From positions 124,093-188,092 of the forward strand of contig JBNLCO010000010.1 in assembly GCA_050303855.1 (NCBI GenBank): a stretch of 64,000 nt of DNA. The letters are read 5' to 3'. This DNA comes from Candidatus Pacearchaeota archaeon. GTDB lineage: Archaea > Nanobdellota > Nanobdellia > Pacearchaeales > GW2011-AR1. The position numbers were made by a program, and so were the translations under genes. This document shows positions 1-64,000 of the stretch, in pieces. Every line of letters starts with the position of its first letter. The first letter of the stretch is position 1. Under the pieces are notes generated by a model, which had not been told where the DNA came from, did no database searches, and worked only from the letters and a program-made list of their open reading frames with translations.

Positions 1-1097
1 AGTATTTGTCCTGCAAGAAAGGCTGACTTCTCGCTAAGGTCTTCTGGACCTTCTTCGGAAGGATTGAGAACTTTGATTATGTCAATTAGTTCTAGGATGG
101 GCCCAATTCCATTTCCTATAGGCTCGTTTCCATTTGTCAAAACAACTTTTATGTTTATTTTGAAGTGTTTCCCTAATTTTTCAAAATCTTTCTTAAGCTT
201 TAGTGCTTCAATTTTTCCAACTTTTGCGGTTTTACCGTAAGGGATATCAATTAGAATGTGTTTGCTTCCTGCAGCAATTTTCTTGGACATTATTGAAGCT
301 AATAACTGTGATCTTGGATCAACTTTTAGCATCTTTTCTACTTTAAGGATTTTAGAATCAGCGGGCACAAGGCCTAAAGAACCTCCCCAAATAAGGAATG
401 CTCCCGTCTTCTTTATTATGCTCTTGAGTTCTTTTAGATTAAACTCTACTTTTGCAATCGCCTCTATCACATCTGCAGTTCCAGCCGCACTTGTAATTGC
501 CTTTGAAGAAGATTTAGGAAATATCAGTCCTGATGCGGCACAAATTGCAACTACGATAGGAGTTGTTCTGTTTCCAGGAATTCCCCCAATACAATGCTTA
601 TCTACAACTATCCCTCTACTGAATTTCAAAATGTTTCCAAATTTTAGGAAAGAATTTATTGTGCTCACTGTTTCTTTAAAATTCATTTTATTTTGGTATA
701 TTGCAGAAATGAACAGAGCTATTTCTGGTTCAGAAAGAGAATTATCTACTACGTCTTTTACAATTTCATCTATTTCTTGGGGAGTCAATCTTTTTCCATT
801 TAGTTTTTTTCTTATGTAGCTTAAACTCATAGGAGATTTAGCAAGGTTAACATCTATTTTTTGTCCATCTCTTAAACCCAAATGATTTGTTATTTCTGTA
901 GATATTCCAAGCTCACCTTTTTTTACTAACTTATTTACAATATCAACAATAGTAGAAAACTCCCCATCTTTTTTTGATAGAGGGGTTATTGAAATTCTAT
1001 CGCCTTCATGAACTCCAATTTCTGAAGAAGTATCCCTATGAAGCATAGCAACAGGCAATCCGGCAGACCAATCTAGAATTTTTACTTTTAATTCCAT
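1..1097 (-). CDS. deoA: AMP phosphorylase / archaeal thymidine-phosphorylase-family enzyme; the C-terminal part runs off the window
   Basis: Not in the ORF track because it is open at the window edge. Manual minus-strand translation from the ATG at 1097-1095 gives MELKVKILDWSAGLPVAMLHRDTSSEIGVHEGDRISI...DKHCIGGIPGNRTTPIVVAICAASG...SKAITSAAGTADVIE. These are glycosyl-transferase-family-3 / AMP-phosphorylase-type motifs. The + strand ORF 256-819 is its antisense shadow. Confidence 0.75.
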   Translation of the reverse strand, partial: MELKVKILDWSAGLPVAMLHRDTSSEIGVHEGDRISITPLSKKDGEFSTIVDIVNKLVKKGELGISTEITNHLGLRDGQKIDVNLAKSPMSLSYIRKKLNGKRLTPQEIDEIVKDVVDNSLSEPEIALFISAIYQNKMNFKETVSTINSFLKFGNILKFSRGIVVDKHCIGGIPGNRTTPIVVAICAASGLIFPKSSSKAITSAAGTADVIEAIAKVEFNLKELKSIIKKTGAFLIWGGSLGLVPADSKILKVEKMLKVDPRSQLLASIMSKKIAAGSKHILIDIPYGKTAKVGKIEALKLKKDFEKLGKHFKINIKVVLTNGNEPIGNGIGPILELIDIIKVLNPSEEGPEDLSEKSAFLAGQI

Positions 1098-1100
1098 TGT

Positions 1101-2135
1101 TTATCTTGGGCTTTCTATAAATGCCCCTGGAACTTTTTTATCTCTATAAATTTCAAGAACTATAAGCAAGTAAGCTAGTATTAACGGCCCCAAAATAATT
1201 CCCATTATTCCGAATAAGAATAATCCTCCAATCATACCTATAAGTATAACAGAAGAATTCATTTGAGTTCTTCTTGATACAAACACTGGTTTTATGAAGT
1301 TCTCTATGATTGAAGATATCACCCCAAATATTGCAACACCAAATGCACCAAAGGTATTTCCACCTATGAGAAGATATATTGTAACGGGGATCCAAATAAT
1401 GGTCGTACCAATTATAGGGAATATACCTGCAAGAGCTGCAAGGGCGGTAAGCAATAACGCGTTAGGAACTTTAAACAAGTAGAAACCAATACCTGCAACA
1501 ATACCCTGCACAATACCAATAATTATTTGTCCGTATAAAACAGAAAGTGTTATGTCTTTAGAAGATTTGAATAATTTCTTTTCTACTTCTTTAGAGAAAG
1601 GTATCAAACTTTGTATATAGGCTATCATTTCTTTTTTGTCCCTTAAAACAAAATAGAAAGTGAAGAAGGTTACCAATAATTGTAAAAATAATGTTGGGAA
1701 ATTTAAAATCAAGTTAGAAAGAGAATTTGTCATAGAATTTGTTGTTCTTGTTACAAAGGTTCTTATGGCAGATCCAATTTCATTTGAGAATGCTTCAGAT
1801 TGGAATAGCGAAGGGAAAATCTTTTGGAAAGGTGTAACAAAATCAATTTGTTGTGAAGCTAAGTAGAATTTTATTGACTGCTGAATCATTATTGGAGCAA
1901 GGTACCAAATAGGCAAGACTATCAAAACCAATAAAATCAAACAAACAATCGTAGCAGAAATATCCTTAGAACGTAACATTTTGTAGAGCCATTGATATAT
2001 TGGCATAAAAATAAAGGCCAATAATATACCTATGATAATTGCCATTAGTATCGGTTTTAGAAGTAGAAAAGATAAAACTATCAAAACTGCTAGAATAATT
2101 GTTGTGGAAATCTTTTTGAAATAATCGTCAACCAT
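1101..2135 (-). CDS. AI-2E family transporter (PerM/UPF0118-like permease)
   Basis: 344 aa polytopic membrane protein. The C-terminal region (GIFPIIGTTIIWIPVTIYLL...ENFIKPVFVSRRTQMNSSVILIGMIGG) is typical of the AI-2E/UPF0118 family. Its stop lies 3 nt upstream of the deoA start, so the two are probably co-transcribed. Confidence 0.8.
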   Translation of the reverse strand: MVDDYFKKISTTIILAVLIVLSFLLLKPILMAIIIGILLAFIFMPIYQWLYKMLRSKDISATIVCLILLVLIVLPIWYLAPIMIQQSIKFYLASQQIDFVTPFQKIFPSLFQSEAFSNEIGSAIRTFVTRTTNSMTNSLSNLILNFPTLFLQLLVTFFTFYFVLRDKKEMIAYIQSLIPFSKEVEKKLFKSSKDITLSVLYGQIIIGIVQGIVAGIGFYLFKVPNALLLTALAALAGIFPIIGTTIIWIPVTIYLLIGGNTFGAFGVAIFGVISSIIENFIKPVFVSRRTQMNSSVILIGMIGGLFLFGIMGIILGPLILAYLLIVLEIYRDKKVPGAFIESPR

Positions 2136-2212
2136 TTTTTTAACCTCTTTTAACGTTAATGGGAAGAAGATTGTATATTTAAAGTTTGTCCATATAAGAA
2201 TGGTTAAAAAAA

Positions 2213-2220
2213 TTTATAAA
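2213..2220 (+). promoter_or_regulatory. TATA-box-like element (TTTATAAA) about 26 nt upstream of the ATG at 2242
   Basis: An A/T-rich box at the spacing expected for an archaeal TBP/TFB promoter driving a leaderless mRNA. The same geometry recurs at many operon-leading genes in this window. Confidence 0.5.
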
Positions 2221-2241
2221 GACAGTTGATAGAATCTATTT

Positions 2242-2949
2242 ATGAATTTCATAAAAAAAGTTGCTGATAAGCATTTTGATGAGTCTGTTCATTTGCAGTT
2301 TCAAAAATTCTCTAAAGGAGAGTTCAGAAATAGGGCTATAATTGAAGCTAAAAATTCTAAAGGAAAATATACAATCAAAACTTCTGCGGAATTCTCCAAT
2401 GAACTCGTTAGAGATGTTGCTGAAAAACTTGGAAGTAATAAATCAAAAATTACAGGAGCGATTGTTTCTACCTCTGATCTAAAGGGAGAGTTAGAATTTA
2501 AAGAAGTTAAGCAATTTCAAGGCGTTAAAAGATATTTGATTGATAGTGAAATGTCGGGCGAGGAGATTATCAAGTTATTGGATAAATTCCCAAAGAATTT
2601 CTTTGCACTTTCTTTCAAATTGGAAGATGGAACTGAACTTAAGATAAAACCCAAAGCTCCTAAATCAGGAAAACCGGGGAAGGGAGAGGAAGCTCCTAAA
2701 GCAGATTTCTGTGTTTTGAAAACCACAGATAAAGATTTAGCAGAAGGATTTATCTTTGAGCAACCAATGTTTAAGACTGCAAAGATTAATCATACTTTCT
2801 TTATTGATAAAATAGAGATACCAGAAGATTTGAAGAGTTCTAAAGATTTTGCAATGATAAGGGAAATGTCAAAAAGAATTGGGAGAATTATAAGAAATGC
2901 TGAAATTGATGATAAAAAGCTTGAGGAAGAATTGAGCTTTGAGGCTTAA
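2242..2949 (+). CDS. hypothetical protein (235 aa), no family recognised
   Basis: Clean ORF with its own TATA-like box. Lys/Glu-rich soluble protein with a central KPKAPKSGKPGKGEEAPK linker. Confidence 0.6.
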   Translation: MNFIKKVADKHFDESVHLQFQKFSKGEFRNRAIIEAKNSKGKYTIKTSAEFSNELVRDVAEKLGSNKSKITGAIVSTSDLKGELEFKEVKQFQGVKRYLIDSEMSGEEIIKLLDKFPKNFFALSFKLEDGTELKIKPKAPKSGKPGKGEEAPKADFCVLKTTDKDLAEGFIFEQPMFKTAKINHTFFIDKIEIPEDLKSSKDFAMIREMSKRIGRIIRNAEIDDKKLEEELSFEA

Positions 2950-3069
2950 ATGAGGATTAGGCCTTTATTTGCATGGTATGATTTTTGGGTTGGATTATTT
3001 TGGGATAAAAACAAGAAAATACTCTATTTCTTTCCTATTCCCATGTTTGGACTAAAGTTCGTGTTCTGA
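2950..3069 (+). CDS. 39-aa micro-ORF (MRIRPLFAWYDFWVGLFWDKNKKILYFFPIPMFGLKFVF), putative small hydrophobic protein
   Basis: Below the ORF-track length cutoff. Its ATG directly follows the TAA of the upstream gene (TAA|ATG). It is aromatic-rich with a WYDFWVG..FWDK..K.LYFFP pattern. Confidence 0.35.
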   Translation: MRIRPLFAWYDFWVGLFWDKNKKILYFFPIPMFGLKFVF

Positions 3070-3171
3070 TCTATGGGATCTACCCACACAAGGTTTATAA
3101 ACCGAAATTTTCTATGATTTATATTCCAGGGTAGGACAAAATGAGATCCGCATCATTGACAATTATAGAAA

Positions 3172-4128
3172 ATGCCAACAAGAAAATCACCAAGAAAAGG
3201 AAGCTTGCAATTTTGGCCTCGAAAGAGGATCAACAAATTTTTGCCTAGAGTTAACTGGAGTGCTATTAATTCTGATAAGAAATTGAAGGGATTTGTTGGA
3301 TATAAGGCAGGGATGGTTTCTGTTGAAGTTAAGGATTTAACTGCCAATTCAATGACTAAAGATAAGAAGATAATTATTCCGGCTACAGTTATTGAATGTC
3401 CTAAGATGAAAATCTTTTCGGTTAGATTCTACAAAAATGGGGTCGTTAAGAAGGATGTTTTAGCTGAACAATTCGACAAGGAACTTAAGAAAAAGGTTAA
3501 GGTTCCAAAAGAGAATAAATTGAAGCTTGATTCTGTAAAAAGTGAGAATTATGATGATGTTTCTGTTATTGCTTATACTGTTGTTAAGAAAACAGGATTG
3601 AAGAAGAAACCAGATATGGCTGAAATTGGTATTTCAGGTTCAAGTGTTGATGAGAAATTAAGTTTTGTTAAAGAGAATTTGAATAAAGAGTTGAGTGTTA
3701 CGGATTTATTCGCTTCAGGAGATTTAGTTGACTTTAGAGGTTTAACTAAAGGTAAAGGTCTTGTTGGTCCTGTAAAGAGATTTGGAATTACATTAAAAGC
3801 TCATAAGTCGGAGAAAGGTGTTAGAAGACCAGGTAATGTTGGTCCGTGGCATCCTGCAAGAGTTACTTTTAGAATCCCTATGGCAGGTCAATTAGGGAAG
3901 TTTACAAGAGTACATTATAATCAAAAAGTTATTGTAACTGGAAATGATGAAGAAGTTAAGAAATCTTTGAAAGCGATAAAGAACTATGGAAATGTTAACA
4001 TGGATTATGTTATTGTTTCTGGTTCAGTTCAAGGTCCAGCAAAGAGACAAGTGTTTATTACTGCTCCTTTGAGAAAAAGTAAAATGTCTGCAAAGAAGAA
4101 TTATGAATTCGGGAGAATATTGAGATAA
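3172..4128 (+). CDS. rpl3: 50S ribosomal protein uL3
   Basis: N-terminus MPTRKSPRKGSLQFWPRKR and the ...GKGLVGPVKRFG...GPWHPARV motifs; first gene of the S10-like cluster. Confidence 0.95.
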   Translation: MPTRKSPRKGSLQFWPRKRINKFLPRVNWSAINSDKKLKGFVGYKAGMVSVEVKDLTANSMTKDKKIIIPATVIECPKMKIFSVRFYKNGVVKKDVLAEQFDKELKKKVKVPKENKLKLDSVKSENYDDVSVIAYTVVKKTGLKKKPDMAEIGISGSSVDEKLSFVKENLNKELSVTDLFASGDLVDFRGLTKGKGLVGPVKRFGITLKAHKSEKGVRRPGNVGPWHPARVTFRIPMAGQLGKFTRVHYNQKVIVTGNDEEVKKSLKAIKNYGNVNMDYVIVSGSVQGPAKRQVFITAPLRKSKMSAKKNYEFGRILR

Positions 4129-4129
4129 A

Positions 4130-4375
4130 ATGGATATTGGAGAATCAATGGCGAAGAGAAAAATGATTGAAGAATTTAAGAAGTTAGAAATTGTAGCAGA
4201 AGCATTTTCTGAGGTTAAGGGGAATGTTGCTAAAGACAAAGATCTTGGGATGAGGATTGATGAAACAACAGAATTTCATTATAATATTAAAACAAATTAT
4301 GAAGAAGCAAAGGGAAAATTCGTTGGAGAAGATGGAATGCAATATGCTTTTGAAATAAGGAGATATAACGATTAA
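4130..4375 (+). CDS. ORFan A (81 aa) inserted between uL3 and uL4; acidic, no family recognised
   Basis: TAA-A-ATG junctions on both sides, identical to genuine r-protein junctions. By my count 18 D/E versus 14 K/R, so it is not r-protein-like. Confidence 0.6.
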   Translation: MDIGESMAKRKMIEEFKKLEIVAEAFSEVKGNVAKDKDLGMRIDETTEFHYNIKTNYEEAKGKFVGEDGMQYAFEIRRYND

Positions 4376-4376
4376 A

Positions 4377-5216
4377 ATGAAAACTAAAACATACGATTTA
4401 ACAGGGAAAGAAAAAGCAGAAATTGCATTACCCAAAGAATTTAGTTCTAAGGTAAGAGAAGATATTGTTTCTAAAGTTCTTGAAGCTGCAAAGAAACATC
4501 AACCTTACTCTCCAAGTCCTGTTGCAGGAAAACAACATTCTGCCAAAGGAAAGATTGTACATAGAAGACATGTTTGGAGAAGTGGTTATGGTAGAGGAGC
4601 ATCAAGAGTACCAAGAAAAATATTCTCACAGAAAGGTTCAAGATTTAATTGGGAAGCTGCAGAAGTTCCATTCGCAAGAGGCGGTATGAGAGCTCACCCT
4701 CCAAAGATAGAACACTTCTTAAAAGAACTTAAGATCAATAAGAAAGAATTAAAGATTGCTTTTGTATCTGCATTGAGTGCAACAGCTTCTGAAAAATATG
4801 TTGTTGATAAATATGCTACAGTAAATAAATTGAATAAAAAAGTGCCATTCATCTTAACTCTTGGAAATACTGAAAACTTGAAAGTTAAAGATTTACTTAA
4901 TGGTTTGAAAGGTATGCTTGGAGAAGAACTTTACAATATTGCAATAAAGAAAAAATCAATTAGGGCTGGAAAAGGAACAATGAGAGGTAGAAAATACAAA
5001 TCAAATGCAGGTATGCTTTTAGTTGTTGGAAAAGATGAAATTGGAAAAGTAAAAACTAAAATGTTTGAAGTTGTTTCGGCTGGAGAACTTGGAGTTACAG
5101 ATCTTGCCCGAGGAGGATTAGGAAGATTAACTGTTTATACTGAAAATTCTGTTAAAGAATTAGAAAATAAGTTTAATGGTAAAACTGAAAAGAAAGTGGA
5201 GGAAAAGAAAAAATGA
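4377..5216 (+). CDS. rpl4: 50S ribosomal protein uL4
   Basis: Contains ...HQPYSPSPVAGKQHSAKGKIVHRRHVWRSGYGRGASRVPRK...; position in the operon. Confidence 0.95.
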   Translation: MKTKTYDLTGKEKAEIALPKEFSSKVREDIVSKVLEAAKKHQPYSPSPVAGKQHSAKGKIVHRRHVWRSGYGRGASRVPRKIFSQKGSRFNWEAAEVPFARGGMRAHPPKIEHFLKELKINKKELKIAFVSALSATASEKYVVDKYATVNKLNKKVPFILTLGNTENLKVKDLLNGLKGMLGEELYNIAIKKKSIRAGKGTMRGRKYKSNAGMLLVVGKDEIGKVKTKMFEVVSAGELGVTDLARGGLGRLTVYTENSVKELENKFNGKTEKKVEEKKK

Positions 5217-5545
5217 ATAGTGTAGAAATTAAAGTTGTTGAAAATTGGGAAAAACCTGAAGTTTTCAGGACTTTAAAAGAAAAAGATTTGATAAGTGATA
5301 AAGAAGTTGTATTTGAATCCTTCAAGTTGAGAGGAGAAGGAACTTCTTTAATTCATACGCTCCAGAGAGTCAAGCCAGGAATTGTGAAGGTTAAAAAATA
5401 TTATTTTGAATCAGGTAAATTGAGCAGTAACGCAGGAGTGGATTATTGGACCAATTCACTGGATATAGGATATAATCCAGAAGCAAAATCAGATCAAATA
5501 CTTTATGATGCAGAAGATAAATTCCTAAGAGAGGCAGGATTATGA
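5213..5545 (+). CDS. ORFan B (110 aa) inserted between uL4 and uL23; no family recognised
   Basis: ATGA start/stop overlaps at both ends (5213-5216 and 5542-5545). GGAGG lies 10 nt upstream of its ATG (5198-5202). Confidence 0.6.
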   Translation: MNSVEIKVVENWEKPEVFRTLKEKDLISDKEVVFESFKLRGEGTSLIHTLQRVKPGIVKVKKYYFESGKLSSNAGVDYWTNSLDIGYNPEAKSDQILYDAEDKFLREAGL

Positions 5546-5778
5546 GACCAATAGCAACTGAAAAAGCAGTAATGAAAATTGAAGCAGAGAATGTAATGAC
5601 CTTTGAATTTGATAAAAGAATGAATAAAGAGGACATTAAGAAAGAAATTGAAGAGCTTTTAGATGTTAAAGTTGATTCGGTTAAAACGCAAATAAGAAAG
5701 AACAAGAAAATTGTTTACGCTAAATTAAATAAGAAGAACCTTGCAATTGATCTTGCAACTAAATTAGGAATGATGTAA
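5542..5778 (+). CDS. rpl23: 50S ribosomal protein uL23
   Basis: 78 aa, MRPIATEKAVMKIEAENVMTFEFDKRMNK...; operon position. Confidence 0.9.
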   Translation: MRPIATEKAVMKIEAENVMTFEFDKRMNKEDIKKEIEELLDVKVDSVKTQIRKNKKIVYAKLNKKNLAIDLATKLGMM

Positions 5779-5779
5779 A

Positions 5780-6478
5780 ATGGGAAAGAGAATAATACAA
5801 CAGGCACGGGGAAAGGGAAGTTCAACTTATAGAGTTAAGAGAAAAGCTTTCAGTCACAAAATCCAATATCCAAGAGGATTAACTGGAGAAGGAAGAATTG
5901 TAAAGTTATTCTTAACTGGTGGACATAGTGCTCCGCTTGCAAAGATAAACTGGTCTGGAGAGAGTTTTTATGTTCCTGCATTCAAAGGAATGGTTCAAGG
6001 AGAGAAGATTAATTTTGATTCAAAAGAAATTGTTAAAGGAAGTATCCTTGAGTTAGGAGATATTCCACTTAAGACAAAGATATTTTGCATTGAATCGAGA
6101 CCTGGAGATGGTGGAAAGTTCATAAAGACTGCAGGAAGTTCTGCAGAAGTTGTTAGAAGGGTCGGCAAAAATGTTCATGTATTAATGCCGTCGAAAAAAG
6201 AAAAACCTTTTAACCCGAAATGTCGGGCTATTATTGGTGAAGCTGCTGGTCATGGTAGAACAGACAAACCAATAATGAAAGCTGGAAAGCAACATCATAT
6301 TAAGAAAGCAAAAAGTAAATTATGGCCAAGAACAGGTGCATTGAAAGTTAATGCTATCGATCATCCTTTCGGTTCAGGTAGAGGAAAGAACCCTAAGAGC
6401 AAGATTGCAAAGAGAAATTCAGCTCCTGGTCAAAAGGTTGGTTTATTGAGACCAAGAAGGACAGGTAAGAGAAAGTAA
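5780..6478 (+). CDS. rpl2: 50S ribosomal protein uL2
   Basis: Contains MGKRIIQQARGKGSSTYR...AIDHPFGSGRGKN... Confidence 0.95.
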   Translation: MGKRIIQQARGKGSSTYRVKRKAFSHKIQYPRGLTGEGRIVKLFLTGGHSAPLAKINWSGESFYVPAFKGMVQGEKINFDSKEIVKGSILELGDIPLKTKIFCIESRPGDGGKFIKTAGSSAEVVRRVGKNVHVLMPSKKEKPFNPKCRAIIGEAAGHGRTDKPIMKAGKQHHIKKAKSKLWPRTGALKVNAIDHPFGSGRGKNPKSKIAKRNSAPGQKVGLLRPRRTGKRK

Positions 6479-6479
6479 A

Positions 6480-6848
6480 ATGGAAATGAAATTACAAACA
6501 ACTGGAATAAAGTATGAAAATCTAGTTGGAAAAGGATTAGAACTTTTTTGTGAAAGTGCGGTCAATAAAGATGAAAATGTTGTGGGAAGGTATCTTCCTG
6601 GAATTGAGGGACAAGAGATAACCTATTTAGGAAATTTAGGACATAGATTCGGAGAAAGAGATTTATTTGGATTTGAAGAAGACAATAAATTGACTGTCCT
6701 TGTTGGAAACATAAAAGACATTACTGGAAACAGGGCAACGTTAAGCACCTTTGTTCAAAGCATTTCCCCAAATTTTTACGGAACTGAAAATTTGAGTGAT
6801 GAGATTTTAAAACAATGCAAAGAGATTTTGTCAGGAGTAAAAGAATAA
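6480..6848 (+). CDS. ORFan C (122 aa) inserted between uL2 and uS19; no family recognised
   Basis: TAA-A-ATG junctions on both sides. Gly/Glu-rich, not basic. Confidence 0.6.
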   Translation: MEMKLQTTGIKYENLVGKGLELFCESAVNKDENVVGRYLPGIEGQEITYLGNLGHRFGERDLFGFEEDNKLTVLVGNIKDITGNRATLSTFVQSISPNFYGTENLSDEILKQCKEILSGVKE

Positions 6849-6849
6849 A

Positions 6850-7254
6850 ATGGTAGATATAGGATCACAAAAGAAACAATTCAAGTATCGAGGCAAAGAT
6901 ATTGAAGAGTTGAAGGCTTTAGATACTCGAGAGGTTGCAAAATACCTTGATTCGAGAGCTAGAAGAACTGTACTTAGAAACTTCCAAGAAATTGAGGATT
7001 TCCTTCAGAGAGCTAAGAGAAAACAATCAAAGAATAAGAAGATTAAAACTCATAAGAGAAAATTGATAGTTGTTCCTCAAATGGTTGGAATGCAAATCCA
7101 AGTACATAACGGAAGAATGTTTATTCCAATTGAGGTTGTCCCGGAGATGATCGGACATTATTTGGGAGAATTTTCATTAACAAGGGCAAAAGCTTCACAT
7201 AGTAAATCAGGAGTTGGTGCTACTAAGGGTAGTAGAGCCAAATCCAAGAAGTAA
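6850..7254 (+). CDS. rps19: 30S ribosomal protein uS19
   Basis: Contains ...IVVPQMVGMQIQVHNGRMFIPIEVVPEMIGHYLGEFSLTR... Confidence 0.95.
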   Translation: MVDIGSQKKQFKYRGKDIEELKALDTREVAKYLDSRARRTVLRNFQEIEDFLQRAKRKQSKNKKIKTHKRKLIVVPQMVGMQIQVHNGRMFIPIEVVPEMIGHYLGEFSLTRAKASHSKSGVGATKGSRAKSKK

Positions 7255-7259
7255 GTAAA

Positions 7260-7871
7260 ATGACAGAAAAACAATACGCTCCAAGTGCTAAAGAAAAGAA
7301 GATGTCTACAAAGAAAGTAGAATCCCCAGTAGCAGAAGCTCCTAAAAAGGTTGAAGCTAAAGAAAATAAAACTGAAGAGAAAAAAGTTGAAGAAAAGAAA
7401 ACAGAAGTAAAGCAACCTGTTAAAGTTACAAAAGTTAAGAAAGATCTTGCTGTAGTTAATGCAAACAATTCAAAAGTTTCATTAAAATATGCAATAAGCA
7501 TTTGTAAATTCATTAAAGGCAAAAGAATTGGCGATGCGATAAGAGATTTAGAAGCAGTTGTTGTTAAGAAAAAGGCAGTTCCAATGACTGGAGAGTATGC
7601 GCATAAGAAAAGTGTAAAGAAATATGCATCAGGTGCTGGAAAATACCCTGTTAATGCTGCAAAGGCTTTCCTTGTGTTGGTTAAAAGCCTTTTAGGAAAT
7701 GCTAATGCAAATGACATAAATGAACCTGTAATCACTGAATGTATTGCAAACAAAGCCCCCAAACCAATGGGAAGATTTGGAAGATGGGAAAGAAAAAGAT
7801 GCCACATCAAATTGGTTGCAAGAGAAATTAAAGTTAAAGAGAATAAAGCTAAGACAGAGGAAAAGAAATAA
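7260..7871 (+). CDS. rpl22: 50S ribosomal protein uL22 with an N-terminal Lys/Glu-rich extension of about 60 aa
   Basis: The core ...VSLKYAISICKFIKGKRIGDAIRDLEAVV... is preceded by MTEKQYAPSAKEKKMSTKKVESPVAEAPKKVEAKENKTEEKKVEEKKTEVKQ. Confidence 0.9.
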   Translation: MTEKQYAPSAKEKKMSTKKVESPVAEAPKKVEAKENKTEEKKVEEKKTEVKQPVKVTKVKKDLAVVNANNSKVSLKYAISICKFIKGKRIGDAIRDLEAVVVKKKAVPMTGEYAHKKSVKKYASGAGKYPVNAAKAFLVLVKSLLGNANANDINEPVITECIANKAPKPMGRFGRWERKRCHIKLVAREIKVKENKAKTEEKK

Positions 7872-7872
7872 A

Positions 7873-8565
7873 ATGGAAGAAAAACAAACTGTAAAATTCA
7901 AGAAGGAAGACTTTGCTATAAAGGAAATCATAAGAAAGACAATTGGAAAGGGAAAGATGAGCAGAGTTAGAATTGAATATACTCCGGTTGGAGAAAAAGT
8001 AATAATCTCCACAGATAAACCAGGTTTGGTTATTGGAAGGGGTGGAGAGAGTTTGAACGAATTAAGTGATATGCTTAGAAAGAATTTCAAATTCCAAAAT
8101 TTACATATTGAAATTGAAGAAATAAAAGAACCTGAATTTGACTCTCAAACTATTGCAGATGAGATTGCTTTAGGTTTAGAGAGAGCTGGACCATTAAAGT
8201 TCAAGGTTATTGCTTACAGAACACTTGAGAAAGTGATGAAAGCGGGAGCATTAGGTTGTGAAATAAGATTAAGCGGAAAACTTCCAAGTTCAAGAGCTAA
8301 GACATGGAGATTCGCTCAAGGATATTTAAAGAAAACAGGAGACTCTGCAAAGGTTGTAAGTCGTGCTCAAGCAAGAGCTGAGACTAAGCCGGGAACTGTG
8401 GGAGTTAAGGTTAGTATATTATCACCGCATGCAATATTGAAAGATAGAATAAAGATCAACGAAGATTTGATAAACCAGTTGAAAGAAAACGCTGAAAAAT
8501 TAAATGAAGTTCCAGAGAAGAAAACTAAGAAAAAAGCTAAGACTGCTAAGGAGAGTAAAAAATGA
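7873..8565 (+). CDS. rps3: 30S ribosomal protein uS3
   Basis: The track ORF starts at 7744, inside uL22. The in-frame ATG at 7873 (TAA-A-ATG junction) gives MEEKQTVKFKKEDFAIKEIIRK... with the KH-domain motif LVIGRGGESL. Confidence 0.9.
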   Translation: MEEKQTVKFKKEDFAIKEIIRKTIGKGKMSRVRIEYTPVGEKVIISTDKPGLVIGRGGESLNELSDMLRKNFKFQNLHIEIEEIKEPEFDSQTIADEIALGLERAGPLKFKVIAYRTLEKVMKAGALGCEIRLSGKLPSSRAKTWRFAQGYLKKTGDSAKVVSRAQARAETKPGTVGVKVSILSPHAILKDRIKINEDLINQLKENAEKLNEVPEKKTKKKAKTAKESKK

Positions 8566-8756
8566 AACACTCAGAAGTAAAGAAATTAAGTAAGACAGAC
8601 AGAGATAAGAAATTAAAAGAACTAAAGTTGGAATTAGTTAAAGAAAACGTATCAAAGCAAGGCGGAAATAAATCTGCTAAAATAAGAAAAATAATCGCAA
8701 GAATACACACACTCAACAACATGGAAAATAAACCCAAGGAGTTGAATAACAAATAA
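8562..8756 (+). CDS. rpl29: 50S ribosomal protein uL29
   Basis: 64 aa, MKHSEVKKLSKTDRDKKLKELKLELVK...; ATGA overlap with uS3. Confidence 0.9.
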   Translation: MKHSEVKKLSKTDRDKKLKELKLELVKENVSKQGGNKSAKIRKIIARIHTLNNMENKPKELNNK

Positions 8757-8760
8757 AACA

Positions 8761-9060
8761 ATGGAAATAGATCCAAAAACAGGATTGCCAGTTCAGGCAA
8801 TGGAGTGGGAAGACCTTGCAAAGGGTTCCCAAAAAATACGGGTAACGACCGATAAAAAAAGATACGGAAAGATCGTTACTCTAGTGAGTGGTTTCGACAA
8901 AGGAATCGACATAAAGAAAACCGCAAAGGCATTGAAGAATGAACTTGCGTGTGGCGGGACCTTTAAGGACGATGCAGTTGAACTGCAAGGAGACCACACA
9001 AAGAAAGTAAAGCAAGTCCTTGTAAAAATGGGATTTGACGAAAGCTCCATAGAAGACTGA
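8761..9060 (+). CDS. translation initiation factor SUI1 (aSUI1/eIF1 family)
   Basis: 99 aa, ...IRVTTDKKRYGKIVTLVSGFD...LKNELACGGTFKDDAVELQGDH... is the typical SUI1 core. Confidence 0.9.
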   Translation: MEIDPKTGLPVQAMEWEDLAKGSQKIRVTTDKKRYGKIVTLVSGFDKGIDIKKTAKALKNELACGGTFKDDAVELQGDHTKKVKQVLVKMGFDESSIED

Positions 9061-9078
9061 AGAGGTGAAAAATAAAAA

Positions 9079-9423
9079 ATGGAAAGTAAGAAAATGAAAA
9101 AAACAGAAGTAAAAGAATCAAAAATAGTTGGAACTGAAAAGAGTATAAACCCAAGAGGAAAGATCTTCGAGGGAGTTGTAACAGCAAAGTTCCACAAGAG
9201 AATAACAATCGAATTCGAAAGAATGGTTTATATTAGAAAGTATGAAAGATATGCAAAGTCGAAGACAAAAATCCATGCAAGACTCCCAGTTTCAATGGAA
9301 AACGAAGTTAATGTTGGAGATTTGATAAGAGTTCAAGAGTGTAGACCTTTAAGTAAGATAATCCATTTCATCGTGGTTAAGAAATTAAAAGATGCTTCAG
9401 AAATTTTAGGAGGAAAGAAATAA
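9079..9423 (+). CDS. rps17: 30S ribosomal protein uS17
   Basis: Contains ...RGKIFEGVVTAKFHKRITIEFERMVYIRKYERYAKSKTKIHA...VGDLIRVQECRPLSK... Confidence 0.92.
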   Translation: MESKKMKKTEVKESKIVGTEKSINPRGKIFEGVVTAKFHKRITIEFERMVYIRKYERYAKSKTKIHARLPVSMENEVNVGDLIRVQECRPLSKIIHFIVVKKLKDASEILGGKK

Positions 9424-9424
9424 G

Positions 9425-9826
9425 ATGAAAGCAATAAGTTCAAGAGCTACAGAAGGATTGAATTTGGGGGCAATAATGGTTGCTGCAGACAATAGTGGGG
9501 CTAAAGTTGTAAAATTAGTTTCGGTTAAGAAAGCTAAAGCTAAGAAGGGAAAACAAGTTGCTGGAAAGATTGCTGACTGGGTTAAAGTATCCGTAAGAAA
9601 AGGTGTTCCAGATATGAAAGGAAAAGTGTTTGATGCAGTAATAGTTAGACAGAAAAAACCATGGAGAAGGAATACGGGGGAGAGAGTTGCATTTGAAGAT
9701 AACGCTGTTGCAATCTTGAAAGACGATAAAGGTAATCCGAAAGGAACTCAAATTAAAGGACCAATTGCAAGGGAGGTTCAGGAGCGATGGCAATCTGTTG
9801 CTAAAATAGCTCAAACTGTTTATTAA
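9425..9826 (+). CDS. rpl14: 50S ribosomal protein uL14
   Basis: Contains ...MVAADNSGAKVVKLVSV...DAVIVRQKKPWRR... Confidence 0.95.
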   Translation: MKAISSRATEGLNLGAIMVAADNSGAKVVKLVSVKKAKAKKGKQVAGKIADWVKVSVRKGVPDMKGKVFDAVIVRQKKPWRRNTGERVAFEDNAVAILKDDKGNPKGTQIKGPIAREVQERWQSVAKIAQTVY

Positions 9827-9827
9827 A

Positions 9828-10325
9828 ATGAAGAACAAATTTTCAACAAAATGGAAGGCAAGTAAGAGACCTTCAAAGCAGAGAAAGTATTTAGCAAATG
9901 CTCCTTTACATATAAAGGCAAAACTAGTTAGCGTAAATCTTGCAAAACCTCTTAGAAAGACTTCAGAAAAGAGAAATGTTCCAGTAAGAAAGGATGACAA
10001 GGTAAAGATTATGAGAGGTAAATTCAAAGGGAAAGAAGGAAAGGTTTTGAGTGTAAGTACAAAATATTCAAAAGTAATTGTCGAAGGAATAACAATCAAG
10101 AAAATGGATGGTTCACAAGCAAATGTTCCATTAAAACCTTCAAACTTACAGATAATTGAGATGACAGATAGAAAACAAAAAGCAGTTTCTGAGAAGAAGA
10201 CTGAAGTAAAAAAAAGAGTCTCTGAAACAAAGTCTCAGGACTCATCCGCTGTAGCGACGTCGAACGAAACACCTAAAAAGGAAGTTAAAGAAGTAAAAGA
10301 TAAAGGTAAGGAGAATAAAAAATGA
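9828..10325 (+). CDS. rpl24: 50S ribosomal protein uL24 with a C-terminal K/E/S-rich tail
   Basis: KOW motif VRKDDKVKIMRGKFKGKEGKVLSV. The tail is ...EKKTEVKKRVSETKSQDSSAVATSNETPKKEVKEVKDKGKENKK. Confidence 0.92.
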   Translation: MKNKFSTKWKASKRPSKQRKYLANAPLHIKAKLVSVNLAKPLRKTSEKRNVPVRKDDKVKIMRGKFKGKEGKVLSVSTKYSKVIVEGITIKKMDGSQANVPLKPSNLQIIEMTDRKQKAVSEKKTEVKKRVSETKSQDSSAVATSNETPKKEVKEVKDKGKENKK

Positions 10326-10972
10326 AACATCTAAAGAGAGAAGTAGTACCAAAGAGTTGGCCAGTTCCAAGGAAAGGAACAACTTTTGTAGTTAGATCTA
10401 ACTCAAATCCTGAAAAGGGTGTTCCAATGTTGATATTCCTTAGAGATATGGTAAAGGTTTCTCAAAATAGAAAAGAAGTGAAGAGAGCTTTAGTTAACAA
10501 GAATATTCTAATTAATGGAAAATACGTTTCAGATGAGAAAAACGCAGTTGTATTACTTGATGTTGTTACAATTGTTCCATCAAAGAAATATTTCGTTCTT
10601 GATTTAACAGAAAACGGAAAGTTCGTTGCTAGAGAAATATCTGAGAAAGAGTCAATGAATAAAGTTTCAAAGATTACCGGAAAGAAATCTCTAAGAGGGA
10701 AGAAAACTCAAATTAATTTGATAGACGGAAGAAATTTCATCTCAAATGTAAAATGTGTAGTAGGAGATTCTGTTTTGATTGATTTCAAAGGAAATAAAAT
10801 TGAGAAATGTGTTCCATTGAAAGATAAAGCGAAAGTAATTATTTTTGCAGGAAAACACGCAGGAATGAAAGGAGAAATAGAAAAGATTGACGAGGAAAGA
10901 AAGATGGCTTCAGTGTCTTCAAATGGAGAAAAAATAAATGTTCTTGTTGAACAACTAATGGTAACAGAATAA
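10322..10972 (+). CDS. rps4e: 30S ribosomal protein eS4
   Basis: MKHLKREVVPKSWPVPRKGTTFVVRS...; an archaeal/eukaryotic-specific r-protein. Confidence 0.93.
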   Translation: MKHLKREVVPKSWPVPRKGTTFVVRSNSNPEKGVPMLIFLRDMVKVSQNRKEVKRALVNKNILINGKYVSDEKNAVVLLDVVTIVPSKKYFVLDLTENGKFVAREISEKESMNKVSKITGKKSLRGKKTQINLIDGRNFISNVKCVVGDSVLIDFKGNKIEKCVPLKDKAKVIIFAGKHAGMKGEIEKIDEERKMASVSSNGEKINVLVEQLMVTE

Positions 10973-10973
10973 A

Positions 10974-11492
10974 ATGGCAGAAGAAAAAACTGAAAAAGTA
11001 AACCCTATGAATGAGGTTAAAATTGAAAAGGTAGTTTTAAGCATAGGTGGGACTGGAGATTATTTGGATAGAGGTTACAGATTGTTGAAATATCTTACAG
11101 GAAAGAATCCTATGAAGACAAAGGCTCAGAAAAGAATTCCAGCATGGGGGGTTAGACCTGGTTTGGAAGTTGGAGCAACAGTAACATTAAGGAAAGATGC
11201 TATTGATTTTTTGAAGAGAATGTTGGTTACAATAGATAATAACTTGAAAAAGAAGCAAGTAAGTGAAAATAGTCTTTCATTTGGAATAAAAGAGTATATT
11301 GAAATACCTGATGTAGAATATCAAAGGGATATCGGTATAATGGGGTTCGATGTAACAATAACATTTAAGAGATCAGGAAGAAGAGTTAAATTAAGAAAGA
11401 TAAAATCTGGAAAAGTTGGAAAAAAACAGATTATAAAGAAGGAAGAAATAGTAAAATATATGGAGGATAATTTCGGAACGGAATTTATATAA
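10974..11492 (+). CDS. rpl5: 50S ribosomal protein uL5
   Basis: Contains ...NPMNEVKIEKVVLSIGGTG...FGIKEYIEIPDVEYQRDIGIMGFDVTI... Confidence 0.93.
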   Translation: MAEEKTEKVNPMNEVKIEKVVLSIGGTGDYLDRGYRLLKYLTGKNPMKTKAQKRIPAWGVRPGLEVGATVTLRKDAIDFLKRMLVTIDNNLKKKQVSENSLSFGIKEYIEIPDVEYQRDIGIMGFDVTITFKRSGRRVKLRKIKSGKVGKKQIIKKEEIVKYMEDNFGTEFI

Positions 11493-11493
11493 A

Positions 11494-11760
11494 ATGGCAA
11501 ATAAAATAACTTTAAAGAATAGGGAGAAATTGAGGGAAGAGCTTGAGAAGTTAGTTGTACAAGTTGATGAGATAAACGACTTCATGGGGCAGTTACCTCA
11601 TAACAATCATGGGCAGGCAACTAGGAGCTTAAACCCTAAGAAAGGTGAATATTTAAGTCACTTTGATGGAAATAGCGAAGGCATAGTTGGAAAATATCGT
11701 TCAAAAAATGGAGAGGTTTATACTATTAGCGTATCAAAAGAATACGGAGGTGGAAAATAA
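11494..11760 (+). CDS. ORFan D (88 aa) inserted between uL5 and uS14; no family recognised
   Basis: TAA-A-ATG junctions on both sides. N-terminal helical K/E segment, then PHNNHGQ and a C-terminal EYGGGK. Confidence 0.6.
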   Translation: MANKITLKNREKLREELEKLVVQVDEINDFMGQLPHNNHGQATRSLNPKKGEYLSHFDGNSEGIVGKYRSKNGEVYTISVSKEYGGGK

Positions 11761-11761
11761 A

Positions 11762-11992
11762 ATGACAGCAAGCAATTACGAAAAGATGTTGAAGCAATTA
11801 AGAAGCAAACCTGCAAAGATGCAGAGATACTTGAAGCACAATAAGCCAAAAACTAGAACTACTGGTAAGGCTTTGAGAAGATGTGAACAGACGGGACAAT
11901 TCGGAGGACACATAAAAATGTACGGATTGAACTTATGTAGACAGGCATTCAGAGAAATAGCGGAGGAATTAGGATTTAAGAAATACTCTTAA
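11762..11992 (+). CDS. rps14: 30S ribosomal protein uS14, a variant lacking two of the four zinc-ribbon cysteines
   Basis: The track ORF starts at 11687, inside ORFan D. The ATG at 11762 gives MTASNYEKMLKQLRSKPAK...RRCEQTGQFGGHIKMYGLNLCRQAFREIAEELGFKKYS. Confidence 0.88.
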   Translation: MTASNYEKMLKQLRSKPAKMQRYLKHNKPKTRTTGKALRRCEQTGQFGGHIKMYGLNLCRQAFREIAEELGFKKYS

Positions 11993-12006
11993 ATTGCAAA
12001 AGTAAA

Positions 12007-12387
12007 ATGAGTCACGATGTTGTAGCAGATGGATTGAATATGTTGAGAAATGCAGCTGTAGCTGGAAAAGAAACCGTGAAGATAAATAGAATCTCAAATG
12101 TTTTGATAGAAGTTCTTAAAATAATGAAGCAAGATGGAGCAATAAAGAAATATAAAATAGATTCTGAAGATAAATCTCTTACAGTTACAATAGACAAATT
12201 AGATGAATGTAAGGCAATAAAACCAAGATTCACTTGTGATGTTTCGCAAATAGAGAACTATAGAAGAAGATATCTTCCAGCAAGAGATGTTGGAACAATG
12301 ATACTTTCTACAAACAAAGGGTTAATGACTCACAAAGAGGCAACAGAAGAAAATATTGGAGGATGCCTAATTGCATATTTCTATTAA
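12007..12387 (+). CDS. rps8: 30S ribosomal protein uS8
   Basis: MSHDVVADGLNMLRNAAVAGKETV...GGCLIAYFY. Confidence 0.93.
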   Translation: MSHDVVADGLNMLRNAAVAGKETVKINRISNVLIEVLKIMKQDGAIKKYKIDSEDKSLTVTIDKLDECKAIKPRFTCDVSQIENYRRRYLPARDVGTMILSTNKGLMTHKEATEENIGGCLIAYFY

Positions 12388-12388
12388 A

Positions 12389-12931
12389 ATGAAAAAACCT
12401 TTATCAAAAATAATTGAAATTCCTGAAGGAGTGGAAGTTGCTCTAGATGGAAGAGATGTTAAGGTAAAAGGCCCAGAAGGAGAGATAACTAAAGATTTTG
12501 ATTTTGGGACTTTAGATATTGTTATCAAAGATGGAAAGATAGAATTAAGCCATAAAAGTGCAACAAAGACTGAAAAGAGAACAATGAATACTTTTGCAGC
12601 GCATATACTAAACATGATTAAAGGTGTTCAAGAGAAATTCGAATATACGCTTAAGGTTGCTTCAAGCCACTTCCCTATGACTGTGAAGGTAGAAGGAAAC
12701 ATTGCAACAATAAAGAATTATTACGGAGAAAAAACTGATAGAAAAACAAAAATTCCGAAAGGAGTTGAGGTAGAAGTTAACAAAGATTCAATTGTTGTTA
12801 AGTCTGTTGATAAAGAACTTGCAGGTCAGGCTGCAGCAAATTTCGAGAACGCTACAAAAGTTAGAAATAGGGATAGAAGAATTTTCCAAGATGGAATTTA
12901 CATAACTAAAAAACACGATAAAGCTATTTAA
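12389..12931 (+). CDS. rpl6: 50S ribosomal protein uL6
   Basis: The track start at 12371 is a TTG inside uS8. The ATG at 12389 (TAA-A-ATG) gives MKKPLSKIIEIPEGVEVALDGRDVKVKGPEGE... Confidence 0.92.
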   Translation: MKKPLSKIIEIPEGVEVALDGRDVKVKGPEGEITKDFDFGTLDIVIKDGKIELSHKSATKTEKRTMNTFAAHILNMIKGVQEKFEYTLKVASSHFPMTVKVEGNIATIKNYYGEKTDRKTKIPKGVEVEVNKDSIVVKSVDKELAGQAAANFENATKVRNRDRRIFQDGIYITKKHDKAI

Positions 12932-12936
12932 TTAAA

Positions 12937-13341
12937 ATGACCGAAAAGAAAAAACCAAATTTCAAGAGAAAGGACTCACACAAGTATTCTAAGCTTGGAA
13001 AGTCAAGAAAGAATAAACAGAAGTGGAAGAAACCTACTGGAAGAGATAACAAAATGCGTGAGAAGAAGAAGGGTCATCCAGCGGTTGTTTCAATAGGGTA
13101 TAAGACAAACACTTCAATAAGAGGAAAAGTGGAAGAAAAGAAACCAGTTTATGTTTACAACATCAAGGATTTGGAAAATGTAAACACAAATGAAATTGTA
13201 ATTGTTGGAAATGTTGGGATGAAGAAGAAAGTAGAAATTACAAAGGTTGCAAAAGAAAAGAAAATCAAAATAAAAAACATTAATGAGAAAAAATTAATGA
13301 AGAAAGTTAAGAAAAAAACAACTAAGGAGAGTAAAAAATGA
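12937..13341 (+). CDS. rpl32e: 50S ribosomal protein eL32
   Basis: Contains ...KQKWKKPTGRDNKMREKKKGHPAVVSIGYK... Confidence 0.9.
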   Translation: MTEKKKPNFKRKDSHKYSKLGKSRKNKQKWKKPTGRDNKMREKKKGHPAVVSIGYKTNTSIRGKVEEKKPVYVYNIKDLENVNTNEIVIVGNVGMKKKVEITKVAKEKKIKIKNINEKKLMKKVKKKTTKESKK

Positions 13342-13805
13342 ATTTGAGATCAAAGAAGGAGCTAGCTGCAAGAACATTCAAGGTTGGTAAAGAAAGAATT
13401 ACTTTCATTAAAGAAAGATTGGATGAAGTAAAAGAAGCTATAACTAAACAAGATATGATTGGTTTGGAGAAAGACGGAGCAATAAAGGTAAAGGAAGTAA
13501 GTGGGAGAAAGAAGGTACATACTGTAAGAAATAGAAGCCCAGGGAACGTAAGAAAGAAGGTTAACACTAGAAAAAGGGACTATGTTATCATGACTAGAAA
13601 GCTTAGACAACACGTTAGACACCTTAAATCCAATGGAGAATTAAGCCCTGAAGAAGTTAAAGAAATAAGAAAAAGAATAAGAAACAAAGGATTTAAGAGT
13701 AAAGCACATATGAAAGAACAGATAGCAACAAAGAATTATTCCTCTGTTCAAGTATCAGGAAAATCAAAAAATAAAAAAACTAAATCAAGTAAAAAGAAAA
13801 AATGA
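13338..13805 (+). CDS. rpl19e: 50S ribosomal protein eL19
   Basis: MNLRSKKELAARTFKVGKERITF...; ATGA overlaps at both ends. Confidence 0.92.
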   Translation: MNLRSKKELAARTFKVGKERITFIKERLDEVKEAITKQDMIGLEKDGAIKVKEVSGRKKVHTVRNRSPGNVRKKVNTRKRDYVIMTRKLRQHVRHLKSNGELSPEEVKEIRKRIRNKGFKSKAHMKEQIATKNYSSVQVSGKSKNKKTKSSKKKK

Positions 13806-14290
13806 AAGTACAAAAACGAAGAAGAAGAGAAAATAAGACAGACTATCTTAAGAGAATGAAGCTTCTTAAGAGCGCAAAGCCAAGAGTAGTATTCAGAAAA
13901 ACAAACAAATATGTTATTGCGCAATATGTTGTTAGTGATGAAGCTAAAGATAAAGTTGTATTTGGAGTAAGTTCAAAAGATTTGTTAAAGAAAGGTTGGG
14001 ATGAAAATGCTAAAGGATCTTTGAAGTCAATACCTGCAACATATTTAACAGGGTATTATGCTGGTAAAAAAATCTTGAAAGAAGGGCTTGAAACTCCAAT
14101 AGTGGATTTAGGTATGATAAAAACTTTACATAAAACAAAGGTTTTTGCTTTTATCAAAGGTTTAATTGATTCTGGAGTAGAAATTGGATCAAAAGAAGAA
14201 GCATTCCCTGAAGAAGAAAGAATAAATGGAGAAAGTTTAAAGAACAAGGTAGACATTCAAAAAATTAAATCAAGTTTAGATAAAGAATAA
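13802..14290 (+). CDS. rpl18: 50S ribosomal protein uL18
   Basis: MKVQKRRRRENKTDYLKRMKLLKSAKPRVVFRKTNKYVIAQYV... Confidence 0.92.
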   Translation: MKVQKRRRRENKTDYLKRMKLLKSAKPRVVFRKTNKYVIAQYVVSDEAKDKVVFGVSSKDLLKKGWDENAKGSLKSIPATYLTGYYAGKKILKEGLETPIVDLGMIKTLHKTKVFAFIKGLIDSGVEIGSKEEAFPEEERINGESLKNKVDIQKIKSSLDKE

Positions 14291-14291
14291 A

Positions 14292-15158
14292 ATGACCGAA
14301 AAAGAACTTAATAAAAAAACTGCAGAAGCATACAAAGATAATTTGAATACTGACGCGGAAGAAGCTACAGAGAAAATGATAAAGGATGAAGAAAATGATG
14401 AATATGCAGAAGTTCCTGAAGAAGTTTTAGATGAGAAAGAACTTAAGGAATTAAAAGAGATGGAAAAGGACACTAAGAAGCCTGGAAGGGACAGAAGAGA
14501 TAGCGCTCCTGCAGAAGCATGGTCTCCTATTACAAAGTTAGGGGTTGCTGTAAAAGAAGGAACAATCAAAGATATTGATGAAATTATTGAGAAAAAAATG
14601 AAGATCCTTGAACCAGAAATAGTTGATAAATTAATACCTGTTGAATCAGATTTAATTTCTATAGGGCAATCTAAAGGTAAGTTTGGTGGTGGAAAAAGGA
14701 GAGCATGGAGACAGACTCAAAGAAAAAAGAAGGAAGGAAATGTTGCTACATTCTCAGCTATGGCCGTTATTGGCGATGGTAATGGTCATGTGGGTATTGG
14801 AACAGGAAAGTCTACAGAGACTCTTCCAGCAAGAGATAAAGCTACAAGAAAAGCTAAAATTAATGTAATAAAAATTATTAGGGGGGATGGAAGTTTCGAT
14901 TCTGTTGGAGGAGGAAATACAAGTATTCCATTCAAAGTTTCAGGTCAAGCAGGAAGTGTAAGAATTACTTTAATGCCTGCTGCTCCAGGTACAGGTCTTG
15001 TTGCAGGGGATGAAATGAAGAAGATACTTAGAATTGCAGGAATAAAAGATATATACTCAAAAACAGAAGGAAAATTGTCTACAAAGTTTAACCTTGCAAA
15101 AGCAACAATAGATGCACTTAAGAAAACAAATCCTTTGTATAAGAGGGCAAAACAATAA
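14292..15158 (+). CDS. rps5: 30S ribosomal protein uS5 with an acidic N-terminal extension of about 75 aa
   Basis: Core ...AWSPITKLGVAVKEGTI...FSAMAVIGDGNGHVGIGTGKS..., preceded by MTEKELNKKTAEAYKDNLNTDAEEATEKMIKDEENDEYAEVPEEVLDEKELKELKEMEKD. Confidence 0.92.
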   Translation: MTEKELNKKTAEAYKDNLNTDAEEATEKMIKDEENDEYAEVPEEVLDEKELKELKEMEKDTKKPGRDRRDSAPAEAWSPITKLGVAVKEGTIKDIDEIIEKKMKILEPEIVDKLIPVESDLISIGQSKGKFGGGKRRAWRQTQRKKKEGNVATFSAMAVIGDGNGHVGIGTGKSTETLPARDKATRKAKINVIKIIRGDGSFDSVGGGNTSIPFKVSGQAGSVRITLMPAAPGTGLVAGDEMKKILRIAGIKDIYSKTEGKLSTKFNLAKATIDALKKTNPLYKRAKQ

Positions 15159-15159
15159 A

Positions 15160-15522
15160 ATGAAAATCGCAGTAATAAGGATAAAAGGAATGGTTGGACT
15201 AAAAACAGACATAGCTGAGACTTTGGATAGATTAAGATTGAGAAGAAAATATGCGTGTGTGGTTATAGAAGATACACCAGAGAATTTAGGAATGATAAAG
15301 AAGGTTGGAGACTTTGTTGCACATGGCCCTATTGATGAAAAAACCTACAAAGAATTAGTTGATAAGAGAGGAAAGAAAGATTCTGAAGGCAAACTTAAAC
15401 CATTCTTTAGATTGCACCCTGCTAGAGGCGGAATGGAAACTAAAAAACACTTTGGAGTGGGTAAAGGAGTTTTAGGAAATAATAAAGATAAAATAAATGA
15501 ATTAATAGGGAGGATGTTGTGA
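15160..15522 (+). CDS. rpl30: 50S ribosomal protein uL30
   Basis: The track ORF starts at 15112, inside uS5. The ATG at 15160 (TAA-A-ATG) gives MKIAVIRIKGMVGLKTDIAETLDRLRLRRKYACVVI... Confidence 0.9.
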   Translation: MKIAVIRIKGMVGLKTDIAETLDRLRLRRKYACVVIEDTPENLGMIKKVGDFVAHGPIDEKTYKELVDKRGKKDSEGKLKPFFRLHPARGGMETKKHFGVGKGVLGNNKDKINELIGRML

Positions 15523-15523
15523 A

Positions 15524-15742
15524 GTGTCCGAGTACTATAAGGGCAAAAAAATTAATGGCGAGCTTATTTGCGGAGTGAGTGATCAGGGAAACTACAATCC
15601 TATAATTACAACCGTTTCAAAGTCAGAGGACGAGAATTTAAGGAATACTTATGTTCTCAAAGAAGACATCCTTGAGTTTGTCAAGGCCGATCCGCTAACA
15701 GACAAACAAGCTAGAAATTACATAAACAAATCAAAAAGATAA
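15524..15742 (+). CDS. ORFan E (72 aa, GTG start) inserted between uL30 and uL15; no family recognised
   Basis: TGA-A-GTG junction upstream and TAA-A-ATG downstream. Sequence MSEYYKGKKINGELICGVSDQGNYNPIITTVSK... Confidence 0.5.
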   Translation: MSEYYKGKKINGELICGVSDQGNYNPIITTVSKSEDENLRNTYVLKEDILEFVKADPLTDKQARNYINKSKR

Positions 15743-15743
15743 A

Positions 15744-16235
15744 ATGGCGCAAAGAACACATAAAAGAAAAAAATCAACAAGATACCATGGAAGGAATATG
15801 GGTACTTCTAGCAATGGTTCTAGAAAAACACATAGAAGTTCAGGTAATAAAGGTGGAACGGGATTATCTGGTACTGGAAAGAGAGCAGACCATAAGAAAA
15901 CATTGATAAACAAATTATACGGAAATAATTACTTTGGGAAACAAGGAATTACCTCTAAGAAGACTCAGAGAGATAAGAGATTAAGAATAACTCTTTCTCA
16001 AATAATGAATAACCTTGAAAGCTATGGAAAAAAGACTGCAAAAGGTTGGGAAATTGATTTAAGCAAGTACAAAATACTTGGTAAAATTGAAGTTAAGGAA
16101 AAATTAATAATAAAGGCTCTTGAAGCATCAAAAGGAGCAATTGAATCGGTTAAGAAATCTGGTGGAGAGATAGTTTTGCCTGTTCCTAAAAAGAAGGTTG
16201 AAGTCAAAAGTTCCGACGATGGCAAAGAAGAATAG
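15744..16235 (+). CDS. rpl15: 50S ribosomal protein uL15
   Basis: MAQRTHKRKKSTRYHGRNMGTSSNGSRKTHRSSGNKGGTGLSGTGKRADHKK... Confidence 0.92.
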   Translation: MAQRTHKRKKSTRYHGRNMGTSSNGSRKTHRSSGNKGGTGLSGTGKRADHKKTLINKLYGNNYFGKQGITSKKTQRDKRLRITLSQIMNNLESYGKKTAKGWEIDLSKYKILGKIEVKEKLIIKALEASKGAIESVKKSGGEIVLPVPKKKVEVKSSDDGKEE

Positions 16236-16244
16236 TTTTAAAAA
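16236..16244 (+). promoter_or_regulatory. TATA-like box (TTTTAAAAA) about 27 nt upstream of the secY ATG
   Basis: It lies in the only sizeable spacer (31 nt) at the end of the r-protein string. The geometry matches the other leaderless promoters in the window. Confidence 0.5.
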
Positions 16245-16266
16245 CACTCTTTCTTAATTCTATACT

Positions 16267-17661
16267 ATGGCAAATCTTACGAAGATATTCTCTTTAATTC
16301 CTGAAGTTAGGAATCCAGATGAAAAGAAGCTAGCTTTTAATGTGAAGCTTAAGTGGACACTTGTTGTATTGATAGGATTTTTTATTTTAGCAAACATACC
16401 TTTGTTTGGTTTGACGAATAATGCTTTGGAGAGATTCCAATATTTAGCTATAATTTTAGGGACAGATTTTGGTTCAATAATTTCTTTAGGTATTGGTCCG
16501 ATCGTTATGGCTTCGATTATATTGCAGTTGTTAACGGGAGCGGGTATTTTAAACATAAATACAAACACTGCAGAAGGAAAGAAGTTTTTCCAAGGAGTTC
16601 AGAAATTAATGGTGTTCTTCTTTATATTATTTGAAGCCACAGTTTATGTATTAATGAAAGGTCTTGAAGCTGCCCCTGGACTTGCAGGAATAGTTATCTT
16701 CCAACTTATAATTGGAGGTATTGCGATTTACTATATGAATGAACTTTGTGAAAAATGGGGATTCGGTTCGGGAGTTAGTTTGTTCATTGCAGCGGGAGTA
16801 TCTTGGAATCTATTTACTGGTGCATTCCAGTTCATAAATCAGCAAGGTAGAAACTGTCTTGCAGATTTCTCGGGAACTGCATGTTCAGGAAAGATTTTCG
16901 TATTAATACAATCAATTGTGAATAAGTACCCTGTTGAATTTATGTCCGCACTTGGGGCTATTGTAGCAACGGTTGCTATATTTTTGTTGGTAGTTTGGGC
17001 CCAATCGCTTAAGGTAGAAATTCCTTTGAGTTTTGGAAGAATTAGAGGATATGGTGTAAAGTGGCCTTTGAGTTTCTTCTACGCTTCAGTTATCCCTGTT
17101 ATTTTAACTGCTGCTTTAGTTGCAAACATACAACTATTTGGAGGGCTTTTGGAGAATTGGAGAGGTCATGCAACATTCCTAGGTCATTTCGTAAATGGTC
17201 AGGCAGTGTCCGGTTTAGGGTTCTGGCTTGGGCATACGAATTTGCTTGAATTGGCAATAAGAGGAGGATTCTTACCTAGGTTCTTAGTCCAAGGATTGAC
17301 GCACATAATATTCTATACTGGACTTGCAATGTTGTTCTCGATATTTTGGGTTAAAAGTTCTGGAATGGACTCAAAAGCTCAAGCTCAAAAGATATCTTCA
17401 TCAGGATTACAAGTTGCAGGTTTCAGACAAGATAACAGAGTTTTGGAAAGCATATTAGATAGATATATAATGCCTTTAACAGTTATGGGAGGAGCGGCAA
17501 TAGGATTGCTAGCTGCTTTAACAGACTTGTTAGGTGCTATGGTTTCAGGAACAGCGATACTTTTGGTTATCATGATAATGTTCCAATTCTATCAGAGTAT
17601 TGCACAACAACACATGACAGATATGAATCCTGCTATGAGGAAGTTTATGGGAAATGCATAA
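16267..17661 (+). CDS. secY: preprotein translocase subunit SecY
   Basis: 464 aa, 10-TM-like profile, ...LGIGPIVMASIILQLL...; canonical position after uL15. Confidence 0.95.
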   Translation: MANLTKIFSLIPEVRNPDEKKLAFNVKLKWTLVVLIGFFILANIPLFGLTNNALERFQYLAIILGTDFGSIISLGIGPIVMASIILQLLTGAGILNINTNTAEGKKFFQGVQKLMVFFFILFEATVYVLMKGLEAAPGLAGIVIFQLIIGGIAIYYMNELCEKWGFGSGVSLFIAAGVSWNLFTGAFQFINQQGRNCLADFSGTACSGKIFVLIQSIVNKYPVEFMSALGAIVATVAIFLLVVWAQSLKVEIPLSFGRIRGYGVKWPLSFFYASVIPVILTAALVANIQLFGGLLENWRGHATFLGHFVNGQAVSGLGFWLGHTNLLELAIRGGFLPRFLVQGLTHIIFYTGLAMLFSIFWVKSSGMDSKAQAQKISSSGLQVAGFRQDNRVLESILDRYIMPLTVMGGAAIGLLAALTDLLGAMVSGTAILLVIMIMFQFYQSIAQQHMTDMNPAMRKFMGNA

Positions 17662-17662
17662 G

Positions 17663-18376
17663 ATGACAGAAGAAGAAAATACAAAAAAAGAGGAAGTGGA
17701 CGATACTGTTTCTGAAGAAGTTTTGAAGGTTGAAGAGAAAACTCCCGAGGAAGATAAAAAAACTGAAGAAGTTAAAGAGGAAATTGTTCAAGAGAAAAAA
17801 ACTGATCCAAGGAATTCAAGCAACCTTATGAAAGATAAGAATGCTAAAGAAGGAAGTTTTACACCATTAGTTTTGATTATGATTGCTTCACTAGTTATTG
17901 CATTTTATTGGGATAAAATATCATTCATAAAAGAAGCGATACACTTTATTTTTAATCCAACCGCTGGAGCATTATTGGATTGGAATTTAAACATTGGTAT
18001 GTTGATTATAGTTTTTATTATTTCTATTATTACAACACTAGTTCAGAAATATGCAACGGACCAAGATAAGTTGAAAGAATTGAAGAAAGAGCAGAAAGAA
18101 ATACAAAAGCAGATGAAAGAGTTCAAGAATCATCCTGAGAAAATCATGGAGTTGCAGAAAAAACAATTTGCAATGATGCCAAAGCAGATGAAGTTGTCTA
18201 TGAGAGGTATTGCTTATACAGGTATACCGTTTATATTGTTCTTTAGATGGTTTAATGATTATTTCTTAGCTGCAGGAAATCCAAAATTCATTCTTGGATT
18301 GAGTTGGTTCTGGTTCTATTTGATATTTGCAATGGTATTCAGTTCTATCCTTAGGAAGAAAATGGATGTTGTTTAG
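17663..18376 (+). CDS. DUF106 / EMC3-TMCO1-like archaeal YidC/Oxa1-type insertase homolog with an acidic N-terminal extension
   Basis: The ATG at 17663 (TAA-G-ATG) is preferred over the track start at 17654. A TM segment is followed by a coiled-coil hairpin (QDKLKELKKEQKEIQKQMKEFKNHPEKIMELQKKQFAMMPKQMK) and then more TM segments. This gene neighbours secY in many archaea. Confidence 0.75.
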   Translation: MTEEENTKKEEVDDTVSEEVLKVEEKTPEEDKKTEEVKEEIVQEKKTDPRNSSNLMKDKNAKEGSFTPLVLIMIASLVIAFYWDKISFIKEAIHFIFNPTAGALLDWNLNIGMLIIVFIISIITTLVQKYATDQDKLKELKKEQKEIQKQMKEFKNHPEKIMELQKKQFAMMPKQMKLSMRGIAYTGIPFILFFRWFNDYFLAAGNPKFILGLSWFWFYLIFAMVFSSILRKKMDVV

Positions 18377-18389
18377 ACCATTCAAAACC

Positions 18390-18398
18390 CTTAAAAAT
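18390..18398 (+). promoter_or_regulatory. TATA-like box (CTTAAAAAT) about 25 nt upstream of the ATG at 18419
   Basis: Spacing and composition as at the other operon-leading genes. Confidence 0.45.
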
Positions 18399-18418
18399 GC
18401 TTTTTATCTGGATTATTC

Positions 18419-18820
18419 ATGGCTAAAAGTGAGAAATCAGAACAAGAACTTATGATGAAGTTTAGTATGTTTGAACAGCAAATAAGACTAATTCAAGATC
18501 AACTTCAGGCAGTTGAACAGAAAATACTAGAATTGAAAGATATAGAATTAGGCCTTGAAGAATTAATCGGTAAAGCGAACTCAGAAATCTATGCTCCAGT
18601 TGGAAGCGGAATATATGTTAAAGCAAAATTGGAATCAGAAGAGTTATTAGTTAATGTTGGAGGGAGAAACCTTATTTCAAAAGATATTCCTGAAACAAGA
18701 AAGATTTTACAAGAACAAATAAAGAAATTAGAGGGAATAAGAGGGGACTTGAATAAAGAAATGGATAAAATCAATGACGAAGTAACTAAGGTTTTTATGG
18801 AACACAAAGAAAATAACTAA
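18419..18820 (+). CDS. pfdA: prefoldin alpha subunit
   Basis: 133 aa. Two coiled-coil arms flank the beta-hairpin region ...IYAPVGSGIYVKAKLESEELLVNVGGRNLISKD... Confidence 0.8.
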   Translation: MAKSEKSEQELMMKFSMFEQQIRLIQDQLQAVEQKILELKDIELGLEELIGKANSEIYAPVGSGIYVKAKLESEELLVNVGGRNLISKDIPETRKILQEQIKKLEGIRGDLNKEMDKINDEVTKVFMEHKENN

Positions 18821-18823
18821 TAA

Positions 18824-19642
18824 TTATTTCATCATTTTTCTTATGAAAGTATTGTAGGACATAAAACCCTCTTCAGTTATTATTCCAGAAATGTATTTTT
18901 TATCGATAAATTCAAATGCGGGATTTTTTATTTTTATTTTTCTTGGAGCGTTATCCCAAATTTCATTTAATTTTCTTTGTTCAATAGGCACAGGGCTTTT
19001 TGTGAATTTCCAAGAGTCTGCAACTATGTAAAAAGGTATTTTTTCGTCCTTGGCGATTCTGGCTACAAGTTCCGAACCCACTTTATTGATAACTCCATTT
19101 TTTGTCAGGGCATCGGCTCCAAGAAAGACAATTGAGACTTTTTTTGTTCCTTGTTCCTTCCCAAGTGCAATTCCAATAGCAGAATCTACAAACATAGTAA
19201 CTTTTATTCCTGCTTTACGAAGTTCTTTTGAAGTTTTTCTTCCTTGGAATAGAGGTCGAGTCTCAGTGTTATACACTTCAAACTTTTTTCCCTTATTATG
19301 AGAATATTTTAGAGCATTAGAAACATTTGTAGAATGGCAATGTGTGAATATTACTGAATTTGGTTTTATTATTTTATGAACGTAAGAATTTATTTTATCT
19401 TGAGCGGAATCAAAATGGTATAGAATTGTCTCTTTTGGAATTCCCAATTCGGCCATTTCCAACACATTTTCCATCATTGGCTCGGTAGGTCTAGATTTAA
19501 GGAGGGCTTTCTTTGATTTCTTTGAAGGAACTAAGAAATAAGCTTTTATTGCTGCTTTAGCAACATTACGCGCCCCTTGTATTTTTACGGATTTTATATC
19601 CCTTACAACTTTATCAAACTTCTTTTGTTTTGAAAACATCAT
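18824..19642 (-). CDS. eIF-2B alpha/beta/delta-family protein (candidate ribose-1,5-bisphosphate isomerase / aIF-2B-II-like)
   Basis: 272 aa, ...IQGARNVAKAAIKAY...VIFTHCHSTNV...VFLGADALTKNGVINKVGSELVA... is the typical IF-2B fold family. GAGGTG lies just upstream of the ATG. Confidence 0.65.
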   Translation of the reverse strand: MMFSKQKKFDKVVRDIKSVKIQGARNVAKAAIKAYFLVPSKKSKKALLKSRPTEPMMENVLEMAELGIPKETILYHFDSAQDKINSYVHKIIKPNSVIFTHCHSTNVSNALKYSHNKGKKFEVYNTETRPLFQGRKTSKELRKAGIKVTMFVDSAIGIALGKEQGTKKVSIVFLGADALTKNGVINKVGSELVARIAKDEKIPFYIVADSWKFTKSPVPIEQRKLNEIWDNAPRKIKIKNPAFEFIDKKYISGIITEEGFMSYNTFIRKMMK

Positions 19643-19723
19643 ACACCTCTTTGAGTCTTAAGAAAGATGAATATAAAAATTGTTCGTAAGAATATTATTT
19701 CTAATGTGTCCAACCTAAGAACA

Positions 19724-19733
19724 TTTAAAAATA
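19724..19733 (+). promoter_or_regulatory. TATA-like box (TTTAAAAATA) about 25 nt upstream of the ATG at 19753
   Basis: Same geometry as the other promoters in the window. Confidence 0.5.
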
Positions 19734-19752
19734 TCTTTTATTATTTTTAGTT

Positions 19753-20619
19753 ATGCTTGAAAGAATAATAAGCCCAAAAACAGGTGAGAAATATCCGTGG
19801 AGAATGTTCTTTGTAGGAATAATTTACGCTTCTCTTTCACTATTGCTTGTTCATTGGTTGTTTGGAGATGACCCTAGTCTGTCTGGAGCATCAGGGATGA
19901 TGGTTGTTCTATTTTGCATAATGTTTACATTACCTTATATGTATTTTATAATACGTAGAGAGGAAAGAGAAGACGAAGGCGTAGAGGGTTTCTTTGGTGT
20001 TTGGAAAGTTCATAAAGACGCAATTTATTCCCTTATGTGGTTGTTCTTTGGTTTTATAGTTGCTTTTGCTTTCTGGAATATGATCTTGCAAGACCCAAAT
20101 CTTCTAAATTTCCAAGTTCAAACTTACTGTCAAATAAATGATCCTGCAAATGTTTCAAGATGTGTCTCTGACTATTCATTTGAAAGTATTGGGCAGTCTC
20201 TTGGAACTGGTGCTGCAACAAAGGAATTAAGATTGTTGGCAATTATCGAAAATAATGTATATGTTATGATCTTTACTTTAATATTTTCATTGTTGTTTGG
20301 TGCTGGAGCAATATTTATTTTGGTATGGAATGCTAGCGTTATATCCGCAGCAATAGGTATTTTCTCCAGATATAATCTGAAAGATCTTCCATTGGGCATT
20401 GCAAGATATATGATCCATGGATTCCCTGAAATCGCAGCTTACTTCATAACGGCTCTTGCAGGAGGAATGTTTGGAGTAGGAATTTTAAGGCATGGCTTCA
20501 AGGATAAAAGAACACTTAGAGTAATTGAGAATTCTATAATACTTCTGTTTATTGCAATAATTGTAATTATTCTTGCAGGGATTATTGAGGTTTATATAAC
20601 TCCTCTTCTGTTTGGGTAG
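19753..20619 (+). CDS. SpoIIM-like (DUF95) integral membrane protein
   Basis: 288 aa, ...IIENNVYVMIFTLIFSLLFGAGAIFILVWNASVI...IHGFPEIAAYFITALAGG... is the pattern of the stage-II-sporulation-protein-M family. Confidence 0.65.
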   Translation: MLERIISPKTGEKYPWRMFFVGIIYASLSLLLVHWLFGDDPSLSGASGMMVVLFCIMFTLPYMYFIIRREEREDEGVEGFFGVWKVHKDAIYSLMWLFFGFIVAFAFWNMILQDPNLLNFQVQTYCQINDPANVSRCVSDYSFESIGQSLGTGAATKELRLLAIIENNVYVMIFTLIFSLLFGAGAIFILVWNASVISAAIGIFSRYNLKDLPLGIARYMIHGFPEIAAYFITALAGGMFGVGILRHGFKDKRTLRVIENSIILLFIAIIVIILAGIIEVYITPLLFG

Positions 20620-20620
20620 A

Positions 20621-20630
20621 TTTAAAAAAA
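20621..20630 (+). promoter_or_regulatory. TATA-like box (TTTAAAAAAA) about 25 nt upstream of the ATG at 20650
   Basis: Same geometry as the other promoters in the window. Confidence 0.5.
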
Positions 20631-20649
20631 CCCAAATCAATAGAAAAGT

Positions 20650-21636
20650 ATGGAACCCTTAATTGCAATAACAATTTTTGCGAGTTTTTTTTGCTCATTT
20701 TTGATAACACCCCTTTGGATAAGGAAAGCCAAGTCTTTAGGGTTAACAGGTAAAGATATTCACAAGAAAAAATCTGAAGAGGTAGCAGAAGGGGGAGGAG
20801 TAGGTATCTTGTTTGGATTTACAATAGGCGTTTTACTTTATGTTGCAATAAATACGTTCTACTTTAACAATACTACCAAACTTACAGAAATATTTGCTTT
20901 ACTTTGTGTTATATTCATAGGGTCAATTGTAGGAATAGTTGATGATTTGACTGGATGGAAAAAGGGGTTGAGTAGGAAGATAAGAATTGCGATAGTTGTA
21001 TTTGCTGCAATTCCTTTAATGGTTATAAACGCGGGGGAATCTTCTATACTTGGAATAAATCTGGGCATATTCTTCCCATTGATAGTTATACCTCTTGGGA
21101 TTGTTGGGGCGACAACAGTTTACAACACTCTAGCTGGATACAATGGTCTTGAAACTTCGCAAGGTATGCTTTTACTTGGAGCTTTGGCTTATATTACATA
21201 CATTACGGGAAACCCTTGGTTAAGTGTTGTTGCATTGTGTATGGTTGCTGCTCTTCTTGCATTCTACTTTTTCAATATGAATCCTGCTAAAATCTTCCCA
21301 GGAGATATTACAACATACTCAATTGGGGCTCTATTTGGGGGGATTGCTATAATTGGAAATGTAGAAAAAATAGCTTTGTTCTTTTTCATACCCTATATAT
21401 TTGAGATCATATTAAAGATCAGAGGTAAATTGGAAAAGGAGAGTTTTGGTAAATTAAACCAAGATGGAGAAAGTCTTGATTTGAGGTATAATAAGATATA
21501 TGGTCTTGAACATCTTGCTATAAAAATATTAAAGAAAGTCAAGAAATCTGGAAAAGCATACGAAAACGAAGTGGTCTGGTTGATAAATGGTTTCCAATTA
21601 TTAATAATTATTCTTGGACTTTTGATATTCTTTTAA
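20650..21636 (+). CDS. polyprenyl/dolichyl-phosphate HexNAc-1-phosphate transferase (MraY/WecA/AglH superfamily, Pfam Glycos_transf_4)
   Basis: 328 aa polytopic protein with ...GSIVGIVDDLTGW...TVYNTLAGYNGLETSQG...NPAKIFPGDITTYSIGA... Confidence 0.8.
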   Translation: MEPLIAITIFASFFCSFLITPLWIRKAKSLGLTGKDIHKKKSEEVAEGGGVGILFGFTIGVLLYVAINTFYFNNTTKLTEIFALLCVIFIGSIVGIVDDLTGWKKGLSRKIRIAIVVFAAIPLMVINAGESSILGINLGIFFPLIVIPLGIVGATTVYNTLAGYNGLETSQGMLLLGALAYITYITGNPWLSVVALCMVAALLAFYFFNMNPAKIFPGDITTYSIGALFGGIAIIGNVEKIALFFFIPYIFEIILKIRGKLEKESFGKLNQDGESLDLRYNKIYGLEHLAIKILKKVKKSGKAYENEVVWLINGFQLLIIILGLLIFF

Positions 21637-21645
21637 TAAAAAAGG

Positions 21646-21653
21646 TTTTAAAT
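21646..21653 (+). promoter_or_regulatory. TATA-like box (TTTTAAAT) about 24 nt upstream of the aglB ATG
   Basis: Same geometry as the other promoters in the window. Confidence 0.45.
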
Positions 21654-21673
21654 GATCATTATTTATCAAGAAG

Positions 21674-24415
21674 ATGAGTGATAAAGAATTTTCCCTAAAT
21701 GTTAAGGAAATTAAGAGTAGTTACAAAAAATCTAAGCATTTCTTTATGGACAAAAGAGTACAATTAATCCTTACTGCAGTTATTTTTCTTATTATACTAA
21801 TATCTGCTTCTGTAATAAGAACCTCCAATTTGGACAATCTTAAAGACATGACTACCGGAAACTATTCTGCAGCAGATCCAGATGCTCTTTATTTCCTAAG
21901 GCTGTCCCACGTTGTTCTTGACCAAGGAAATTTAAATGGTGTTGATGCTTTAAGGGCTCCAGGTTTAAACATACCTTATCTTAAGGAGATTGCCCCTTAC
22001 ACAATTGTTGGAATTTACAAAATAGCTAGTGTGTTTAGCCAGGGGGCAGATCTTAACTTCATTGCGGTAATTTCGCCAGTAATATTCTTCATTTTGGGAC
22101 TAATTGTCTTTTTCTTTCTCTGTTATTATTTAACAAAATCAAAACTTGTTGCTTTACTTTCTTCCGCATTTTTAGCATTTTCACCTGCATATTTGTTTAG
22201 AACTATGTCTGGAGTTTTAGATCACGATTCTATAGGTATGTTGGGAATATTTGCGACACTACTCGTTTTTGCTGTAGGCTCTAAGAGATATAATAAATCA
22301 AAAAATAAAACTTTGTTGTGGGGAGGAATTTTGGGCCTATCAACAGCATTCGCATTGGGAGCATGGGCAGGAGGGGTTACATTCTTGTTTATGATTATAC
22401 CTCTTGCAATAATTGTTAATTACTTGTTTAACCTTGAAGGGAAAAAGGAGGAAAAAGAGAAACTAATTTTATTCAATATAACTTGGCTTGTTTCATATGT
22501 AATCTTCACTAGAATCATTGGATTTGCTATGTCTGATATACTTAATCGGTTGACAAATCCTTCAAGTATGTTGGTATTACTCGTCTTAGGTTTTATCGTG
22601 GTGGATTATCTTGTTGAAAGAAACATGAAGAAGTTGAAAATGATTAAAGAAGAAAATAGGGTTGCTTATTCTATTGTTGCAGCAATAATTTTGGGAATCT
22701 TATTATTGACTTTGACGGGAAACAATTTCTTCTCTATGGTCTCTCAAATATATTATAAAATCTTGAATCCTTTCGGTTACGGAGGAAGATTAGGTTCCAC
22801 CGTTTCAGAAAATGCCCAACCGTATCTAACCTCTTGGATAAGCCAAATAGGAAAGGGTCTGTTCGCTTTATTCTTTGCAGGAATGGTTCTTATGGGGTTT
22901 GATTTTTCTAAGAAGATCGGCTCTAAAAAACACCGTATTTATTTTGTTGCGTTTTGGATAATCCTTATATCAGGGATATTATTTAGTAGAATCTCTCAAG
23001 GCCATATACTAAACGGAGAAAATTTCATAAGTCAAATATTTTACATTGGAGGATTTTTATTATTCCTTATTTATTTCGTAAGACTATATTTCAAAAACAG
23101 ATTTGAGATAGACAAAGACATGATCTTGGTTTTCTCTTGGATGTTATTCATGTTAGTTCTTAGTAGGGCTGCTGCAAGAACAATATTTGTTGCAACACCC
23201 TTTGCATGTTTCGCTGCAAGCTATTTGCTTGTTGGGTTGGGAAAGAGATTGAGAAAACCTAGAGAAGATACGATGAAAATGATTCTTTGGTTAATTTTCA
23301 TAATAGGAGTTATACTTGCATTCGTTTCTTTATTTGGAAACCCTTTAACTCAGTCTCCAGGTACGTATCAAATACTTAAGAATCAGGCGTCAGGCATCGG
23401 TCAAGCAGCAAATTATCAATGGCAATACGCAATGGAGTGGGCAAGAGATAATACTGGAGAAGGAGATATTTTTGTACACTGGTGGGATTATGGGTATCTC
23501 GTCCAAACCCTAGCAAATAGAAAGACCGTTAGTGATGGAGGTCATGCTGCAGGAGATTCAGGAGACCATAATGTAGGGAGATACATCTTAACAACCCCTA
23601 ACCCTATTACTGCCTTGAGCTATATGAAGACTTGGAATGTTTCCTATTTGATAATTGATCCAACAGATCTTGGAAAATATGGAGCATATTCAAAGATTGG
23701 AAGTGATAAGGATTATGATAGATACTCAGCTCCATTTGCTTTAGCAAAAGAAGATAGTCAAACTGTTGAAACTTCTTCAGGAAACAAATTTGTTTACCAA
23801 GGAAGTAGTTTTGTTGACGGAGATATCAGCTATCAAGATATATTCATCCCTGGACCAAGCTTTACAGAATCAGGACAAGCAACTGCGAACGCATACATTA
23901 TAGGATTACTTTTAGAAACCTCCGATGTGTCGGAAGGAAGAACCGAGATAAAACAACCCCAAGCAGTATTCTACTATAAAGATAAACAATATCAAATTCC
24001 CATAAGATATGTGTATTATCAAGGAAGGATTATGGATTTCCAATCAGGTATAGAATCAACATTCGTTTTGATTCCTAAAGTAAATGAAGACTCTTTAGGG
24101 TCAATAGGCATTGATTATACAGGGGCAGGAATGTATTTATCAGAAAAAGTCTCCGATAGTCTATTTGCAAACCTTTATTTGATGGATGATCCATTCAATA
24201 AATACCCTACAATCACTCTTGCAAATTCTGAAGATGATTACGTTGTTAATGCTTTGAAACAACAGGGTGCAGAGGTTGGGGACTTTGTATATTATGGTGG
24301 TTTCAGAGGTCCTTTAAAAATTTGGAAAGTAGAATACCCTCAAGGAACTGAAACACATGATGAATTCTTGCAGTTGACTTCTAATTGGGAAGGAGAATTA
24401 GATAAATTATTTTGA
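21674..24415 (+). CDS. aglB: archaeal oligosaccharyltransferase AglB (STT3 family)
   Basis: 913 aa with a multi-TM N-terminal half and the catalytic WWDYGY motif (...IFVHWWDYGYLVQ...). Confidence 0.92.
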   Translation: MSDKEFSLNVKEIKSSYKKSKHFFMDKRVQLILTAVIFLIILISASVIRTSNLDNLKDMTTGNYSAADPDALYFLRLSHVVLDQGNLNGVDALRAPGLNIPYLKEIAPYTIVGIYKIASVFSQGADLNFIAVISPVIFFILGLIVFFFLCYYLTKSKLVALLSSAFLAFSPAYLFRTMSGVLDHDSIGMLGIFATLLVFAVGSKRYNKSKNKTLLWGGILGLSTAFALGAWAGGVTFLFMIIPLAIIVNYLFNLEGKKEEKEKLILFNITWLVSYVIFTRIIGFAMSDILNRLTNPSSMLVLLVLGFIVVDYLVERNMKKLKMIKEENRVAYSIVAAIILGILLLTLTGNNFFSMVSQIYYKILNPFGYGGRLGSTVSENAQPYLTSWISQIGKGLFALFFAGMVLMGFDFSKKIGSKKHRIYFVAFWIILISGILFSRISQGHILNGENFISQIFYIGGFLLFLIYFVRLYFKNRFEIDKDMILVFSWMLFMLVLSRAAARTIFVATPFACFAASYLLVGLGKRLRKPREDTMKMILWLIFIIGVILAFVSLFGNPLTQSPGTYQILKNQASGIGQAANYQWQYAMEWARDNTGEGDIFVHWWDYGYLVQTLANRKTVSDGGHAAGDSGDHNVGRYILTTPNPITALSYMKTWNVSYLIIDPTDLGKYGAYSKIGSDKDYDRYSAPFALAKEDSQTVETSSGNKFVYQGSSFVDGDISYQDIFIPGPSFTESGQATANAYIIGLLLETSDVSEGRTEIKQPQAVFYYKDKQYQIPIRYVYYQGRIMDFQSGIESTFVLIPKVNEDSLGSIGIDYTGAGMYLSEKVSDSLFANLYLMDDPFNKYPTITLANSEDDYVVNALKQQGAEVGDFVYYGGFRGPLKIWKVEYPQGTETHDEFLQLTSNWEGELDKLF

Positions 24416-24420
24416 GAACA

Positions 24421-25221
24421 ATGGATGGCAAAATTAAGAATAGCTTGAAAGAGAACTATGTCAAAAGAATAGCTAATAGAGTGATGAACACGCTTTATAT
24501 CTACCCTTTCTTCAAACTAAAGGGTCCTTTGAAAGGCCATACGGCAAAAATAATTAATTTGCATTACATAGAGAGGGCTCCAGAAACTCAAGTTGCGGAA
24601 ATAATTGAGAGTAAAGTAAACCTCGGAGACAAGGTAATTGATGTGGGAACACATTTTGGATACTATACCTTACTCATGGCAAAGAAGGTTGGATCGGAAG
24701 GAAAAGTCATATGTTTTGAGCCTTCTAAAGAGACAAGAAATATTCTTAGGAACAATATTAAGAAAAATAAATACCAAGATAGAACAATAATTGAGAGCAA
24801 AGGCGTTTCCAATGAAAGAAAAACTCTCCCATTTAGCGTTAGGAAATTTAGTCCAATGAATACTTTTACGATTGAGGAATATGGAAATGTCAAAAAAATT
24901 GAATGTATTGATTTAGACACTTATTGTAAAGAGAAGGATATTACCCCTTCTTTCCTAAAGATTGATGTAGAGGGTGTGGAAAAAGAAGTTATTGAAGGTA
25001 TGAAGAAGCTAATAAGAATAAGTAAACCAAAGGTTCTCCTTGAAGCTTCAAAAGAAACAGAAGGTATGGAAGAAATATTTGATATGTTTATTAAAAATGG
25101 ATACAAAGTTTACACTTGGAGAACAAGGGTTGATGAGGACTCTTGGAAAGATCTGGTTGAAATAAAAAGGCCAGGAGAAGTGATTACAAAACACATCTAC
25201 TTCGAGTATCCTCTTTTCTAG
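24421..25221 (+). CDS. FkbM-family SAM-dependent methyltransferase
   Basis: The track start at 24412 is a TTG overlapping the aglB stop; the ATG at 24421 is preferred. Motifs: ...VIDVGTHFGYYTLLMA...KVICFEPS...LKIDVEGVEKEVIEGM... Confidence 0.8.
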   Translation: MDGKIKNSLKENYVKRIANRVMNTLYIYPFFKLKGPLKGHTAKIINLHYIERAPETQVAEIIESKVNLGDKVIDVGTHFGYYTLLMAKKVGSEGKVICFEPSKETRNILRNNIKKNKYQDRTIIESKGVSNERKTLPFSVRKFSPMNTFTIEEYGNVKKIECIDLDTYCKEKDITPSFLKIDVEGVEKEVIEGMKKLIRISKPKVLLEASKETEGMEEIFDMFIKNGYKVYTWRTRVDEDSWKDLVEIKRPGEVITKHIYFEYPLF

Positions 25222-26324
25222 TTTATCGCTTTAGAATATATTTCTCTTAGAATTTCATTTCTTTTTTCTATGGAAAATTTCTCTTTTGATTCTTTTATAG
25301 CATTCTTAGACATTTTATTAAGTAGTTTTTTATTCTTTATTAGCAATGAAGTTTTCTCAACAAGATTACTTATGAACGTTTCATCCATTTCAGCATACCC
25401 TTTCCAATTTTTAGGAAGATCTATTAGAAAACCTGTTTTCCCTTCAGAAACCAATTCTGATTTTGCAAAACTATTTGTTGTTATTACAGGTAATCCGTAC
25501 GCCAATGCTTCTGGAACTGCAAAACCATAAGAATCTCCAAACCCGGGGTAAAAGAATATATCTGAAGAAGGATAAATTTCTTTGAATAACTTCTCTTGAG
25601 GAATAAGGTCCATTATTTTTATCTGTTTGTTTTTAGAATACTTATCTTTAAACTCCTTTGGAATCGGACAGAGAAATATAAATTCAACATTCTTATGATT
25701 TTTTGATAAACGATCAAAGACCTCCAAAGTTTGACGGCCCCCTTTTGCATCAAACCACCTTGCAACGAATAAAACTCTTGTTTTTTTGTGAGGTATTTTC
25801 TTAAAATTAACGGGAGGTGTTGCGAAAGGCACAATAGCCATTTTGTCTAAGATCTTTCTATTTCTATGGAATGCTTTTTCAAAAGTTTTTTTGCAATCTT
25901 CTGACCAAACCAATATTTTCTTACAATATTTACTCTCTAGCCTATTTCTTATTATTGCTTTTCCTAAGCCCTTTGTGGCAGTATTTCTACCTGCAGAAGC
26001 TAATTGATCATAAACTTCAGTATCTACCACCCATGGTTTCCTATTTAAGCTTAAACAGTGAGCACAATGAATTAGATCAAAATTTCTTGAGGTAGTAAAG
26101 GTTAAGTTAGGCAAGTGGATCAGCCTCAATAATTTCCTTATTCTATTTTTGAAAACCCTCATAGATTCGAATTTCCTTCCAGATCCAATAATTTCCATTT
26201 TCTTTGAATTCTTTTTGTAGTTAACATAACTAATATTTTTTGGAGGAAAATCAAGAATGTTTTTGTAGTATGAACTATCTGGAAATTTCCATGGATATTG
26301 CAGATGAACCTTGATTTCTTTCAT
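25218..26324 (-). CDS. GT-B fold glycosyltransferase (CAZy GT4-like)
   Basis: 368 aa, ...GFGDSYGFAVPEALAYGLPVITTNSFAKSELVSEGKTGFLI... (E-x7-E type motif). Confidence 0.8.
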   Translation of the reverse strand: MKEIKVHLQYPWKFPDSSYYKNILDFPPKNISYVNYKKNSKKMEIIGSGRKFESMRVFKNRIRKLLRLIHLPNLTFTTSRNFDLIHCAHCLSLNRKPWVVDTEVYDQLASAGRNTATKGLGKAIIRNRLESKYCKKILVWSEDCKKTFEKAFHRNRKILDKMAIVPFATPPVNFKKIPHKKTRVLFVARWFDAKGGRQTLEVFDRLSKNHKNVEFIFLCPIPKEFKDKYSKNKQIKIMDLIPQEKLFKEIYPSSDIFFYPGFGDSYGFAVPEALAYGLPVITTNSFAKSELVSEGKTGFLIDLPKNWKGYAEMDETFISNLVEKTSLLIKNKKLLNKMSKNAIKESKEKFSIEKRNEILREIYSKAIN

Positions 26325-26347
26325 ATATATTTTGCATACCAGAAGAG

Positions 26348-26362
26348 TTTATAAAATTATAA
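26348..26362. promoter_or_regulatory. single near-palindromic TATA element (TTTATAAAATTATAA) shared by divergent genes
   Basis: It is centred in the 52-nt spacer 26325-26376, about 28 nt from the minus-strand ATG (26324) and about 25 nt from the plus-strand ATG (26377). Confidence 0.45.
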
Positions 26363-26376
26363 CCTTGATAATAAGT

Positions 26377-27570
26377 ATGGTTAAGGAAGTGGACGCGGTT
26401 TACGTTGTTGCATCCAAATTGGGAAGTATTGGAATGGGTTCTGCAGCATATAGTGCTATAAAAGGTATTGATAAATCAAAAGACATATCTTATAGAATTT
26501 TCTGTAGAGGATATAATTCTAAAGTTAAAATAAATAAAAAAAATCTTATTTCTTATGGATATTTAGAATATCTTTCTTACCCTTTTCGTTTTTTGGAGAA
26601 AAAACTTAAGATAAAGATTGATTCATTCAAATGGGTAAACTATCTTTTTGGCAAAAGAATTTATAAAAATCTGCCAAAGTGTAAGATCTACCATACTTGG
26701 ATGGGGATATCTCCAGAAGCGATAAAAAAGGCAAAAAAGAACGGAGCAATATTGATTCTAGAAGCGGCAAATTCCCACCCCCTAAATTTCTTAAATCTTA
26801 TTAATGAAGAATACAAAACTTTTGATTGCGATAAATTCATTTTAGAAACTGAAAAATTTAAGAAAGATGTGGAATACATAAAATCATTTGACTATATTTC
26901 TTGCCCGTCTGATTTCGTTTATAATTCTTTTTTGGAAGAAGGCTTTGCAAAAGAAAAACTAATAAAGATTAACTATGGGGTTGATGTGGACAAATTTTCT
27001 CCTTCTAGAAGAAAGAAAGATAAGAAATTTCGGGTGTTATTTGTGGGATCAATACAAATGAGAAAAGGAATTCCTTATTTACTAAAAGCGTGGGAAGAAT
27101 TGAATTTAAAAGATTCTGAACTAGTTGTTGTAGGAAGTGTTTATCCTGAAGCTGTTCAAATTATTAAGAAATATTTAAAAAACCCTTCAATAAAATTCTG
27201 CGGTTTTAACCCTGATTTGAGGGAATACTATTCAAATGCGGATGTTTTTGTATTTCCTTCTATTGAAGAGGGTTCTGCTTTAGTTAATTATGAGGCTATG
27301 GCTTCAGGTTTACCATTAATCACAACATTTAATTCAGGAAGTGTTGCAAGAGACGGAAAGGAGGGATTTATTATACCTATAAGAAATACAGAGAAGTTAA
27401 AAGAAAAAATAAAATTTATGCATGACAACCCTAAAAAACGTATTCAAATGGGCAAAAATGCTAGAAAAAGAATCGAAGAATTTACTTGGGACATATACGG
27501 AAAGAAGTTATCAAATCTTTATCGAGATCTCCTGAAGAAATCAAAATATACTTCTCTTACAATTATTTAA
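26377..27570 (+). CDS. GT-B fold glycosyltransferase (CAZy GT4-like)
   Basis: The track start at 26311 is a TTG overlapping the divergent gene. The ATG at 26377 gives MVKEVDAVYVVASKLGSIGMG...; ...PSIEEGSALVNYEAMASGLPLITT... Confidence 0.8.
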   Translation: MVKEVDAVYVVASKLGSIGMGSAAYSAIKGIDKSKDISYRIFCRGYNSKVKINKKNLISYGYLEYLSYPFRFLEKKLKIKIDSFKWVNYLFGKRIYKNLPKCKIYHTWMGISPEAIKKAKKNGAILILEAANSHPLNFLNLINEEYKTFDCDKFILETEKFKKDVEYIKSFDYISCPSDFVYNSFLEEGFAKEKLIKINYGVDVDKFSPSRRKKDKKFRVLFVGSIQMRKGIPYLLKAWEELNLKDSELVVVGSVYPEAVQIIKKYLKNPSIKFCGFNPDLREYYSNADVFVFPSIEEGSALVNYEAMASGLPLITTFNSGSVARDGKEGFIIPIRNTEKLKEKIKFMHDNPKKRIQMGKNARKRIEEFTWDIYGKKLSNLYRDLLKKSKYTSLTII

Positions 27571-27589
27571 GAATAATAATGTTTATTAA

Positions 27590-28612
27590 ATGTCATTTTT
27601 TGAGGTTCTTATGGATTTAACAAATGAATATTTGAATAAAAAAGTATTGATTACAGGCGGTGGCGGCTTTATTGGAAGCAACCTTGCAATAAAATTAGTA
27701 GAATTAGGCGCAGAAGTTTCGGTAATGGATTCGAAATTAAAGCCTTATGGGTTTAATTTGTTTAATCTTGATCCAGTGTTGGATAAAATAAATATAGATT
27801 ATTCGGATATAAGGGATAGAAATGCTGTTGAAAGGAATATTGCTGGACAAGATATAATCTTTAATTTGGCTGCACAGGTAGGTGAAAAAGTAGGAGAGGA
27901 AAATCCTTTTTTAGACTGGGACATAAATGTTAGAGGGCACATGGAAGTATTAAATGCATGCAAAAACAAAAATAAAGAAGCAAGAATAATATTTCCAGGT
28001 TCAAGGTTACAATATGGTAAGACAAATGGGGCAGAGATAATTTCTGAAAGCCACCCCATGAACCCCTTAACTAATTATGCCAGAAACAAAGTCGTGGGGG
28101 AAGAAATGTACCAAAAACTTAACAAAGAGGGTTTAGAAACGGTAACATTTAGAATTGCTAATCCTTTCGGTCCTCGTGCATCAATTAATAATCCTGGTTA
28201 TTGTATTGTCAATTGGTTTATTGGTAGGGCCTTGGATGGAAAAGATTTACCCATTTATGGAGAAGGGTCTCAGGCAAGAGATTATATTTTTATAGAAGAT
28301 TTAACAGATGCTATGGCAATCGCAGGAGTCCATAAAAATTCTCCAGGAAACACTTACAATTTAGGGTCAGGCCAGAAGACTTTATTCAAAGATATGGCTG
28401 AGAAAATAGTTGCACTTTCAGAAAATAATTATTCAAAAATAAATTTTGTTGAATGGCCAAAAGATGCAAAAGAAAGAGAGACTGGAAATTTTGTCGCAGA
28501 TATCTCAAAGATAGAAAGAGAATTGGGTTGGAAGCCTAAGTATAGTTTAGAAGAGGGTCTGAAAAGAACAATTGAATTTTATAGAGAAAATAAGAACAAT
28601 TATATTGGATAA
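27590..28612 (+). CDS. NAD-dependent nucleotide-sugar epimerase/dehydratase (extended SDR)
   Basis: Contains VLITGGGGFIGSNL...; a YxxxK region. The start could instead be the Met at 27611. Confidence 0.8.
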   Translation: MSFFEVLMDLTNEYLNKKVLITGGGGFIGSNLAIKLVELGAEVSVMDSKLKPYGFNLFNLDPVLDKINIDYSDIRDRNAVERNIAGQDIIFNLAAQVGEKVGEENPFLDWDINVRGHMEVLNACKNKNKEARIIFPGSRLQYGKTNGAEIISESHPMNPLTNYARNKVVGEEMYQKLNKEGLETVTFRIANPFGPRASINNPGYCIVNWFIGRALDGKDLPIYGEGSQARDYIFIEDLTDAMAIAGVHKNSPGNTYNLGSGQKTLFKDMAEKIVALSENNYSKINFVEWPKDAKERETGNFVADISKIERELGWKPKYSLEEGLKRTIEFYRENKNNYIG

Positions 28613-28694
28613 AATCACGAGAATATTTATAAAATAGAAAAAAATTCTAGATGAATGAGGAATAATTTTATTACATTTTGTAGGAGGTTATTGG

Positions 28695-29279
28695 ATGGAA
28701 GATCAAGAAAGTAAAGTTTATTTTTCGATTGGGGAGAGTATAAATGCAAAAAAATCTTTTTATAGTCGCCCAAAAGATCTTGTTGATATTTCAAACAAAA
28801 TTTATGAGTCTTTAAATAAAGGTCAAAAAATACTTGTTTTTGGGAATGGAGGTAGTGCGGCAGATGCACAACACATTGCAGGAGAGTTAGTTGGAAGGTT
28901 TAAGAAAGAACGTAAAGCTTTAGCAGCAATGGCTTTAACCACAGATACATCCGTAATAACATCATTATCTAATGATTATGATTATTCAAAGGTATTCGAG
29001 AGGCAAATTGAAGCATTTGCTAGGGAAGGAGATATTTTATGGGGAATTTCAACCTCAGGAAACTCGGAAAACGTTATTAAAGGTCTTGAAAAAGGAAGAG
29101 AAATAGGCACTTATAATTTTTCTATGACTGGTAAAGATGGAGGCATAGTAAAGAAATTAAGTGATTTTAATATAAATATTGATTCTAAAAACACTCCAAG
29201 AATTCAGGAAGCACATCAATTGGCGTACCATATTATTTGCGAATTGGTTGAAGATAAAATATATCATAATAATCTTTAA
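28695..29279 (+). CDS. gmhA: SIS-domain sedoheptulose-7-phosphate isomerase (GmhA-like)
   Basis: 194 aa, ...LVFGNGGSAADAQHIAGELVGRF...LTTDTSVITSLSNDYDYSKVFERQIEA...GDILWGISTSGNSENV...; GGAGGT lies 8 nt upstream of the ATG. Confidence 0.85.
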   Translation: MEDQESKVYFSIGESINAKKSFYSRPKDLVDISNKIYESLNKGQKILVFGNGGSAADAQHIAGELVGRFKKERKALAAMALTTDTSVITSLSNDYDYSKVFERQIEAFAREGDILWGISTSGNSENVIKGLEKGREIGTYNFSMTGKDGGIVKKLSDFNINIDSKNTPRIQEAHQLAYHIICELVEDKIYHNNL

Positions 29280-29305
29280 AAAGAAAAACAAAGTTTTAGG
29301 AAGGT

Positions 29306-30286
29306 ATGGTAAGAAATCTTATAACAGGCACTACAGGGATGGTGGGTTCTCATTTGGCAGAATTTCTTTTGGACAAAGGGGAAGAAGTTTATGGAACACG
29401 TCGTTGGCGAAGTAGGATGGATAATTGTAGAGGATTTGAGGACAAAATAAATTGGGTGAATATGGAATTAATTGACGCCCATTCTGTTAGAAATGCTATT
29501 GAAAGTGTAAGACCTGATGTGATCTATCATCTTGCTGCACAAAGCTATGTTGTTGATTCAAAAGATGAGCCTGTAGCCACAATGGAAATTAACGCCCATG
29601 GAACTGCTCATATTCTTGAAACCGTGAAGGAAATGAAGAAAAGAGATGGGTACAACCCTGTTATTCATGTTTGTAGTAGTAGTGAAGTTTATGGGCAGGT
29701 GAATCCGGACGAAGTTCCAATAAAAGAAACAAACCAATATCGACCGGCCTCTCCTTATGCGATAGGAAAGCTAGGAGCAGATATGCTTGCTAGGTGGTAT
29801 TTTGAAGAATATGATCTGAAGACGATACGTACAAGAATGTTTACTCATACAGGGCCAAGAAGAGGGGATGTTTTTGTAGTTTCAGCTTTTGCCAAACAAA
29901 TTGCAAAAATTGAGAAAGGATTACAAAAACCAAAATTAAAAGTAGGTAATCTAGAATCTGTTAGGACTTTTGCAGATGTTAGAGATACTGTGCATGCATA
30001 CTATCTCTTAACTAAGCATTGTAAGCCTGGAGAAGTCTATAACATAGGAGGAAATAGAACAATGAAGATTGGAGAGATGTTGGATATCCTTTTAAGCTAC
30101 TCTCCAATGAAAGATAAAATAGAAGTTGAAGTGGATCCGAATCTTCTAAGAAAAACTGATGTAACATATCAAATACCCGACACATCTAAGTTCAAAAAAG
30201 AAACCGGATGGGATAGCCCAATTCCTCTTGAGAAGACTTTAGAAGACACCCTAGACTATTGGAGAGGGGAATTTAAGAATGAGTAA
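29306..30286 (+). CDS. GDP-sugar 4,6-dehydratase family enzyme (Gmd/Rmd/DmhA-like)
   Basis: Contains ITGTTGMVGSHLAEFLL...CSSSEVYG...PASPYAIGKLGAD...FTHTGPRRGDVFVVSAFAKQI (compare the Gmd motif NHESPRRG..FVTRKI). Confidence 0.75.
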   Translation: MVRNLITGTTGMVGSHLAEFLLDKGEEVYGTRRWRSRMDNCRGFEDKINWVNMELIDAHSVRNAIESVRPDVIYHLAAQSYVVDSKDEPVATMEINAHGTAHILETVKEMKKRDGYNPVIHVCSSSEVYGQVNPDEVPIKETNQYRPASPYAIGKLGADMLARWYFEEYDLKTIRTRMFTHTGPRRGDVFVVSAFAKQIAKIEKGLQKPKLKVGNLESVRTFADVRDTVHAYYLLTKHCKPGEVYNIGGNRTMKIGEMLDILLSYSPMKDKIEVEVDPNLLRKTDVTYQIPDTSKFKKETGWDSPIPLEKTLEDTLDYWRGEFKNE

Positions 30287-31349
30287 AGAAGTAAAAGTAA
30301 AATTAAATCATTTTTCTGGGGAATATGAAAATGATGAAGAGTATTATGAGAAATATTGGTCAATTAAAGTTTTGTTAGATAATTTTAATGTAAAAATTGT
30401 AGATAATGTGAAAGAGGCGGATGTTATATTTGAACAGTGTACAAGAGGAAGTAATTATAATTTTTTAAATGAAAAGAATAAAAAAATAGTGCTCTTTTCT
30501 TCAGAAGATCTATATAAAAAAAGAGATATTTTTAATTTAATAGAATCCTTTCTTTATAAGGTAGGATTGGGGGATAAAAAGTGGAAAATTATAGATAAAC
30601 TAGATAGTATTATTCCTTCAAGTATCTCAAGCATTCCATTGAAATATTTTCTACCAAAACATTTGAAGTTTGTGAGAAAAATTTCAGAAGGAAAAATAAA
30701 AAATGCATACGCAATTGTTCAAAATGATATAAAAGGGGAAAACATCTTGATAATTCCCTGTTTCTTGCATGTTTTTTATTATAATTTGAAAGATTTCACA
30801 AAAAAGAAAAAACAGGAATCAAGTAAAAGGAAGAAATTTTGTGCGTTTATTGTATCTAGCAATTCCTCTAGGGAAAGGGTTAAATTTTTTAAGAAATTGT
30901 CCAAATACAAGAAAATTGATTCTTATGGAAGGGTCATGAATAATATGGGAGATAGTATTTTTAATGGCCACTGGAGTGGAACCCACCCGGAGATATATAA
31001 AGACTATAAATTCGTGATTTGTTTTGAGAATAGTTTTACAAAAGAGTATATTTGTGAGAAATTGCCTAGGACTATGCTTTCTGGAGCAATACCTATATTC
31101 AGAGGTGCTCCAAACATTGGAGAATATTTCAATAAAAAATCTTTCATTAATTATGATAATTATGGAAGTTATGAAAATATGATAAAGAAAATTATTGAGT
31201 TGGATAGTGATGATAAAAGATATGAATCATTCCTAAGAGAACCTTGGTTCAAAGATAACAAGATTCCAAAGATATTTAGAGATAAAGAGAAAGAATTAAT
31301 TCAATTTTATACCAAGATTTTTGGACCTCCAAAGAGAAAATTAAAATGA
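30279..31349 (+). CDS. GT10-like (alpha-1,3-fucosyltransferase family) glycosyltransferase
   Basis: Contains ...KKFCAFIVSSNSSRERVKFFKKLSKYKKIDSYGRVMNN...YKDYKFVICFENSFTKEYICEKLPRTMLSGAIPIF...; this matches the GT10 YKF.L.FENS....Y.TEK motif. Confidence 0.7.
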   Translation: MSKEVKVKLNHFSGEYENDEEYYEKYWSIKVLLDNFNVKIVDNVKEADVIFEQCTRGSNYNFLNEKNKKIVLFSSEDLYKKRDIFNLIESFLYKVGLGDKKWKIIDKLDSIIPSSISSIPLKYFLPKHLKFVRKISEGKIKNAYAIVQNDIKGENILIIPCFLHVFYYNLKDFTKKKKQESSKRKKFCAFIVSSNSSRERVKFFKKLSKYKKIDSYGRVMNNMGDSIFNGHWSGTHPEIYKDYKFVICFENSFTKEYICEKLPRTMLSGAIPIFRGAPNIGEYFNKKSFINYDNYGSYENMIKKIIELDSDDKRYESFLREPWFKDNKIPKIFRDKEKELIQFYTKIFGPPKRKLK

Positions 31350-32002
31350 ACAATATTTTTTATGGAATACTTTCTGTAGGGTTTGACATCGATCAAACAA
31401 TGTACGCAAAAAATAGTGAAATAGACTTAATTATTCAAGATGAAATTGCGAGGAAGATTCTTGAAATAAAACCTTCTTTCAATAATCTTGAATCAGCAAA
31501 AGAATTTTCTGAAAGAAGATATTCTGAATTAGGGAGCCGAACAAGTGTGTTAGAAGAGGTTGGCTATAAAAATGCTCAAGAAATCTTGTACGGATGCATT
31601 TCAAGTGATAAAACAATAAACCCTCTCCAGAAAGACGAAAGGCTTCAGGAAATGATTTCAAGATTGGGACATAAATATGATCTTTTTTTAATAACTAATA
31701 ATTCGGAGGATATTGCGACTAAAAAATTAGATCGATTAGGTGTTGACAAGTCTTTATTTAACCTAAAATTTTATGGAGACACATTACCTGGAATAAAAAA
31801 ATCTGATGGTTCTTTGTTCAAATATTTCCTAAGTAGGTCCAAACATTCCCCTGAAAACCACATATATGTCGGAGATAGCCTTAATGCAGACATAATCCCT
31901 TCTAAAAAGCTAGGTTTCAAAACAATTTGTGTAGGAAATCACTTTCTTGAAGCGAATTATTCTGTTAAAGAAATTTATGATATAGAAAATCTTCTTCTAT
32001 AA
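31346..32002 (+). CDS. HAD-superfamily hydrolase/phosphatase
   Basis: N-terminal nucleophile motif GFDIDQT and C-terminal ...YVGDSLNADI... Confidence 0.7.
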   Translation: MNNIFYGILSVGFDIDQTMYAKNSEIDLIIQDEIARKILEIKPSFNNLESAKEFSERRYSELGSRTSVLEEVGYKNAQEILYGCISSDKTINPLQKDERLQEMISRLGHKYDLFLITNNSEDIATKKLDRLGVDKSLFNLKFYGDTLPGIKKSDGSLFKYFLSRSKHSPENHIYVGDSLNADIIPSKKLGFKTICVGNHFLEANYSVKEIYDIENLLL

Positions 32003-32033
32003 GGCAATTTAGGGTAACCTAGGACATAAATTC

Positions 32034-32041
32034 TTTTAAAG
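32034..32041 (+). promoter_or_regulatory. TATA-like box (TTTTAAAG) about 25 nt upstream of the ATG at 32062
   Basis: Same geometry as the other promoters in the window. Confidence 0.4.
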
Positions 32042-32061
32042 GAATCACCCATCAAATATTA

Positions 32062-33849
32062 ATGAAGTTAGCAGATTATGTTATTGATTATTTTGGAGAT
32101 AAGGGAGTGAAGGATATATTTGAGGTCTATGGTGCTGCGAATGGTGATTTGATTGATGCTTTTACGAGAACAGATAAAACAAGATATGTTGCTATAATGC
32201 ACGAACAAGCTGCAGGGTTTGCTACAGAATGTTATTCTAAGATCAGCGGTAAGCCAGGTGTTGCGATAGCCACAAGTGGCCCTGGAGGCCAGAATTTTGT
32301 GACTCCAATTGCAAATTGTTATTATGATTCTGTTCCGGCAATTTTTATAACAGGTCAGGTAAACTCCAGATTTTTAAGGCCTGATGAAAGTATAAGACAG
32401 AGAGGATTCCAAGAAACCCCTATTGCAGAAATTGTTGCTCCCATAACAAAATATTCTAAAATGATTACAGACCCAAGCACAATAAAACATGAACTTGAAA
32501 AAGCATGGTATATTTCCCAAGAAGGAAGACCAGGCCCAATTCTTCTTGATCTTCCGATAGATATTCAAAAAGCGGAAGTAGATCCGTCAAAACTATTTGG
32601 GTTTAATTCAGAAACTTATAAAACCAATTTTAATATGGAACAGGTTAATAACCAGATAGACCACTATCTTGAAGACTTGTCCCGTGCTGAAAGACCAGTT
32701 ATTCTTGTTGGAGGAGGAGTAAGACCTTCAGGAGGAATAGAAAAACTTCTGAGTTTGGGAGAGAAATTAAAAATTCCGATGTTCCCCACATGGAATTCAT
32801 TAGATATTGTTACTTCTGATTACAATTACTATGGAGGAAGGGTTGGAACTTATGGCGGAAAAGGAAGAAACTTTGGTTTGCAGAACTCCGATTTAGTTTT
32901 GGCTTTGGGAAGCAGAATTTCTGGAAGACTTTATGGAAGCCAGACAAAGGCTTTCTTAAGAGATGCAAAGAAATATGTAGTAGATATTGATAAAGCTAAC
33001 TTACAACAAATATTCCAAGAAGTTCCCTTTGACGAGAACATTTTTTGTGACGCGAAAACTTTTATAGAAAGTTTAGATAAAAAGTTGGAAGGTGTTCCTA
33101 AGAAAGATTTCTCTTCATGGACAAGTAAAGTTATGGGTTGGAGAAACAAGTATGACCCTGTAAAGAAAGAATTTTTTGAGGCTAATGAGAATGCAAACCC
33201 CTATGCTTTTTTTAGAACACTTTCTCAAGAAATGAAATCTGGAGATATCCTTGTGGGAGACTGTGGGGGAAATATTGTTGTTGCTAGTCACGCTTTTGAA
33301 ACAAAGAAAGGGCAAAGATTCATTACAAATAATGGAAACTCCCCTATGGGATTTTCATTTTCAGGAGCCATGGGGGCCTACCTTGCTGCAAATGAAGGCC
33401 AAAATGTAGTTTGCACGATTGGAGATGGAGGTTTCAATATGAATATCCAAGAACTACAAACTTTAAAGAATTATGATCTAAATTTCAAGACATTCATAAT
33501 TAACAATGGAATTTATGGTATCACTAAAGCATTCCAAGAAAAGAAGTTTGAGGGTAGGGCTGAAGCATGTGGTCCAAAAGGCTATGTTCCTCCTAATTTT
33601 ATGGCCATATGTGATGCTTACGGAATTAAAACCGAATCTATAAAAGGAAATGATATTGATAGCATGAGAGAGAAAATTGGAGATGTTTTGAATTCAAAAG
33701 GTCCTGTTGTGTGTGATGTAAGTTGTCCAGACTGGCATACTTACGAACCAACAGTTTTTGGATCAGTCCCAATCGAAGAAATGCACCCTCAGTTGCCTGA
33801 AGAAGAATTCAGAGAAAATATGATTATAAAACCTTGGAAAAAGAAATAA
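32062..33849 (+). CDS. thiamine-diphosphate-dependent enzyme, acetolactate-synthase-large-subunit-like (YerE-like candidate)
   Basis: 595 aa, ...HEQAAGFATECYSKISGKPGVAIATSGPGGQNFVTPIANCYYDSVPAIFITGQV...IGDGGFNMNIQELQTL... (ThDP-binding GDG..N motif). Confidence 0.8.
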   Translation: MKLADYVIDYFGDKGVKDIFEVYGAANGDLIDAFTRTDKTRYVAIMHEQAAGFATECYSKISGKPGVAIATSGPGGQNFVTPIANCYYDSVPAIFITGQVNSRFLRPDESIRQRGFQETPIAEIVAPITKYSKMITDPSTIKHELEKAWYISQEGRPGPILLDLPIDIQKAEVDPSKLFGFNSETYKTNFNMEQVNNQIDHYLEDLSRAERPVILVGGGVRPSGGIEKLLSLGEKLKIPMFPTWNSLDIVTSDYNYYGGRVGTYGGKGRNFGLQNSDLVLALGSRISGRLYGSQTKAFLRDAKKYVVDIDKANLQQIFQEVPFDENIFCDAKTFIESLDKKLEGVPKKDFSSWTSKVMGWRNKYDPVKKEFFEANENANPYAFFRTLSQEMKSGDILVGDCGGNIVVASHAFETKKGQRFITNNGNSPMGFSFSGAMGAYLAANEGQNVVCTIGDGGFNMNIQELQTLKNYDLNFKTFIINNGIYGITKAFQEKKFEGRAEACGPKGYVPPNFMAICDAYGIKTESIKGNDIDSMREKIGDVLNSKGPVVCDVSCPDWHTYEPTVFGSVPIEEMHPQLPEEEFRENMIIKPWKKK

Positions 33850-34416
33850 TTAAATTAATATTTTCTCTAATTCGTTTATAAATTTCTTTGAACCTTTACG
33901 AACTATTTTTTTATCTAAATAATTTTCTTCGGTATTGAGAACTAAATAGGAAACAAAATCAACCCCTGGATATTTGAAGTCAAGGTCTATATCTTCCCAG
34001 TACTTTGCTGTTTTATCCCAAACAGATACGTCTGAAGGATCTGAGATAAGTCCATCTGAAGGGGGCCTAGATTTCATTCTTTTCTTTGCTTCAGCCTCAG
34101 AACAAACACATTCTACAACAATTACATTCTTTCCTGCACCCGAAGCTACACCATAAATCTGTTGTCTTCTAAAGGTATGTCTATTTACGCTATCGATTAT
34201 TACCCCTTTCCCTTTGGTTAAATAATCCATTGCAGTCCGATCAATAAGCCTTAAAGTTTCTTCTTGTTTCTTTGGCATTTTTTTTAGTCCTAAATTACGT
34301 CTTACTTCGTTTTGAGAAATATATTCATAATTTTGGAGGCCTTTAGCCAATTTAGCAGAAGCACTAGTTTTACCTGTACCGGGGAAACCAGTCATCAAAA
34401 TGAGGTAATTTTCCAT
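33850..34416 (-). CDS. P-loop kinase-like ATP-binding protein (AAA_33-like)
   Basis: The internal ATG at 34416 (MENYLILMTGFPGTGKTSAS...) is preferred because it avoids overlap with the upstream SDR gene and places the Walker A motif at the N-terminus. Confidence 0.65.
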   Translation of the reverse strand: MENYLILMTGFPGTGKTSASAKLAKGLQNYEYISQNEVRRNLGLKKMPKKQEETLRLIDRTAMDYLTKGKGVIIDSVNRHTFRRQQIYGVASGAGKNVIVVECVCSEAEAKKRMKSRPPSDGLISDPSDVSVWDKTAKYWEDIDLDFKYPGVDFVSYLVLNTEENYLDKKIVRKGSKKFINELEKILI

Positions 34417-34438
34417 ATAACCCCAATTTTTATTTAAT

Positions 34439-35128
34439 TTAAATAGATTTATGTCTTTGTTTAGAATGTTTTCTTCCATCTAAAATGAGTTCAGATTTTT
34501 TTTCTTTGTATGCAGCAAATATTTCTTCTGAAACATATTTTGGATCCATGGAGTTTTCTCTACCAGGTCGAGTTCTTATTCTAGTTGGATAAACTCCCAT
34601 CACATGTATTCCGTTTTCAATTGCTTCCAAATTTAAGCTATCTGTGAAACCCTTAAGCCCGTATTTGCATGCTGAAGCCACGCTACGAAACTTTTTGCTT
34701 TCAAGGCCCATTATTGAGTTAATATTTATGATTGTTCCAGAGTTCTTCTTTAAAAAAAGAGGATAAATTTCCTTAGATAATTTTATTGGAGCATATAGAT
34801 TTGTTTCGAGTAATTCGTCTACTGTTTCTCTGGATATTTTATCTAAGGGTAAACCAGGACAAAAAACCCCTGCATTATTTACTAAAATTGACAAGTCTTT
34901 TTTCTCTGCAATGTTTGCCAAGTCCTTAATAGTCTTCTCGGATCTTAAATCTCCATAAACCACTTCCACCTTTGACCCGTATTTTAGTATTTCTCTCTGA
35001 GAATCATTTAAGCTAGTTTTATCCCTTCCATGGATTATTAAATTGTAACCTTCTCTTGCAAAAGTTAAAGCTAATTCCTTTCCAAGACCTTTGCTAGAAC
35101 CAGTTATCAGAACAGATTCTTTTTTCAT
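34439..35128 (-). CDS. short-chain dehydrogenase/reductase (classical SDR)
   Basis: Contains VLITGSSKGLGKELAL...NNAG... Confidence 0.8.
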   Translation of the reverse strand: MKKESVLITGSSKGLGKELALTFAREGYNLIIHGRDKTSLNDSQREILKYGSKVEVVYGDLRSEKTIKDLANIAEKKDLSILVNNAGVFCPGLPLDKISRETVDELLETNLYAPIKLSKEIYPLFLKKNSGTIININSIMGLESKKFRSVASACKYGLKGFTDSLNLEAIENGIHVMGVYPTRIRTRPGRENSMDPKYVSEEIFAAYKEKKSELILDGRKHSKQRHKSI

Positions 35129-35132
35129 TTTT

Positions 35133-36044
35133 TTAATTCGAAGAATTTTTTGAATACCAATCCAAAGTTTTTACAATACCTTCTTCAAGCGGGACTTTTT
35201 GAGACCACCCAATTTCATTTGCTTTGGTACAATCTAAGGATAGATTCATCTTAATCGTAGGTTTTGTTGTATCATGCTCAATTTTCAAATTCTTTCCGGA
35301 GGCATTAATGATCTTCTTTGTTAAGTCATTAACTGGTACTTGCTCTCCAGATCCAACATTATAAACCCCATCAAGTTCTTTTTCAAGAGCAATTTCCACA
35401 AAATCTACAAAATCAGAAACATACAAGAAATCTCTTTTTTCTTTTCCATCTCCCCAAATTACAATGCTTTCTCCGTCTGGAGTATTAGTAACTTCATTAA
35501 TTTTTGCTGCAAAAACATGAGAAGTAGCCAAATCAAAATTATCGTTAGGTCCGTAAATATTGGAGTGTCTCATCACAGTATGTTTTGTTCTTCCCAATCC
35601 AGAATAAAAATTGCACATATTTTCAAGATAAATCTTTGTACCTCCTCCACCTGAATATTTTACATTTGGAGAAGTGGGATCTGTTTCCTTATGGGGTTTA
35701 TCGCTTGAAGGGTAAACATTTGTACAGCTTGGAAATATAAACTGTTTAACATTATTTTCAAAAGCACTTCTTAACAAAAGAGAATTCATTACTGCATTAT
35801 CGGTTACATGAATATAAGGCCTCTCTATTATATCTTTAACCCCTGTACTCGTAGCAGCCATTTGAATTATAACGTCTTGACCTTTTACTACCCTTTCAAC
35901 GTCTTCTTTTCTAGTTAAATCGGCATATACATCTGATTTATTTCTAAATCCAACTCCTGTAACATCATATTTATCTTTTAGTCTTTCATATATGTTACTT
36001 CCTAAGAATCCTGTTGCTCCAGTTATTAACACTTTCTTTTTCAT
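35133..36044 (-). CDS. NAD-dependent nucleotide-sugar epimerase/reductase (extended SDR)
   Basis: Contains KVLITGATGFLGSNIYERL... Confidence 0.78.
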   Translation of the reverse strand: MKKKVLITGATGFLGSNIYERLKDKYDVTGVGFRNKSDVYADLTRKEDVERVVKGQDVIIQMAATSTGVKDIIERPYIHVTDNAVMNSLLLRSAFENNVKQFIFPSCTNVYPSSDKPHKETDPTSPNVKYSGGGGTKIYLENMCNFYSGLGRTKHTVMRHSNIYGPNDNFDLATSHVFAAKINEVTNTPDGESIVIWGDGKEKRDFLYVSDFVDFVEIALEKELDGVYNVGSGEQVPVNDLTKKIINASGKNLKIEHDTTKPTIKMNLSLDCTKANEIGWSQKVPLEEGIVKTLDWYSKNSSN

Positions 36045-36081
36045 TATATATCTTCCTTTACTTTTTACTTTTTATATTTTA

Positions 36082-37062
36082 TCATTCAAAGATATTATAT
36101 CTTTTATTTACAATATCTTTATTTTCTTTATACCAATCCATTGTTCTCCGAACTCCCTCTTCTAGAGATACTTTTGGATTCCATCCAAGAGACTTTGCTC
36201 TTGATACATCCATTAACCTTATTTTATCTCCTCTTGGCATAGAAGGATCCCATTTTATGGAGGGTTTTCCTTCAATGTTATTTACAATTATATTTGCTAA
36301 TTCTTTTATGCTCTTTCTTTCCCCTGATCCAAGATTTAAAGGGTAGTCTGGGCCTGGAGCCTTTTCTAAAGCCACAAGCATTCCTTCAGCAACATCCTCT
36401 GAATAAATGAAATCTCTTATTGGACTTCCATCTCCTCCTACTTTAAGGGGATTTTCTCCATCAACAGCCCTTTTTATCAATGAAGGTATTACCATTGCGT
36501 TATTCACATCAAAGTTATCAAAAGGCCCGTAGACATTTGCAGGTCTTACTATTGCTGTTTTATCCCACCCATGTTGAATTTTATATGCCCTTGCTTGTAA
36601 TTCACCAGATCTCTTTGCATAACCCCCAAACAAATCATTCTCGGAAGGAAGCGTTTTGAAAACGTCATCCTCTCTCAAAATTTCGGCAGGTTGATAAACA
36701 CCTATTGTGCTTGTAAACAAGAATCTTTCTGTCCCCTCTTTTCTAGCAGCTTCCATCAAATTTGTATTAAATTGGAGAACAGGAACAAGAAAATTAGCTG
36801 GTTTTTCCAAGGTCATTTTTGGAGAACCTTTTATTCCAAGAAGATTAAAAACATAATCCTGTCCTTCGCAAGCAATTTCACAGTTGTGATAATTGGTTAG
36901 ATCAAGTTTCAAATATTCTGAATTGGGATTTGCCCTTGAAGGATCATCCATTGAAACAACTCTTACATTTGCACCTTCCTCAAGAAGTCTATTTACTAGA
37001 GGCTTTCCAATAAGTCCGGTTCCCCCTGCGACAAGAACGTTTTTTCCCTCATAAAAACCCAT
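36082..37062 (-). CDS. NAD-dependent nucleotide-sugar epimerase/dehydratase (extended SDR)
   Basis: Contains NVLVAGGTGLIGKPLVNRLL...GGYAKRSGE...; first gene of the minus-strand sub-operon 37062 to 33850. Confidence 0.78.
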   Translation of the reverse strand: MGFYEGKNVLVAGGTGLIGKPLVNRLLEEGANVRVVSMDDPSRANPNSEYLKLDLTNYHNCEIACEGQDYVFNLLGIKGSPKMTLEKPANFLVPVLQFNTNLMEAARKEGTERFLFTSTIGVYQPAEILREDDVFKTLPSENDLFGGYAKRSGELQARAYKIQHGWDKTAIVRPANVYGPFDNFDVNNAMVIPSLIKRAVDGENPLKVGGDGSPIRDFIYSEDVAEGMLVALEKAPGPDYPLNLGSGERKSIKELANIIVNNIEGKPSIKWDPSMPRGDKIRLMDVSRAKSLGWNPKVSLEEGVRRTMDWYKENKDIVNKRYNIFE

Positions 37063-37083
37063 AAAGAGATGTATTTCCTTTTC

Positions 37084-37090
37084 TTTTTAA
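37084..37090 (-). promoter_or_regulatory. TATA-like box (TTAAAAA on the minus strand) about 25 nt upstream of the ATG at 37062
   Basis: Divergent partner of the plus-strand box at 37144-37152. Confidence 0.4.
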
Positions 37091-37143
37091 GGATTTGTTT
37101 TATTGATAGTATATTTACAAAACATACAGAAAAGAACAATTAA

Positions 37144-37152
37144 TTTTATAAA
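37144..37152 (+). promoter_or_regulatory. TATA-like box (TTTTATAAA) about 26 nt upstream of the ATG at 37174
   Basis: Same geometry as the other promoters in the window. Confidence 0.5.
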
Positions 37153-37173
37153 CAATTATAGCCCAGGTTCAGG

Positions 37174-38304
37174 ATGGGAATTTCTTTTGGAGATTTGAGA
37201 GTCAGTAAGGAGTCTAGAAAACATCTTGAAGACTGTCTCAATAATAATATGATTTCTGGAGGAGATAAAGTGAAAATCTTGGAGGATTCTTGGGGAAAAC
37301 TTTTTGGATATAAATATAATGTTGCTATGGGTTCTGGAACAGATGCAGATATGGCTGCTGCAATGACTCTTTATGATACAGTGGAAGCCAAACCAGGTGA
37401 TGAGGTTATCGTTCCTGCTCTTGCATTTGCAGCCGTAGGGAATAGTGTAAGAGCTGCAGGTTTTACACCTAAATTTGTTGACATAGAAAGAGAAACATTA
37501 AACATCAACCCTGATTTGATTGAAGAAAAAATAACTCCAAAAACAAAGGCCATAATGGCAGTCCATACAATGGGAAAACCAAATGAGATGGACAAAATAA
37601 CTCAAATTGCAAACAAGTATAACCTAAGGGTTTTAGAAGATTGTTGTGAATCTCATGGGGGAGAATATAAGGGGAAGTTTTTAGGTAGCTTTGGGGATGC
37701 ATCTGCATTTAGTTTTTATGTTGCACACATTGTTTCTTGTGGTGATGGAGGCATGCTTTCAACAAACTCTGAAGAGATAAGCGATTTAGCCGATTCAGTA
37801 AAACACCACGGAAGAAAACCTAGAACAATTTATTTTGATCATCCAAGATTTGGTATGAATTTTAGGATGAATGCCTTGACAGCTTCCATAGGCATCCCCG
37901 AAATACAAAATTTTTGGAAGATTTTTGATAAAAGAAAAGGCAATTTGAATTATTTACTGGATTCAACAAAAGACCTTCAGGATTTTGCTTATTTTGTTAA
38001 GGAGGAACCTCATGAGGTTGTCTCTCCTCACGCTTTTAGTATAACTCTTAAAAATCCGGATCACGATTTCAAAGGATTGTATGCATTCTTAGAAAAAAAT
38101 GATATAGAATGTAAAAGAAACTTCGGGAGTATGCCAACACAGCATAAAGCTTTTGAATATCTTGGATACAAGAAAGGTGAATTTCCTGAAGCAGAGTATG
38201 TTGGAGATAATGGGTTGCATTTTGGAATCCATCAATTCTTAGAAAAGAGTGATTTAGATTATGCTTCAGAAAAAATCCACGAATATTTTAAAAAATTTAA
38301 ATAA
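37174..38304 (+). CDS. DegT/DnrJ/EryC1-family PLP/PMP enzyme with His in place of the Schiff-base Lys (ColD-like sugar 3-dehydratase candidate)
   Basis: 376 aa. The motif region is ...DASAFSFYVAHIVSCGDGGM... In aminotransferases of this family the aligned position (SF...K....GEGG) is Lys; here it is His185 (codon CAC at 37726-37728). Confidence 0.7.
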   Translation: MGISFGDLRVSKESRKHLEDCLNNNMISGGDKVKILEDSWGKLFGYKYNVAMGSGTDADMAAAMTLYDTVEAKPGDEVIVPALAFAAVGNSVRAAGFTPKFVDIERETLNINPDLIEEKITPKTKAIMAVHTMGKPNEMDKITQIANKYNLRVLEDCCESHGGEYKGKFLGSFGDASAFSFYVAHIVSCGDGGMLSTNSEEISDLADSVKHHGRKPRTIYFDHPRFGMNFRMNALTASIGIPEIQNFWKIFDKRKGNLNYLLDSTKDLQDFAYFVKEEPHEVVSPHAFSITLKNPDHDFKGLYAFLEKNDIECKRNFGSMPTQHKAFEYLGYKKGEFPEAEYVGDNGLHFGIHQFLEKSDLDYASEKIHEYFKKFK

Positions 38305-38310
38305 AAAAAT

Positions 38311-39168
38311 TTATTTTTTAGAATCTAAAGATTGAATATAGTTCTTTATTTCATTCAAATTGTCTTCGGATATTTTGTAGAAAAGGTTTTCTTCGGGAAA
38401 ACTTCCAGATCTTATTTCGTTTACATAACTAGACAAACCTTTCTTCATTTCACTTCCAACATCTGAGAATTGTTTTACAAACTTAGCTTTTATTCCGCCT
38501 AAACCAACCACATCGTTAACTATTGCCAAGATACCGTCTACGTTTTTTCCAGCCCCGATTCCGTAAACAGGAATGTTCAAAGATTTTGCGATATATCCTG
38601 CAGGTTCATTTGGAACAGCTTCCAAAAGTATTGCGCAAGCTCCCGCGTCCTGTAATGCTTTTGAATCATTATAGAGGGTTTTGAATCCGTCTAAACTTTT
38701 TGATTGTACAACCCCCATTAGATCTGTTGATTGGGGTGTATATCCTATATGCCCTATTGTCGCTATCCCAGCATCTTTCAAGGCCTTTACTCTTTGAGTT
38801 ACTCTTTCTCCCCCTTCAAGCTTAACTGCATCAACACCTGCTTCTTTCATAAATCTTAATGCATTGAAAGTTGCATTTTCATTAGAAATTTGGTAAGAAC
38901 CTAAAGGCATATCCCCCACAATAAAAGTATTTGGAGCTCCTCTACGGACTGCTTTTGTTAACATGATCATCTCATCCATTGTTACTGGAATAGTATTTTC
39001 ATAACCTAGAAGATTATTTCCTGCAGAATCTCCAACAAGGATCATATCCACTCCAGACTCTTCAGCTATTCTTGCTGTTTGAAAATCATAAGAAGTTATC
39101 CATGTGACTTTTTCCCCTTTTTTTTTCATCTTTACAAGATCTCCGAGGGTTTTTCTCTTTCCTTCCAT
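38311..39168 (-). CDS. panB: 3-methyl-2-oxobutanoate hydroxymethyltransferase (PanB family)
   Basis: Contains ...KVTWITSYDFQTARIAEESGVDMILVGDSAGNNLLGYENTIPVTMDEMIMLTKAVRRGAPNTFIVGDMPLGSYQ... Confidence 0.8.
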   Translation of the reverse strand: MEGKRKTLGDLVKMKKKGEKVTWITSYDFQTARIAEESGVDMILVGDSAGNNLLGYENTIPVTMDEMIMLTKAVRRGAPNTFIVGDMPLGSYQISNENATFNALRFMKEAGVDAVKLEGGERVTQRVKALKDAGIATIGHIGYTPQSTDLMGVVQSKSLDGFKTLYNDSKALQDAGACAILLEAVPNEPAGYIAKSLNIPVYGIGAGKNVDGILAIVNDVVGLGGIKAKFVKQFSDVGSEMKKGLSSYVNEIRSGSFPEENLFYKISEDNLNEIKNYIQSLDSKK

Positions 39169-39394
39169 ATTCTTTGGTACAGGCTATTCTTTTTAAAATT
39201 AATTATATCCTAAAATACACTAAATAAAGGATGCTTTGATAAATTCAATTGTTTAACTAAGTTTTAGATTAAATTTATAACAATCCTTTTGGAAAAAATG
39301 TCTTTTACCCTATAAATATTTATAAACAATTTTCTTATTATTGGAAAATGAGGTTTATCATCTTTTTGAATAAAGTATTGATTGCAGGCAAAAG

Positions 39395-41440
39395 ATGAAA
39401 GCATTGATACTTGCAGGAGGATTTGGTACCCGACTTCAAGGGGTTGTTAAAGATGTTCCAAAACCAATGGCCTCTATTGCGGGAAAACCTTTTTTGGAGC
39501 ATCAGATACGTTATTTGAAAAGACAAGGAATTAACGAATTTATCTTGGGAGTTCATTATAAATCAGATGTCATAAAATCTTATTTTGGCAACGGTATGAG
39601 GCAAGATGTAAGCATAACTTATTCTGAAGAGGATTCTCCTCTTGGAACAGGGGGAGCAATAAAACTCGCGCAGAAATTCATTGACGGGCCATTTTTAGTT
39701 TTGAATGGGGACTCGTATACTGATTTGGATCTGGGCAAATTTATGAGATTCCATGAAAAAAATAATTCTGTTGCAAGCATGGTCTTGCAAAAAATGGAAA
39801 AGGATAATTCCCACTATGGAAATGTTGAATTAGAAGGGGATACAATAAAGAGATATTCCGAAAAAAAATCAGTTGGCAAAGGACTGTCCAATTCAGGAAT
39901 CTATTTATTTGATCAAGAGATATTTGACTACATTCCTGGATCTAAAAAGATTTCTTTGGAAGAAAGAGTGTTTCCTGAACTGGTAAAGAAGGGTGCTATT
40001 TCTGGATTTGTCAACAAAGGTTATTTTGTCGATATCGGAAGACCCGAGACCTATCTTCAATTTAAAAAAGATTTTATTGAGAAATTGCAATCTTCAAAAG
40101 ACATTATTTTAAGAGATGCTATAAAAAAGATGTATGAAAATGGTTCAGACATATTGTTTATGGTTAATGAAGAGAAAGAATTTCAAGGTTTGCTAACAGA
40201 TGGAATTATTAAAAGATACCTAATAAGAGGGGGAGAATTTGAAGCAGGAGTTGATGAAGCCATGATAGAAAAACCAGAAAGGATTGCTACAATAAAAGAC
40301 AGTGAGGATAAAATAAGAGGTTTCTTAAAAGAAGGGGTCAAGAATCTTCCAATACTGGACGAACAAGGAAAAATATACGATATTCGATTTAGAACCGAAG
40401 AGGTAAAAGGAGAAGAATATCCAACCATTAGAGGTAAAACTCCTTTGAGAATAAGTTTTGCAGGAGGCGGTACAGATATGCCCTATTTTTTTGAGAAATA
40501 CGGAGGGGCTGTAATAAGCACAACTATTGATAAGTATTGCAACATTACTGCAAAAAAAAGAGGGGATTCCAAAATCGTAATTAATTCGGATATTTTAGAG
40601 GAGGAAGTGATTTTGGATGCCGGGAATTTAAAATATGATAGAAGTAAATTTGATCTAGTAAAATCAGTATATAATCTTGTAAACCCGGGGTGTGGTGTTG
40701 ATCTCCATTTGAATAATGACGTACCTCCAGGAAGAGGTCTTGGTTCATCTGCATCATTTGCAGTTCTTTTAACTAAAATTTTGGGCAAGCTAAAAGGGAG
40801 TAATTTGAGTGATGAGGAAGTTGCAGAATTTGCTTATAGAGCAGAAGTTGAAGAATTGGGAATAAGAGGAGGCAAGCAAGATCAATACGCTGCAGTATTT
40901 GGAGGATTTAATTGGATGGAATTTGAAAATGGAAATAGAAAAATAATGACATCCCTTAGAATAAAAGAAGATACTTTGAATGAATTGAAAGATCATTTAA
41001 CTTTATGCTACACTGGCAAAGAACATGAATCAATCCATCAACAGAAGTTATTGGAAGACAAATTTAAAAAAGAGAACCAGAGTGCAATTGAAAGGCTAAA
41101 AAGAATGAAACTTAATGCACGAGAAATAAAGAATTATCTTCTATCTCCGACCCCCGATTTTCAAAGGATAGGCGAGATAACCCATAAAATCTGGACAGAT
41201 AAAAAGAAGACTTCTTCGAAAGTAACCAGCAAAGTTATTGAAAACCTTTATGAAGTGGGAATGACTAATGGATCATATGGAGGTAAGCTTTTAGGTTCTG
41301 GTGGGGGAGGCTACTTGTTATTTTTCCATCCTCCAGAAAAAAGGAACAAATTAGAGAGAGGATTATCTCAGGAAGGTGGAGAAATCATGAACTTCAATTT
41401 TACTGAAGATGGTGCCAAGATATGGGTTCCGAACAAATAA
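39395..41440 (+). CDS. tri-domain fusion: sugar-1-phosphate nucleotidyltransferase (HddC/ManC-like) + CBS pair + GHMP sugar kinase (HddA-like)
   Basis: N-terminus MKALILAGGFGTRLQ...KPM. The middle has a CBS-like segment (...LLTDGIIKRYL...NLPILDEQGKIYDIRF). The C-terminal half has RGKTPLRISFAGGGTDMPYFFEKYGGAVISTTIDKY...PPGRGLGSSASFAV (GHMP motif). Confidence 0.8.
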   Translation: MKALILAGGFGTRLQGVVKDVPKPMASIAGKPFLEHQIRYLKRQGINEFILGVHYKSDVIKSYFGNGMRQDVSITYSEEDSPLGTGGAIKLAQKFIDGPFLVLNGDSYTDLDLGKFMRFHEKNNSVASMVLQKMEKDNSHYGNVELEGDTIKRYSEKKSVGKGLSNSGIYLFDQEIFDYIPGSKKISLEERVFPELVKKGAISGFVNKGYFVDIGRPETYLQFKKDFIEKLQSSKDIILRDAIKKMYENGSDILFMVNEEKEFQGLLTDGIIKRYLIRGGEFEAGVDEAMIEKPERIATIKDSEDKIRGFLKEGVKNLPILDEQGKIYDIRFRTEEVKGEEYPTIRGKTPLRISFAGGGTDMPYFFEKYGGAVISTTIDKYCNITAKKRGDSKIVINSDILEEEVILDAGNLKYDRSKFDLVKSVYNLVNPGCGVDLHLNNDVPPGRGLGSSASFAVLLTKILGKLKGSNLSDEEVAEFAYRAEVEELGIRGGKQDQYAAVFGGFNWMEFENGNRKIMTSLRIKEDTLNELKDHLTLCYTGKEHESIHQQKLLEDKFKKENQSAIERLKRMKLNAREIKNYLLSPTPDFQRIGEITHKIWTDKKKTSSKVTSKVIENLYEVGMTNGSYGGKLLGSGGGGYLLFFHPPEKRNKLERGLSQEGGEIMNFNFTEDGAKIWVPNK

Positions 41441-41441
41441 A

Positions 41442-42314
41442 ATGAATAATAATAAATCCAAGAAATTTGATTTGAATACTCCTGTTTTATTTTTAGTATT
41501 TAATCGATTAAATTCTACAAAAAAAGTTTTTGAAGAAATTAAGAAAGCTAAGCCAAAAAAAATATTCATAGCTGCAGATGGGCCTCGGAATCAAGAAGAA
41601 AAATCTAAGACAGATTCTGTTAGAGAATATATTATAAAAAACATTAAATGGAAATGTCAGGTCAAAACTCTTTTTCGGGAAAAAAACCTTGGTTGCAAAT
41701 ATGCAGTATCTTCCGCGATTGATTGGTTCTTCAAAAATGTTGAAAGAGGGATTATATTAGAGGATGATTGTTTGCCTAACCAAAGTTTCTTTAGATTTTG
41801 TCAAGAAATGCTTGAAAAATACAGGGATAACGAGAAAATAATGCATGTTTCAGGGACCAATATTGAAGAAGTCTCAAAAATTCCAGAGAGTTATTTCCTC
41901 TCAAGATGCACCAACGTTTGGGGATGGGCTACATGGAGAAGAGCTTGGAAAGATTATGATGTTGAAATGAGAAAATGGCCAATTTGGAAAATAAAAATTC
42001 TTGGTCTGATGAAAAATTATGGACTATTTAACAAAATAAAATCTTGGAGGTTGTATGAATTAACTTATAGAAATAAGATAAATACGTGGGACTACCAATG
42101 GGATTTCTTATGTAGAATAAAAAAAGGACTAAGCATTGTTCCAAAGGTTAATTTGATAACCAATCTCGGTTTTATTGAAGGAACCCATACAGTCAATTAT
42201 CAAAAAAATGAAAAAACATTAAAGAGGAGAGAGCTAAAATTCCCTTTAGAATCCAGAAAAATCAATATTTTGGAAGAATATCAGAAGAAATATTTTAGAT
42301 TCTTTGGGAAATAA
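41442..42314 (+). CDS. GT-A-fold nucleotide-diphospho-sugar transferase-like protein
   Basis: The ATG at 41442 (TAA-A-ATG junction) is preferred over the track start at 41409. Contains ...TPVLFLVFNRLNSTKKVFEEI...IILEDDCLP... (DxD-like). Confidence 0.55.
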   Translation: MNNNKSKKFDLNTPVLFLVFNRLNSTKKVFEEIKKAKPKKIFIAADGPRNQEEKSKTDSVREYIIKNIKWKCQVKTLFREKNLGCKYAVSSAIDWFFKNVERGIILEDDCLPNQSFFRFCQEMLEKYRDNEKIMHVSGTNIEEVSKIPESYFLSRCTNVWGWATWRRAWKDYDVEMRKWPIWKIKILGLMKNYGLFNKIKSWRLYELTYRNKINTWDYQWDFLCRIKKGLSIVPKVNLITNLGFIEGTHTVNYQKNEKTLKRRELKFPLESRKINILEEYQKKYFRFFGK

Positions 42315-42351
42315 GGAATATTTTTAAAAAGTGTATGGAATTGGTTAATCA

Positions 42352-43005
42352 ATGGTCGAAAAGCTTAGGGGAGATTATTCACTCCATACTTTCAAAAAAG
42401 AAATTTTTAGAAGAGTTCCAAGAAATTCTAAGGTTTTGGAAGTTGGATGTAATTTTGGTCTTTTAGGAAAAGCCCTTAAAGATAAAAAAGAATGTACTGT
42501 TTACGGTATAGAGATTTATGAGCCTGCTCTGAAGAAGGCTAAAGAGAATCTTGATTTAGCAAAGAAAGTAGATTTGGAAGATTATTCTTTACCATTTAAG
42601 GAGAAATTTGATGTAATAATCTTTGAAGATGTTCTCGAGCATATACGATACCCAGAAGTTACACTTAAATTATATAGGGATATGCTTACCCCAAAAGGAA
42701 AAATCATCATATCTCTTCCAAATGTTGCAAACATAAAAATTAGATTTAAACTTTTATTTGGAAAATGGGACTATGAAGATGAAGGGATACTAGACAAAAG
42801 TCATTTTAAATTTTATACAAGAAAAACTTCTCTTCTTCTCCTAAGAAATGCAGGCTACTCTGCAAAAATAGTAGACTTTACTCCAGGTTTTAGTTTTATA
42901 TTTTTTAGGTTTTACCCCTTATTAAAGAGAATAAGGAAGGTTCTATGTTCAATAAACCCAAAATTATTTTCACAACAGTTTATCCTAGAAGGAAAATTAA
43001 GATGA
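42352..43005 (+). CDS. class I SAM-dependent methyltransferase
   Basis: Contains ...KVLEVGCNFGLLGKAL...IIFEDVLEHI... Confidence 0.8.
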   Translation: MVEKLRGDYSLHTFKKEIFRRVPRNSKVLEVGCNFGLLGKALKDKKECTVYGIEIYEPALKKAKENLDLAKKVDLEDYSLPFKEKFDVIIFEDVLEHIRYPEVTLKLYRDMLTPKGKIIISLPNVANIKIRFKLLFGKWDYEDEGILDKSHFKFYTRKTSLLLLRNAGYSAKIVDFTPGFSFIFFRFYPLLKRIRKVLCSINPKLFSQQFILEGKLR

Positions 43006-43886
43006 AATCCAAACCATTTGTAAATATTGTATTGCTAAATTTAAACAATTATTTGGATACAGTAGAATGTTTGGATTCGATTAAAAATATAGAATATAAG
43101 AAATGGGGCATAACGCTTTTAGATAATGGATCTACAGACAATTCTTTTGATAAGTTGAAGAAGAAATATGGAAAGAACAAGAAAATAAAATTCATGTCAA
43201 ACAAAACAAACTTAGGATTTGCTAAAGCAAACAATCAGGCTATGAAAAAGGACCTATTTGACTCTGATTATTTTCTTTTGTTAAATAATGATACAATTGT
43301 TAAGAGAGATTTTTTAACAAAACTTGTTCATGAAGAAAAAGATCTAATTTCTCCTTTAATTTACAACTACTATTCTAAGAAAGAATTGAGTAGAAACGAT
43401 TTTCCAGGAAAATTCAATCTTTTTATTGGAGGGGGGAGAGCAATCAACCCTGTGAGAGATAAAACAACCAAGGTAGATTATGCTTCAGGGTGTTGTTGGT
43501 TAATAAAGAAGTCATTATTCAAAGAAACAAACGGGTTTAACGAGGAATATTTTGCATATAATGAGGAAGTTGAGTGGGCGTATAGGTTGAGAAAATCAGG
43601 CTATCAATTTTACTTGTCCGGCCATTCAAAGATCTGGCACAAAGGGGCAAAAACCTCTTCTAAAATATCAGGTTTCAAAATGAAATTTATGAACCGAAAT
43701 ATAATCTGGTTTGAAAAAAAATATGCCGGATGGAAATATCCTATTTTCCTAATATATTTATTTTTATATAGGGTTCCAAAGAACATTATTAAGATTATCG
43801 TCTCGAGGAAAGAAGTTGTTAAAAACATAAAGAGTTTTTTTTCAGGTCTTGGAGAAGGTTTATTTTCAAAAGAGGTAAATCAATAA
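43002..43886 (+). CDS. GT2-family glycosyltransferase
   Basis: The ATG at 43002 (ATGA overlap) gives MKSKPFVNIVLLNLNNYLDTVECLDSI...LLDNGSTDNS...LLLNNDTIV... Confidence 0.8.
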   Translation: MKSKPFVNIVLLNLNNYLDTVECLDSIKNIEYKKWGITLLDNGSTDNSFDKLKKKYGKNKKIKFMSNKTNLGFAKANNQAMKKDLFDSDYFLLLNNDTIVKRDFLTKLVHEEKDLISPLIYNYYSKKELSRNDFPGKFNLFIGGGRAINPVRDKTTKVDYASGCCWLIKKSLFKETNGFNEEYFAYNEEVEWAYRLRKSGYQFYLSGHSKIWHKGAKTSSKISGFKMKFMNRNIIWFEKKYAGWKYPIFLIYLFLYRVPKNIIKIIVSRKEVVKNIKSFFSGLGEGLFSKEVNQ

Positions 43887-43910
43887 AAACCCTTTTTTAC
43901 TGAAGAAAGT

Positions 43911-45716
43911 ATGTGTGGAATAAACGGATTTAATTTTTTAGACAAAAAAACTCTAAGATCTATGAATGGGTCTCTGAGTCATAGGGGCCCTGACGGATCA
44001 GGAGAATTCTTTGATACAAGGGGCAAAGTTTCACTCGGGCATCTAAGACTTTCTATTATTGACTTATCTAAAAAAGGATCTCAGCCAATGACTTATACCC
44101 ACAAAGGGAAGAAGGTAGTTATTGTATTTAATGGGGAAATCTATAATTTTATGGAAATAAAAGAAGATCTCTTGAAAAAAGGACATAGGTTTAAATCAAA
44201 TTCGGATACGGAGATTATAACTGCAAGTTATTTGGAATGGGGAAAGGAATGTGTAAAGAAGTTCAACGGTATGTGGGCTTTTTGTATCTATGATCCTCAA
44301 AAAGAAATCTTGTTCTTATCCAGAGACCGAATTGGAAAAAAGCCAATTTACTATTACTTTGATAAGAAGAAATTTATTTTTTCATCAGAAATAAAGGGTA
44401 TATTGGAACATAAAGTAAAGAAAAAAATAAATCCAGAGTCATTGGATCTTTATTTCTCTCTAGGATTCATCCCTGCTCCTTATTCAATTTATGAGAATAT
44501 ATTTAAGCTAGAGCAAAGACAATCAGTGATATTTGATTTGAACAAGAAAAAACTTACAAAAGAATATTATTATCACTGGCCCGAATATTCACCAAAGAGA
44601 AATAAAGATAAGAATATCGAAGAAATAAAGAATCTTCTGAGGGACTCGGTTAAGAGGAGAATGATTTCTGATGTCCCTTTAGGCGCTTTCCTTTCTGGAG
44701 GTCTCGATAGCTCGACAATAGTTAACTTTGCAAAGAAACTAAACCCAAACATAAATACTTATTCAATTGGATTTGAAGGCAAATATGATGAAACCCAAAA
44801 CATAAACCAAATAGTTAAAAAATTCAAGACAAAACACCACCATAAATATTATCACGAATCTGATTTCAAAAAAGGTTTAAAGAAAATATTTTATTACTAT
44901 GATGAGCCTTTTTCGGATCCTTCCATGTTTCCAACTATATTTCTTTCAAGGTTTGCTCGTCAAAAAATCACAGTATCTCTTAGCGGAGATGGAGGGGATG
45001 AAATTTTTGGAGGTTATCCAAGGTACAAAAAAGCAAAACAACTTGAGAAATTAATGAAAATCCCAAGATTTTTAAGAAAAATTGTTTTACATCTCCCCCT
45101 GCCTTATTCTCTCAAAGAAGGAATCAAATTAAGTTTGAATAAAAAGGATTTGTTCTATTCTGAAGCAAGAAGTGATTTCTATAAACCATTCGTTACTAAG
45201 AATCTGCTTCAAGAAAAATTAGCATCGTGTCTTAAAAGAACAAAAGGCAACCTTGTAGAGGCAGTTAGGCTGATGGACATTGAATTTTATACTCTTCCGG
45301 ATAATTTCTTAACTAAGGTAGACCGAGCTTCTATGGCCAATGGATTAGAGATTAGATGTCCTTTTTTAGATTACAAAATTATAGAATACTCTATGAAAAT
45401 TCCAACAAAATATAGGGTTTCATTATTTAGAGATAAAATTCTTTTTAAGAAAATTATAAAGAATTTCTTGCCCAAAAAGATTATCTCACAAAAAAAGAAA
45501 GGATTTACTCCTCCAATAAATGATTGGATTTCTCGAAAAGAGTACGGAGATACACTCAACAAAATCATATCTGAATTGGAAAAAAATAAGGTGTTGTCTG
45601 GAGATTGGATCAATTTTTATAAAAAAAGGATACTGGATAGAAACTCTCTTGTTGAAAATAACTATAAAATAAGACTTTATTTGTTCTATGAATGGTATAA
45701 ACTTTGGATTAAATAG
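43911..45716 (+). CDS. asnB: asparagine synthase (glutamine-hydrolysing) family amidotransferase
   Basis: N-terminal nucleophile MCGI..., ...GHLRLSIIDLS...; PP-loop ...FLSGGLDSS... Confidence 0.85.
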   Translation: MCGINGFNFLDKKTLRSMNGSLSHRGPDGSGEFFDTRGKVSLGHLRLSIIDLSKKGSQPMTYTHKGKKVVIVFNGEIYNFMEIKEDLLKKGHRFKSNSDTEIITASYLEWGKECVKKFNGMWAFCIYDPQKEILFLSRDRIGKKPIYYYFDKKKFIFSSEIKGILEHKVKKKINPESLDLYFSLGFIPAPYSIYENIFKLEQRQSVIFDLNKKKLTKEYYYHWPEYSPKRNKDKNIEEIKNLLRDSVKRRMISDVPLGAFLSGGLDSSTIVNFAKKLNPNINTYSIGFEGKYDETQNINQIVKKFKTKHHHKYYHESDFKKGLKKIFYYYDEPFSDPSMFPTIFLSRFARQKITVSLSGDGGDEIFGGYPRYKKAKQLEKLMKIPRFLRKIVLHLPLPYSLKEGIKLSLNKKDLFYSEARSDFYKPFVTKNLLQEKLASCLKRTKGNLVEAVRLMDIEFYTLPDNFLTKVDRASMANGLEIRCPFLDYKIIEYSMKIPTKYRVSLFRDKILFKKIIKNFLPKKIISQKKKGFTPPINDWISRKEYGDTLNKIISELEKNKVLSGDWINFYKKRILDRNSLVENNYKIRLYLFYEWYKLWIK

Positions 45717-46821
45717 TTTCAAATATTTTTATAAACCTTTTAGAGAATTTTTTTAATTCAAATTCCTTTATGAATTTTTTTCTTCCCGTAAGACCCATTT
45801 TTTTCCTTTTGTTGAAATTCTTTAACTTTAAAACAGCCTCCGCTATTTCTTCGGGTTTATTTTCCTTTAGAACGAATCCTGTTTTTTCATCATCAATTAT
45901 TGAGGGTATGGTTGCTATTCCATTTGCAACAACAGGGATCCCAAACATCATCCCTTCAATTATAACCCTTCCAAAAGTCTCCAAGGGATATTCTGTTGGA
46001 AATATTATAATATCAGACTTACTTAGGACCATGTTTTTTTCCTCTCCTGATTTTTTTCCTAGGTAAGAGATGTTCTCTTGTAGATTGTGTGATGTGGCAA
46101 AATTCTTGAATAAATTGAATTCGTTTTTTCCAGGAAAAGCGCCAACAAAAGCACAATTAAATTTTAATCCAGATTTTTTTAATAAAACACAAGATTGAAG
46201 TAGTTTCATCCATCCTTTGGAGATATCCATATTTGATAAAAAAAGAAGGTCAAGTTTTCGTTTTGAACTTTTTTTGTTTATAAGTTTACTTAGTTCTTTT
46301 TCGGATACCACGTTCTCAATTGCGTTAGGAAGTAAAATTATGTTCTCTCTAGATATTGAACCGTGTAGATCTTTGATAAGTTCTTCTCCTAACAGAATGA
46401 TTTTTTGGTTTTTAATCATCTTTGATAATTTTCGCTTAAACGATTTTTTTCCCCAATCGTTATCAAGAATCCTACTCCTTAGATGAAAAATAATCTTTCC
46501 CGCATAATTCTTCTTTATTTGTTTCCAGAATAAATAATCTCTCTTGAAACCCCAGGAAGAAGTTGCAGGGACAAAATATATTACGTCTGGGTTAAATTTC
46601 TTTAAAGTCTTTTTAATCATAGATCTTACCTTAAAAAAACCCCTTATTTTTTCGATATTGAATTTTCCTATATCAGATATTTTTTTAGAATAGTTTAGAC
46701 GAATGTTTTCTACATCAAATTTTCTAGAATCATTTAATATCTTAAGGCACATCTCGCTAGAAAGTGCACTCCCGTAATTAGGGGGAGGTAACGGACTTAT
46801 GAACAAGATTCTCTTTTTCAT
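45709..46821 (-). CDS. GT-B fold glycosyltransferase (GT4/GT1-like)
   Basis: Contains ...FPTEYPLETFGRVIIEGMMFGIPVVANGIATIPSIIDDEKTGFVL... Confidence 0.75.
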   Translation of the reverse strand: MKKRILFISPLPPPNYGSALSSEMCLKILNDSRKFDVENIRLNYSKKISDIGKFNIEKIRGFFKVRSMIKKTLKKFNPDVIYFVPATSSWGFKRDYLFWKQIKKNYAGKIIFHLRSRILDNDWGKKSFKRKLSKMIKNQKIILLGEELIKDLHGSISRENIILLPNAIENVVSEKELSKLINKKSSKRKLDLLFLSNMDISKGWMKLLQSCVLLKKSGLKFNCAFVGAFPGKNEFNLFKNFATSHNLQENISYLGKKSGEEKNMVLSKSDIIIFPTEYPLETFGRVIIEGMMFGIPVVANGIATIPSIIDDEKTGFVLKENKPEEIAEAVLKLKNFNKRKKMGLTGRKKFIKEFELKKFSKRFIKIFETI

Positions 46822-47549
46822 TTTATCAAGGTTGTGTGTTTAAGGAGGTATTTATTTGCCATAAAACTTCGTTTCACTTTTTTCCAAGTATGTCTGAAAT
46901 CGGTTATTAACCTATAGAACCATTCCAAACCAATAGATTGGAAAAACGTTGGAGATTGTTTTTTGTTCCCTTTTGCATAATCAAAGAATGCACCGACATT
47001 AAAGAAAAAAGACACATTTACTTTTTCTGATAAATCGTTAGATAAAATTTCCTGTTTGGGGTTTCCAATTGCAATCCAAACATAATCTGTCTTTATTTTT
47101 TTTATCTTTTTTACTAATTCACTGTCATCAAATTTCTCTTTTTTTAGTTGAGGAAGCCCGTAGTAAAAACAACTTGTTTTTTTTAATAAAGGGTATTTTT
47201 CAACAATGTTTTCTATATCTTCTTCTGAAAAATTTCCAATAAATAAATGTCTTTTTCCTTTTAGAATAGCCTCATTTTTCATAAAAGAATCTGAGAAATC
47301 AGGACCCTTCAATCTTTTTACGGGTTTTAGAAATTTGAAGGATAATATAATGGAGAGGATAAAACCATCAACAAAGTTATAATTTTTGTCTTTTAATATA
47401 TGTTCTCTAAAAATTTTGTGATTTCTGAACAAATATACAGTGTGAGAATTTACAAAATTAAAAATAGAATTTTTTGGGAATTCATTCTGAGAGATTCTTT
47501 CAAATAAACCATTAATTGACGTTTCTGTTAAACCTAATGATTCTTTCAT
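46818..47549 (-). CDS. WecB/TagA/CpsF-family (GT26) glycosyltransferase
   Basis: Contains ...IAIGNPKQEIL...VGAFFDYAKGNKKQSPTFFQSIGLEWFYRLITDFRHTWKK... Confidence 0.8.
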   Translation of the reverse strand: MKESLGLTETSINGLFERISQNEFPKNSIFNFVNSHTVYLFRNHKIFREHILKDKNYNFVDGFILSIILSFKFLKPVKRLKGPDFSDSFMKNEAILKGKRHLFIGNFSEEDIENIVEKYPLLKKTSCFYYGLPQLKKEKFDDSELVKKIKKIKTDYVWIAIGNPKQEILSNDLSEKVNVSFFFNVGAFFDYAKGNKKQSPTFFQSIGLEWFYRLITDFRHTWKKVKRSFMANKYLLKHTTLIK

Positions 47550-47585
47550 GTAAATTTAAGAAATAAGCCCATTAAAAGGGTTTTG

Positions 47586-48980
47586 CTACCCTCTATTTCT
47601 TCTCCGAGAATAAATTATACCCACAAAATAAATTAGTCTGCTTGCTATCGTAGCGAAACAAGCTCCAAGTACTGCTTGAAACATTCCAGGGGGACCAAAG
47701 AAGCCATGATTTAAACCATAAGTTATTCCGAAATAGTTAAACCCAATATTAAAAATTGTACTTACGATTAGAAGCTTTGCAATTACACTTGTTTTCTTTT
47801 GTGAAATCATATAGTTATCGTATATTCCTGAAATCGGAAGTAAGAAAATTATAGCCGCTAGAAGTTTTAGGATAGGAACGGCTGTCAGATATTCTGAACC
47901 ATAAGCAATTTTAACAACATAATAAGCGATAAAATAAGTTATTATTGCAGATAAAAATGCGATTAGGAAAGTTATATTTCTAGATTTCTTAAATAATCTT
48001 TCTAGAGATCTACCTTCAAGTTTAGCAAATAAAGGGAATAGTGCTGCAGCAGTAAAACCGATTATTGCTGTGGCAGAACCCACCAAACTAAATGCTGCCC
48101 CATAATATGCTATAAATTCTTCTGAAACAAAATGTCCAAGCATAAGAGTATCAATATATCCAAAAAACACTCCCGAAAGGGCTGTGACCGTTAAAGGGAG
48201 AAGGAATTTCTTTACTTCTTTTACTTCTTGTTTATCTAATTTTCCAGCTTTCCCTTTTACGAAAGAGACTTTCTTCCTTGCCATGAGGGCAAATATGAAG
48301 AGACTAATTGCATAACAAATCGTTAAAGAAAGTAAAACAAGTGCTACAACGGTTCCATTTGATAAACTTGTCTTTAGCAAGAACAAAATAGTCAAAGGAA
48401 CAATTGTCAATCTTAGGGTCTGAAATATTATTTCCTTTACAAGAGGCATCTTGAAATTATTTGTTGCTTTAAAAGACTGCTCAAAGAAATTTAGGAATCC
48501 TACAATTGGTATATAAAGGCCTCCTACCAGCAAAGCATAGAATATTGGTTTGTTATAATATCCATTTGCAACAAAATAAGCACTTGCTAGGAGAACTAAG
48601 GAGCACACTGTGGTTAAAACAAATTTCCATCTTAATAAGGTTCTGAAATATTTTTTAGCTTTTTCTAGATCTTTTCTTCCAAGAACTTTAGAAATAAACG
48701 TGACAACGCCTGTTGATATCCCAAAATCAGAAAATGCAGAAAACAAAACAATTGTGGATAGTGCAAGTGAATAAAGGCCCATTCTCTCTGGCATAAGTAG
48801 TCTTGCAACGATTATTGTGAAAAAAAGTGATCCAAACTTAATTGTCAAATTTTCTGCTAATTGGTAACTAGAATTCTTTATAGCTTGTCCAGTGTTTCCT
48901 GAAAAATCTCTCTTCTTAAAACGCCTGAAAACATTTCTCGCATCTCCTTCTTCCTTTTCTAAAAAATCATCCATGAACAA
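47586..48980 (-). CDS. MOP-superfamily oligosaccharide flippase (Wzx-like polysaccharide biosynthesis protein)
   Basis: 464 aa with a 12-14-TM-like profile; position at the head of the minus-strand GT sub-operon. Confidence 0.7.
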   Translation of the reverse strand: MFMDDFLEKEEGDARNVFRRFKKRDFSGNTGQAIKNSSYQLAENLTIKFGSLFFTIIVARLLMPERMGLYSLALSTIVLFSAFSDFGISTGVVTFISKVLGRKDLEKAKKYFRTLLRWKFVLTTVCSLVLLASAYFVANGYYNKPIFYALLVGGLYIPIVGFLNFFEQSFKATNNFKMPLVKEIIFQTLRLTIVPLTILFLLKTSLSNGTVVALVLLSLTICYAISLFIFALMARKKVSFVKGKAGKLDKQEVKEVKKFLLPLTVTALSGVFFGYIDTLMLGHFVSEEFIAYYGAAFSLVGSATAIIGFTAAALFPLFAKLEGRSLERLFKKSRNITFLIAFLSAIITYFIAYYVVKIAYGSEYLTAVPILKLLAAIIFLLPISGIYDNYMISQKKTSVIAKLLIVSTIFNIGFNYFGITYGLNHGFFGPPGMFQAVLGACFATIASRLIYFVGIIYSRRRNRG

Positions 48981-49024
48981 CGAAGGAGGATTTTATTTTT
49001 ATATATATTGGATTTAAAGAAATC

Positions 49025-50542
49025 TTAATCTTTATGAATCTTTTTTATTATCTCGCCAAATGCAGGTCTTGTAATGAAAACCCCTACAGAAATACCAATT
49101 ATTGTTGTTATTGCGAACCCTTTTAATAAACCTGCTCCAGCCCACATTAGAGGAAGTAGTGAAACCAATGCGGTGAAATAAGCTCCCATAATTATTGCAA
49201 ATGCCCTTTTCAACCTTTGCTTGAGGCTCATAACCGTCTTGTTTCTAGATTCGTCAAGCAAAACAATTTGATCATCAAATCCTGTACCAATTGTAGCCAG
49301 TATTCCCGCAATTCCCGCTAAATCTATGTTCCAATCTATTAAAGAAGCTATCCCTAAAATAATTATAATTTCTGAAAAACTAACCACAACTAGAGCTATT
49401 GAAGACTTAAAATCACGGTATCTAATGAACACCACAATTGATGCTGCTATAAGTGCGGCTATTCCAGCAAGCATGATGAATTTTATGAAATTATTTCCAA
49501 GGGTGGGAGATATTGTATCAAGCTTTACAATTTCTAATTGGTAAGGCAAGCTACCTGTTATTAAAACTGTTTTAAGTCTATTCATTTCTGCCTGAGCGTT
49601 GTCGTATGCTTCTTCGATAGTTGCCCCTGATTCTGAACCCGAAATAGAAATTCTTGTTTCTAATTGGCCTTTAAGTCCTGTACTAATTTGTAAGCTACTT
49701 ACAAGAGAATCATCAACATAAAGGTCAAGTGATTCTTCCAAATAAGTTGGATTGGAATCATTTGATGAAAGATTAGACGTTACTTTTGCGAATTTCTTTG
49801 CTGCTTCTGGGCTTAGAGTTATTCCGAATTGGAAACTACAAACTGGATCGTTGGTAGGGCAGGACACATAAGACTCTTGGGCATTGTTACTTACGGAAGC
49901 TATATCTTTATCCCCTCCAATAAATACAATTTCATCCCCGATTTTGGCTTCAAATTTACCTTGATTTTCGATTAGATCTTTCAAGTCTTTAGGGGTAGAT
50001 CCTGCAATCTCTATTAACATGAAATAATTCCCATCCAAATCTCTTACTGGGCTTACCTTAACATCGGATAAACCATATACGTTTAATCTGTTTGTTGTAA
50101 TTGAAACCAAATCGCTTATTTCTTCTGAATTTAATTCTTGCCCTTTAGCTTTGATTAACGCTCTTGCCCCTCCTGATAAATCCAACCCAGTTTTTATAGA
50201 AGTTTTGGGTATTTGGGCAACGGTTATTTCAGGGGCTGAACTAGAATAATAAATTATCTCTGAACCCTTTGTTTGAAAAACCATTTTTGTGTTTCCATTC
50301 AAGAATTTCCCTTGCAAATAATTTGAGAAATCTGAAAGGTTTTCTATTTTTACATTGTCAATAGAAGTTATTATTTGTCCTTGCCGGAATCCTTGGTCAA
50401 AAGCGGTAGAATTGGCTTCTACGCTAGTAACCAAAACTCCTTTTTGTAAAATGGTAAAACCATTTGATGAAACGAAAATAGACAATAAGGAGATCAAAAT
50501 TAGGATTAACCAGATCCAAGTCTTAATTCCAAGTTTCTTCAT
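49025..50542 (-). CDS. secD: protein-export membrane protein SecD
   Basis: 505 aa. N-terminal TM segment, large periplasmic-type domain, C-terminal 5-TM block (...GIAGILATIGTGFDDQIVLLDE...). Confidence 0.8.
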   Translation of the reverse strand: MKKLGIKTWIWLILILISLLSIFVSSNGFTILQKGVLVTSVEANSTAFDQGFRQGQIITSIDNVKIENLSDFSNYLQGKFLNGNTKMVFQTKGSEIIYYSSSAPEITVAQIPKTSIKTGLDLSGGARALIKAKGQELNSEEISDLVSITTNRLNVYGLSDVKVSPVRDLDGNYFMLIEIAGSTPKDLKDLIENQGKFEAKIGDEIVFIGGDKDIASVSNNAQESYVSCPTNDPVCSFQFGITLSPEAAKKFAKVTSNLSSNDSNPTYLEESLDLYVDDSLVSSLQISTGLKGQLETRISISGSESGATIEEAYDNAQAEMNRLKTVLITGSLPYQLEIVKLDTISPTLGNNFIKFIMLAGIAALIAASIVVFIRYRDFKSSIALVVVSFSEIIIILGIASLIDWNIDLAGIAGILATIGTGFDDQIVLLDESRNKTVMSLKQRLKRAFAIIMGAYFTALVSLLPLMWAGAGLLKGFAITTIIGISVGVFITRPAFGEIIKKIHKD

Positions 50543-51432
50543 CTTGAACCTCCGTGTTTTTTATGGAAGTACCACTTAAGTATTGAAACATTGGTGATCC
50601 AAGTGTTTATCATATCAAAGAATAATCCTATTACAAGGATTGTGAAAATTTGAGTTAAAATTTCTGAGAAAGATGAGGCAACAAACAGAGCTATTGCCAT
50701 AGCAAAAAATGAAGTTAAAGTCATAGTCATACCGGTCTTAAAAGCCCCAGATATTCTTTCGTTTAGAGAGCCTTCGTGACGTTTCAATACTCTGTTTGTA
50801 AGAAGGATATCCGTATCCACAGAATAACCAATAAGCATAAGCAAAGCAATTATTCCTGCGCTAGACATCTTTATTCCAAAGAGATTTATTGCAACAAGGG
50901 TTAACAGGATATCTGCAAAAGCAGAAATTATAACTGCTCCTGAAGGAATTAGATCTTTGAAAATTATGAAAACAACTATTGCCATAAATAAGAATGCTAC
51001 AAGAACTGCAATTATCAATTGCTTATAGAAACTTTCACCAAAAGAAGATCCTGTTGAAATTATGTCTGAATTCTCTCCAGATATTAATTCGTAACCCAAG
51101 AATGTCTCTAATTCGGCTTTAGCTGTGTCAACATCTGAAGTAGTTTCTATTGTGAGGGCTATTTGCTCTTGAGTTAGAAGATCAGAGATTTCTCTTACTG
51201 CGAGATTATCCAATTTTGGTTCTAGAGCTAAGGTTAATTCGGAAGCGGATATTTTATCATAAACAGTTATTGAAGTTCCCCCTGTAAGGGAGATATCTTT
51301 CTCAAAGAATGCTCCGTGGTTTGAATTATAAACTCCAAGATAAACTAGTGAAAATAGGATTAAAACTGCAGGGATAATTAGCAAATATTTGTAAGATTTA
51401 TCATGCCAGTGTTTTTTTGTTGATTCTTCCAT
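50539..51432 (-). CDS. secF: protein-export membrane protein SecF
   Basis: 297 aa, ...LLMLIGYSVDTDILLTNRVLK...; 4-nt overlap with secD. Confidence 0.8.
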   Translation of the reverse strand: MEESTKKHWHDKSYKYLLIIPAVLILFSLVYLGVYNSNHGAFFEKDISLTGGTSITVYDKISASELTLALEPKLDNLAVREISDLLTQEQIALTIETTSDVDTAKAELETFLGYELISGENSDIISTGSSFGESFYKQLIIAVLVAFLFMAIVVFIIFKDLIPSGAVIISAFADILLTLVAINLFGIKMSSAGIIALLMLIGYSVDTDILLTNRVLKRHEGSLNERISGAFKTGMTMTLTSFFAMAIALFVASSFSEILTQIFTILVIGLFFDMINTWITNVSILKWYFHKKHGGSR

Positions 51433-51443
51433 TTGAAATTCTA

Positions 51444-51531
51444 TGCGCGGACCGGGGATCGAACCCGGATCAACTGGTCTCTTCAGACAACCTGTGGAAG
51501 CCAGTTATTCTAACCATTAAACTATCCACGC
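51444..51531 (-). tRNA. tRNA-Gly(UCC) with a 16-nt intron at the canonical 37/38 position
   Basis: Manual fold. Acceptor GCGTGGA/TCCGCGC plus discriminator A73; D arm GTTT-AATGGTTA-GAAT; anticodon stem ACTGG/CCAGT; loop CTTCCA|intron CAGGTTGTCTGAAGAG|A; T arm CCGGG-TTCGATC-CCCGG. No encoded CCA. Confidence 0.85.
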
Positions 51532-51891
51532 CTATTTATCTATATTGTGGGTGTGTTTTAAAGGTTTTTGCTTTTCCCAATGTAATTTTCTATGGCAGTT
51601 GGCACAAAGCACTTTGCATTTTTTAATCTCATGAAGTATCCTCTTAATTGAATATCCTTCGGAAACCATCTTGGCAACTTCCATTTCTTTATCATCCCTT
51701 TGGTGATGAAAATCTATTGTGGCGGGATGGTTTTCTTTGCAAATTGTGCAACCCAAACTATCCTTATAGTTGCGAAACCAGGATTTTATTTCTTTTTTCC
51801 TTCTTGCCACGTGCTTTATCTCTGATTCCTTATTTTTGCTGTACCAATTTTTCCGATACTCCAATCTTTTTTTACGGTCTTTGAAGGGCAT
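51532..51891 (-). CDS. HNH endonuclease-domain protein (119 aa)
   Basis: Contains ...GCTICKENHPATIDFHHQRDD...VLCANCHRKLH... (Cys-box plus HNH signature). Its stop codon directly abuts the tRNA-Gly 5' end. Confidence 0.7.
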   Translation of the reverse strand: MPFKDRKKRLEYRKNWYSKNKESEIKHVARRKKEIKSWFRNYKDSLGCTICKENHPATIDFHHQRDDKEMEVAKMVSEGYSIKRILHEIKKCKVLCANCHRKLHWEKQKPLKHTHNIDK

Positions 51892-51944
51892 ATAAATTTC
51901 AGGATTTAAACCATTATAAAAGGTTGTAACCTCTTAAGAATAAA

Positions 51945-52020
51945 ACGCCCGAGACAGGATTTGAACCTGCGACCTATTCCTTAGGAGGGAATCGCTCTAA
52001 TCCAGGCTGAGCTACCCGGG
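51945..52020 (-). tRNA. tRNA-Arg(CCU)
   Basis: Manual fold: GCCCGGG-TA-GCTC-AGCCTGGATTA-GAGC-G-ATTCC-CTCCTAA-GGAAT-AGGTC-GCAGG-TTCAAAT-CCTGT-CTCGGGC-G. Confidence 0.88.
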
Positions 52021-52104
52021 CAATTGTTCTCAGAACAAGAAAAGGAGATTTAAATGTTATGCAAGGAACTAAATCTTTAATAATAAGGCTTTAGATGCGA
52101 AATA

Positions 52105-52920
52105 ATGGTTACAAAGAACATCATATCTGACTATGAAATTGAAAAAGGTAGGAAAGTTCTTGAAAACCACCTTGTTTACCCTTTAACAAAAGAAGGAGCA
52201 TTTGAATCAGGATTGTGGTGCATAAGCAGTCAGGCAACACCTTGGGAAATGGCCTCCAACATAATCTATAAACTTAGGGAAAATTCTTATCCAGGAGACC
52301 CTCATGCAAAAAAGAAGATTTCTCGGATGGAAACTCTTAAGGATGTAGGAGAAGTTAACAAGTCTGCTAAAGAAGCGGGATGGAGGTTTGCAAAGGGAAA
52401 TAGATTCAACGATTTTATTAATTATTTCTCAAAAGAGGAAATATCTTCAAAGGACTGGCACTATGAAGTTAGAGATGCCAATAATGAATATAGAAAACAA
52501 ATTGTGAAGGATGTTGGGTGGCTAGGCTTGAAGACTTTCTCATTTTGGAACATCTGTTTGGGAGGAAAAGATTTTCTTGCATTAGATGTATGGATTCTAA
52601 AAGATCTTAAGAAATTAGGTTTAGATATAAAAGAGGAATATGTTGTAGCTCAGAGTAGGAATGTGGGAAAACAAAAAGTAAGGAAGACCCCTAGGGAAAA
52701 AGAATATTGTAAGGTAGAAAACGAAGCAAGAGAATTATTTTCTAAAGATAAAAGATTCCTACAAGAAGATGGAAAGGTCGACCTTGCTTTAGTAGATAGT
52801 GTTTTATGGTGGAGAGGTGCAAACAGAGGTACTTTGTATCAGCAGTCTCTTTTTGAAGAAGAAGTACTTTTAGAAATGCCTTATCAAAATATGCGGAGAA
52901 CAGGATTCGAACCTGCGTAG
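52105..52920 (+). CDS. HhH-GPD-superfamily DNA glycosylase candidate (Ogg2-type 8-oxoguanine glycosylase/AP-lyase-like)
   Basis: The pattern parallels archaeal Ogg as I recall it: ...GLWCISSQATPWE..., ...VGWLGLKTFSFWNICLGGKDFLALDVWILKDL... (HhH with Lys, then Asp), ...LALVDSVLWW... The last 29 nt overlap tRNA-Leu on the opposite strand. Confidence 0.45.
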   Translation: MVTKNIISDYEIEKGRKVLENHLVYPLTKEGAFESGLWCISSQATPWEMASNIIYKLRENSYPGDPHAKKKISRMETLKDVGEVNKSAKEAGWRFAKGNRFNDFINYFSKEEISSKDWHYEVRDANNEYRKQIVKDVGWLGLKTFSFWNICLGGKDFLALDVWILKDLKKLGLDIKEEYVVAQSRNVGKQKVRKTPREKEYCKVENEARELFSKDKRFLQEDGKVDLALVDSVLWWRGANRGTLYQQSLFEEEVLLEMPYQNMRRTGFEPA

Positions 52921-52975
52921 GCACTAAGCCATAAGAGCCTTAATCTTACCCATTTGACCACTCTGGCATCTCCGC
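52892..52975 (-). tRNA. type-II tRNA-Leu with an apparent anticodon AAG
   Basis: Manual fold: GCGGAGA-TG-CCA-GAGTGGTCAAA-TGG-G-TAAGA-TTAAGGC-TCTTA-(variable arm TGGCTTAGTGCCTAC)-GCAGG-TTCGAAT-CCTGT-TCTCCGC-A73. Confidence 0.75.
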
Positions 52976-53044
52976 ATAAGCACAGAAAAACAAACTTCAG
53001 ACCCTATAAAAAAGTTTGGAATGTGGTCTGTAAAGACATAAATG

Positions 53045-53053
53045 TTTTTAAAA
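53045..53053 (+). promoter_or_regulatory. TATA-like box (TTTTTAAAA) about 26 nt upstream of the ATG at 53075
   Basis: The track ATG at 53042 sits just upstream of and abutting this box, so the downstream Met is the more likely start. Confidence 0.4.
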
Positions 53054-53074
53054 TTGGGAGGGTTTGATAAAACC

Positions 53075-53230
53075 ATGACAGATGAATTAGTTCTTAAAAT
53101 GGCGGTTATTGCAGGTGCGTCAAACGCTCTTAAGTTAAAAGAGAAGAATCCTAGTTGGAATGATGATAAAATATTCCAGAAGATCAACGATCAAATTCTT
53201 GAGATTTTAAGCAAACTCGATAGAGAATAA
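53075..53230 (+). CDS. small hypothetical protein (51 aa from the ATG at 53075)
   Basis: MTDELVLKMAVIAGASNALKLKEKNPSWNDDKIFQKINDQILEILSKLDRE; helical and short. No family recognised. Confidence 0.4.
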   Translation: MTDELVLKMAVIAGASNALKLKEKNPSWNDDKIFQKINDQILEILSKLDRE

Positions 53231-53263
53231 AAAGGTTTAAATAGCCCTTATTTCTTGAAAAAT

Positions 53264-53379
53264 TAAGACGGCCATAGTAGCGATGGTTCCACCTGGTCTC
53301 TTTCCGAACCCAGAAGTTAAGCATCCTACGTTGTTACCGGTACTGTCCTGCAAGATGGGAAAGTAACAAGCTGTCCTAC
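53264..53379 (+). rRNA. rrf: 5S rRNA (ends approximate to within about 4 nt)
   Basis: GACGGCCATAGTAGCGATGGTTCCACCTGGTCTCTTTCCGAACCCAGAAGTTAAGCATCC...GGGAAAGTAACAAGCTGTCC. It has the conserved CCGAAC..GAAGTTAAGC loop region, and the terminal helix GACGGC/GCTGTC pairs. Confidence 0.88.
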
Positions 53380-54119
53380 TTTTTTTTATAGAATTTATTT
53401 AATATTTGAACATATTCTTTATTTATTCCTTCTAACCTAAAAATGACTACTTTCTTGAACCCAGATTTTTTTACAAAGTTCAGATCTTTTTCTAAATTCT
53501 CTGGAGAGAGGATTGGTTCGTTTCCAAGAATCCCTATCGCAATTGTCCCGAGAGATATAGAATGGTTCTCTTTATTTCTCAGCCCCATTAAATTAGATTT
53601 AACCCTTTTATTAAAAGCTCTTGGAAACATACTTGAATACCACATTATGCTCCGCTCATAATTGAGATTATAATTTAACCCAATTAACTTCATAAATTTT
53701 GAAACAAATGCGAAGGGATATTCTGCGGTAGTTACTCTTTCCTTGTTGTTCTTCAAGAATTCTAGGATAAGCTTTTTGTTTTTCTTAAAGTGAAAAATAT
53801 TTCTAAAGTACATCTTCCATTTATTTCTTAGAGGCAGCTCCAGATCAATAAGAAGATGATTTTTTATGGAATTTAATTCATGGAATAATTCCTTAAGATC
53901 TTCTGTGTTGGAAAATGGAGAAATCCAATAAGAATTTTTTACAATAGGCCAATATGCTACTTCAAGATCTTTTTTGTAAGACTTAGCTATCTTTTCGTAT
54001 TTTTGGAATTCATTAATTGATTTAGAAGCAATAAATATTTTTGTTGGATATTTTATTAATTTTAGTTTAGAAAGATTTTCTTCATTTGGAAATTCTTCAT
54101 AAAATTCTATCTCCATCAA
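53376..54119 (-). CDS. hypothetical protein (247 aa), no family recognised
   Basis: Clean ORF, MMEIEFYEEFPNEENLSKLKLIKYPTKIFIASKS... Its stop codon overlaps the 5S 3' end on the opposite strand. Confidence 0.55.
   Translation of the reverse strand: MMEIEFYEEFPNEENLSKLKLIKYPTKIFIASKSINEFQKYEKIAKSYKKDLEVAYWPIVKNSYWISPFSNTEDLKELFHELNSIKNHLLIDLELPLRNKWKMYFRNIFHFKKNKKLILEFLKNNKERVTTAEYPFAFVSKFMKLIGLNYNLNYERSIMWYSSMFPRAFNKRVKSNLMGLRNKENHSISLGTIAIGILGNEPILSPENLEKDLNFVKKSGFKKVVIFRLEGINKEYVQILNKFYKKK
53380..53387 (+). terminator. oligo-T tract (T8) immediately after the 5S rRNA
   Basis: Archaeal RNAP terminates on T-runs, and the tract follows the 5S 3' helix directly. Confidence 0.6.
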
Positions 54120-54146
54120 TTAATATAAATAAAGAAGCTCTTAAAA

Positions 54147-54347
54147 TTAACTCTTCTTGAACTTAGAAATAATTTCAATTGTATCTGTTTGACCTAAGAA
54201 GATTGATCTGCAACACATTCTTTCAAGACCTAATTCATCTAGAACTTTTTTTGGGTTCTCACTATTTTCTTGTGTTCTCTTTTTGAACTCTTCCCACAAG
54301 TGACCAAGAGGCTTTCCACAACTCATACATCTTACTGGAACTATCAT
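54147..54347 (-). CDS. rpoN: DNA-directed RNA polymerase subunit N (Rpo10)
   Basis: MIVPVRCMSCGKPLGHLWEEF...LGLERMCCRSIFLGQTD... Confidence 0.92.
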   Translation of the reverse strand: MIVPVRCMSCGKPLGHLWEEFKKRTQENSENPKKVLDELGLERMCCRSIFLGQTDTIEIISKFKKS

Positions 54348-54465
54348 GATATTAAAGACAATTGGCTATTTTTAAAGCTTTTGATGTAAGAAATATTCTG
54401 ATTTATACAAATCTTTAAAAAGAAATTTTCTCTAAGAATTTGATTAATCAAAAAAAGGTGTGCTA

Positions 54466-54663
54466 ATGTCAAAAAAGTGTATTTATTGTAAATCTGAGAT
54501 ACCTGATGAATCCGTAATAGATTTCTGCAATAGGTGTGGAGTTAGTGTCTGGGGAGAAAAGATGTTTGAAGCGATAGTTAAGAATATGGAAGATGCGAGA
54601 GATAACGACGATCTCTGCAGAACAAATATGAACCCGGATCAGATTGGAGAAACTCCAAGATAA
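54466..54663 (+). CDS. small zinc-ribbon protein (65 aa from the ATG at 54466)
   Basis: MSKKCIYCKSEIPDESVIDFCNRCGVSVWGEKMFE... has a CxxC...CxxC pattern. GGTG lies upstream of the ATG. Confidence 0.55.
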   Translation: MSKKCIYCKSEIPDESVIDFCNRCGVSVWGEKMFEAIVKNMEDARDNDDLCRTNMNPDQIGETPR

Positions 54664-54676
54664 AACAAAAGGATAG

Positions 54677-54686
54677 TTTTTTAAAG
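54677..54686 (+). promoter_or_regulatory. TATA-like box (TTTTTTAAAG) about 26 nt upstream of the eL21 ATG
   Basis: Same geometry as the other promoters in the window. Confidence 0.5.
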
Positions 54687-54706
54687 AGAATATTTCTGGA
54701 TATTTT

Positions 54707-54961
54707 ATGGCAAACAAGAAACCAATAAGGACAAGAGGAAAAATAAGCCTTAGTAGATACTTTAGAAGATATAATGATGGAGATAGAGTATCTATTGTTG
54801 AAGAAAGATCTGTTCCAAAGAATTTTCCTGGGAGATTACAAGGTAGGACAGGGATAGTGGAAGGAAAACAAGGAAGGTCTTATAGGGTGAAATTGAAGGA
54901 TCAGAACAAGGAAAAAGTATATCTTGTGCAATCAGCACATTTAAAAAAAATAAAAAACTAA
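54707..54961 (+). CDS. rpl21e: 50S ribosomal protein eL21
   Basis: MANKKPIRTRGKISLSRYFRRYNDGDRVSIVEERSVPKNFPGRLQGRTGIVEGKQGRSYRV... Confidence 0.9.
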   Translation: MANKKPIRTRGKISLSRYFRRYNDGDRVSIVEERSVPKNFPGRLQGRTGIVEGKQGRSYRVKLKDQNKEKVYLVQSAHLKKIKN

Positions 54962-54968
54962 TTATAAA

Positions 54969-55274
54969 ATGATAAAAAGCTCACAACAACTAAGTACGCC
55001 AGAAGCAATGGAATATGTAGATGGTAAAAGCGAACAAGGTGCAAAAGTACTAGCTTTTGCTAAGAAGTTTGGAGCAATAAACCCAAAGAAAGCTAATGAA
55101 ATGAGAGAGAAACTATTGGAAGTTAACTCTATAAAAATAAATGAGGGGCATATAGCTAAGATAATTGAGTTTATGCCTGAGAATTCTGAAGAAGTGAATA
55201 AGATATTCACTGAATTAAGTTTGGAAGAAGATGAAAAGAATAAAATACTTGACATCGTCAACCAGTTCAAATAA
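54969..55274 (+). CDS. rpoF: DNA-directed RNA polymerase subunit F (Rpo4/Rpb4-like)
   Basis: 101 aa helical protein in the conserved eL21-RpoF-DUF655 position; ...EVNSIKINEGHIAKIIEFMPENSEEVNKIF... Confidence 0.7.
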   Translation: MIKSSQQLSTPEAMEYVDGKSEQGAKVLAFAKKFGAINPKKANEMREKLLEVNSIKINEGHIAKIIEFMPENSEEVNKIFTELSLEEDEKNKILDIVNQFK

Positions 55275-55311
55275 AGGGACCAAAATCTTATATCAAGAGC
55301 GAGGAAATTAA

Positions 55312-55851
55312 ATGGCAAAAGAAGAAAAAGCAATAATTTTAGAATATTTACCTAACGGATATCCCCTATCAAAGAAGATGTTGCCAGTTGCACAGGCAAT
55401 AGGGGAGAATAACTTGACACTTTTAGAGCTTGTTCCAAGAAAAGGCGTTGGCTTAGAACTGGGAGAGGAAGTTTACATTGGAGAAGGTAAAAGAGATAAA
55501 ATATACTATATTTTGGGCAGATTACATAGAGAAAAGCTTACAGAAACTGCTAAGAATCAATTAGAAGAATTTATAAAGGGTGTTGTCAAGAAAAGAGAGA
55601 AGGAATTTGTAGAATTCTTCAATAAGGCAGATGCCATAAACAAAAGAATTCATCAGATTGAACTTCTTCCTGGTATGGGAAAAAAACATATGCAGGAGAT
55701 ATTAAAGCAAAGAAAGGAAAAGGATTTTGAGTCCTTTGACGACATGAAGGCGAGAGTACCTAACCTCCCTGACCCTGAAAAAGCCGTCGAAAAGAGAATT
55801 TTTCAGGAGTTAACGAATTTGGAAAGGTACAACTTGTTTACAGGAAACTAA
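55312..55851 (+). CDS. DUF655-family protein (putative nucleotide-binding, HhH-containing)
   Basis: MAKEEKAIILEYLPNGYP...LLELVPRKGV...IHQIELLPGMGKKHMQEILKQR... Confidence 0.8.
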   Translation: MAKEEKAIILEYLPNGYPLSKKMLPVAQAIGENNLTLLELVPRKGVGLELGEEVYIGEGKRDKIYYILGRLHREKLTETAKNQLEEFIKGVVKKREKEFVEFFNKADAINKRIHQIELLPGMGKKHMQEILKQRKEKDFESFDDMKARVPNLPDPEKAVEKRIFQELTNLERYNLFTGN

Positions 55852-55852
55852 G

Positions 55853-56320
55853 ATGGAAAAACCAATACAACAGAAAGACTCCGAAAGAATAGTAAGAATT
55901 TTATCTAAAGATATAGAAGGAAATACAACAGTTTATTCTGGATTAACTCAAATAAAGGGTGTTTCATGGAGTTTTTCAAATGCAGTTTGTAGAATTCTTG
56001 GAATCGACAAAAAAAAGAAAATTGGATCACTTACTTCTGAAGAAGTGAAAAAAATTGAAGATTTTATAAAAAATCCGCAATTACCTGAATATTTGTTGAA
56101 TAGAAGAAAGGATCTCGAAACAGGAAATGATAAGCATTTGCAAGGAACAGATTTGGAATTAAGAAAAGACTTTGATGTTAAGAGATTAAAACAAATAAGA
56201 AGCTACAGAGGTTTAAGACACACTCTTGGGTTACCTATGAGAGGTCAAAGAACAAAAGCTAATTTCAGAAGAAATAGGAAGAAAGGTTCAGGAATTAAAA
56301 AAAAGAACGTAAAGAAGTAA
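55853..56320 (+). CDS. rps13: 30S ribosomal protein uS13
   Basis: Contains ...IVRILSKDIEGNTTVYSGLTQIKGVSWSFSNAVC...RSYRGLRHTLGLPMRGQRTK... Confidence 0.93.
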   Translation: MEKPIQQKDSERIVRILSKDIEGNTTVYSGLTQIKGVSWSFSNAVCRILGIDKKKKIGSLTSEEVKKIEDFIKNPQLPEYLLNRRKDLETGNDKHLQGTDLELRKDFDVKRLKQIRSYRGLRHTLGLPMRGQRTKANFRRNRKKGSGIKKKNVKK

Positions 56321-56321
56321 A

Positions 56322-56831
56322 ATGAAAAGAAAACATAAGATATATTCGAGACCAAAGAGACCTTTTGATAAGAAAAGGATAGAAGAAGAAGGAAAAATCA
56401 AAGAAGAGTTTGGTTTAAAGAATAAGAGAGAAATCTGGAGAGCAGAAGCAAAAATAAAGGTTATAAGAGAAAGGGCTAAGAAACTTGTTTCAGCAAAAGA
56501 TGAAGAGAAGAAAGCGTTCTTTGATAAATTGAATAAACAAGGTTTCAAAGTAACTTCTATTGCAGAGGTTCTTTCATTAACAAAAGAAGATTATCTTAAT
56601 AGAAGATTGCAAACAATTGTTTTTAAGAAAGAGTTAGCAAAGACTCCAAAAGAAGCAAGACAGTTAATAACTCATAAGAAAGTTATTATTGGGGATAGCA
56701 TAGTTAATATTCCCTCTTATTTGGTTTCTATTGAAGAAGAAGGTAAACTGAAAGTTAAAGAAAAGAAGGTTAAGGCTAAGCCGGTAGAAGCTTCAAAAGA
56801 AGAACCAGAGGAGGAAGATAAATCAGAATAA
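56322..56831 (+). CDS. rps4: 30S ribosomal protein uS4 with an acidic C-terminal tail
   Basis: MKRKHKIYSRPKRPFDKKRIEEE...; S4 domain ...RLQTIVFKKELAKTPKEARQLITHKKVIIG... Confidence 0.93.
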   Translation: MKRKHKIYSRPKRPFDKKRIEEEGKIKEEFGLKNKREIWRAEAKIKVIRERAKKLVSAKDEEKKAFFDKLNKQGFKVTSIAEVLSLTKEDYLNRRLQTIVFKKELAKTPKEARQLITHKKVIIGDSIVNIPSYLVSIEEEGKLKVKEKKVKAKPVEASKEEPEEEDKSE

Positions 56832-56832
56832 A

Positions 56833-57315
56833 ATGGCAAAAGAAATAGAAGAAAAAAAAGAAGAAATTGTTGAAGATAATAAGGAAGAGGCTTCGAAAGA
56901 AGAAGTTAAAGAAAAGACTGAAGTTAAGAAAAAAAAGGAGAAGGAAATAGAAGCTGTTGTTAACATTTATACTTCATTCAATAACACAATAGTTCATGTT
57001 ACAGATATGTCTGGGAGGACTCTTGCAAAAGTTTCTGGAGGAATGGTCACAAAGCATTCTAGACTTAAGGCAAACCCTACAATTGCGATGTTTATAGCTA
57101 AAAGAATTGCAGAAAATATGAAAGAAAAAGGAGTCAAATCTCTTTATATTAAAATAAGAGCTAAGACTGGAAATCCAACTCCGGGTCCTGGAGCTAATGC
57201 TATCGTTAAGAGTCTTACAAAGGAAGGTTTTAGAATATTAAATATCTTAGATGTTACACGTGTTCCAAGAGGAGGTCCAAAGAAGAAAGGTGGAAGACGT
57301 GGTAGAAGGCCGTAG
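56833..57315 (+). CDS. rps11: 30S ribosomal protein uS11 with a K/E-rich N-terminal extension of about 40 aa
   Basis: Core ...VNIYTSFNNTIVHVTDMSGRTLAKVSGG..., preceded by MAKEIEEKKEEIVEDNKEEASKEEVKEKTEVKKKKEKE. Confidence 0.93.
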   Translation: MAKEIEEKKEEIVEDNKEEASKEEVKEKTEVKKKKEKEIEAVVNIYTSFNNTIVHVTDMSGRTLAKVSGGMVTKHSRLKANPTIAMFIAKRIAENMKEKGVKSLYIKIRAKTGNPTPGPGANAIVKSLTKEGFRILNILDVTRVPRGGPKKKGGRRGRRP

Positions 57316-57324
57316 ACCCCTTAA

Positions 57325-57334
57325 ATTTAAAAAA
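57325..57334 (+). promoter_or_regulatory. TATA-like box (ATTTAAAAAA) about 25 nt upstream of the rpoD ATG
   Basis: Same geometry as the other promoters in the window. Confidence 0.45.
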
Positions 57335-57354
57335 CCCCAAAATAACCTAATAAT

Positions 57355-58059
57355 ATGGAAAAAATAAACGAAACAAAGGATAAGCTTGTATTTAAGGCAG
57401 AAGTTGATGAGAGCTTAGCTAACGCCGTTAGAAGGTATGTTCACCAGATACCTGTGGTTGCTGTCGATAGTGTAGAAATCTCAAGAAACGATTCTCCTTT
57501 GTATGATGAAACCGTTGCTCATAGAATTGGATTAATCCCTTTGAAACAAAATAAAAAAGAAGGAACAATGAAATTAAAGGTGAGTAAAGAAGGATTTGCT
57601 TATTCCGGAGAATTTGAAGGAGACATTAGTGTAGTTTATGATGGAATACCAATAACTTTGTTGAATAAAGGACAAGAAATTGATTTAACTGCTACTGCAA
57701 AGACTGGAAAGGGTGCAGACCATTCTAAATTCTCTCCTGGATTATTTTATTACAGAAAAGTGTTAGAGCTATCTATGGAGAAAGATGTTGCAGACAGATT
57801 AAAAAGAATGTATCCAGAAATAGAAATTAAGACAAAAGGTAATAAAGCGGTAGTTATTGATGATCAAGAAAGAGAAGTTTATGATTTTTGTGAGGGAGTT
57901 AGTGAAAAGGAAGGAAAGGAAGTTGAAGTTAAACCAATGAAAGAGTTGGTTGTTACAATTGAATCATTTGGCCAGATCCCTGCTAAAGATATTTTTACTA
58001 AATCATTAGATGTTTTGAAAAAAGATTTAGAAGATTTTGCAAAAAAAATAGCAAAATAA
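57355..58059 (+). CDS. rpoD: DNA-directed RNA polymerase subunit D (Rpo3)
   Basis: Contains ...LANAVRRYVHQIPVVAVDSVEISRNDSPLYDETVAHRIGLIPLK... Confidence 0.9.
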   Translation: MEKINETKDKLVFKAEVDESLANAVRRYVHQIPVVAVDSVEISRNDSPLYDETVAHRIGLIPLKQNKKEGTMKLKVSKEGFAYSGEFEGDISVVYDGIPITLLNKGQEIDLTATAKTGKGADHSKFSPGLFYYRKVLELSMEKDVADRLKRMYPEIEIKTKGNKAVVIDDQEREVYDFCEGVSEKEGKEVEVKPMKELVVTIESFGQIPAKDIFTKSLDVLKKDLEDFAKKIAK

Positions 58060-58064
58060 TTTTT
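58060..58064 (+). terminator. oligo-T tract (T5) directly after the rpoD stop
   Basis: TAA followed by TTTTT; end of the plus-strand cluster. Confidence 0.35.
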
Positions 58065-58223
58065 CTAAAAAATAAAATATAATTTTGGATTTTTGTGACA
58101 AGAAATTTGTCTTTGGAAGTAATAATTTAATGAAATAGGGTATTTCGGGTAGGCTTATTTTTGGAAATTTTGCAAAAAAAATATCCCAAAACCAAATTAA
58201 TGATTCGGGGATATTTTGTGAAT

Positions 58224-58508
58224 TTAATGTAACGAATGATAAAGCTTCTGCGGGGGCAAAAGAATTTTAAAGAAATCACCGGAATTAAGGAAGTATAAAT
58301 AGAATTCAAATGAATCCCCTCCTTTATTTAAATAGAGGACCCAGCAATAATTTTCTTCCCAAATTAGCTTCGCTTTATTTCTTAATTCTCCCCAGCTAGG
58401 ACTAGTTTTTGTAAGCGACCAGTCATTTGTTTGAATTACTCCGAATATCGAATTAGGAGAATTTTCTTTATTGAAAGCTTCTTTTACAATTTCTAAATCA
58501 TTTTTCAT
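58224..58508 (-). CDS. hypothetical protein (94 aa)
   Basis: The ORF follows the upstream lipoprotein gene by 17 nt. No family recognised. The C-terminal third is low-complexity and may be read-through. Confidence 0.4.
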   Translation of the reverse strand: MKNDLEIVKEAFNKENSPNSIFGVIQTNDWSLTKTSPSWGELRNKAKLIWEENYCWVLYLNKGGDSFEFYLYFLNSGDFFKILLPPQKLYHSLH

Positions 58509-58525
58509 ACCATTTTATTTTAAGG

Positions 58526-59092
58526 TTAAGCAAAATAATTAATTGAGATGAAATTAAGAGGGTGGAATTCGCCTTGTTCTTTTTCAGATTTTATTTTCTC
58601 ATGAGACCTCCAAACCTTTCCATCTTGTCCAATCAATATGGCCTTATCGCCAGCGTAAACAATGTACTTGGGTCTTGGATCTACCTGATAAACATAATCC
58701 TCTTCGGCACTGTAATTATCACAGAAATCTTCATAATCTTCTATCTTTAATGACCGCCCGCTCTTAAATATAACTCTAACAGAGAGAGGGTTTTCTTTTA
58801 GGATAGGTTTCAGATCATCATATTTCCAAAATTCTTTGAATGGGACAAAACGAACAACTTTGACTAAAGAATCTTCTCCTTTAATCGAATATCCTTCCGT
58901 GTTTATTAGTTTGGATTCCTTTTTCTTCAGGAATCCTTTTTCTTCAACAAATTTTGCGGCGTCAGTCACAAAATCTTCAAGCGTTGCCTCTTTTGGAGGT
59001 TTTACTATTTTCTCCTGAGTTTTAGGAGATTTTTTATTGCAACCAGAAATAAAAAGTGCAATAATTACTAAAATAACGATACGTGTTTTCAT
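58526..59092 (-). CDS. putative lipoprotein (188 aa)
   Basis: N-terminus MKTRIVILVIIALFISGCNKK has a signal peptide plus a lipobox-like L-F-I-S-G-C. Confidence 0.6.
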   Translation of the reverse strand: MKTRIVILVIIALFISGCNKKSPKTQEKIVKPPKEATLEDFVTDAAKFVEEKGFLKKKESKLINTEGYSIKGEDSLVKVVRFVPFKEFWKYDDLKPILKENPLSVRVIFKSGRSLKIEDYEDFCDNYSAEEDYVYQVDPRPKYIVYAGDKAILIGQDGKVWRSHEKIKSEKEQGEFHPLNFISINYFA

Positions 59093-59118
59093 AATTATAA
59101 ATTTAATTTGGATAATTT

Positions 59119-59460
59119 TTAAAACAAAAGACTAAAATAATTATCAATTTCATTATCAGATACGGCCTCTTCAAAATTCTCTATATTTTTTACAGCAAGT
59201 TTTAATTTATTAAAACAATCTTCTGTAATGATCAAAAAAGGCGATTCTTTATAAGGGACCTTAATAGTGATGATGTAATCTTGATTTCTTAGAAGAGGAA
59301 TAATCTTCTTATAATGCTTATAGAATTCATCGGAATCTGACATGAAACCAAGCGCAATGAGCTCTTGAATTGCTTCTATAGTTAAACGTGTTATCCCGGG
59401 CTCTTTTAAAGTCTTTATAACATCTTTATTGTTCATCTTTTTATCAATTATATTAAACAA
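59119..59460 (-). CDS. hypothetical protein (113 aa), cytoplasmic-looking
   Basis: Clean ORF; no signal peptide; no family recognised. Confidence 0.5.
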   Translation of the reverse strand: MFNIIDKKMNNKDVIKTLKEPGITRLTIEAIQELIALGFMSDSDEFYKHYKKIIPLLRNQDYIITIKVPYKESPFLIITEDCFNKLKLAVKNIENFEEAVSDNEIDNYFSLLF

Positions 59461-59533
59461 AAAGAAAAGGCATAAGCTATTGCTCTTTGCCTTTTCTAAG
59501 TTAGAGATTGGTATAGAAGAAATTAATAGGAGA

Positions 59534-60397
59534 TTAATTTGTATTAGTTTGGGTTGTTGATGGATTGCTTAATACTTCAAACCTTTCTTTAATCATTGTT
59601 ATGGAAAGCTTCTTGTGGGTATTGGAGGCGTATCCCATATTAACAACAACCAAATATTGTCCTGGTTCAAGTTCCAGCCCGATATTTTTGCCTTGTACAA
59701 ACTTTTCAAAACGATTATTGTAACCGTTACCTCTTATCTGAAAAGTTTCAACTTTCAAGACCTTTCCAGTTGAAGCGTCATATATTTTTGCATTAATACA
59801 AGGTATATCTTTTGATAACATTTTAATATAAAATGCAAAGTTTATTTCTTCTCCTTGAACGAATGATCTTTTCTTGCCTTGGAATTCATCTATTTGAGCA
59901 AGACCATCTCTGTTAAAATCAGAATACCAATTGTACATGAAAATATTGCCCAAAGTGGCATAATCCTTTACTCCAAAAGTATTTGAGGGTATGTATGCAA
60001 AGTTTACTAACTCATTTTGAGTATACTCTGGAAGAGTATGGGAGACAGAAACGGGGGTGTGTATAACGTTAAAGTCGCCTGGATCTTCGTTTGCCCAGGT
60101 GTATCCTTCATCAGGGTACACTCTCCTAGTGCCATCAACTTCTAAAACATGAGTATTTGGATAGTTATGCGTTACATTTATGTTTTGGGTGGAAGTATTT
60201 GAAGCGGTAGTAATCTCCATAGTGTATTCCATTTCACCAGATGTTGTAAGAGCCTTTCCCAATACACGGGAAAATTTATTTGCACCATTTTCTACTAAAA
60301 ACTCTCCAGCAATAATTTTCGCCTGAGTTTTAACTGATTGCGCACTTGTACCTAGTACAAGTAGAACCATTACTGAAATAAAAACTAATTTTTTCAT
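59534..60397 (-). CDS. secreted hypothetical protein (287 aa)
   Basis: N-terminal signal peptide MKKLVFISVMVLLVLGTSAQS; Thr/Asn-rich mature protein; no family recognised. Confidence 0.6.
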   Translation of the reverse strand: MKKLVFISVMVLLVLGTSAQSVKTQAKIIAGEFLVENGANKFSRVLGKALTTSGEMEYTMEITTASNTSTQNINVTHNYPNTHVLEVDGTRRVYPDEGYTWANEDPGDFNVIHTPVSVSHTLPEYTQNELVNFAYIPSNTFGVKDYATLGNIFMYNWYSDFNRDGLAQIDEFQGKKRSFVQGEEINFAFYIKMLSKDIPCINAKIYDASTGKVLKVETFQIRGNGYNNRFEKFVQGKNIGLELEPGQYLVVVNMGYASNTHKKLSITMIKERFEVLSNPSTTQTNTN

Positions 60398-60439
60398 CTT
60401 ATTTAATTTTTGTTAATAAATGTTATTTTTAATAAAAAA

Positions 60440-60459
60440 GAAACCTCCAGAGAGGTTTC
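60440..60459 (-). terminator. perfect 8-bp stem / 4-nt loop hairpin followed by T6 on the minus strand (intrinsic-terminator-like)
   Basis: The minus strand reads GAAACCTC-TCTG-GAGGTTTC-TTTTTTATT, starting 19 nt after the stop of the 60479-61207 gene. Confidence 0.6.
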
Positions 60460-60478
60460 ATAAAAATTGCTTAAGAAA

Positions 60479-61207
60479 TTATTCTTTCTTAACAAAAATT
60501 CGAGAATAATTATTTATTCCAAGAAGCAATTGGTTTGAACAAATATAAACCAAATTTGTGACTATTTGACATCTAAAAGCCCCGTTTATGGAATTAGAGG
60601 GGTGCATTAAACTGATCTTATGATCTCCGTTTCCTTGTGTGGGCACCCCATATTCATCAATATCTCCATAATAACGCCACTTAGCTGAATAATCCTCAGA
60701 CCAAATAGATCTTTCTGTAAGATCGAATAACCCTTCCTTAGTTAATTCTAATCCCGGAAGATCAATTTTAAGAGGAATTTTTAATTTTCCAAAAGAATCA
60801 ATCTCTCCAAGAGATTTTTTGAATGATTTGAACTGGTTGATCAAATGGGTTGCATCTCCCTTATTTATACTCACTCCGTTAAGATAAATCCCTGCTTCAA
60901 CCAAGTGTTTTCCAAAGAATATTTTTTGGTTATTGTAACATTGATATGTTGTCAAAGGATTGTTTTTCAGACCTTCAGTATTTACCCACATATCATAAAG
61001 AACAATGAACTTTGGGTTAGCACGAATAATATCTACTTTTCCGGTTGAATAAACAATATCTTTTGTCATTAATTCGAAAACTTCTTTTCTAAGAAAAGAT
61101 CTTCCGAACCTGAGAACTTCTTTGAATATTTCAACATCTGAAAGCATTTCTCCATTCACTTTTAAACTTAATTCATGGAAAGGGTTTGATCTTAAAATAT
61201 TTTCCAT
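60479..61207 (-). CDS. hypothetical protein (242 aa)
   Basis: Clean ORF; no signal peptide; no family recognised. Confidence 0.55.
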   Translation of the reverse strand: MENILRSNPFHELSLKVNGEMLSDVEIFKEVLRFGRSFLRKEVFELMTKDIVYSTGKVDIIRANPKFIVLYDMWVNTEGLKNNPLTTYQCYNNQKIFFGKHLVEAGIYLNGVSINKGDATHLINQFKSFKKSLGEIDSFGKLKIPLKIDLPGLELTKEGLFDLTERSIWSEDYSAKWRYYGDIDEYGVPTQGNGDHKISLMHPSNSINGAFRCQIVTNLVYICSNQLLLGINNYSRIFVKKE

Positions 61208-61230
61208 AATTGTTGTTTTACATTATACAT

Positions 61231-61350
61231 TATTTTTTCTTCTTGTTGAAACCTTTCTTCCTATTATATTCCAACCTTCTTTTTATCTTCTCTGGATTTA
61301 CCTCAGAAGAATCAATAAAATCTTCTTGCAAAAATAGATTGTTTTTCATA
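61231..61350 (-). CDS. possible 39-aa basic micro-ORF (MKNNLFLQEDFIDSSEVNPEKIKRRLEYNRKKGFNKKKK)
   Basis: Found by manual reading of the 163-nt gap between two minus-strand genes. It is below the track cutoff and has no other support. Confidence 0.2.
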
Positions 61351-61370
61351 AGAACTAATTTAAATTATAA

Positions 61371-62561
61371 CTACTCTTTAATCCCTGTTATCCGGATTTT
61401 ACGGAGGTGTAGATATTCATTCTTTTCTTTTAGGAATTTATCATATTTTGCCACCACTCCTATCTTTATTATCCCTTCACTTTGATTAATTGACTTATTA
61501 AATTTTGTTAGATAATCTAAAGGGTCTTCCCAATTAAAGTCAGGGATTGGAGAAGAATAAATATCAAAAAGAAGGAAAATGTTTCCAAGACTATCTTGTC
61601 CAAATATTTCCAAATGACCTCCCTTTTTATTCCCCGCATCAAAAGATAGTTTTGTAATTGCATAACCTGACTCTGAGAACAAATCATCAAACCAAATAGT
61701 GTCCTTACACCCATATAATTTAAAGGGCCCTTCAATTTTGGAAGTCTCTTTTGGGATAAAGGTTGTATCTCCAGGGGCGAAAACAAATACAGAATCATAA
61801 ATCACAAGAGTATCTTTACTTGAAATGAAAACGCTGTCTATGCTATACACTGTGTCTTTCTGGTAAATGTAAATATACTCTATATTATAAATTGTATCAA
61901 GTTCAAAAGTAAAAATTGAATCTATACTAAAAACCGTATCTTTTTTATAGATAATAACAGAATCTATACTAAAAATAGTGTCAAAGAAATTATTTACAAC
62001 AAATACTGTATCTAACTTCGATATTATAAGTGTGTCCACATTGGAAATTATTTCTCTTATAGTATCATAAAAGAAATAAATTTTTGTCTGAACAATTGTG
62101 TCTTTTTCCACAATCCAATTAATTTTTCCACAAACTGTATCTTGAAGCAATAAAACATCTTCTTCATAAAACAAATAAATGTGGCACAAATCATTAAGGG
62201 CAACTGCCTCAAAATGAAAGTCGGGTTTTGTAACTTGGCTTGAATCGCCTTTTGGACCTTGAGGACCCCTATCTCCATTACAAGTAGTGTCTCTATATAT
62301 GAACCTGTCAACACCTTCATTATAGGTGGCATCTTCATCAAGGTTTTGATAAAGTGTTCTCACCCGGCACAATTCATCTATCTTTTTTGATTCAGAAAGA
62401 ATTGGGGGCCACTCTGGAGATCCGATATAGATTGTATCCACCCTGCCTTCTGGAGAGTTTATAGTTACATCAATAGAAACATTTGTTTCTTCCAAATAAT
62501 CTTCACAAGAGATAATTGTAAAGATTGTAATCACTATTACTAAATAGATTAAATTTCTCAT
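61371..62561 (-). CDS. putative surface lipoprotein (396 aa) with a short collagen-like tract and more than 10 degenerate D-T-[IVL]-[FYV] beta-repeat units
   Basis: N-terminus MRNLIYLVIVITIFTIISCEDYLEETN (lipobox Cys followed by acidic residues). GDRGPQGPKGDS at aa 96-107. Repeats such as KDTVFSIDS / FDTIFSIDS / KDTVYSIDS between aa 140 and 270. Confidence 0.65.
   Translation of the reverse strand: MRNLIYLVIVITIFTIISCEDYLEETNVSIDVTINSPEGRVDTIYIGSPEWPPILSESKKIDELCRVRTLYQNLDEDATYNEGVDRFIYRDTTCNGDRGPQGPKGDSSQVTKPDFHFEAVALNDLCHIYLFYEEDVLLLQDTVCGKINWIVEKDTIVQTKIYFFYDTIREIISNVDTLIISKLDTVFVVNNFFDTIFSIDSVIIYKKDTVFSIDSIFTFELDTIYNIEYIYIYQKDTVYSIDSVFISSKDTLVIYDSVFVFAPGDTTFIPKETSKIEGPFKLYGCKDTIWFDDLFSESGYAITKLSFDAGNKKGGHLEIFGQDSLGNIFLLFDIYSSPIPDFNWEDPLDYLTKFNKSINQSEGIIKIGVVAKYDKFLKEKNEYLHLRKIRITGIKE
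61752..62144 (-). repeat. degenerate intragenic tandem repeats (10-15 codon period) inside the 396-aa lipoprotein gene
   Basis: At the DNA level, for example GAATCTATACTAAAAACCGTATC and GAATCTATACTAAAAATAGTGTC lie about 45 nt apart on the + strand (61915-62000). At the protein level the motif x-D-T-[IVL]-[FYV]-S-I-D-S recurs. Confidence 0.6.
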
Positions 62562-62588
62562 AAATTTAAAGATTTAAAGGGTTATTAG

Positions 62589-63479
62589 TTAAAATTTTAT
62601 TTTTAAGCCTGCACCATATTGAGAGGTTTCTAATTCAAAAGAATTCAACAATTTGTATTGGTTTTTTATTTCTCTGAATTTTCTTCCAAATATTCCATCC
62701 AAAAGAATTATGCCGCCTGCTGTTATTAAAACTGGCTTAAAGGGGTTCATCGTTTCCTTATAGGATTCAATTTTAGTCGAAACTTCAACACCATCCAAGT
62801 TTAAGTTAATGTCTTGGTTCGTTCTTTTAATTCTATCAGGTAGAAAAAACCCTCCAATAATTAAACCTGATCCAAGAGCGGTTTCGTAGTTTAGAAAATC
62901 ATTAAATTTCCATTTCAAAGTTTCTTCAAGAGACAAGAGGGATTTTTTTGAGAGTAAATTACAAGGATATTCAAAATAATGGTACATTGAATCAATATCT
63001 CCTTTATAGTCTAAAAGAATTAATGTATCTTTTCTAGAATATTCTTCAATAACAATATACGAATCTTTTGGGCATTCTTTTTTATCAGTTTTTCCCAATT
63101 CAATAGAAGGTTCACTGTTATTACTCTCATTTCTGGAGGAATCAATCGTCACACCTTTATTTGCAGAAAAGGTTGAATTCTTCTTATGCGATCCAACCTT
63201 GGATCTGGAAGGTTTTCTATTAGTTTGTCCTTTAATTTTAGGACATGTGCAGCAACAAGTGTCTACTTTTTCTTCTAGTTTCCTTAATTTATCTGAAAGG
63301 ATAATCATTTCATCAGTTAAAGTATTCAAATTTAATTTATTTCTGAGTACTTCACTTTCGAGTGGAGATATACTTCCATTGGAGGAGCTTTTATCTTTCC
63401 AAAAAGTTCCGTACGCTACAAAACAAAGTATCGCAAAAAGCAATACAGTGTTTATGTGAGAATTTTTGATTGTTTTCAT
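62589..63479 (-). CDS. membrane-anchored hypothetical protein (296 aa) ending in ...GAGLKIKF
   Basis: N-terminal TM/signal anchor (INTVLLFAILCFVAYGTF), a coiled-coil segment, a Cys cluster DTCCCTCPK, a basic Ser-rich linker, and a C-terminal domain ending in Phe. Confidence 0.6.
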   Translation of the reverse strand: MKTIKNSHINTVLLFAILCFVAYGTFWKDKSSSNGSISPLESEVLRNKLNLNTLTDEMIILSDKLRKLEEKVDTCCCTCPKIKGQTNRKPSRSKVGSHKKNSTFSANKGVTIDSSRNESNNSEPSIELGKTDKKECPKDSYIVIEEYSRKDTLILLDYKGDIDSMYHYFEYPCNLLSKKSLLSLEETLKWKFNDFLNYETALGSGLIIGGFFLPDRIKRTNQDINLNLDGVEVSTKIESYKETMNPFKPVLITAGGIILLDGIFGRKFREIKNQYKLLNSFELETSQYGAGLKIKF

Positions 63480-63824
63480 TTTTAAAATTTTAAAGTTTTA
63501 AACTATTTTCAGATTATTTCTTGAACAAGAGGACAAATTAATATAACCTGATATTAAATTTTGGTTATTATTTTTCTTTGAATCCTTTCTTGAGAGATTT
63601 TCGATTCTAAATAAAATGATCTTTTTTCTCATTTTTCTACTATTTTTTGAGGATTGTTTTTTAAATAAACTAAAATATTATCAAACTCATGGAAGGCTCA
63701 ATACCGATATCTGGATCATCTGGAAAGTTATCTCCATAGTTATAATAGATGTCGTATTGATCCTCCTCAAAAAAATATTTTAAATTCATAATTTTATCTC
63801 CTATTTTTAATTATATCTTTTAAA

Positions 63825-64000
63825 ATTAAATTCTCTCGGCTCTTATGAACATGTCTCGGTAGGCATGTTTTTGGTTTCTAAATAGATTCCTCCAAGAACT
63901 TCTTCTCAAGATTATCTTTGCCAAAGTTTTAGACACGGCTATTGGATTCCAAAGCAAAGGAATCTCGGGAGATCTATAAATCTCTGTTTGAATTATTTTA
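63825..64000 (-). CDS. 3' end of an ORF entering from beyond the window (...IYRSPEIPLLWNPIAVSKTLAKIILRRSSWRNLFRNQKHAYRDMFIRAERI*)
   Basis: Manual minus-strand translation. It is open to the window edge with a stop at 63827-63825. No family recognised. Confidence 0.3.

What the first reader, a model, noticed from the sequence alone, without database searches (positions are those of the whole stretch)
37174..38304. A DegT-family enzyme with His replacing the catalytic Lys: a ColD-type 3-dehydratase signature
In DegT/DnrJ/EryC1 aminotransferases the internal-aldimine Lys lies in the motif SF...K....GEGG. Here the aligned motif is SFYVAHIVSCGDGG, with His185 (CAC at 37726-37728). GDP-4-keto-6-deoxy-D-mannose 3-dehydratase (ColD, colitose pathway) is the classic family member in which His (His188) replaces this Lys. 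ColD acts on exactly the product of a Gmd-type dehydratase, which is encoded 7 kb upstream. This predicts a GDP-3,6-dideoxy sugar, either colitose-like or a 3,6-dideoxyheptose as in some Campylobacter capsules.
Basis: partly seen in the sequence, partly recalled or inferred. Interest (0 to 1): 0.6.

Follow-up and report, generated by a model that had tools for sequence, protein, structure and literature searches.

The report
His-type sugar 3-dehydratase, archaeal glycan cluster
This gene, which public databases label an aminotransferase, carries the catalytic-site histidine typical of sugar 3-deoxygenating enzymes and most likely makes a 3,6-dideoxy-heptose building block for the surface glycan of a tiny uncultured archaeon, as part of a large enzyme lineage nobody has characterised.

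Summary
ORF 37174-38304 (+) encodes a 376-aa DegT/DnrJ/EryC1 protein. His185 (CAC 37726-37728) aligns with ColD His188, E1 His220 and the Schiff-base Lys of true aminotransferases. No Lys lies between residues 168 and 210.

The His is not a neutral change. It is kept in 118 of 119 close homologues and in all 80 species-level loci. In a tree built without that column, all 87 His-bearing sequences form one clade with ColD and E1 (bootstrap 38-77).

The protein is not a ColD orthologue. It is about 28% identical to ColD and sits in a separate, uncharacterised all-His lineage (100% bootstrap). That lineage lacks the ColD/E1 loop and any Fe-S cysteine motif.

The window encodes GmhA, an HddC-HddA fusion and a Gmd-like 4,6-dehydratase, so the likely substrate is GDP-6-deoxy-4-keto-heptose rather than the mannose derivative. 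Two Fcl-like reductases, a GT10 transferase and AglB are also in the cluster.

Across phyla the family sits beside ThDP enzymes of the two known sugar-branching classes. This suggests the 3-deoxy-4-keto product is then C-branched.

This is a new variant of a known enzyme kind. Nothing has been tested biochemically.

The parts
37174..38304 (+). His-type DegT-family enzyme (376 aa), a predicted PMP-dependent, Fe-S-independent NDP-4-keto-sugar 3-dehydratase
   Evidence: Pfam PF01041 at 275.8 bits. The best PDB sequence hit is E1 dehydrase 3bcx. It sits in the all-His clade. AF2 model pLDDT is 94.1.
37726..37728 (+). CAC codon for His185, at the position of the Schiff-base Lys of aminotransferases
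   Evidence: It is His in 118 of 119 homologues, 80 of 80 loci and 87 of 87 members of the clade.
29306..30286 (+). Gmd-like NDP-sugar 4,6-dehydratase, which would supply the 4-keto-6-deoxy substrate
   Evidence: PF16363 at 255.6 bits. The top NCBIfam model is gmd, below its cut-off. SSSEVYG and YAIGK motifs are present.
28695..29279 (+). GmhA, sedoheptulose-7-phosphate isomerase
   Evidence: NCBIfam TIGR00441 at 201.3 bits against a cut-off of 209.45; SIS_2 domain.
39395..41440 (+). HddC-HddA fusion: heptose-1-P guanylyltransferase domain plus heptose-7-P kinase domain
   Evidence: The top NCBIfam models are HddA (245.8 bits) and HddC (197.3 bits), both below cut-off. Pfam gives NTP_transferase plus GHMP kinase. 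Homologues lie within 10 kb in 85% of 80 loci.
31346..32002 (+). HAD phosphatase, a candidate for the GmhB step (inferred)
   Evidence: HAD_2 domain with only weak NCBIfam hits. Other loci carry a PNK3P-type GmhB instead.
32062..33849 (+). ThDP enzyme of the ALS/YerE-like decarboxylase class, a candidate C-branching enzyme acting on the 3-deoxy-4-keto product
   Evidence: TPP_enzyme_N/M/C domains. The best PDB hit is 8rph, which is JanthE, a YerE-like enzyme, at 310.9 bits; the best ALS entry scores 272.8.
34439..35128 (-). Short-chain dehydrogenase, a possible YerF-like side-chain reductase (inferred)
   Evidence: adh_short at 131 bits; no specific NCBIfam model.
35133..36044 (-). Fcl-like SDR (GDP-L-fucose synthase-like), a candidate C5-epimerase/C4-reductase
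   Evidence: The top NCBIfam model is GDPFucSynFcl at 148.2 bits, below cut-off.
36082..37062 (-). Second Fcl-like SDR, divergently transcribed from the His-DegT gene; ColC-like role inferred
   Evidence: The top NCBIfam model is GDPFucSynFcl at 147 bits. Homologues ('fcl2') recur in the conserved operon.
30279..31349 (+). GT10 (fucosyltransferase-family) glycosyltransferase, overlapping the end of the 4,6-dehydratase gene
   Evidence: PF00852 at 88.9 bits. It is also present in L001, L003, L007 and L009.
27590..28612 (+). SDR epimerase/oxidoreductase ('sdr340') that lacks the 4,6-dehydratase Glu motif
   Evidence: Homologues are part of the conserved operon in bacteria.
21674..24415 (+). AglB/STT3 oligosaccharyltransferase at the head of the glycan cluster
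   Evidence: STT3 and STT3-PglB_core domains.
38311..39168 (-). PanB-like ketopantoate hydroxymethyltransferase, wedged between the His-DegT gene and HddC-HddA
   Evidence: PF02548 at 307 bits. In the syntenic L001 it lies elsewhere in the same cluster, and the His-DegT gene is followed directly by HddC-HddA.

Best explanation
The gene encodes a pyridoxamine-phosphate-dependent nucleotide-sugar 3-dehydratase that works like ColD. PMP forms a ketimine with the C4 keto group of an NDP-4-keto-6-deoxy sugar. His185, sitting where aminotransferases have the Schiff-base Lys, abstracts the C4' proton, and the 3-OH is expelled. The enamine is hydrolysed to the 3,6-dideoxy-4-keto sugar plus ammonia. 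PMP is then regenerated by transamination with an amino acid (glutamate in ColD), because the protein has no Fe-S cluster motif and no E3-type reductase is seen nearby.

In this window the substrate is most likely GDP-6-deoxy-4-keto-D-lyxo-heptose. It would be made from sedoheptulose-7-P by GmhA, the HddA domain, a HAD phosphatase, the HddC domain and the Gmd-like 4,6-dehydratase. The product, GDP-3,6-dideoxy-4-keto-heptose, is then either epimerised and reduced by the adjacent Fcl-like enzymes and transferred by GT10, or C-branched at C4 by the YerE-like ThDP enzyme and reduced. The finished sugar would enter an AglB-dependent N-glycan of a DPANN-type archaeon.

Shown: the His at the catalytic position, its conservation, the clade membership, the lack of an Fe-S motif and the gene context. 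Inferred: the activity, the substrate, the amino donor and the downstream steps.
For: His185 aligns with ColD H188, E1 H220 and the aminotransferase Lys. There is no other Lys in the loop. The His is conserved in 118 of 119 homologues at 61-79% identity, in 80 of 80 species-level loci at 43-76% identity, and in every full-length representative scoring above about 200 bits.

In an NJ tree with the catalytic column masked, all 87 His sequences form one clade with ColD and E1. The clade appears in all five masking and trimming variants, with bootstrap 38-77. His-group residues outside the site are shared by the query: G351 (Pro in 82% of the Lys group), C158, A184, M133 and H349.

No Fe-S motif is present. 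The loop after HGR is short, and only one Cys column (C158) is highly conserved (98%) in the query's clade; C21 reaches 59%. No E3-like gene appears among annotated neighbours in six contexts.

The context includes GmhA, HddC-HddA, a 4,6-dehydratase with the SSSEVYG motif, two Fcl-like SDRs and GT10. HddA/HddC homologues lie within 10 kb in 85% of loci.

ThDP enzymes lie within 10 kb in 61% of loci, and in 22 loci the gap is 100 bp or less. They come in three architectures, matching the two ThDP classes known to branch deoxy-keto sugars (PMC9306805, PMC12247030). A dehydratase keeps the C4 keto group that such enzymes need, whereas an aminotransferase would remove it.

There is a precedent for the same reaction on GDP-heptose in C. 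jejuni HS:5 and HS:11 (PMC10440746).
Against: No biochemical data exist for any member of this lineage. Identity to ColD and E1 is only about 28%, no better than to true aminotransferases, and the fold search cannot separate the two classes. Support for monophyly of the His clade is moderate (38-77%) and comes from NJ, not maximum likelihood.

The query clade lacks the ColD/E1 loop (10 residues against 26 and 34). From my own recollection of the ColD structures, that loop helps form the neighbouring subunit's active site, so substrate binding may differ. The residue before the His is Ala, not ColD's Ser187.

Only 27 of 80 loci show an SDR with a classical 4,6-dehydratase motif within 10 kb, so across the family the substrate need not be a 6-deoxy sugar. 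All pathway-gene NCBIfam scores are below the curated cut-offs. The HAD in the window is not a typical GmhB.
Confidence: 0.62

Rival explanations
1. It is a true colitose-pathway enzyme. It dehydrates GDP-4-keto-6-deoxy-D-mannose, and the adjacent Fcl-like enzyme acts as ColC to give GDP-L-colitose, which GT10 transfers.
For: The 4,6-dehydratase's best NCBIfam model is gmd. Fcl-like SDRs are adjacent. GT10 enzymes use GDP-L-fucose-like donors. GDP-perosamine synthase and ColD are among the close structural matches.
Against: The only nucleotidyltransferase found in the cluster is fused to an HddA-like heptose kinase, and GmhA lies next to the 4,6-dehydratase. The HddA/HddC association holds in 85% of loci. 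No phosphomannomutase or mannose-1-P guanylyltransferase gene was seen among the cluster genes or the other window ORFs scanned. The protein is not in the ColD subclade.
Confidence: 0.12
2. It is a His-type enzyme with different chemistry. It could be a PMP-dependent 4-aminotransferase, like SpnQ without its reductase. Or it could deoxygenate at another position or act on a sugar that is not 6-deoxy. In the core bacterial operon, a non-dehydratase SDR would then supply the keto sugar.
For: SpnQ shows aminotransferase activity with PLP and glutamate when no reductase is present (review PMC8987622, read). Only 27 of 80 loci have a classical 4,6-dehydratase motif nearby. The recurrent operon carries 'sdr340', which lacks the dehydratase Glu. 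The query clade lacks the ColD/E1 loop.
Against: The window itself has a bona fide 4,6-dehydratase. All characterised His-type members named in the review read here (E1, ColD, SpnQ) catalyse 3-deoxygenation (PMC8987622), and so do the C. jejuni enzymes (PMC10440746). The tight linkage to ThDP branching enzymes calls for a retained keto group (PMC9306805). Many loci are truncated, so missing dehydratases are partly a sampling effect.
Confidence: 0.14
3. It is an E1/SpnQ-type 3-dehydrase that needs an external reductase, with radical reduction of the glucoseen-type intermediate instead of hydrolysis.
For: The best single PDB sequence hit is E1 (164.4 bits). The 'AH' dipeptide and the 'EDCC' motif match E1 rather than ColD. 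The top NCBIfam model is RfbH, far below its cut-off.
Against: The 31-residue E1 segment (residues 250-280) has no counterpart here; by my recollection of the E1 literature it carries three of the four cluster cysteines. Only C158 is highly conserved in the clade (C21 reaches 59%), and ColD has a Cys there too. Other His-type lineages do carry a CxCxxC...C loop, which shows the motif is detectable when present. No ferredoxin-reductase-like gene was seen nearby.
Confidence: 0.04
4. It is an ordinary sugar aminotransferase, or an inactive relic, in which the His is a neutral or degenerative substitution.
For: All public annotations call it a DegT-family aminotransferase or a dTDP-4-amino-4,6-dideoxygalactose transaminase. 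The overall fold and the short loop after HGR are aminotransferase-like.
Against: The His is conserved over hundreds of sequences and many phyla. The gene is well conserved overall, with 63% mean column identity and many invariant residues. It lies in the all-His clade with ColD and E1. The Schiff-base Lys is a conserved catalytic residue of PLP aminotransferases (PMC8987622).
Confidence: 0.03

Closest known systems
ColD (GDP-4-keto-6-deoxy-D-mannose 3-dehydratase; E. coli O55 WbdK, PDB 2gms), and the C. jejuni HS:5/HS:11 GDP-heptose C3-dehydratases, which are 62-67% identical to ColD (PMC10440746)
   Same: Both have the DegT fold and a His at the Schiff-base Lys position. The PLP-binding residues align: Asp156, Glu159 and Ser180 here against ColD Asp159, Glu162 and Ser183. 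Neither has an Fe-S motif. Both have a Gmd-like 4,6-dehydratase and Fcl/ColC-like reductases nearby, and the substrate here is probably GDP-linked. The C. jejuni enzymes set the precedent for the same reaction on GDP-6-deoxy-4-keto-heptose.
   Different: Identity is only about 28%. The protein lies outside the ColD+E1 subclade (97-99% bootstrap). It lacks ColD's roughly 16-residue extra loop after 'HG'. It has Ala184 where ColD has Ser187. It is found in archaea and candidate phyla and is linked to ThDP and B12-radical-SAM genes.
E1 (CDP-6-deoxy-L-threo-D-glycero-4-hexulose 3-dehydrase, DdhC/RfbH/AscC; PDB 3bcx) and SpnQ
   Same: E1 is the best PDB sequence hit. It shares the 'SFY-AH' and 'EDCC' motifs. 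Its 3,6-dideoxy-4-keto product is the acceptor of YerE-type ThDP branching enzymes in the yersiniose and erwiniose pathways.
   Different: This protein has no [2Fe-2S] cysteine loop and no E3 or ferredoxin reductase partner is seen. It is 376 aa against 437 aa. The context points to a GDP-heptose rather than a CDP-hexose.
Lys-type DegT sugar aminotransferases (7b0m, QdtB 3frk, GDP-perosamine synthase 3bn1)
   Same: Length, fold (TM about 0.9), the short loop after the HGR motif and the HPxxGxNxRM region are all similar. This is also how the gene is annotated in public records.
   Different: The catalytic Lys is replaced by His. Position 351 is Gly instead of the near-universal Pro of the Lys group, position 184 is Ala instead of Asn, and position 133 is Met instead of Tyr. 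The protein falls in the His clade.
The yersiniose/erwiniose 'acyl-branched sugar' pathway logic (3-dehydratase, then YerE-like or alpha-KADH2 ThDP enzyme, then reductase; PMC9306805, PMC12247030)
   Same: A His-type 3-dehydratase gene sits beside a YerE-like ThDP enzyme (window, L001, L040, L059, L077, L079, L085) or an E1 alpha/beta-type ThDP pair (37 loci), together with SDR reductases.
   Different: The known examples are CDP- or dTDP-hexose pathways of Proteobacteria, mycobacteria and actinomycete antibiotics that use E1-type or other deoxygenation. Here the context points to a GDP-heptose pathway with a new His-DegT lineage, plus B12-radical-SAM enzymes, in archaea and uncultured bacterial phyla.

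Membership tests
DegT/DnrJ/EryC1/StrS (PLP/PMP fold type I sugar-modifying enzymes) | A match to Pfam PF01041 above the gathering score, and the DegT fold | tested here: met
   275.8 bits against a cut-off of 19.8. The AF2 model has pLDDT 94 and TM 0.85-0.91 to many DegT structures.
His-type nucleotide-sugar 3-dehydratases (ColD, E1, SpnQ) | His in place of the Schiff-base Lys, conserved among orthologues | tested here: met
   His185 aligns with ColD H188 and E1 H220. It is conserved in 118/119, 80/80 and 87/87 sequences.
His-type nucleotide-sugar 3-dehydratases (ColD, E1, SpnQ) | Common descent with the characterised members rather than independent origin within aminotransferases | tested here: met
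   The all-His clade including ColD and E1 is recovered in all five NJ analyses with the catalytic region masked, at moderate bootstrap (38-77). G351 is a shared non-catalytic marker. A maximum-likelihood analysis was not possible.
His-type nucleotide-sugar 3-dehydratases (ColD, E1, SpnQ) | Catalyses C3 deoxygenation of an NDP-4-keto sugar | not testable with these tools
   This needs an enzyme assay. Only context supports it: the 4,6-dehydratase, the Fcl-like reductases and the ThDP enzymes.
ColD orthologues (GDP-4-keto-6-deoxy-D-mannose 3-dehydratase) | Placement in the ColD subclade or high identity (the C. jejuni orthologues are 62-67% identical to ColD) | tested here: not met
   Identity is about 28%. 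ColD and E1 group apart from the query in 97-99% of bootstraps.
ColD orthologues (GDP-4-keto-6-deoxy-D-mannose 3-dehydratase) | The Ser187-His188 dipeptide (both positions had to be changed to convert ColD into an aminotransferase; PDB 3gr9 title) | tested here: not met
   The query has Ala184-His185, as in E1.
ColD orthologues (GDP-4-keto-6-deoxy-D-mannose 3-dehydratase) | No iron-sulfur cluster; cofactor recycled by transamination | tested here: met
   The absence of a Cys motif is shown. The amino donor cannot be tested here.
E1/SpnQ-type 3-dehydrases | A [2Fe-2S] cluster bound by four cysteines, three of them in the loop after the HGR motif, plus a reductase partner | tested here: not met
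   The loop is 10 residues with no Cys; E1 has 34 residues there. Only C158 is highly conserved in the clade. No reductase partner is seen in the neighbourhoods.
Lys-type DegT aminotransferases | A Schiff-base Lys in the SF...K....G(E/D)GG motif | tested here: not met
   The position holds His185, and there is no Lys between residues 168 and 210.
[quoted passage not shown] | All four activities encoded, each above its curated model cut-off | tested here: inconclusive
   GmhA scores 201.3 against 209.45, HddA 245.8 against 600, and HddC 197.3 against 300. These are the best-matching models, but all fall below their cut-offs. The HAD is not GmhB-type in the window, although it is in L004-L006.
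YerE-like sugar-branching ThDP enzymes (window 32062-33849) | Closer to characterised YerE-like enzymes than to acetolactate synthases, and encoded beside genes for a 3-deoxy-4-keto sugar | tested here: inconclusive
   The best PDB hit is JanthE 8rph at 310.9 bits, against 272.8 for ALS. However, the top NCBIfam models are acetolactate synthase, below cut-off. The co-location is shown. Activity is untested.

The most novel reading that the evidence does not exclude
The gene represents a third major lineage of His-type DegT enzymes. It is short-looped, Fe-S-free and never characterised, and it is spread through DPANN archaea, Methanoperedens, CPR bacteria, Omnitrophota, Planctomycetota, Nitrospirota, Myxococcota and Acidobacteriota. 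It forms the core of a conserved cassette: NDP-sugar kinase and nucleotidyltransferase, His-DegT, ThDP carboligase, two SDRs and a B12-radical-SAM enzyme. That cassette would build an unknown class of C-branched, C-methylated 3-deoxy higher sugars from GDP-heptose. In this archaeon the sugar would go into an AglB-dependent N-glycan, possibly with a PanB-made hydroxy-keto acid as the branch donor.
Probability: 0.35. Interest if true: 0.7.

Novelty: new variant of a known kind. Interest (0 to 1): 0.5.

Why it matters
If correct, thousands of genes now annotated as 'DegT family aminotransferase' or 'dTDP-4-amino-4,6-dideoxygalactose transaminase' are deoxygenases. Glycan predictions made from those annotations would then call amino sugars where 3-deoxy sugars are made.

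It would extend 3,6-dideoxy-heptose biosynthesis, so far demonstrated biochemically in the Campylobacter capsule pathways (PMC10440746), to archaea with minimal genomes.

The consistent pairing with both classes of sugar-branching ThDP enzymes offers new carboligases for making tertiary alcohols, which biocatalysis groups are actively seeking (PMC12247030). It also gives a concrete pathway hypothesis for acyl-branched higher sugars.

The short-loop architecture gives a natural test of which structural elements beyond the His are needed to turn an aminotransferase scaffold into a dehydratase.

Tried and rejected
**Structure comparison.** The AF2 model is confident (pLDDT 94.1), but Foldseek against the PDB gives TM 0.85-0.91 to E1, ColD and many aminotransferases alike. 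It cannot discriminate function.

**NCBIfam.** RfbH is the top model at 200.6 bits, but the cut-off is 423 and LegC and PseC score about 185. This gives no assignment.

**Source genome.** An exact look-up of the window's own protein found no gene record and no name. The organism is therefore inferred only from relatives: Nanoarchaeota, Woesearchaeota and Pacearchaeota MAGs.

**Split transketolase.** I considered that the E1-type ThDP gene pair could be a split transketolase making sedoheptulose-7-P. I rejected this because Pfam gives E1_dh plus Transket_pyr/Transketolase_C and no Transketolase_N, and because ALS-type enzymes replace the pair in other loci.

**An Fe-S cluster built from other cysteines.** Rejected, because only C158 is highly conserved (98%; C21 reaches 59%), and ColD shares a Cys at that position.

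**Tree methods.** No maximum-likelihood tree software was available. I used NJ with Kimura distances and 100 bootstraps.

**Reference sequences.** ColD, E1, QdtB and 7b0m had to be rebuilt from HMMER alignment printouts. Residues 250-280 of E1 were entered as X. SpnQ and the C. jejuni enzymes could not be included.

**Literature.** A search for archaeal 3-dehydratase or heptose work found nothing relevant.
Full report
**1. The observation**

ORF 37174-38304 (+) is real. It starts with ATG, encodes 376 aa, and homologues cover it from residue 1. Pfam DegT_DnrJ_EryC1 matches at 275.8 bits over residues 11-368.

The motif SFYVAHIVSCGDGG begins at residue 180. His185 is the codon CAC at 37726-37728, and there is no Lys between residues 168 and 210.

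In HMMER alignments to solved structures, His185 pairs with three residues:
- the first His of E1 'SFYPAHHITMGEGG', which is Lys in the H220K mutant entry 3bb8;
- the His of ColD 'FSSFYSHHIATMEGG' (PDB titles name H188N and H188K/S187N mutants);
- the Lys of the aminotransferase 7b0m 'FSFNGNKIITTGGGG'.

The PLP-anchoring residues also align: Asp156, Glu159 and Ser180 here against ColD Asp159, Glu162 and Ser183. Their roles in ColD are from my own knowledge of the structures.

**2. Is the His meaningful?**

The 120 best homologues (61-79% identity) come from DPANN archaea and candidate-phyla bacteria. All are annotated as aminotransferases. 118 of 119 aligned sequences have His at this position; the exception, P0113, has Asp.

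A search of 1.84 billion cluster representatives gave 150 hits. Every full-length hit scoring above about 200 bits (36-51% identity) has His. Lys first appears at P0198, at about 199 bits.

I built a neighbour-joining tree of 126 sequences: the query, 7 family members, 114 representatives, and ColD, E1, QdtB and 7b0m rebuilt from the alignment printouts. With the catalytic column masked, all 87 His-bearing sequences form one clade with no Lys-bearing sequence inside (bootstrap 69).

The clade was recovered in all five variants of gap trimming and of masking, up to residues 150-200, with bootstrap 38-77. ColD and E1 group together apart from the query in 97-99% of replicates. The query falls in an all-His clade of at least 50 members without ColD or E1 in 100% of replicates.

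Residues outside the catalytic site also separate the groups, and the query has the His-group state at each of these five:

| Position | His group | Lys group |
|---|---|---|
| 351 | Gly 80% | Pro 82% |
| 158 | Cys 91% | Cys 23% |
| 184 | Ala 79% | Asn 44% |
| 133 | Met 63% | Tyr 62% |
| 349 | His 63% | His 0% |

ColD and E1 share Gly351. The His is therefore an ancient, selected feature shared by descent with the known 3-dehydratases, not a neutral substitution.

**3. How it differs from ColD and E1**

Identity to both is about 28%, no higher than to GDP-perosamine synthase or other aminotransferases. The confident AF2 model (pLDDT 94.1) superimposes equally well on both classes (TM 0.85-0.91), so the fold does not discriminate.

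The segment after the conserved HGR motif is 10 residues in the query and its 54-member clade. The Lys group has a median of 9. ColD has 26 and E1 has 34.

In E1 this is the insertion at residues 250-280. By my recollection of the E1 literature it carries three of the four [2Fe-2S] cysteines. Several other His-type lineages in the sample show a CxCxxC...C loop there. The query clade has none, and only Cys158, which ColD also has, is highly conserved (98%; C21 reaches 59%).

None of the neighbourhoods examined contains an E3-like reductase. The residue before the His is Ala, as in E1, not Ser as in ColD.

The protein is therefore ColD-like in its predicted mechanism class (His, no Fe-S cluster). 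It belongs to a separate, short-looped lineage with no characterised or crystallised member: the best PDB hit scores 164 bits, against more than 200 bits within the clade.

**4. Context in the window**

The window is an archaeal chromosome segment. In order, it holds:
- a ribosomal-protein operon and SecY;
- a 28-kb glycan cluster opening with a GT4-family (AglH-like) gene and AglB/STT3 (21674-24415) and ending with a flippase (47586-48980);
- SecDF, tRNAs and an RNA polymerase subunit.

Within the cluster the relevant genes are as follows:

| Coordinates | Strand | Gene | Key evidence |
|---|---|---|---|
| 28695-29279 | + | GmhA | 201.3 bits, just under the 209.45 cut-off |
| 29306-30286 | + | Gmd-like 4,6-dehydratase | SSSEVYG and YAIGK motifs |
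| 30279-31349 | + | GT10 transferase | overlaps the dehydratase gene's end |
| 31346-32002 | + | HAD phosphatase | not a typical GmhB |
| 32062-33849 | + | ALS-like ThDP enzyme | see section 5 |
| 34439-35128 | - | short-chain reductase | adh_short |
| 35133-36044 | - | Fcl-like SDR | best model GDP-L-fucose synthase |
| 36082-37062 | - | Fcl-like SDR | divergent from the His-DegT gene |
| 39395-41440 | + | HddC-HddA fusion | best NCBIfam models for each half |

[quoted passage not shown] Those enzymes are close ColD orthologues (62-67% identity); this one is not.

No separate mannose-1-P guanylyltransferase was found. I therefore favour the heptose over colitose.

**5. Context across 86 fetched loci (80 species-level)**

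Five independent contexts of close homologues were examined: L001, L003, L004, L005 and L006, from Nanoarchaeota, Pacearchaeota, a Staskawiczbacteria CPR genome and metagenomes. All repeat the association with HddA/HddC, HAD or GmhB, SIS and GDP_Man_Dehyd-type SDRs.

A scan of GTDB species representatives returned 80 loci at 43-76% identity. All are MAGs. They span DPANN archaea, Methanoperedens, Methanophagales, Omnitrophota, Planctomycetota, Nitrospirota, Myxococcota, Acidobacteriota, Chloroflexota and others. All 80 keep the His.

Within 10 kb of the gene:
- 85% of loci have HddA/HddC homologues.
- 61% have a ThDP enzyme (68% where both flanks are complete), and in 22 loci the gap is 100 bp or less.
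- 56% have B12-binding radical SAM enzymes.

The ThDP partner comes in three architectures:
- ALS-like, in the window, L001 and five further loci;
- a single E1_dh-type protein of about 400 aa;
- an E1 alpha plus beta pair, in 37 loci.

Pfam assigns E1_dh and Transket_pyr/Transketolase_C to the pair, not Transketolase_N. That argues against a split transketolase.

A recurrent bacterial operon reads HddC, His-DegT, E1 alpha, E1 beta, Fcl2-like SDR, sdr340-like SDR, B12-rSAM, HddA (L045, L058, L060, L068, L073).

The window's ThDP enzyme has as its best PDB hit 8rph (310.9 bits, against 272.8 for the best ALS entry). 8rph is JanthE, a YerE-like enzyme.

Two ThDP classes, YerE-like decarboxylases and alpha-keto-acid-dehydrogenase-type E1 pairs, are the ones known to add acyl branches to deoxy-keto sugars. 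The acceptor in the yersiniose and erwiniose scheme is the 3,6-dideoxy-4-keto product of a 3-dehydratase (PMC9306805, PMC12247030).

Replacement of one ThDP class by the other beside the same His-DegT gene is good genomic evidence for a functional link. It also fits a dehydratase, which keeps the C4 keto group, better than an aminotransferase, which would remove it.

**6. Mechanism proposed**

PMP forms a ketimine at C4 of GDP-6-deoxy-4-keto-D-lyxo-heptose. His185 removes the C4' proton, and the 3-OH leaves. The enamine is hydrolysed to GDP-3,6-dideoxy-4-keto-heptose plus ammonia. PLP returns to PMP by transamination.

The product then either goes through the Fcl-like epimerase/reductases to a GT10 donor, or is C-branched by the ThDP enzyme and reduced.

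Shown here: the residue, its conservation, the clade, the absence of an Fe-S motif, and the contexts. Inferred: the activity, the substrate, the amino donor and the downstream order.

**7. Weak points**

- No assay exists for any member of the lineage.
- Support for His-clade monophyly is moderate, and the tree is NJ, not maximum likelihood.
- The pathway models all score below their curated cut-offs.
- Only 27 of 80 loci show a classical 4,6-dehydratase motif within 10 kb, so other family members may act on sugars that are not 6-deoxy.
- The missing ColD/E1 loop may mean a different mode of substrate binding.

**8. Verdict**

The heptose option is preferred, and the protein is a distant relative of ColD, not an orthologue.

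It is a new variant of a known kind: a widespread, misannotated, uncharacterised His-type lineage with a conserved link to sugar-branching ThDP enzymes. Interest is moderate (0.5). The chemistry is predictable from a textbook signature, but the lineage, its hosts and its cassette are new and directly testable.

Noticed in passing
window 38311-39168 (-); L001 18710-19570 (-): A PanB-like ketopantoate hydroxymethyltransferase (Pfam 307 bits) sits inside the glycan cluster. In the window it lies between the His-DegT gene and HddC-HddA, which are adjacent in the syntenic L001. PanB makes a hydroxylated 2-oxo acid, and YerE-like enzymes such as ErwE use hydroxy-2-oxo acids as branch donors (PMC9306805). 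It may therefore supply the donor rather than serve CoA synthesis.
   Followed up: partly
L045, L058, L060, L068, L073 (bacterial MAGs); also L028, L033, L037, L044: There is a recurrent operon: HddC, His-DegT, E1 alpha, E1 beta, Fcl2-like SDR, sdr340-like SDR, B12-radical-SAM, HddA. It occurs in Omnitrophota, Planctomycetia, Deltaproteobacteria and others. B12-binding radical SAM genes lie within 10 kb in 56% of the 80 loci, which suggests C-methylation of the same sugar.
   Followed up: partly
proteins P0140, P0158, P0192, P0194, P0214, P0255, P0217, P0229: Other His-type DegT lineages carry a Cys-rich loop after HGR (for example RACACKTCVLLTSNSNCP), which resembles an Fe-S site. Still others have long acidic loops with no Cys (for example SIYLSIDDDDSS...). 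The His superclade is far more diverse than ColD, E1 and SpnQ.
   Followed up: no
window 41409-42314 (+); L001 13270-14130; L003 18166-19110: A protein of about 300 aa with no Pfam or NCBIfam match is conserved immediately downstream of the HddC-HddA fusion in three archaeal contexts.
   Followed up: no
window 51444-51531 (-): ARAGORN reports a tRNA of undetermined identity with a two-base 'anticodon' (tc). It may be an intron-containing or otherwise atypical archaeal tRNA, and it lies next to tRNA-Arg and tRNA-Leu.
   Followed up: no
window 58526-63479 (-): Five consecutive minus-strand ORFs of 187-395 aa have no Pfam match at E <= 1e-4.
   Followed up: no
window 37063-37173: The 111-bp AT-rich divergent intergenic region between the Fcl-like gene and the His-DegT gene contains TTTTATAAA about 25-30 nt before the ATG. 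This is compatible with an archaeal TATA box and a very short leader. No promoter test was run.
   Followed up: no
protein P0113: One of the 119 close homologues has Asp instead of His at the catalytic position (FRFYAGDLICSAEGG). It could be a sequencing error or an inactive copy.
   Followed up: no
window 17654-18376 (+): An EMC3/TMCO1-like membrane protein (a YidC/Oxa1-superfamily insertase homologue) is encoded directly after SecY.
   Followed up: no

What the first reader, a model, noticed from the sequence alone, without database searches (positions are those of the whole stretch)
52892..52975. tRNA-Leu with an apparent A34 (anticodon AAG), unexpected for an archaeon
The only perfect 5-bp anticodon stem I can draw is TAAGA/TCTTA. 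It encloses the 7-nt loop TTAAGGC, giving U33, anticodon A34-A35-G36 and G37. The long variable arm and A73 identify it as Leu.

To my knowledge, A34-containing tRNAs, which are normally deaminated to inosine, occur in eukaryotes. In bacteria they are essentially restricted to tRNA-Arg(ACG) plus rare exceptions. Archaea are described as lacking both A34 tRNAs and wobble deaminases, and they use GAG for CUY codons. This could be a genuine decoding oddity, a recent G-to-A mutation, a horizontally acquired tRNA, or a sequencing error.
Basis: partly seen in the sequence, partly recalled or inferred. Interest (0 to 1): 0.5.

Follow-up and report, generated by a model that had tools for sequence, protein, structure and literature searches.

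The report
Clade-wide A34 leucine tRNA in archaea
The window really encodes a leucine tRNA with anticodon AAG, and this supposedly "forbidden" archaeal tRNA is a conserved feature of a whole group of tiny DPANN archaea (Pacearchaeota/Woesearchaeota-labelled genomes), so it raises a testable question: do some archaea make wobble inosine after all?

Summary
Window 52892-52975 (minus strand) is a class II tRNA-Leu whose 7-nt anticodon loop UUAAGGC gives A34-A35-G36.

It is not an error, a recent mutation or an imported tRNA. tRNA-Leu(AAG) occurs in 49 of 80 related species-representative DPANN genomes and in 58 metagenome contigs, and none of the 80 related loci carries a GAG copy. The cloverleaf covaries: 18 of 23 pairs show compensatory change, including all 5 anticodon-stem pairs. 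U33-A34-A35-G36-G37 is invariant. A conserved TATA-type promoter motif lies upstream.

A more distant relative carries tRNA-Leu(GAG) at the same Leu-Arg-Gly-SecF-SecD locus. A34 therefore arose from G34 and was then retained across the clade. A tRNA-Leu(UAG) partner seems to coexist with it, and CAG is rare.

Whether A34 is deaminated to inosine could not be tested. No deaminase lies in the DNA I could reach, and codon usage does not discriminate. I lean towards I34 (about 55%) over unmodified A34 (about 40%).

The literature held here says archaea lack A34 tRNAs, apart from sporadic single-species cases such as Ferroplasma acidarmanus. A clade-wide case looks unreported.

The parts
52892..52975 (-). 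tRNA-Leu(AAG) gene, 84 nt, class II, discriminator A73, no encoded CCA
   Evidence: ARAGORN; Rfam RF00005 at 54.4 bits; covariation in 50 orthologues; 0 of 50 encode CCA
52939..52941 (-). Anticodon A34 (52941), A35 (52940), G36 (52939)
   Evidence: Sequence; Rfam alignment; invariant columns 35-37 of alignment A1
52932..52948 (-). Anticodon arm: stem UAAGA/UCUUA and loop UUAAGGC (U32 U33 A34 A35 G36 G37 C38)
   Evidence: All five stem pairs covary across species, which fixes the loop register.
53002..53019 (-). Promoter-like element CCAAAC-TTTTTTATA-GGG; the TATA-like run ends 30 nt upstream of the mature 5' end
   Evidence: Sequence. The related motif TTTATAAA(A/C)CTTTTTATAT lies at the same distance in about 30 of 50 orthologous genes. 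Function is inferred, not shown.
52880..52891 (-). 3' trailer UAUUUUGAUAAG with an oligo-U run, terminator-like
   Evidence: Sequence. T-rich trailers are common in the orthologues. Inferred.
51946..52021 (-). tRNA-Arg(CCU), member of the conserved Gly-Arg-Leu tRNA cluster next to secF/secD
   Evidence: the same cluster is seen in most related loci
51444..51531 (-). tRNA-Gly(UCC) with a 16-nt intron at 37/38, first member of the same cluster
   Evidence: relatives have Gly(UCC) here, mostly without an intron

Best explanation
This is a genuine, expressed leucine tRNA with a genomically encoded A34. It descends from the ordinary archaeal tRNA-Leu(GAG) by a G34-to-A34 transition at the same locus. 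Selection has kept it throughout an AT-rich clade of DPANN archaea whose genomes are labelled Pacearchaeota, Woesearchaeota or Nanoarchaeota. It replaces GAG as the decoder of CUY codons. CUU is the commonest CUN codon, at 23 per 1000 codons. A separate tRNA-Leu(UAG) covers CUA and CUG, and CAG is mostly absent. The switch costs nothing in charging, because LeuRS reads the long variable arm and A73 rather than the anticodon (established knowledge). Shown here: the gene, its anticodon, its conservation, its covariation, its promoter motif, the orthologous GAG state in a relative and the absence of GAG in the clade's sampled loci. Inferred and not shown: I consider it most likely (about 55%) that A34 is deaminated to inosine by a TadA-like enzyme, probably acquired from bacteria. 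That would give IAG, which reads CUU, CUC and CUA, as in eukaryotes and streptococci. The reasons are three. Leu(AAG) is the known second natural substrate of bacterial TadA. Only the Leu box has switched, while Val, Ser and Gly tRNAs on similar contigs keep G34. Unmodified A34 tRNAs almost never persist elsewhere.
For: Gene and anticodon.

Clade-wide presence: 50 Leu(AAG), 3 Leu(UAG) and 0 Leu(GAG) in the window plus 80 species-representative loci. Of 42 sequences that cover both leucine-tRNA loci, 37 carry AAG. AAG occurs in every major branch of a DUF655+S13+S11 tree of 78 species.

Metagenomes: a pattern with N at position 34 gave A 58, T 53, G 7 and C 4. 57 of the 58 A34 sequences are unique.

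Native origin: the tRNA body matches the GAG and UAG tRNAs of the group. L181 has Leu(GAG) in the same Leu-Arg(CCU)-Gly(UCC)-SecF-SecD cluster.

Expression signals: a conserved TATA-type motif upstream.

Partner tRNA: UAG copies lie mostly at other loci, near Cys-GCA, Arg-UCU and Val-GAC. They come from contigs with the same codon usage as the A34 contigs.

Other boxes keep G34: Val-GAC three times, Ser-GGA and Gly-GCC.

CUC is not avoided: CUC/(CUC+CUU) is 0.17, against 0.15 for Val and 0.18 for Ser. The same holds in ribosomal-protein genes, with an odds ratio of 0.88.

Precedents: Streptococcus TadA deaminates tRNA-Leu(AAG) (PMC13249217). DPANN archaea have acquired the bacterial queuosine pathway, which also acts at position 34 (PMC8204110).
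Against: No deaminase was found. There is no [HC][AS]E...PCxxC motif and no phmmer hit to E. coli or S. aureus TadA in the 1.9 Mb held locally. That DNA covers only a few genomic neighbourhoods, so the absence says little.

A database search with S. aureus TadA returned only staphylococcal proteins and cannot reach DPANN.

Reviews and a 2026 commentary state that no archaeal TadA or ADAT homologue and no archaeal I34 are known.

Codon usage fits unmodified A34 plus a four-way-reading U34 tRNA equally well.

A34 lineages are AT-richer than the G34 relatives. This is what a simple preference for an A:U pair would also predict.

No complete tRNA set of any one genome was available. The coexistence of AAG with UAG and the absence of GAG are therefore inferred from samples.
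Confidence: 0.55

Rival explanations
1. The same genuine clade-wide tRNA, but A34 stays unmodified. It reads CUU by a Watson-Crick A:U pair, and other codons weakly. tRNA-Leu(UAG), with a permissive U34, reads the rest of the box. This matches the tRNA-Thr(AGU)/tRNA-Thr(UGU) pair of Mycoplasma capricolum. The G-to-A change was favoured or tolerated because CUU outnumbers CUC about 5:1 in these AT-rich, reduced genomes.
For: Archaea are reported to lack TadA and ADAT, and none was found here. A34 lineages are AT-richer than the G34 relatives: C/(C+U) in the Leu box is 0.17 against 0.35. A UAG partner occurs at about equal frequency, 53 against 58. At the same locus A34 has been replaced by U34 in a few species (L044, L056, L067, L082, L105, L109), which suggests the AAG tRNA is dispensable. 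Ferroplasma acidarmanus carries Leu-AAG in place of GAG (PMC6000648); no deaminase is known for it (my own knowledge). A34 tRNAs of four-codon boxes are better tolerated (bioRxiv 10.64898/2026.05.15.725136).
Against: If AT pressure alone sufficed, other four-codon boxes with the same U bias should also switch. Val GUC/(GUC+GUU) is 0.15, yet Val-GAC, Ser-GGA and Gly-GCC are kept. CUC is used as freely as NNC codons of G34-read boxes, even in ribosomal-protein genes. All other archaeal ANN tRNAs on record are confined to single genomes, so unmodified A34 does not normally persist. Here, none of about 108 AT-rich lineages has reverted to G.
Confidence: 0.4
2. Sequencing or assembly error, or a very recent strain-specific G-to-A mutation in this one genome.
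For: Single-genome ANN tRNAs do occur in archaeal databases.
Against: A34 is present in 49 other species representatives and in 57 distinct metagenome sequences from independent assemblies. Position 34 is invariant, while 18 of 23 stem pairs vary with compensation.
Confidence: 0.01
3. A tRNA-Leu(AAG) acquired horizontally from a bacterium or a eukaryote.
For: DPANN genomes carry many bacterial genes (PMC8204110). The anticodon arm CUGGA-UUAAGGC-UCCAG of some members resembles the human tRNA-Leu-AAG arm. That comparison is from my memory and was not tested.
Against: The D-arm, variable arm, T-arm and acceptor stem are those of the native GAG, UAG and CAA leucine tRNAs of the same lineages. The gene sits in a conserved archaeal tRNA cluster where a relative has GAG.
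Confidence: 0.02
4. A non-functional tRNA pseudogene, or a mis-registered anticodon whose true anticodon differs.
For: The single-sequence MFE fold does not give the cloverleaf.
Against: The covariance-model alignment and covariation across species fix the cloverleaf and the 7-nt loop. There is a conserved promoter motif. The GAG alternative is absent from all sampled loci of the clade.
Confidence: 0.02

Closest known systems
tRNA-Leu(AAG) of Ferroplasma acidarmanus fer1 (archaeon), reported as a species-specific G-to-A change of tRNA-Leu(GAG) (Front Microbiol 2018, PMC6000648)
   Same: An archaeal host, the same anticodon, the same inferred origin from GAG, and GAG absent from the genome.
   Different: The Ferroplasma case is confined to one genome among 167. 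Here the state is fixed across about 50 sampled species and is common in metagenomes, with covariation and a conserved promoter.
Bacterial tRNA-Leu(AAG to IAG) of Lactobacillales (Streptococcus, Leuconostoc/Oenococcus), deaminated by TadA
   Same: The same anticodon in a prokaryote. The G34 isoacceptor is replaced. Leu is the only or main extra A34 box.
   Different: In these bacteria the deaminase and I34 are demonstrated, and tRNA-Arg(ACG) is the primary substrate. Here neither TadA, nor I34, nor tRNA-Arg(ACG) could be checked.
Eukaryotic cytosolic tRNA-Leu(IAG) with the ADAT2/ADAT3 deaminase
   Same: A34 is encoded, there is no GAG isoacceptor, a UAG partner exists, and G37 follows the anticodon.
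   Different: Eukaryotes use I34 in up to eight boxes and a heterodimeric enzyme. Here only the Leu box is affected and the enzyme is unknown.
Mycoplasma capricolum tRNA-Thr(AGU) with unmodified A34, paired with tRNA-Thr(UGU) (my own knowledge)
   Same: An AT-rich, reduced genome, an A34 plus U34 pair of tRNAs in one four-codon box, and no G34 or C34 isoacceptor.
   Different: A different amino acid and domain. The unmodified state is demonstrated there and is only a rival hypothesis here.
Canonical archaeal tRNA-Leu(GAG)
   Same: The same gene family, body and genomic positions: next to secF/secD, or 3' of the S13-S4-S11-rpoD operon.
   Different: Position 34 is G. In this sample it is retained only in GC-richer, more distant relatives.

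Membership tests
tRNA (Rfam RF00005), class II tRNA-Leu | Cloverleaf matching the tRNA covariance model above the gathering score | tested here: met
   54.4 bits against a gathering score of 29, E = 6e-9, full-length match; ARAGORN call
tRNA (Rfam RF00005), class II tRNA-Leu | Helices supported by compensatory changes in orthologues | tested here: met
   18 of 23 pairs have changes on both sides, 99.6% of cells are paired, and 0 of 500 shuffles reach this
tRNA (Rfam RF00005), class II tRNA-Leu | Long variable arm and discriminator A73 (Leu identity elements); 7-nt anticodon loop with U33 and a purine at 37 | tested here: met
   A 14-nt variable region with a covarying 3-bp stem; A84 (= A73), U33 and G37 are invariant
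A34/I34 wobble-inosine tRNAs (TadA or ADAT substrates) | Genomically encoded A at position 34 in a four-codon box | tested here: met
   A34 is invariant in 50 of 50 orthologues and in 58 metagenome copies
A34/I34 wobble-inosine tRNAs (TadA or ADAT substrates) | No G34 isoacceptor for the same box in the same genome | tested here: inconclusive
   0 GAG among 92 Leu tRNAs in the window plus 80 loci. GAG occurs only on GC-richer contigs from distant relatives. No complete genome could be inventoried.
A34/I34 wobble-inosine tRNAs (TadA or ADAT substrates) | A tRNA A34 deaminase (CDA fold, HAE...PCxxC) encoded in the genome | not testable with these tools
   None in the window, in its 15 kb of extra flanks, or in 200 loci, 1.9 Mb in all. 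These cover only a few neighbourhoods. The protein search cannot be directed at this taxon.
A34/I34 wobble-inosine tRNAs (TadA or ADAT substrates) | Inosine present at position 34 of the mature tRNA | not testable with these tools
   Needs tRNA sequencing or mass spectrometry
Unmodified-A34 decoders (Mycoplasma tRNA-Thr(AGU) type) | An A34 tRNA paired with a U34 tRNA in the same box, with no G34 or C34, in an AT-rich reduced genome | tested here: inconclusive
   AAG and UAG occur at about 1:1 in metagenomes, with CAG at 4 of 122. GC is about 33%. Coexistence within one genome is inferred, not seen.
Unmodified-A34 decoders (Mycoplasma tRNA-Thr(AGU) type) | Avoidance of the C-ending codon relative to boxes read by G34 | tested here: not met
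   CUC/(CUC+CUU) is 0.17 against 0.15 for Val and 0.18 for Ser. There is no extra depletion in ribosomal-protein genes. The test is weak, because translational selection may be feeble in these organisms.

The most novel reading that the evidence does not exclude
These DPANN archaea convert A34 of tRNA-Leu to inosine. That would be the first wobble-inosine (I34) decoding system in the domain Archaea. The deaminase would either have been captured from bacteria (TadA-like, which also predicts a tRNA-Arg(ACG)) or have evolved independently. It would overturn the current statement that I34 and its enzymes do not exist in archaea.
Probability: 0.5. Interest if true: 0.8.

Novelty: new member of a known kind. 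Interest (0 to 1): 0.62.

Why it matters
Reviews and 2024-2026 papers repeat that archaea have neither A34 tRNAs nor wobble inosine. This is used as the baseline for how decoding evolved, in particular for the idea that eukaryotes gained I34 only through bacterial TadA.

A large, environmentally widespread archaeal clade that has fixed tRNA-Leu(AAG) breaks that rule. It also makes the question directly testable.

If A34 is deaminated, archaea have I34 and there is an unrecognised archaeal wobble deaminase. If A34 is not deaminated, this is the largest natural group living stably with an unmodified A34 tRNA. That would bear on why ANN anticodons are otherwise almost universally avoided.

There is a practical point as well. 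Annotation pipelines and codon-adaptation models for DPANN genomes should not assume GNN-only decoding.

Tried and rejected
(1) A different anticodon register, or UAA read from a 9-nt loop. Rejected by the covariance-model alignment and by covariation of all five stem pairs.

(2) Sequencing error or a recent mutation. Rejected by conservation in about 50 species and 57 distinct metagenome sequences.

(3) A horizontally acquired tRNA. Rejected by body identity with the native Leu tRNAs and by a syntenic GAG orthologue.

(4) Deaminase search. The CDA-motif regex and phmmer with E. coli and S. aureus TadA on all ORFs of the window and 200 loci found nothing. The search for homologous proteins with S. 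aureus TadA gave only staphylococci, so it could not reach DPANN. The supplements of three DPANN genomics papers had no tRNA adenosine deaminase (TadA), K11991 or COG0590 entry. A fourth listed only dCMP and dCTP deaminases. The archaeal "nucleoside deaminase" used as a TadA proxy in PMC6000648 looks to me like a yeast Fcy1-type cytosine deaminase (sequence read; the resemblance is from memory), so I did not use it as a query.

(5) Codon usage as a discriminator between I34 and A34. CUC is neither depleted nor enriched relative to other boxes, genome-wide or in ribosomal-protein genes, so the result is inconclusive.

(6) The viral-contig scan for the tRNA found nothing.

(7) Extending the contig past both window ends (L201, L202) gave one more tRNA, Ser-UGA, and no deaminase.

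(8) Literature searches for A34 or I34 in DPANN, Pacearchaeota or Woesearchaeota found no description.

Full report
**1. The observation**

The stretch 52892-52975 on the minus strand is a tRNA gene.
- ARAGORN reports tRNA-Leu with anticodon aag at 52891-52976.
- The Rfam tRNA model matches 52975-52892 end to end at 54.4 bits, E = 6e-9.
- Its alignment puts UAAGA/UCUUA as the anticodon stem around the loop UUAAGGC.
- That loop gives U33, A34-A35-G36 and G37. A34 is the complement of the plus-strand T at 52941.
- The 14-nt variable region and A73 make it a class II leucine tRNA.
- A thermodynamic fold of the single sequence does not reproduce the cloverleaf. This is common for tRNAs and is overridden by the comparative evidence below.

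**2. The host**

The window has about 33% G+C. It encodes AglB/STT3, SecY, archaeal-type ribosomal proteins, DUF655, the S13-S4-S11-RpoD operon and SecD/SecF. It also holds a lone 5S rRNA and an intron-containing tRNA.

A search with the DUF655 protein brought in 80 loci from species-representative genomes. All are DPANN metagenome-assembled genomes labelled Pacearchaeota, Woesearchaeota or Nanoarchaeota, at 73-88% amino-acid identity.

**3. The A34 tRNA is a trait of the clade**

In the window plus these 80 loci, ARAGORN finds 50 tRNA-Leu(AAG), 39 Leu(CAA), 3 Leu(UAG) and no Leu(GAG).
- Forty-eight of the 50 AAG sequences are distinct.
- Of 42 sequences that cover both places where leucine tRNAs sit in this region, 37 carry AAG.
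- On a neighbour-joining tree of DUF655+S13+S11 from 78 species, AAG occurs in every major branch. The UAG cases placed on the tree (L044, L056) are nested inside AAG-bearing groups.

In an alignment of the 50 genes, the cloverleaf is paired in 99.6% of cells.
- 18 of 23 pairs show changes on both sides. This includes all five anticodon-stem pairs, for example CGAGA/UCUCG, UCUGA/UCAGA, AUUGG/CCAAU, CUGGA/UCCAG and ACAGG/CCUGU.
- No shuffle reaches these values, and sliding the 3' partners drops pairing to 36-51%.
- U33, A34, A35, G36 and G37 never vary.

The register of the loop, and therefore A34, is fixed by covariation and held by selection.

About 30 of the 50 genes carry the motif TTTATAAA(A/C)CTTTTTATAT, ending about 23 nt before the mature 5' end. 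The window has CCAAACTTTTTTATAGGG at the same place. No gene encodes CCA, and the trailers are T-rich. The gene therefore looks expressed, but this is inferred.

**4. Metagenomes**

I scanned the metagenome collection with the clade's D-arm followed by YTNAGG, leaving position 34 free.
- Position 34 was A 58 times, T 53, G 7 and C 4.
- 57 of the 58 A34 sequences are unique.
- The A34 and U34 contigs have the same G+C (0.33-0.34) and the same leucine codon usage.
- The two tRNAs sit in different neighbourhoods. AAG lies with Gly(UCC) and Arg(CCU). UAG lies mostly near Cys(GCA), Arg(UCU) and Val(GAC).

The simplest reading is one AAG and one UAG gene per genome, usually with no CAG. This is an inference from samples, because no complete genome could be read.

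Other tRNAs of four-codon boxes on these contigs keep G34: Val-GAC three times, Ser-GGA and Gly-GCC.

**5. Origin**

Locus L181, whose SecD is 53% identical to the window's, has tRNA-Leu(GAG) in the same Leu-Arg(CCU)-Gly(UCC)-SecF-SecD arrangement. Six other GAG tRNAs lie directly 3' of the S13-S4-S11-rpoD operon in GC-richer, more distant relatives.

The AAG, GAG and UAG tRNAs share their D-arm, variable arm, T-arm and largely their acceptor stem.

A34 therefore arose from a native G34 gene. The tRNA was not imported.

Within the clade the two leucine-tRNA loci exchange anticodons between species. Most have AAG next to secF with CAA after rpoD. Some have the reverse. A few have UAG at either place. 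This is expected if leucyl-tRNA synthetase ignores the anticodon (established knowledge).

**6. Decoding and the open question**

All four CUN codons are used. In the window the counts are CUU 423, CUC 62, CUA 171 and CUG 47.
- In 302,649 codons from A34-bearing contigs, CUC/(CUC+CUU) is 0.17. That is the same as Val (0.15) and Ser (0.18).
- The G34 relatives are GC-richer, at 0.35.
- In S13, S4 and S11 genes of 81 genomes, CUC is no more depleted than in other boxes. The odds ratio is 0.88, against 0.93 for Val, 0.81 for Ser and 0.53 for Pro.

CUC is therefore not specifically avoided. This mildly favours an efficient reader of C, such as inosine. It is equally expected if translational selection is weak. 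Codon usage does not settle whether A34 is deaminated.

**7. Deaminase**

None could be found, and the search was not adequate.
- No ORF in the window, in its flanks or in 200 loci (1.9 Mb in all) has a CDA-type zinc motif or matches E. coli or S. aureus TadA. This DNA samples only a few genomic neighbourhoods.
- The large protein search with S. aureus TadA lists only staphylococci.
- The tools offer no way to search one taxon's proteome.

**8. Literature**
- A 2021 review says all ANN anticodons are missing in archaea and that no A34 deaminase is known there (PMC8007984).
- A 2024 paper says genes for A34 tRNAs are absent in archaea (PMC11066159).
- A 2026 preprint counts 3 ANN among 10,517 archaeal tRNAs of 220 genomes.
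- A 2026 commentary states that tRNA I34 does not exist in archaea and that no TadA or ADAT homologue was found (PMC13327615).
- The closest precedent is a survey of 167 archaeal genomes that found isolated, species-specific ANN tRNAs. [quoted passage not shown]
- In bacteria, tRNA-Leu(AAG) is the second natural substrate of TadA (PMC13249217; PMC8266599 abstract).
- DPANN archaea have already been shown to acquire a bacterial position-34 modification pathway, queuosine (PMC8204110).
- I found no paper describing A34 tRNAs in DPANN.

**9. Verdict**

Error, recent mutation, import and pseudogene are excluded.

What remains open is chemistry. I put inosine-34 made by a so far unseen deaminase at about 55%. 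The arguments are these:
- only the Leu box switched;
- Leu(AAG) is the known TadA-compatible anticodon;
- unmodified A34 does not persist elsewhere in archaea;
- no reversion to G was seen in about 108 lineages.

I put a stably unmodified A34 working with a permissive U34 partner at about 40%. The arguments are these:
- archaea are not known to have the enzyme;
- the switch tracks AT-richness;
- A34 is replaced by U34 in a few species;
- Mycoplasma and Ferroplasma provide parallels.

Either outcome contradicts a widely repeated generalisation, and either can be tested with existing MAGs and with tRNA sequencing.

Noticed in passing
L201:1365-3968 (Logan SRR36185838 contig, about 2-4.5 kb beyond the window's right end): An 867-aa protein of this DPANN archaeon with precomputed Pfam hits Vault_3 and MVP_shoulder. 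It is a major-vault-protein-like gene, which is unusual outside eukaryotes.
   Followed up: no
window 51444-51531 (-): tRNA-Gly(UCC) with a 16-nt intron at the canonical 37/38 position (CAGGUUGUCUGAAGAG). ARAGORN could not name it. Most relatives have the same gene without an intron, and several carry introns of a different length.
   Followed up: partly
window 51532-51891 (-): A 119-aa ORF with an HNH-like motif (CTIC...HH...CANCH) lies between tRNA-Gly and tRNA-Arg. It is present in only 3 of 80 related loci and may be a mobile homing-endonuclease-like gene inside the tRNA cluster.
   Followed up: partly
window 52105-52920 (+): A 271-aa ORF with no Pfam hit and no homologue in any of the 80 related loci lies between tRNA-Arg and tRNA-Leu. 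Its last 29 nt overlap the 3' end of the tRNA-Leu gene on the opposite strand.
   Followed up: partly
L001-L080 and L081-L200: the secF-linked tRNA cluster and the position 3' of rpoD: The two leucine-tRNA loci swap anticodons between species. Either locus can carry AAG or CAA, a few carry UAG, and distant relatives carry GAG. The tRNA bodies stay nearly identical, which suggests anticodon-arm remoulding or gene conversion among Leu isoacceptors.
   Followed up: partly
window 53002-53019 (-) and upstream of the tRNA-Leu(AAG) genes in about 30 loci: A strongly conserved double TATA-like motif, TTTATAAA(A/C)CTTTTTATAT, lies at a fixed distance upstream of the tRNA. It may be the clade's tRNA promoter consensus.
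   Followed up: partly
window 53264-53379 (+): A stand-alone 5S rRNA gene (64.3 bits) lies 290 nt from the tRNA-Leu gene, and no 16S or 23S rRNA is in the window.
   Followed up: no
L087, L096, L101, L107, L112, L119, L145, L147, L160, L163, L200: Many UAG, GAG and CAG leucine tRNAs of related metagenome contigs carry long insertions directly after position 37 or 38, presumably introns. The AAG genes are mostly uninterrupted.
   Followed up: no
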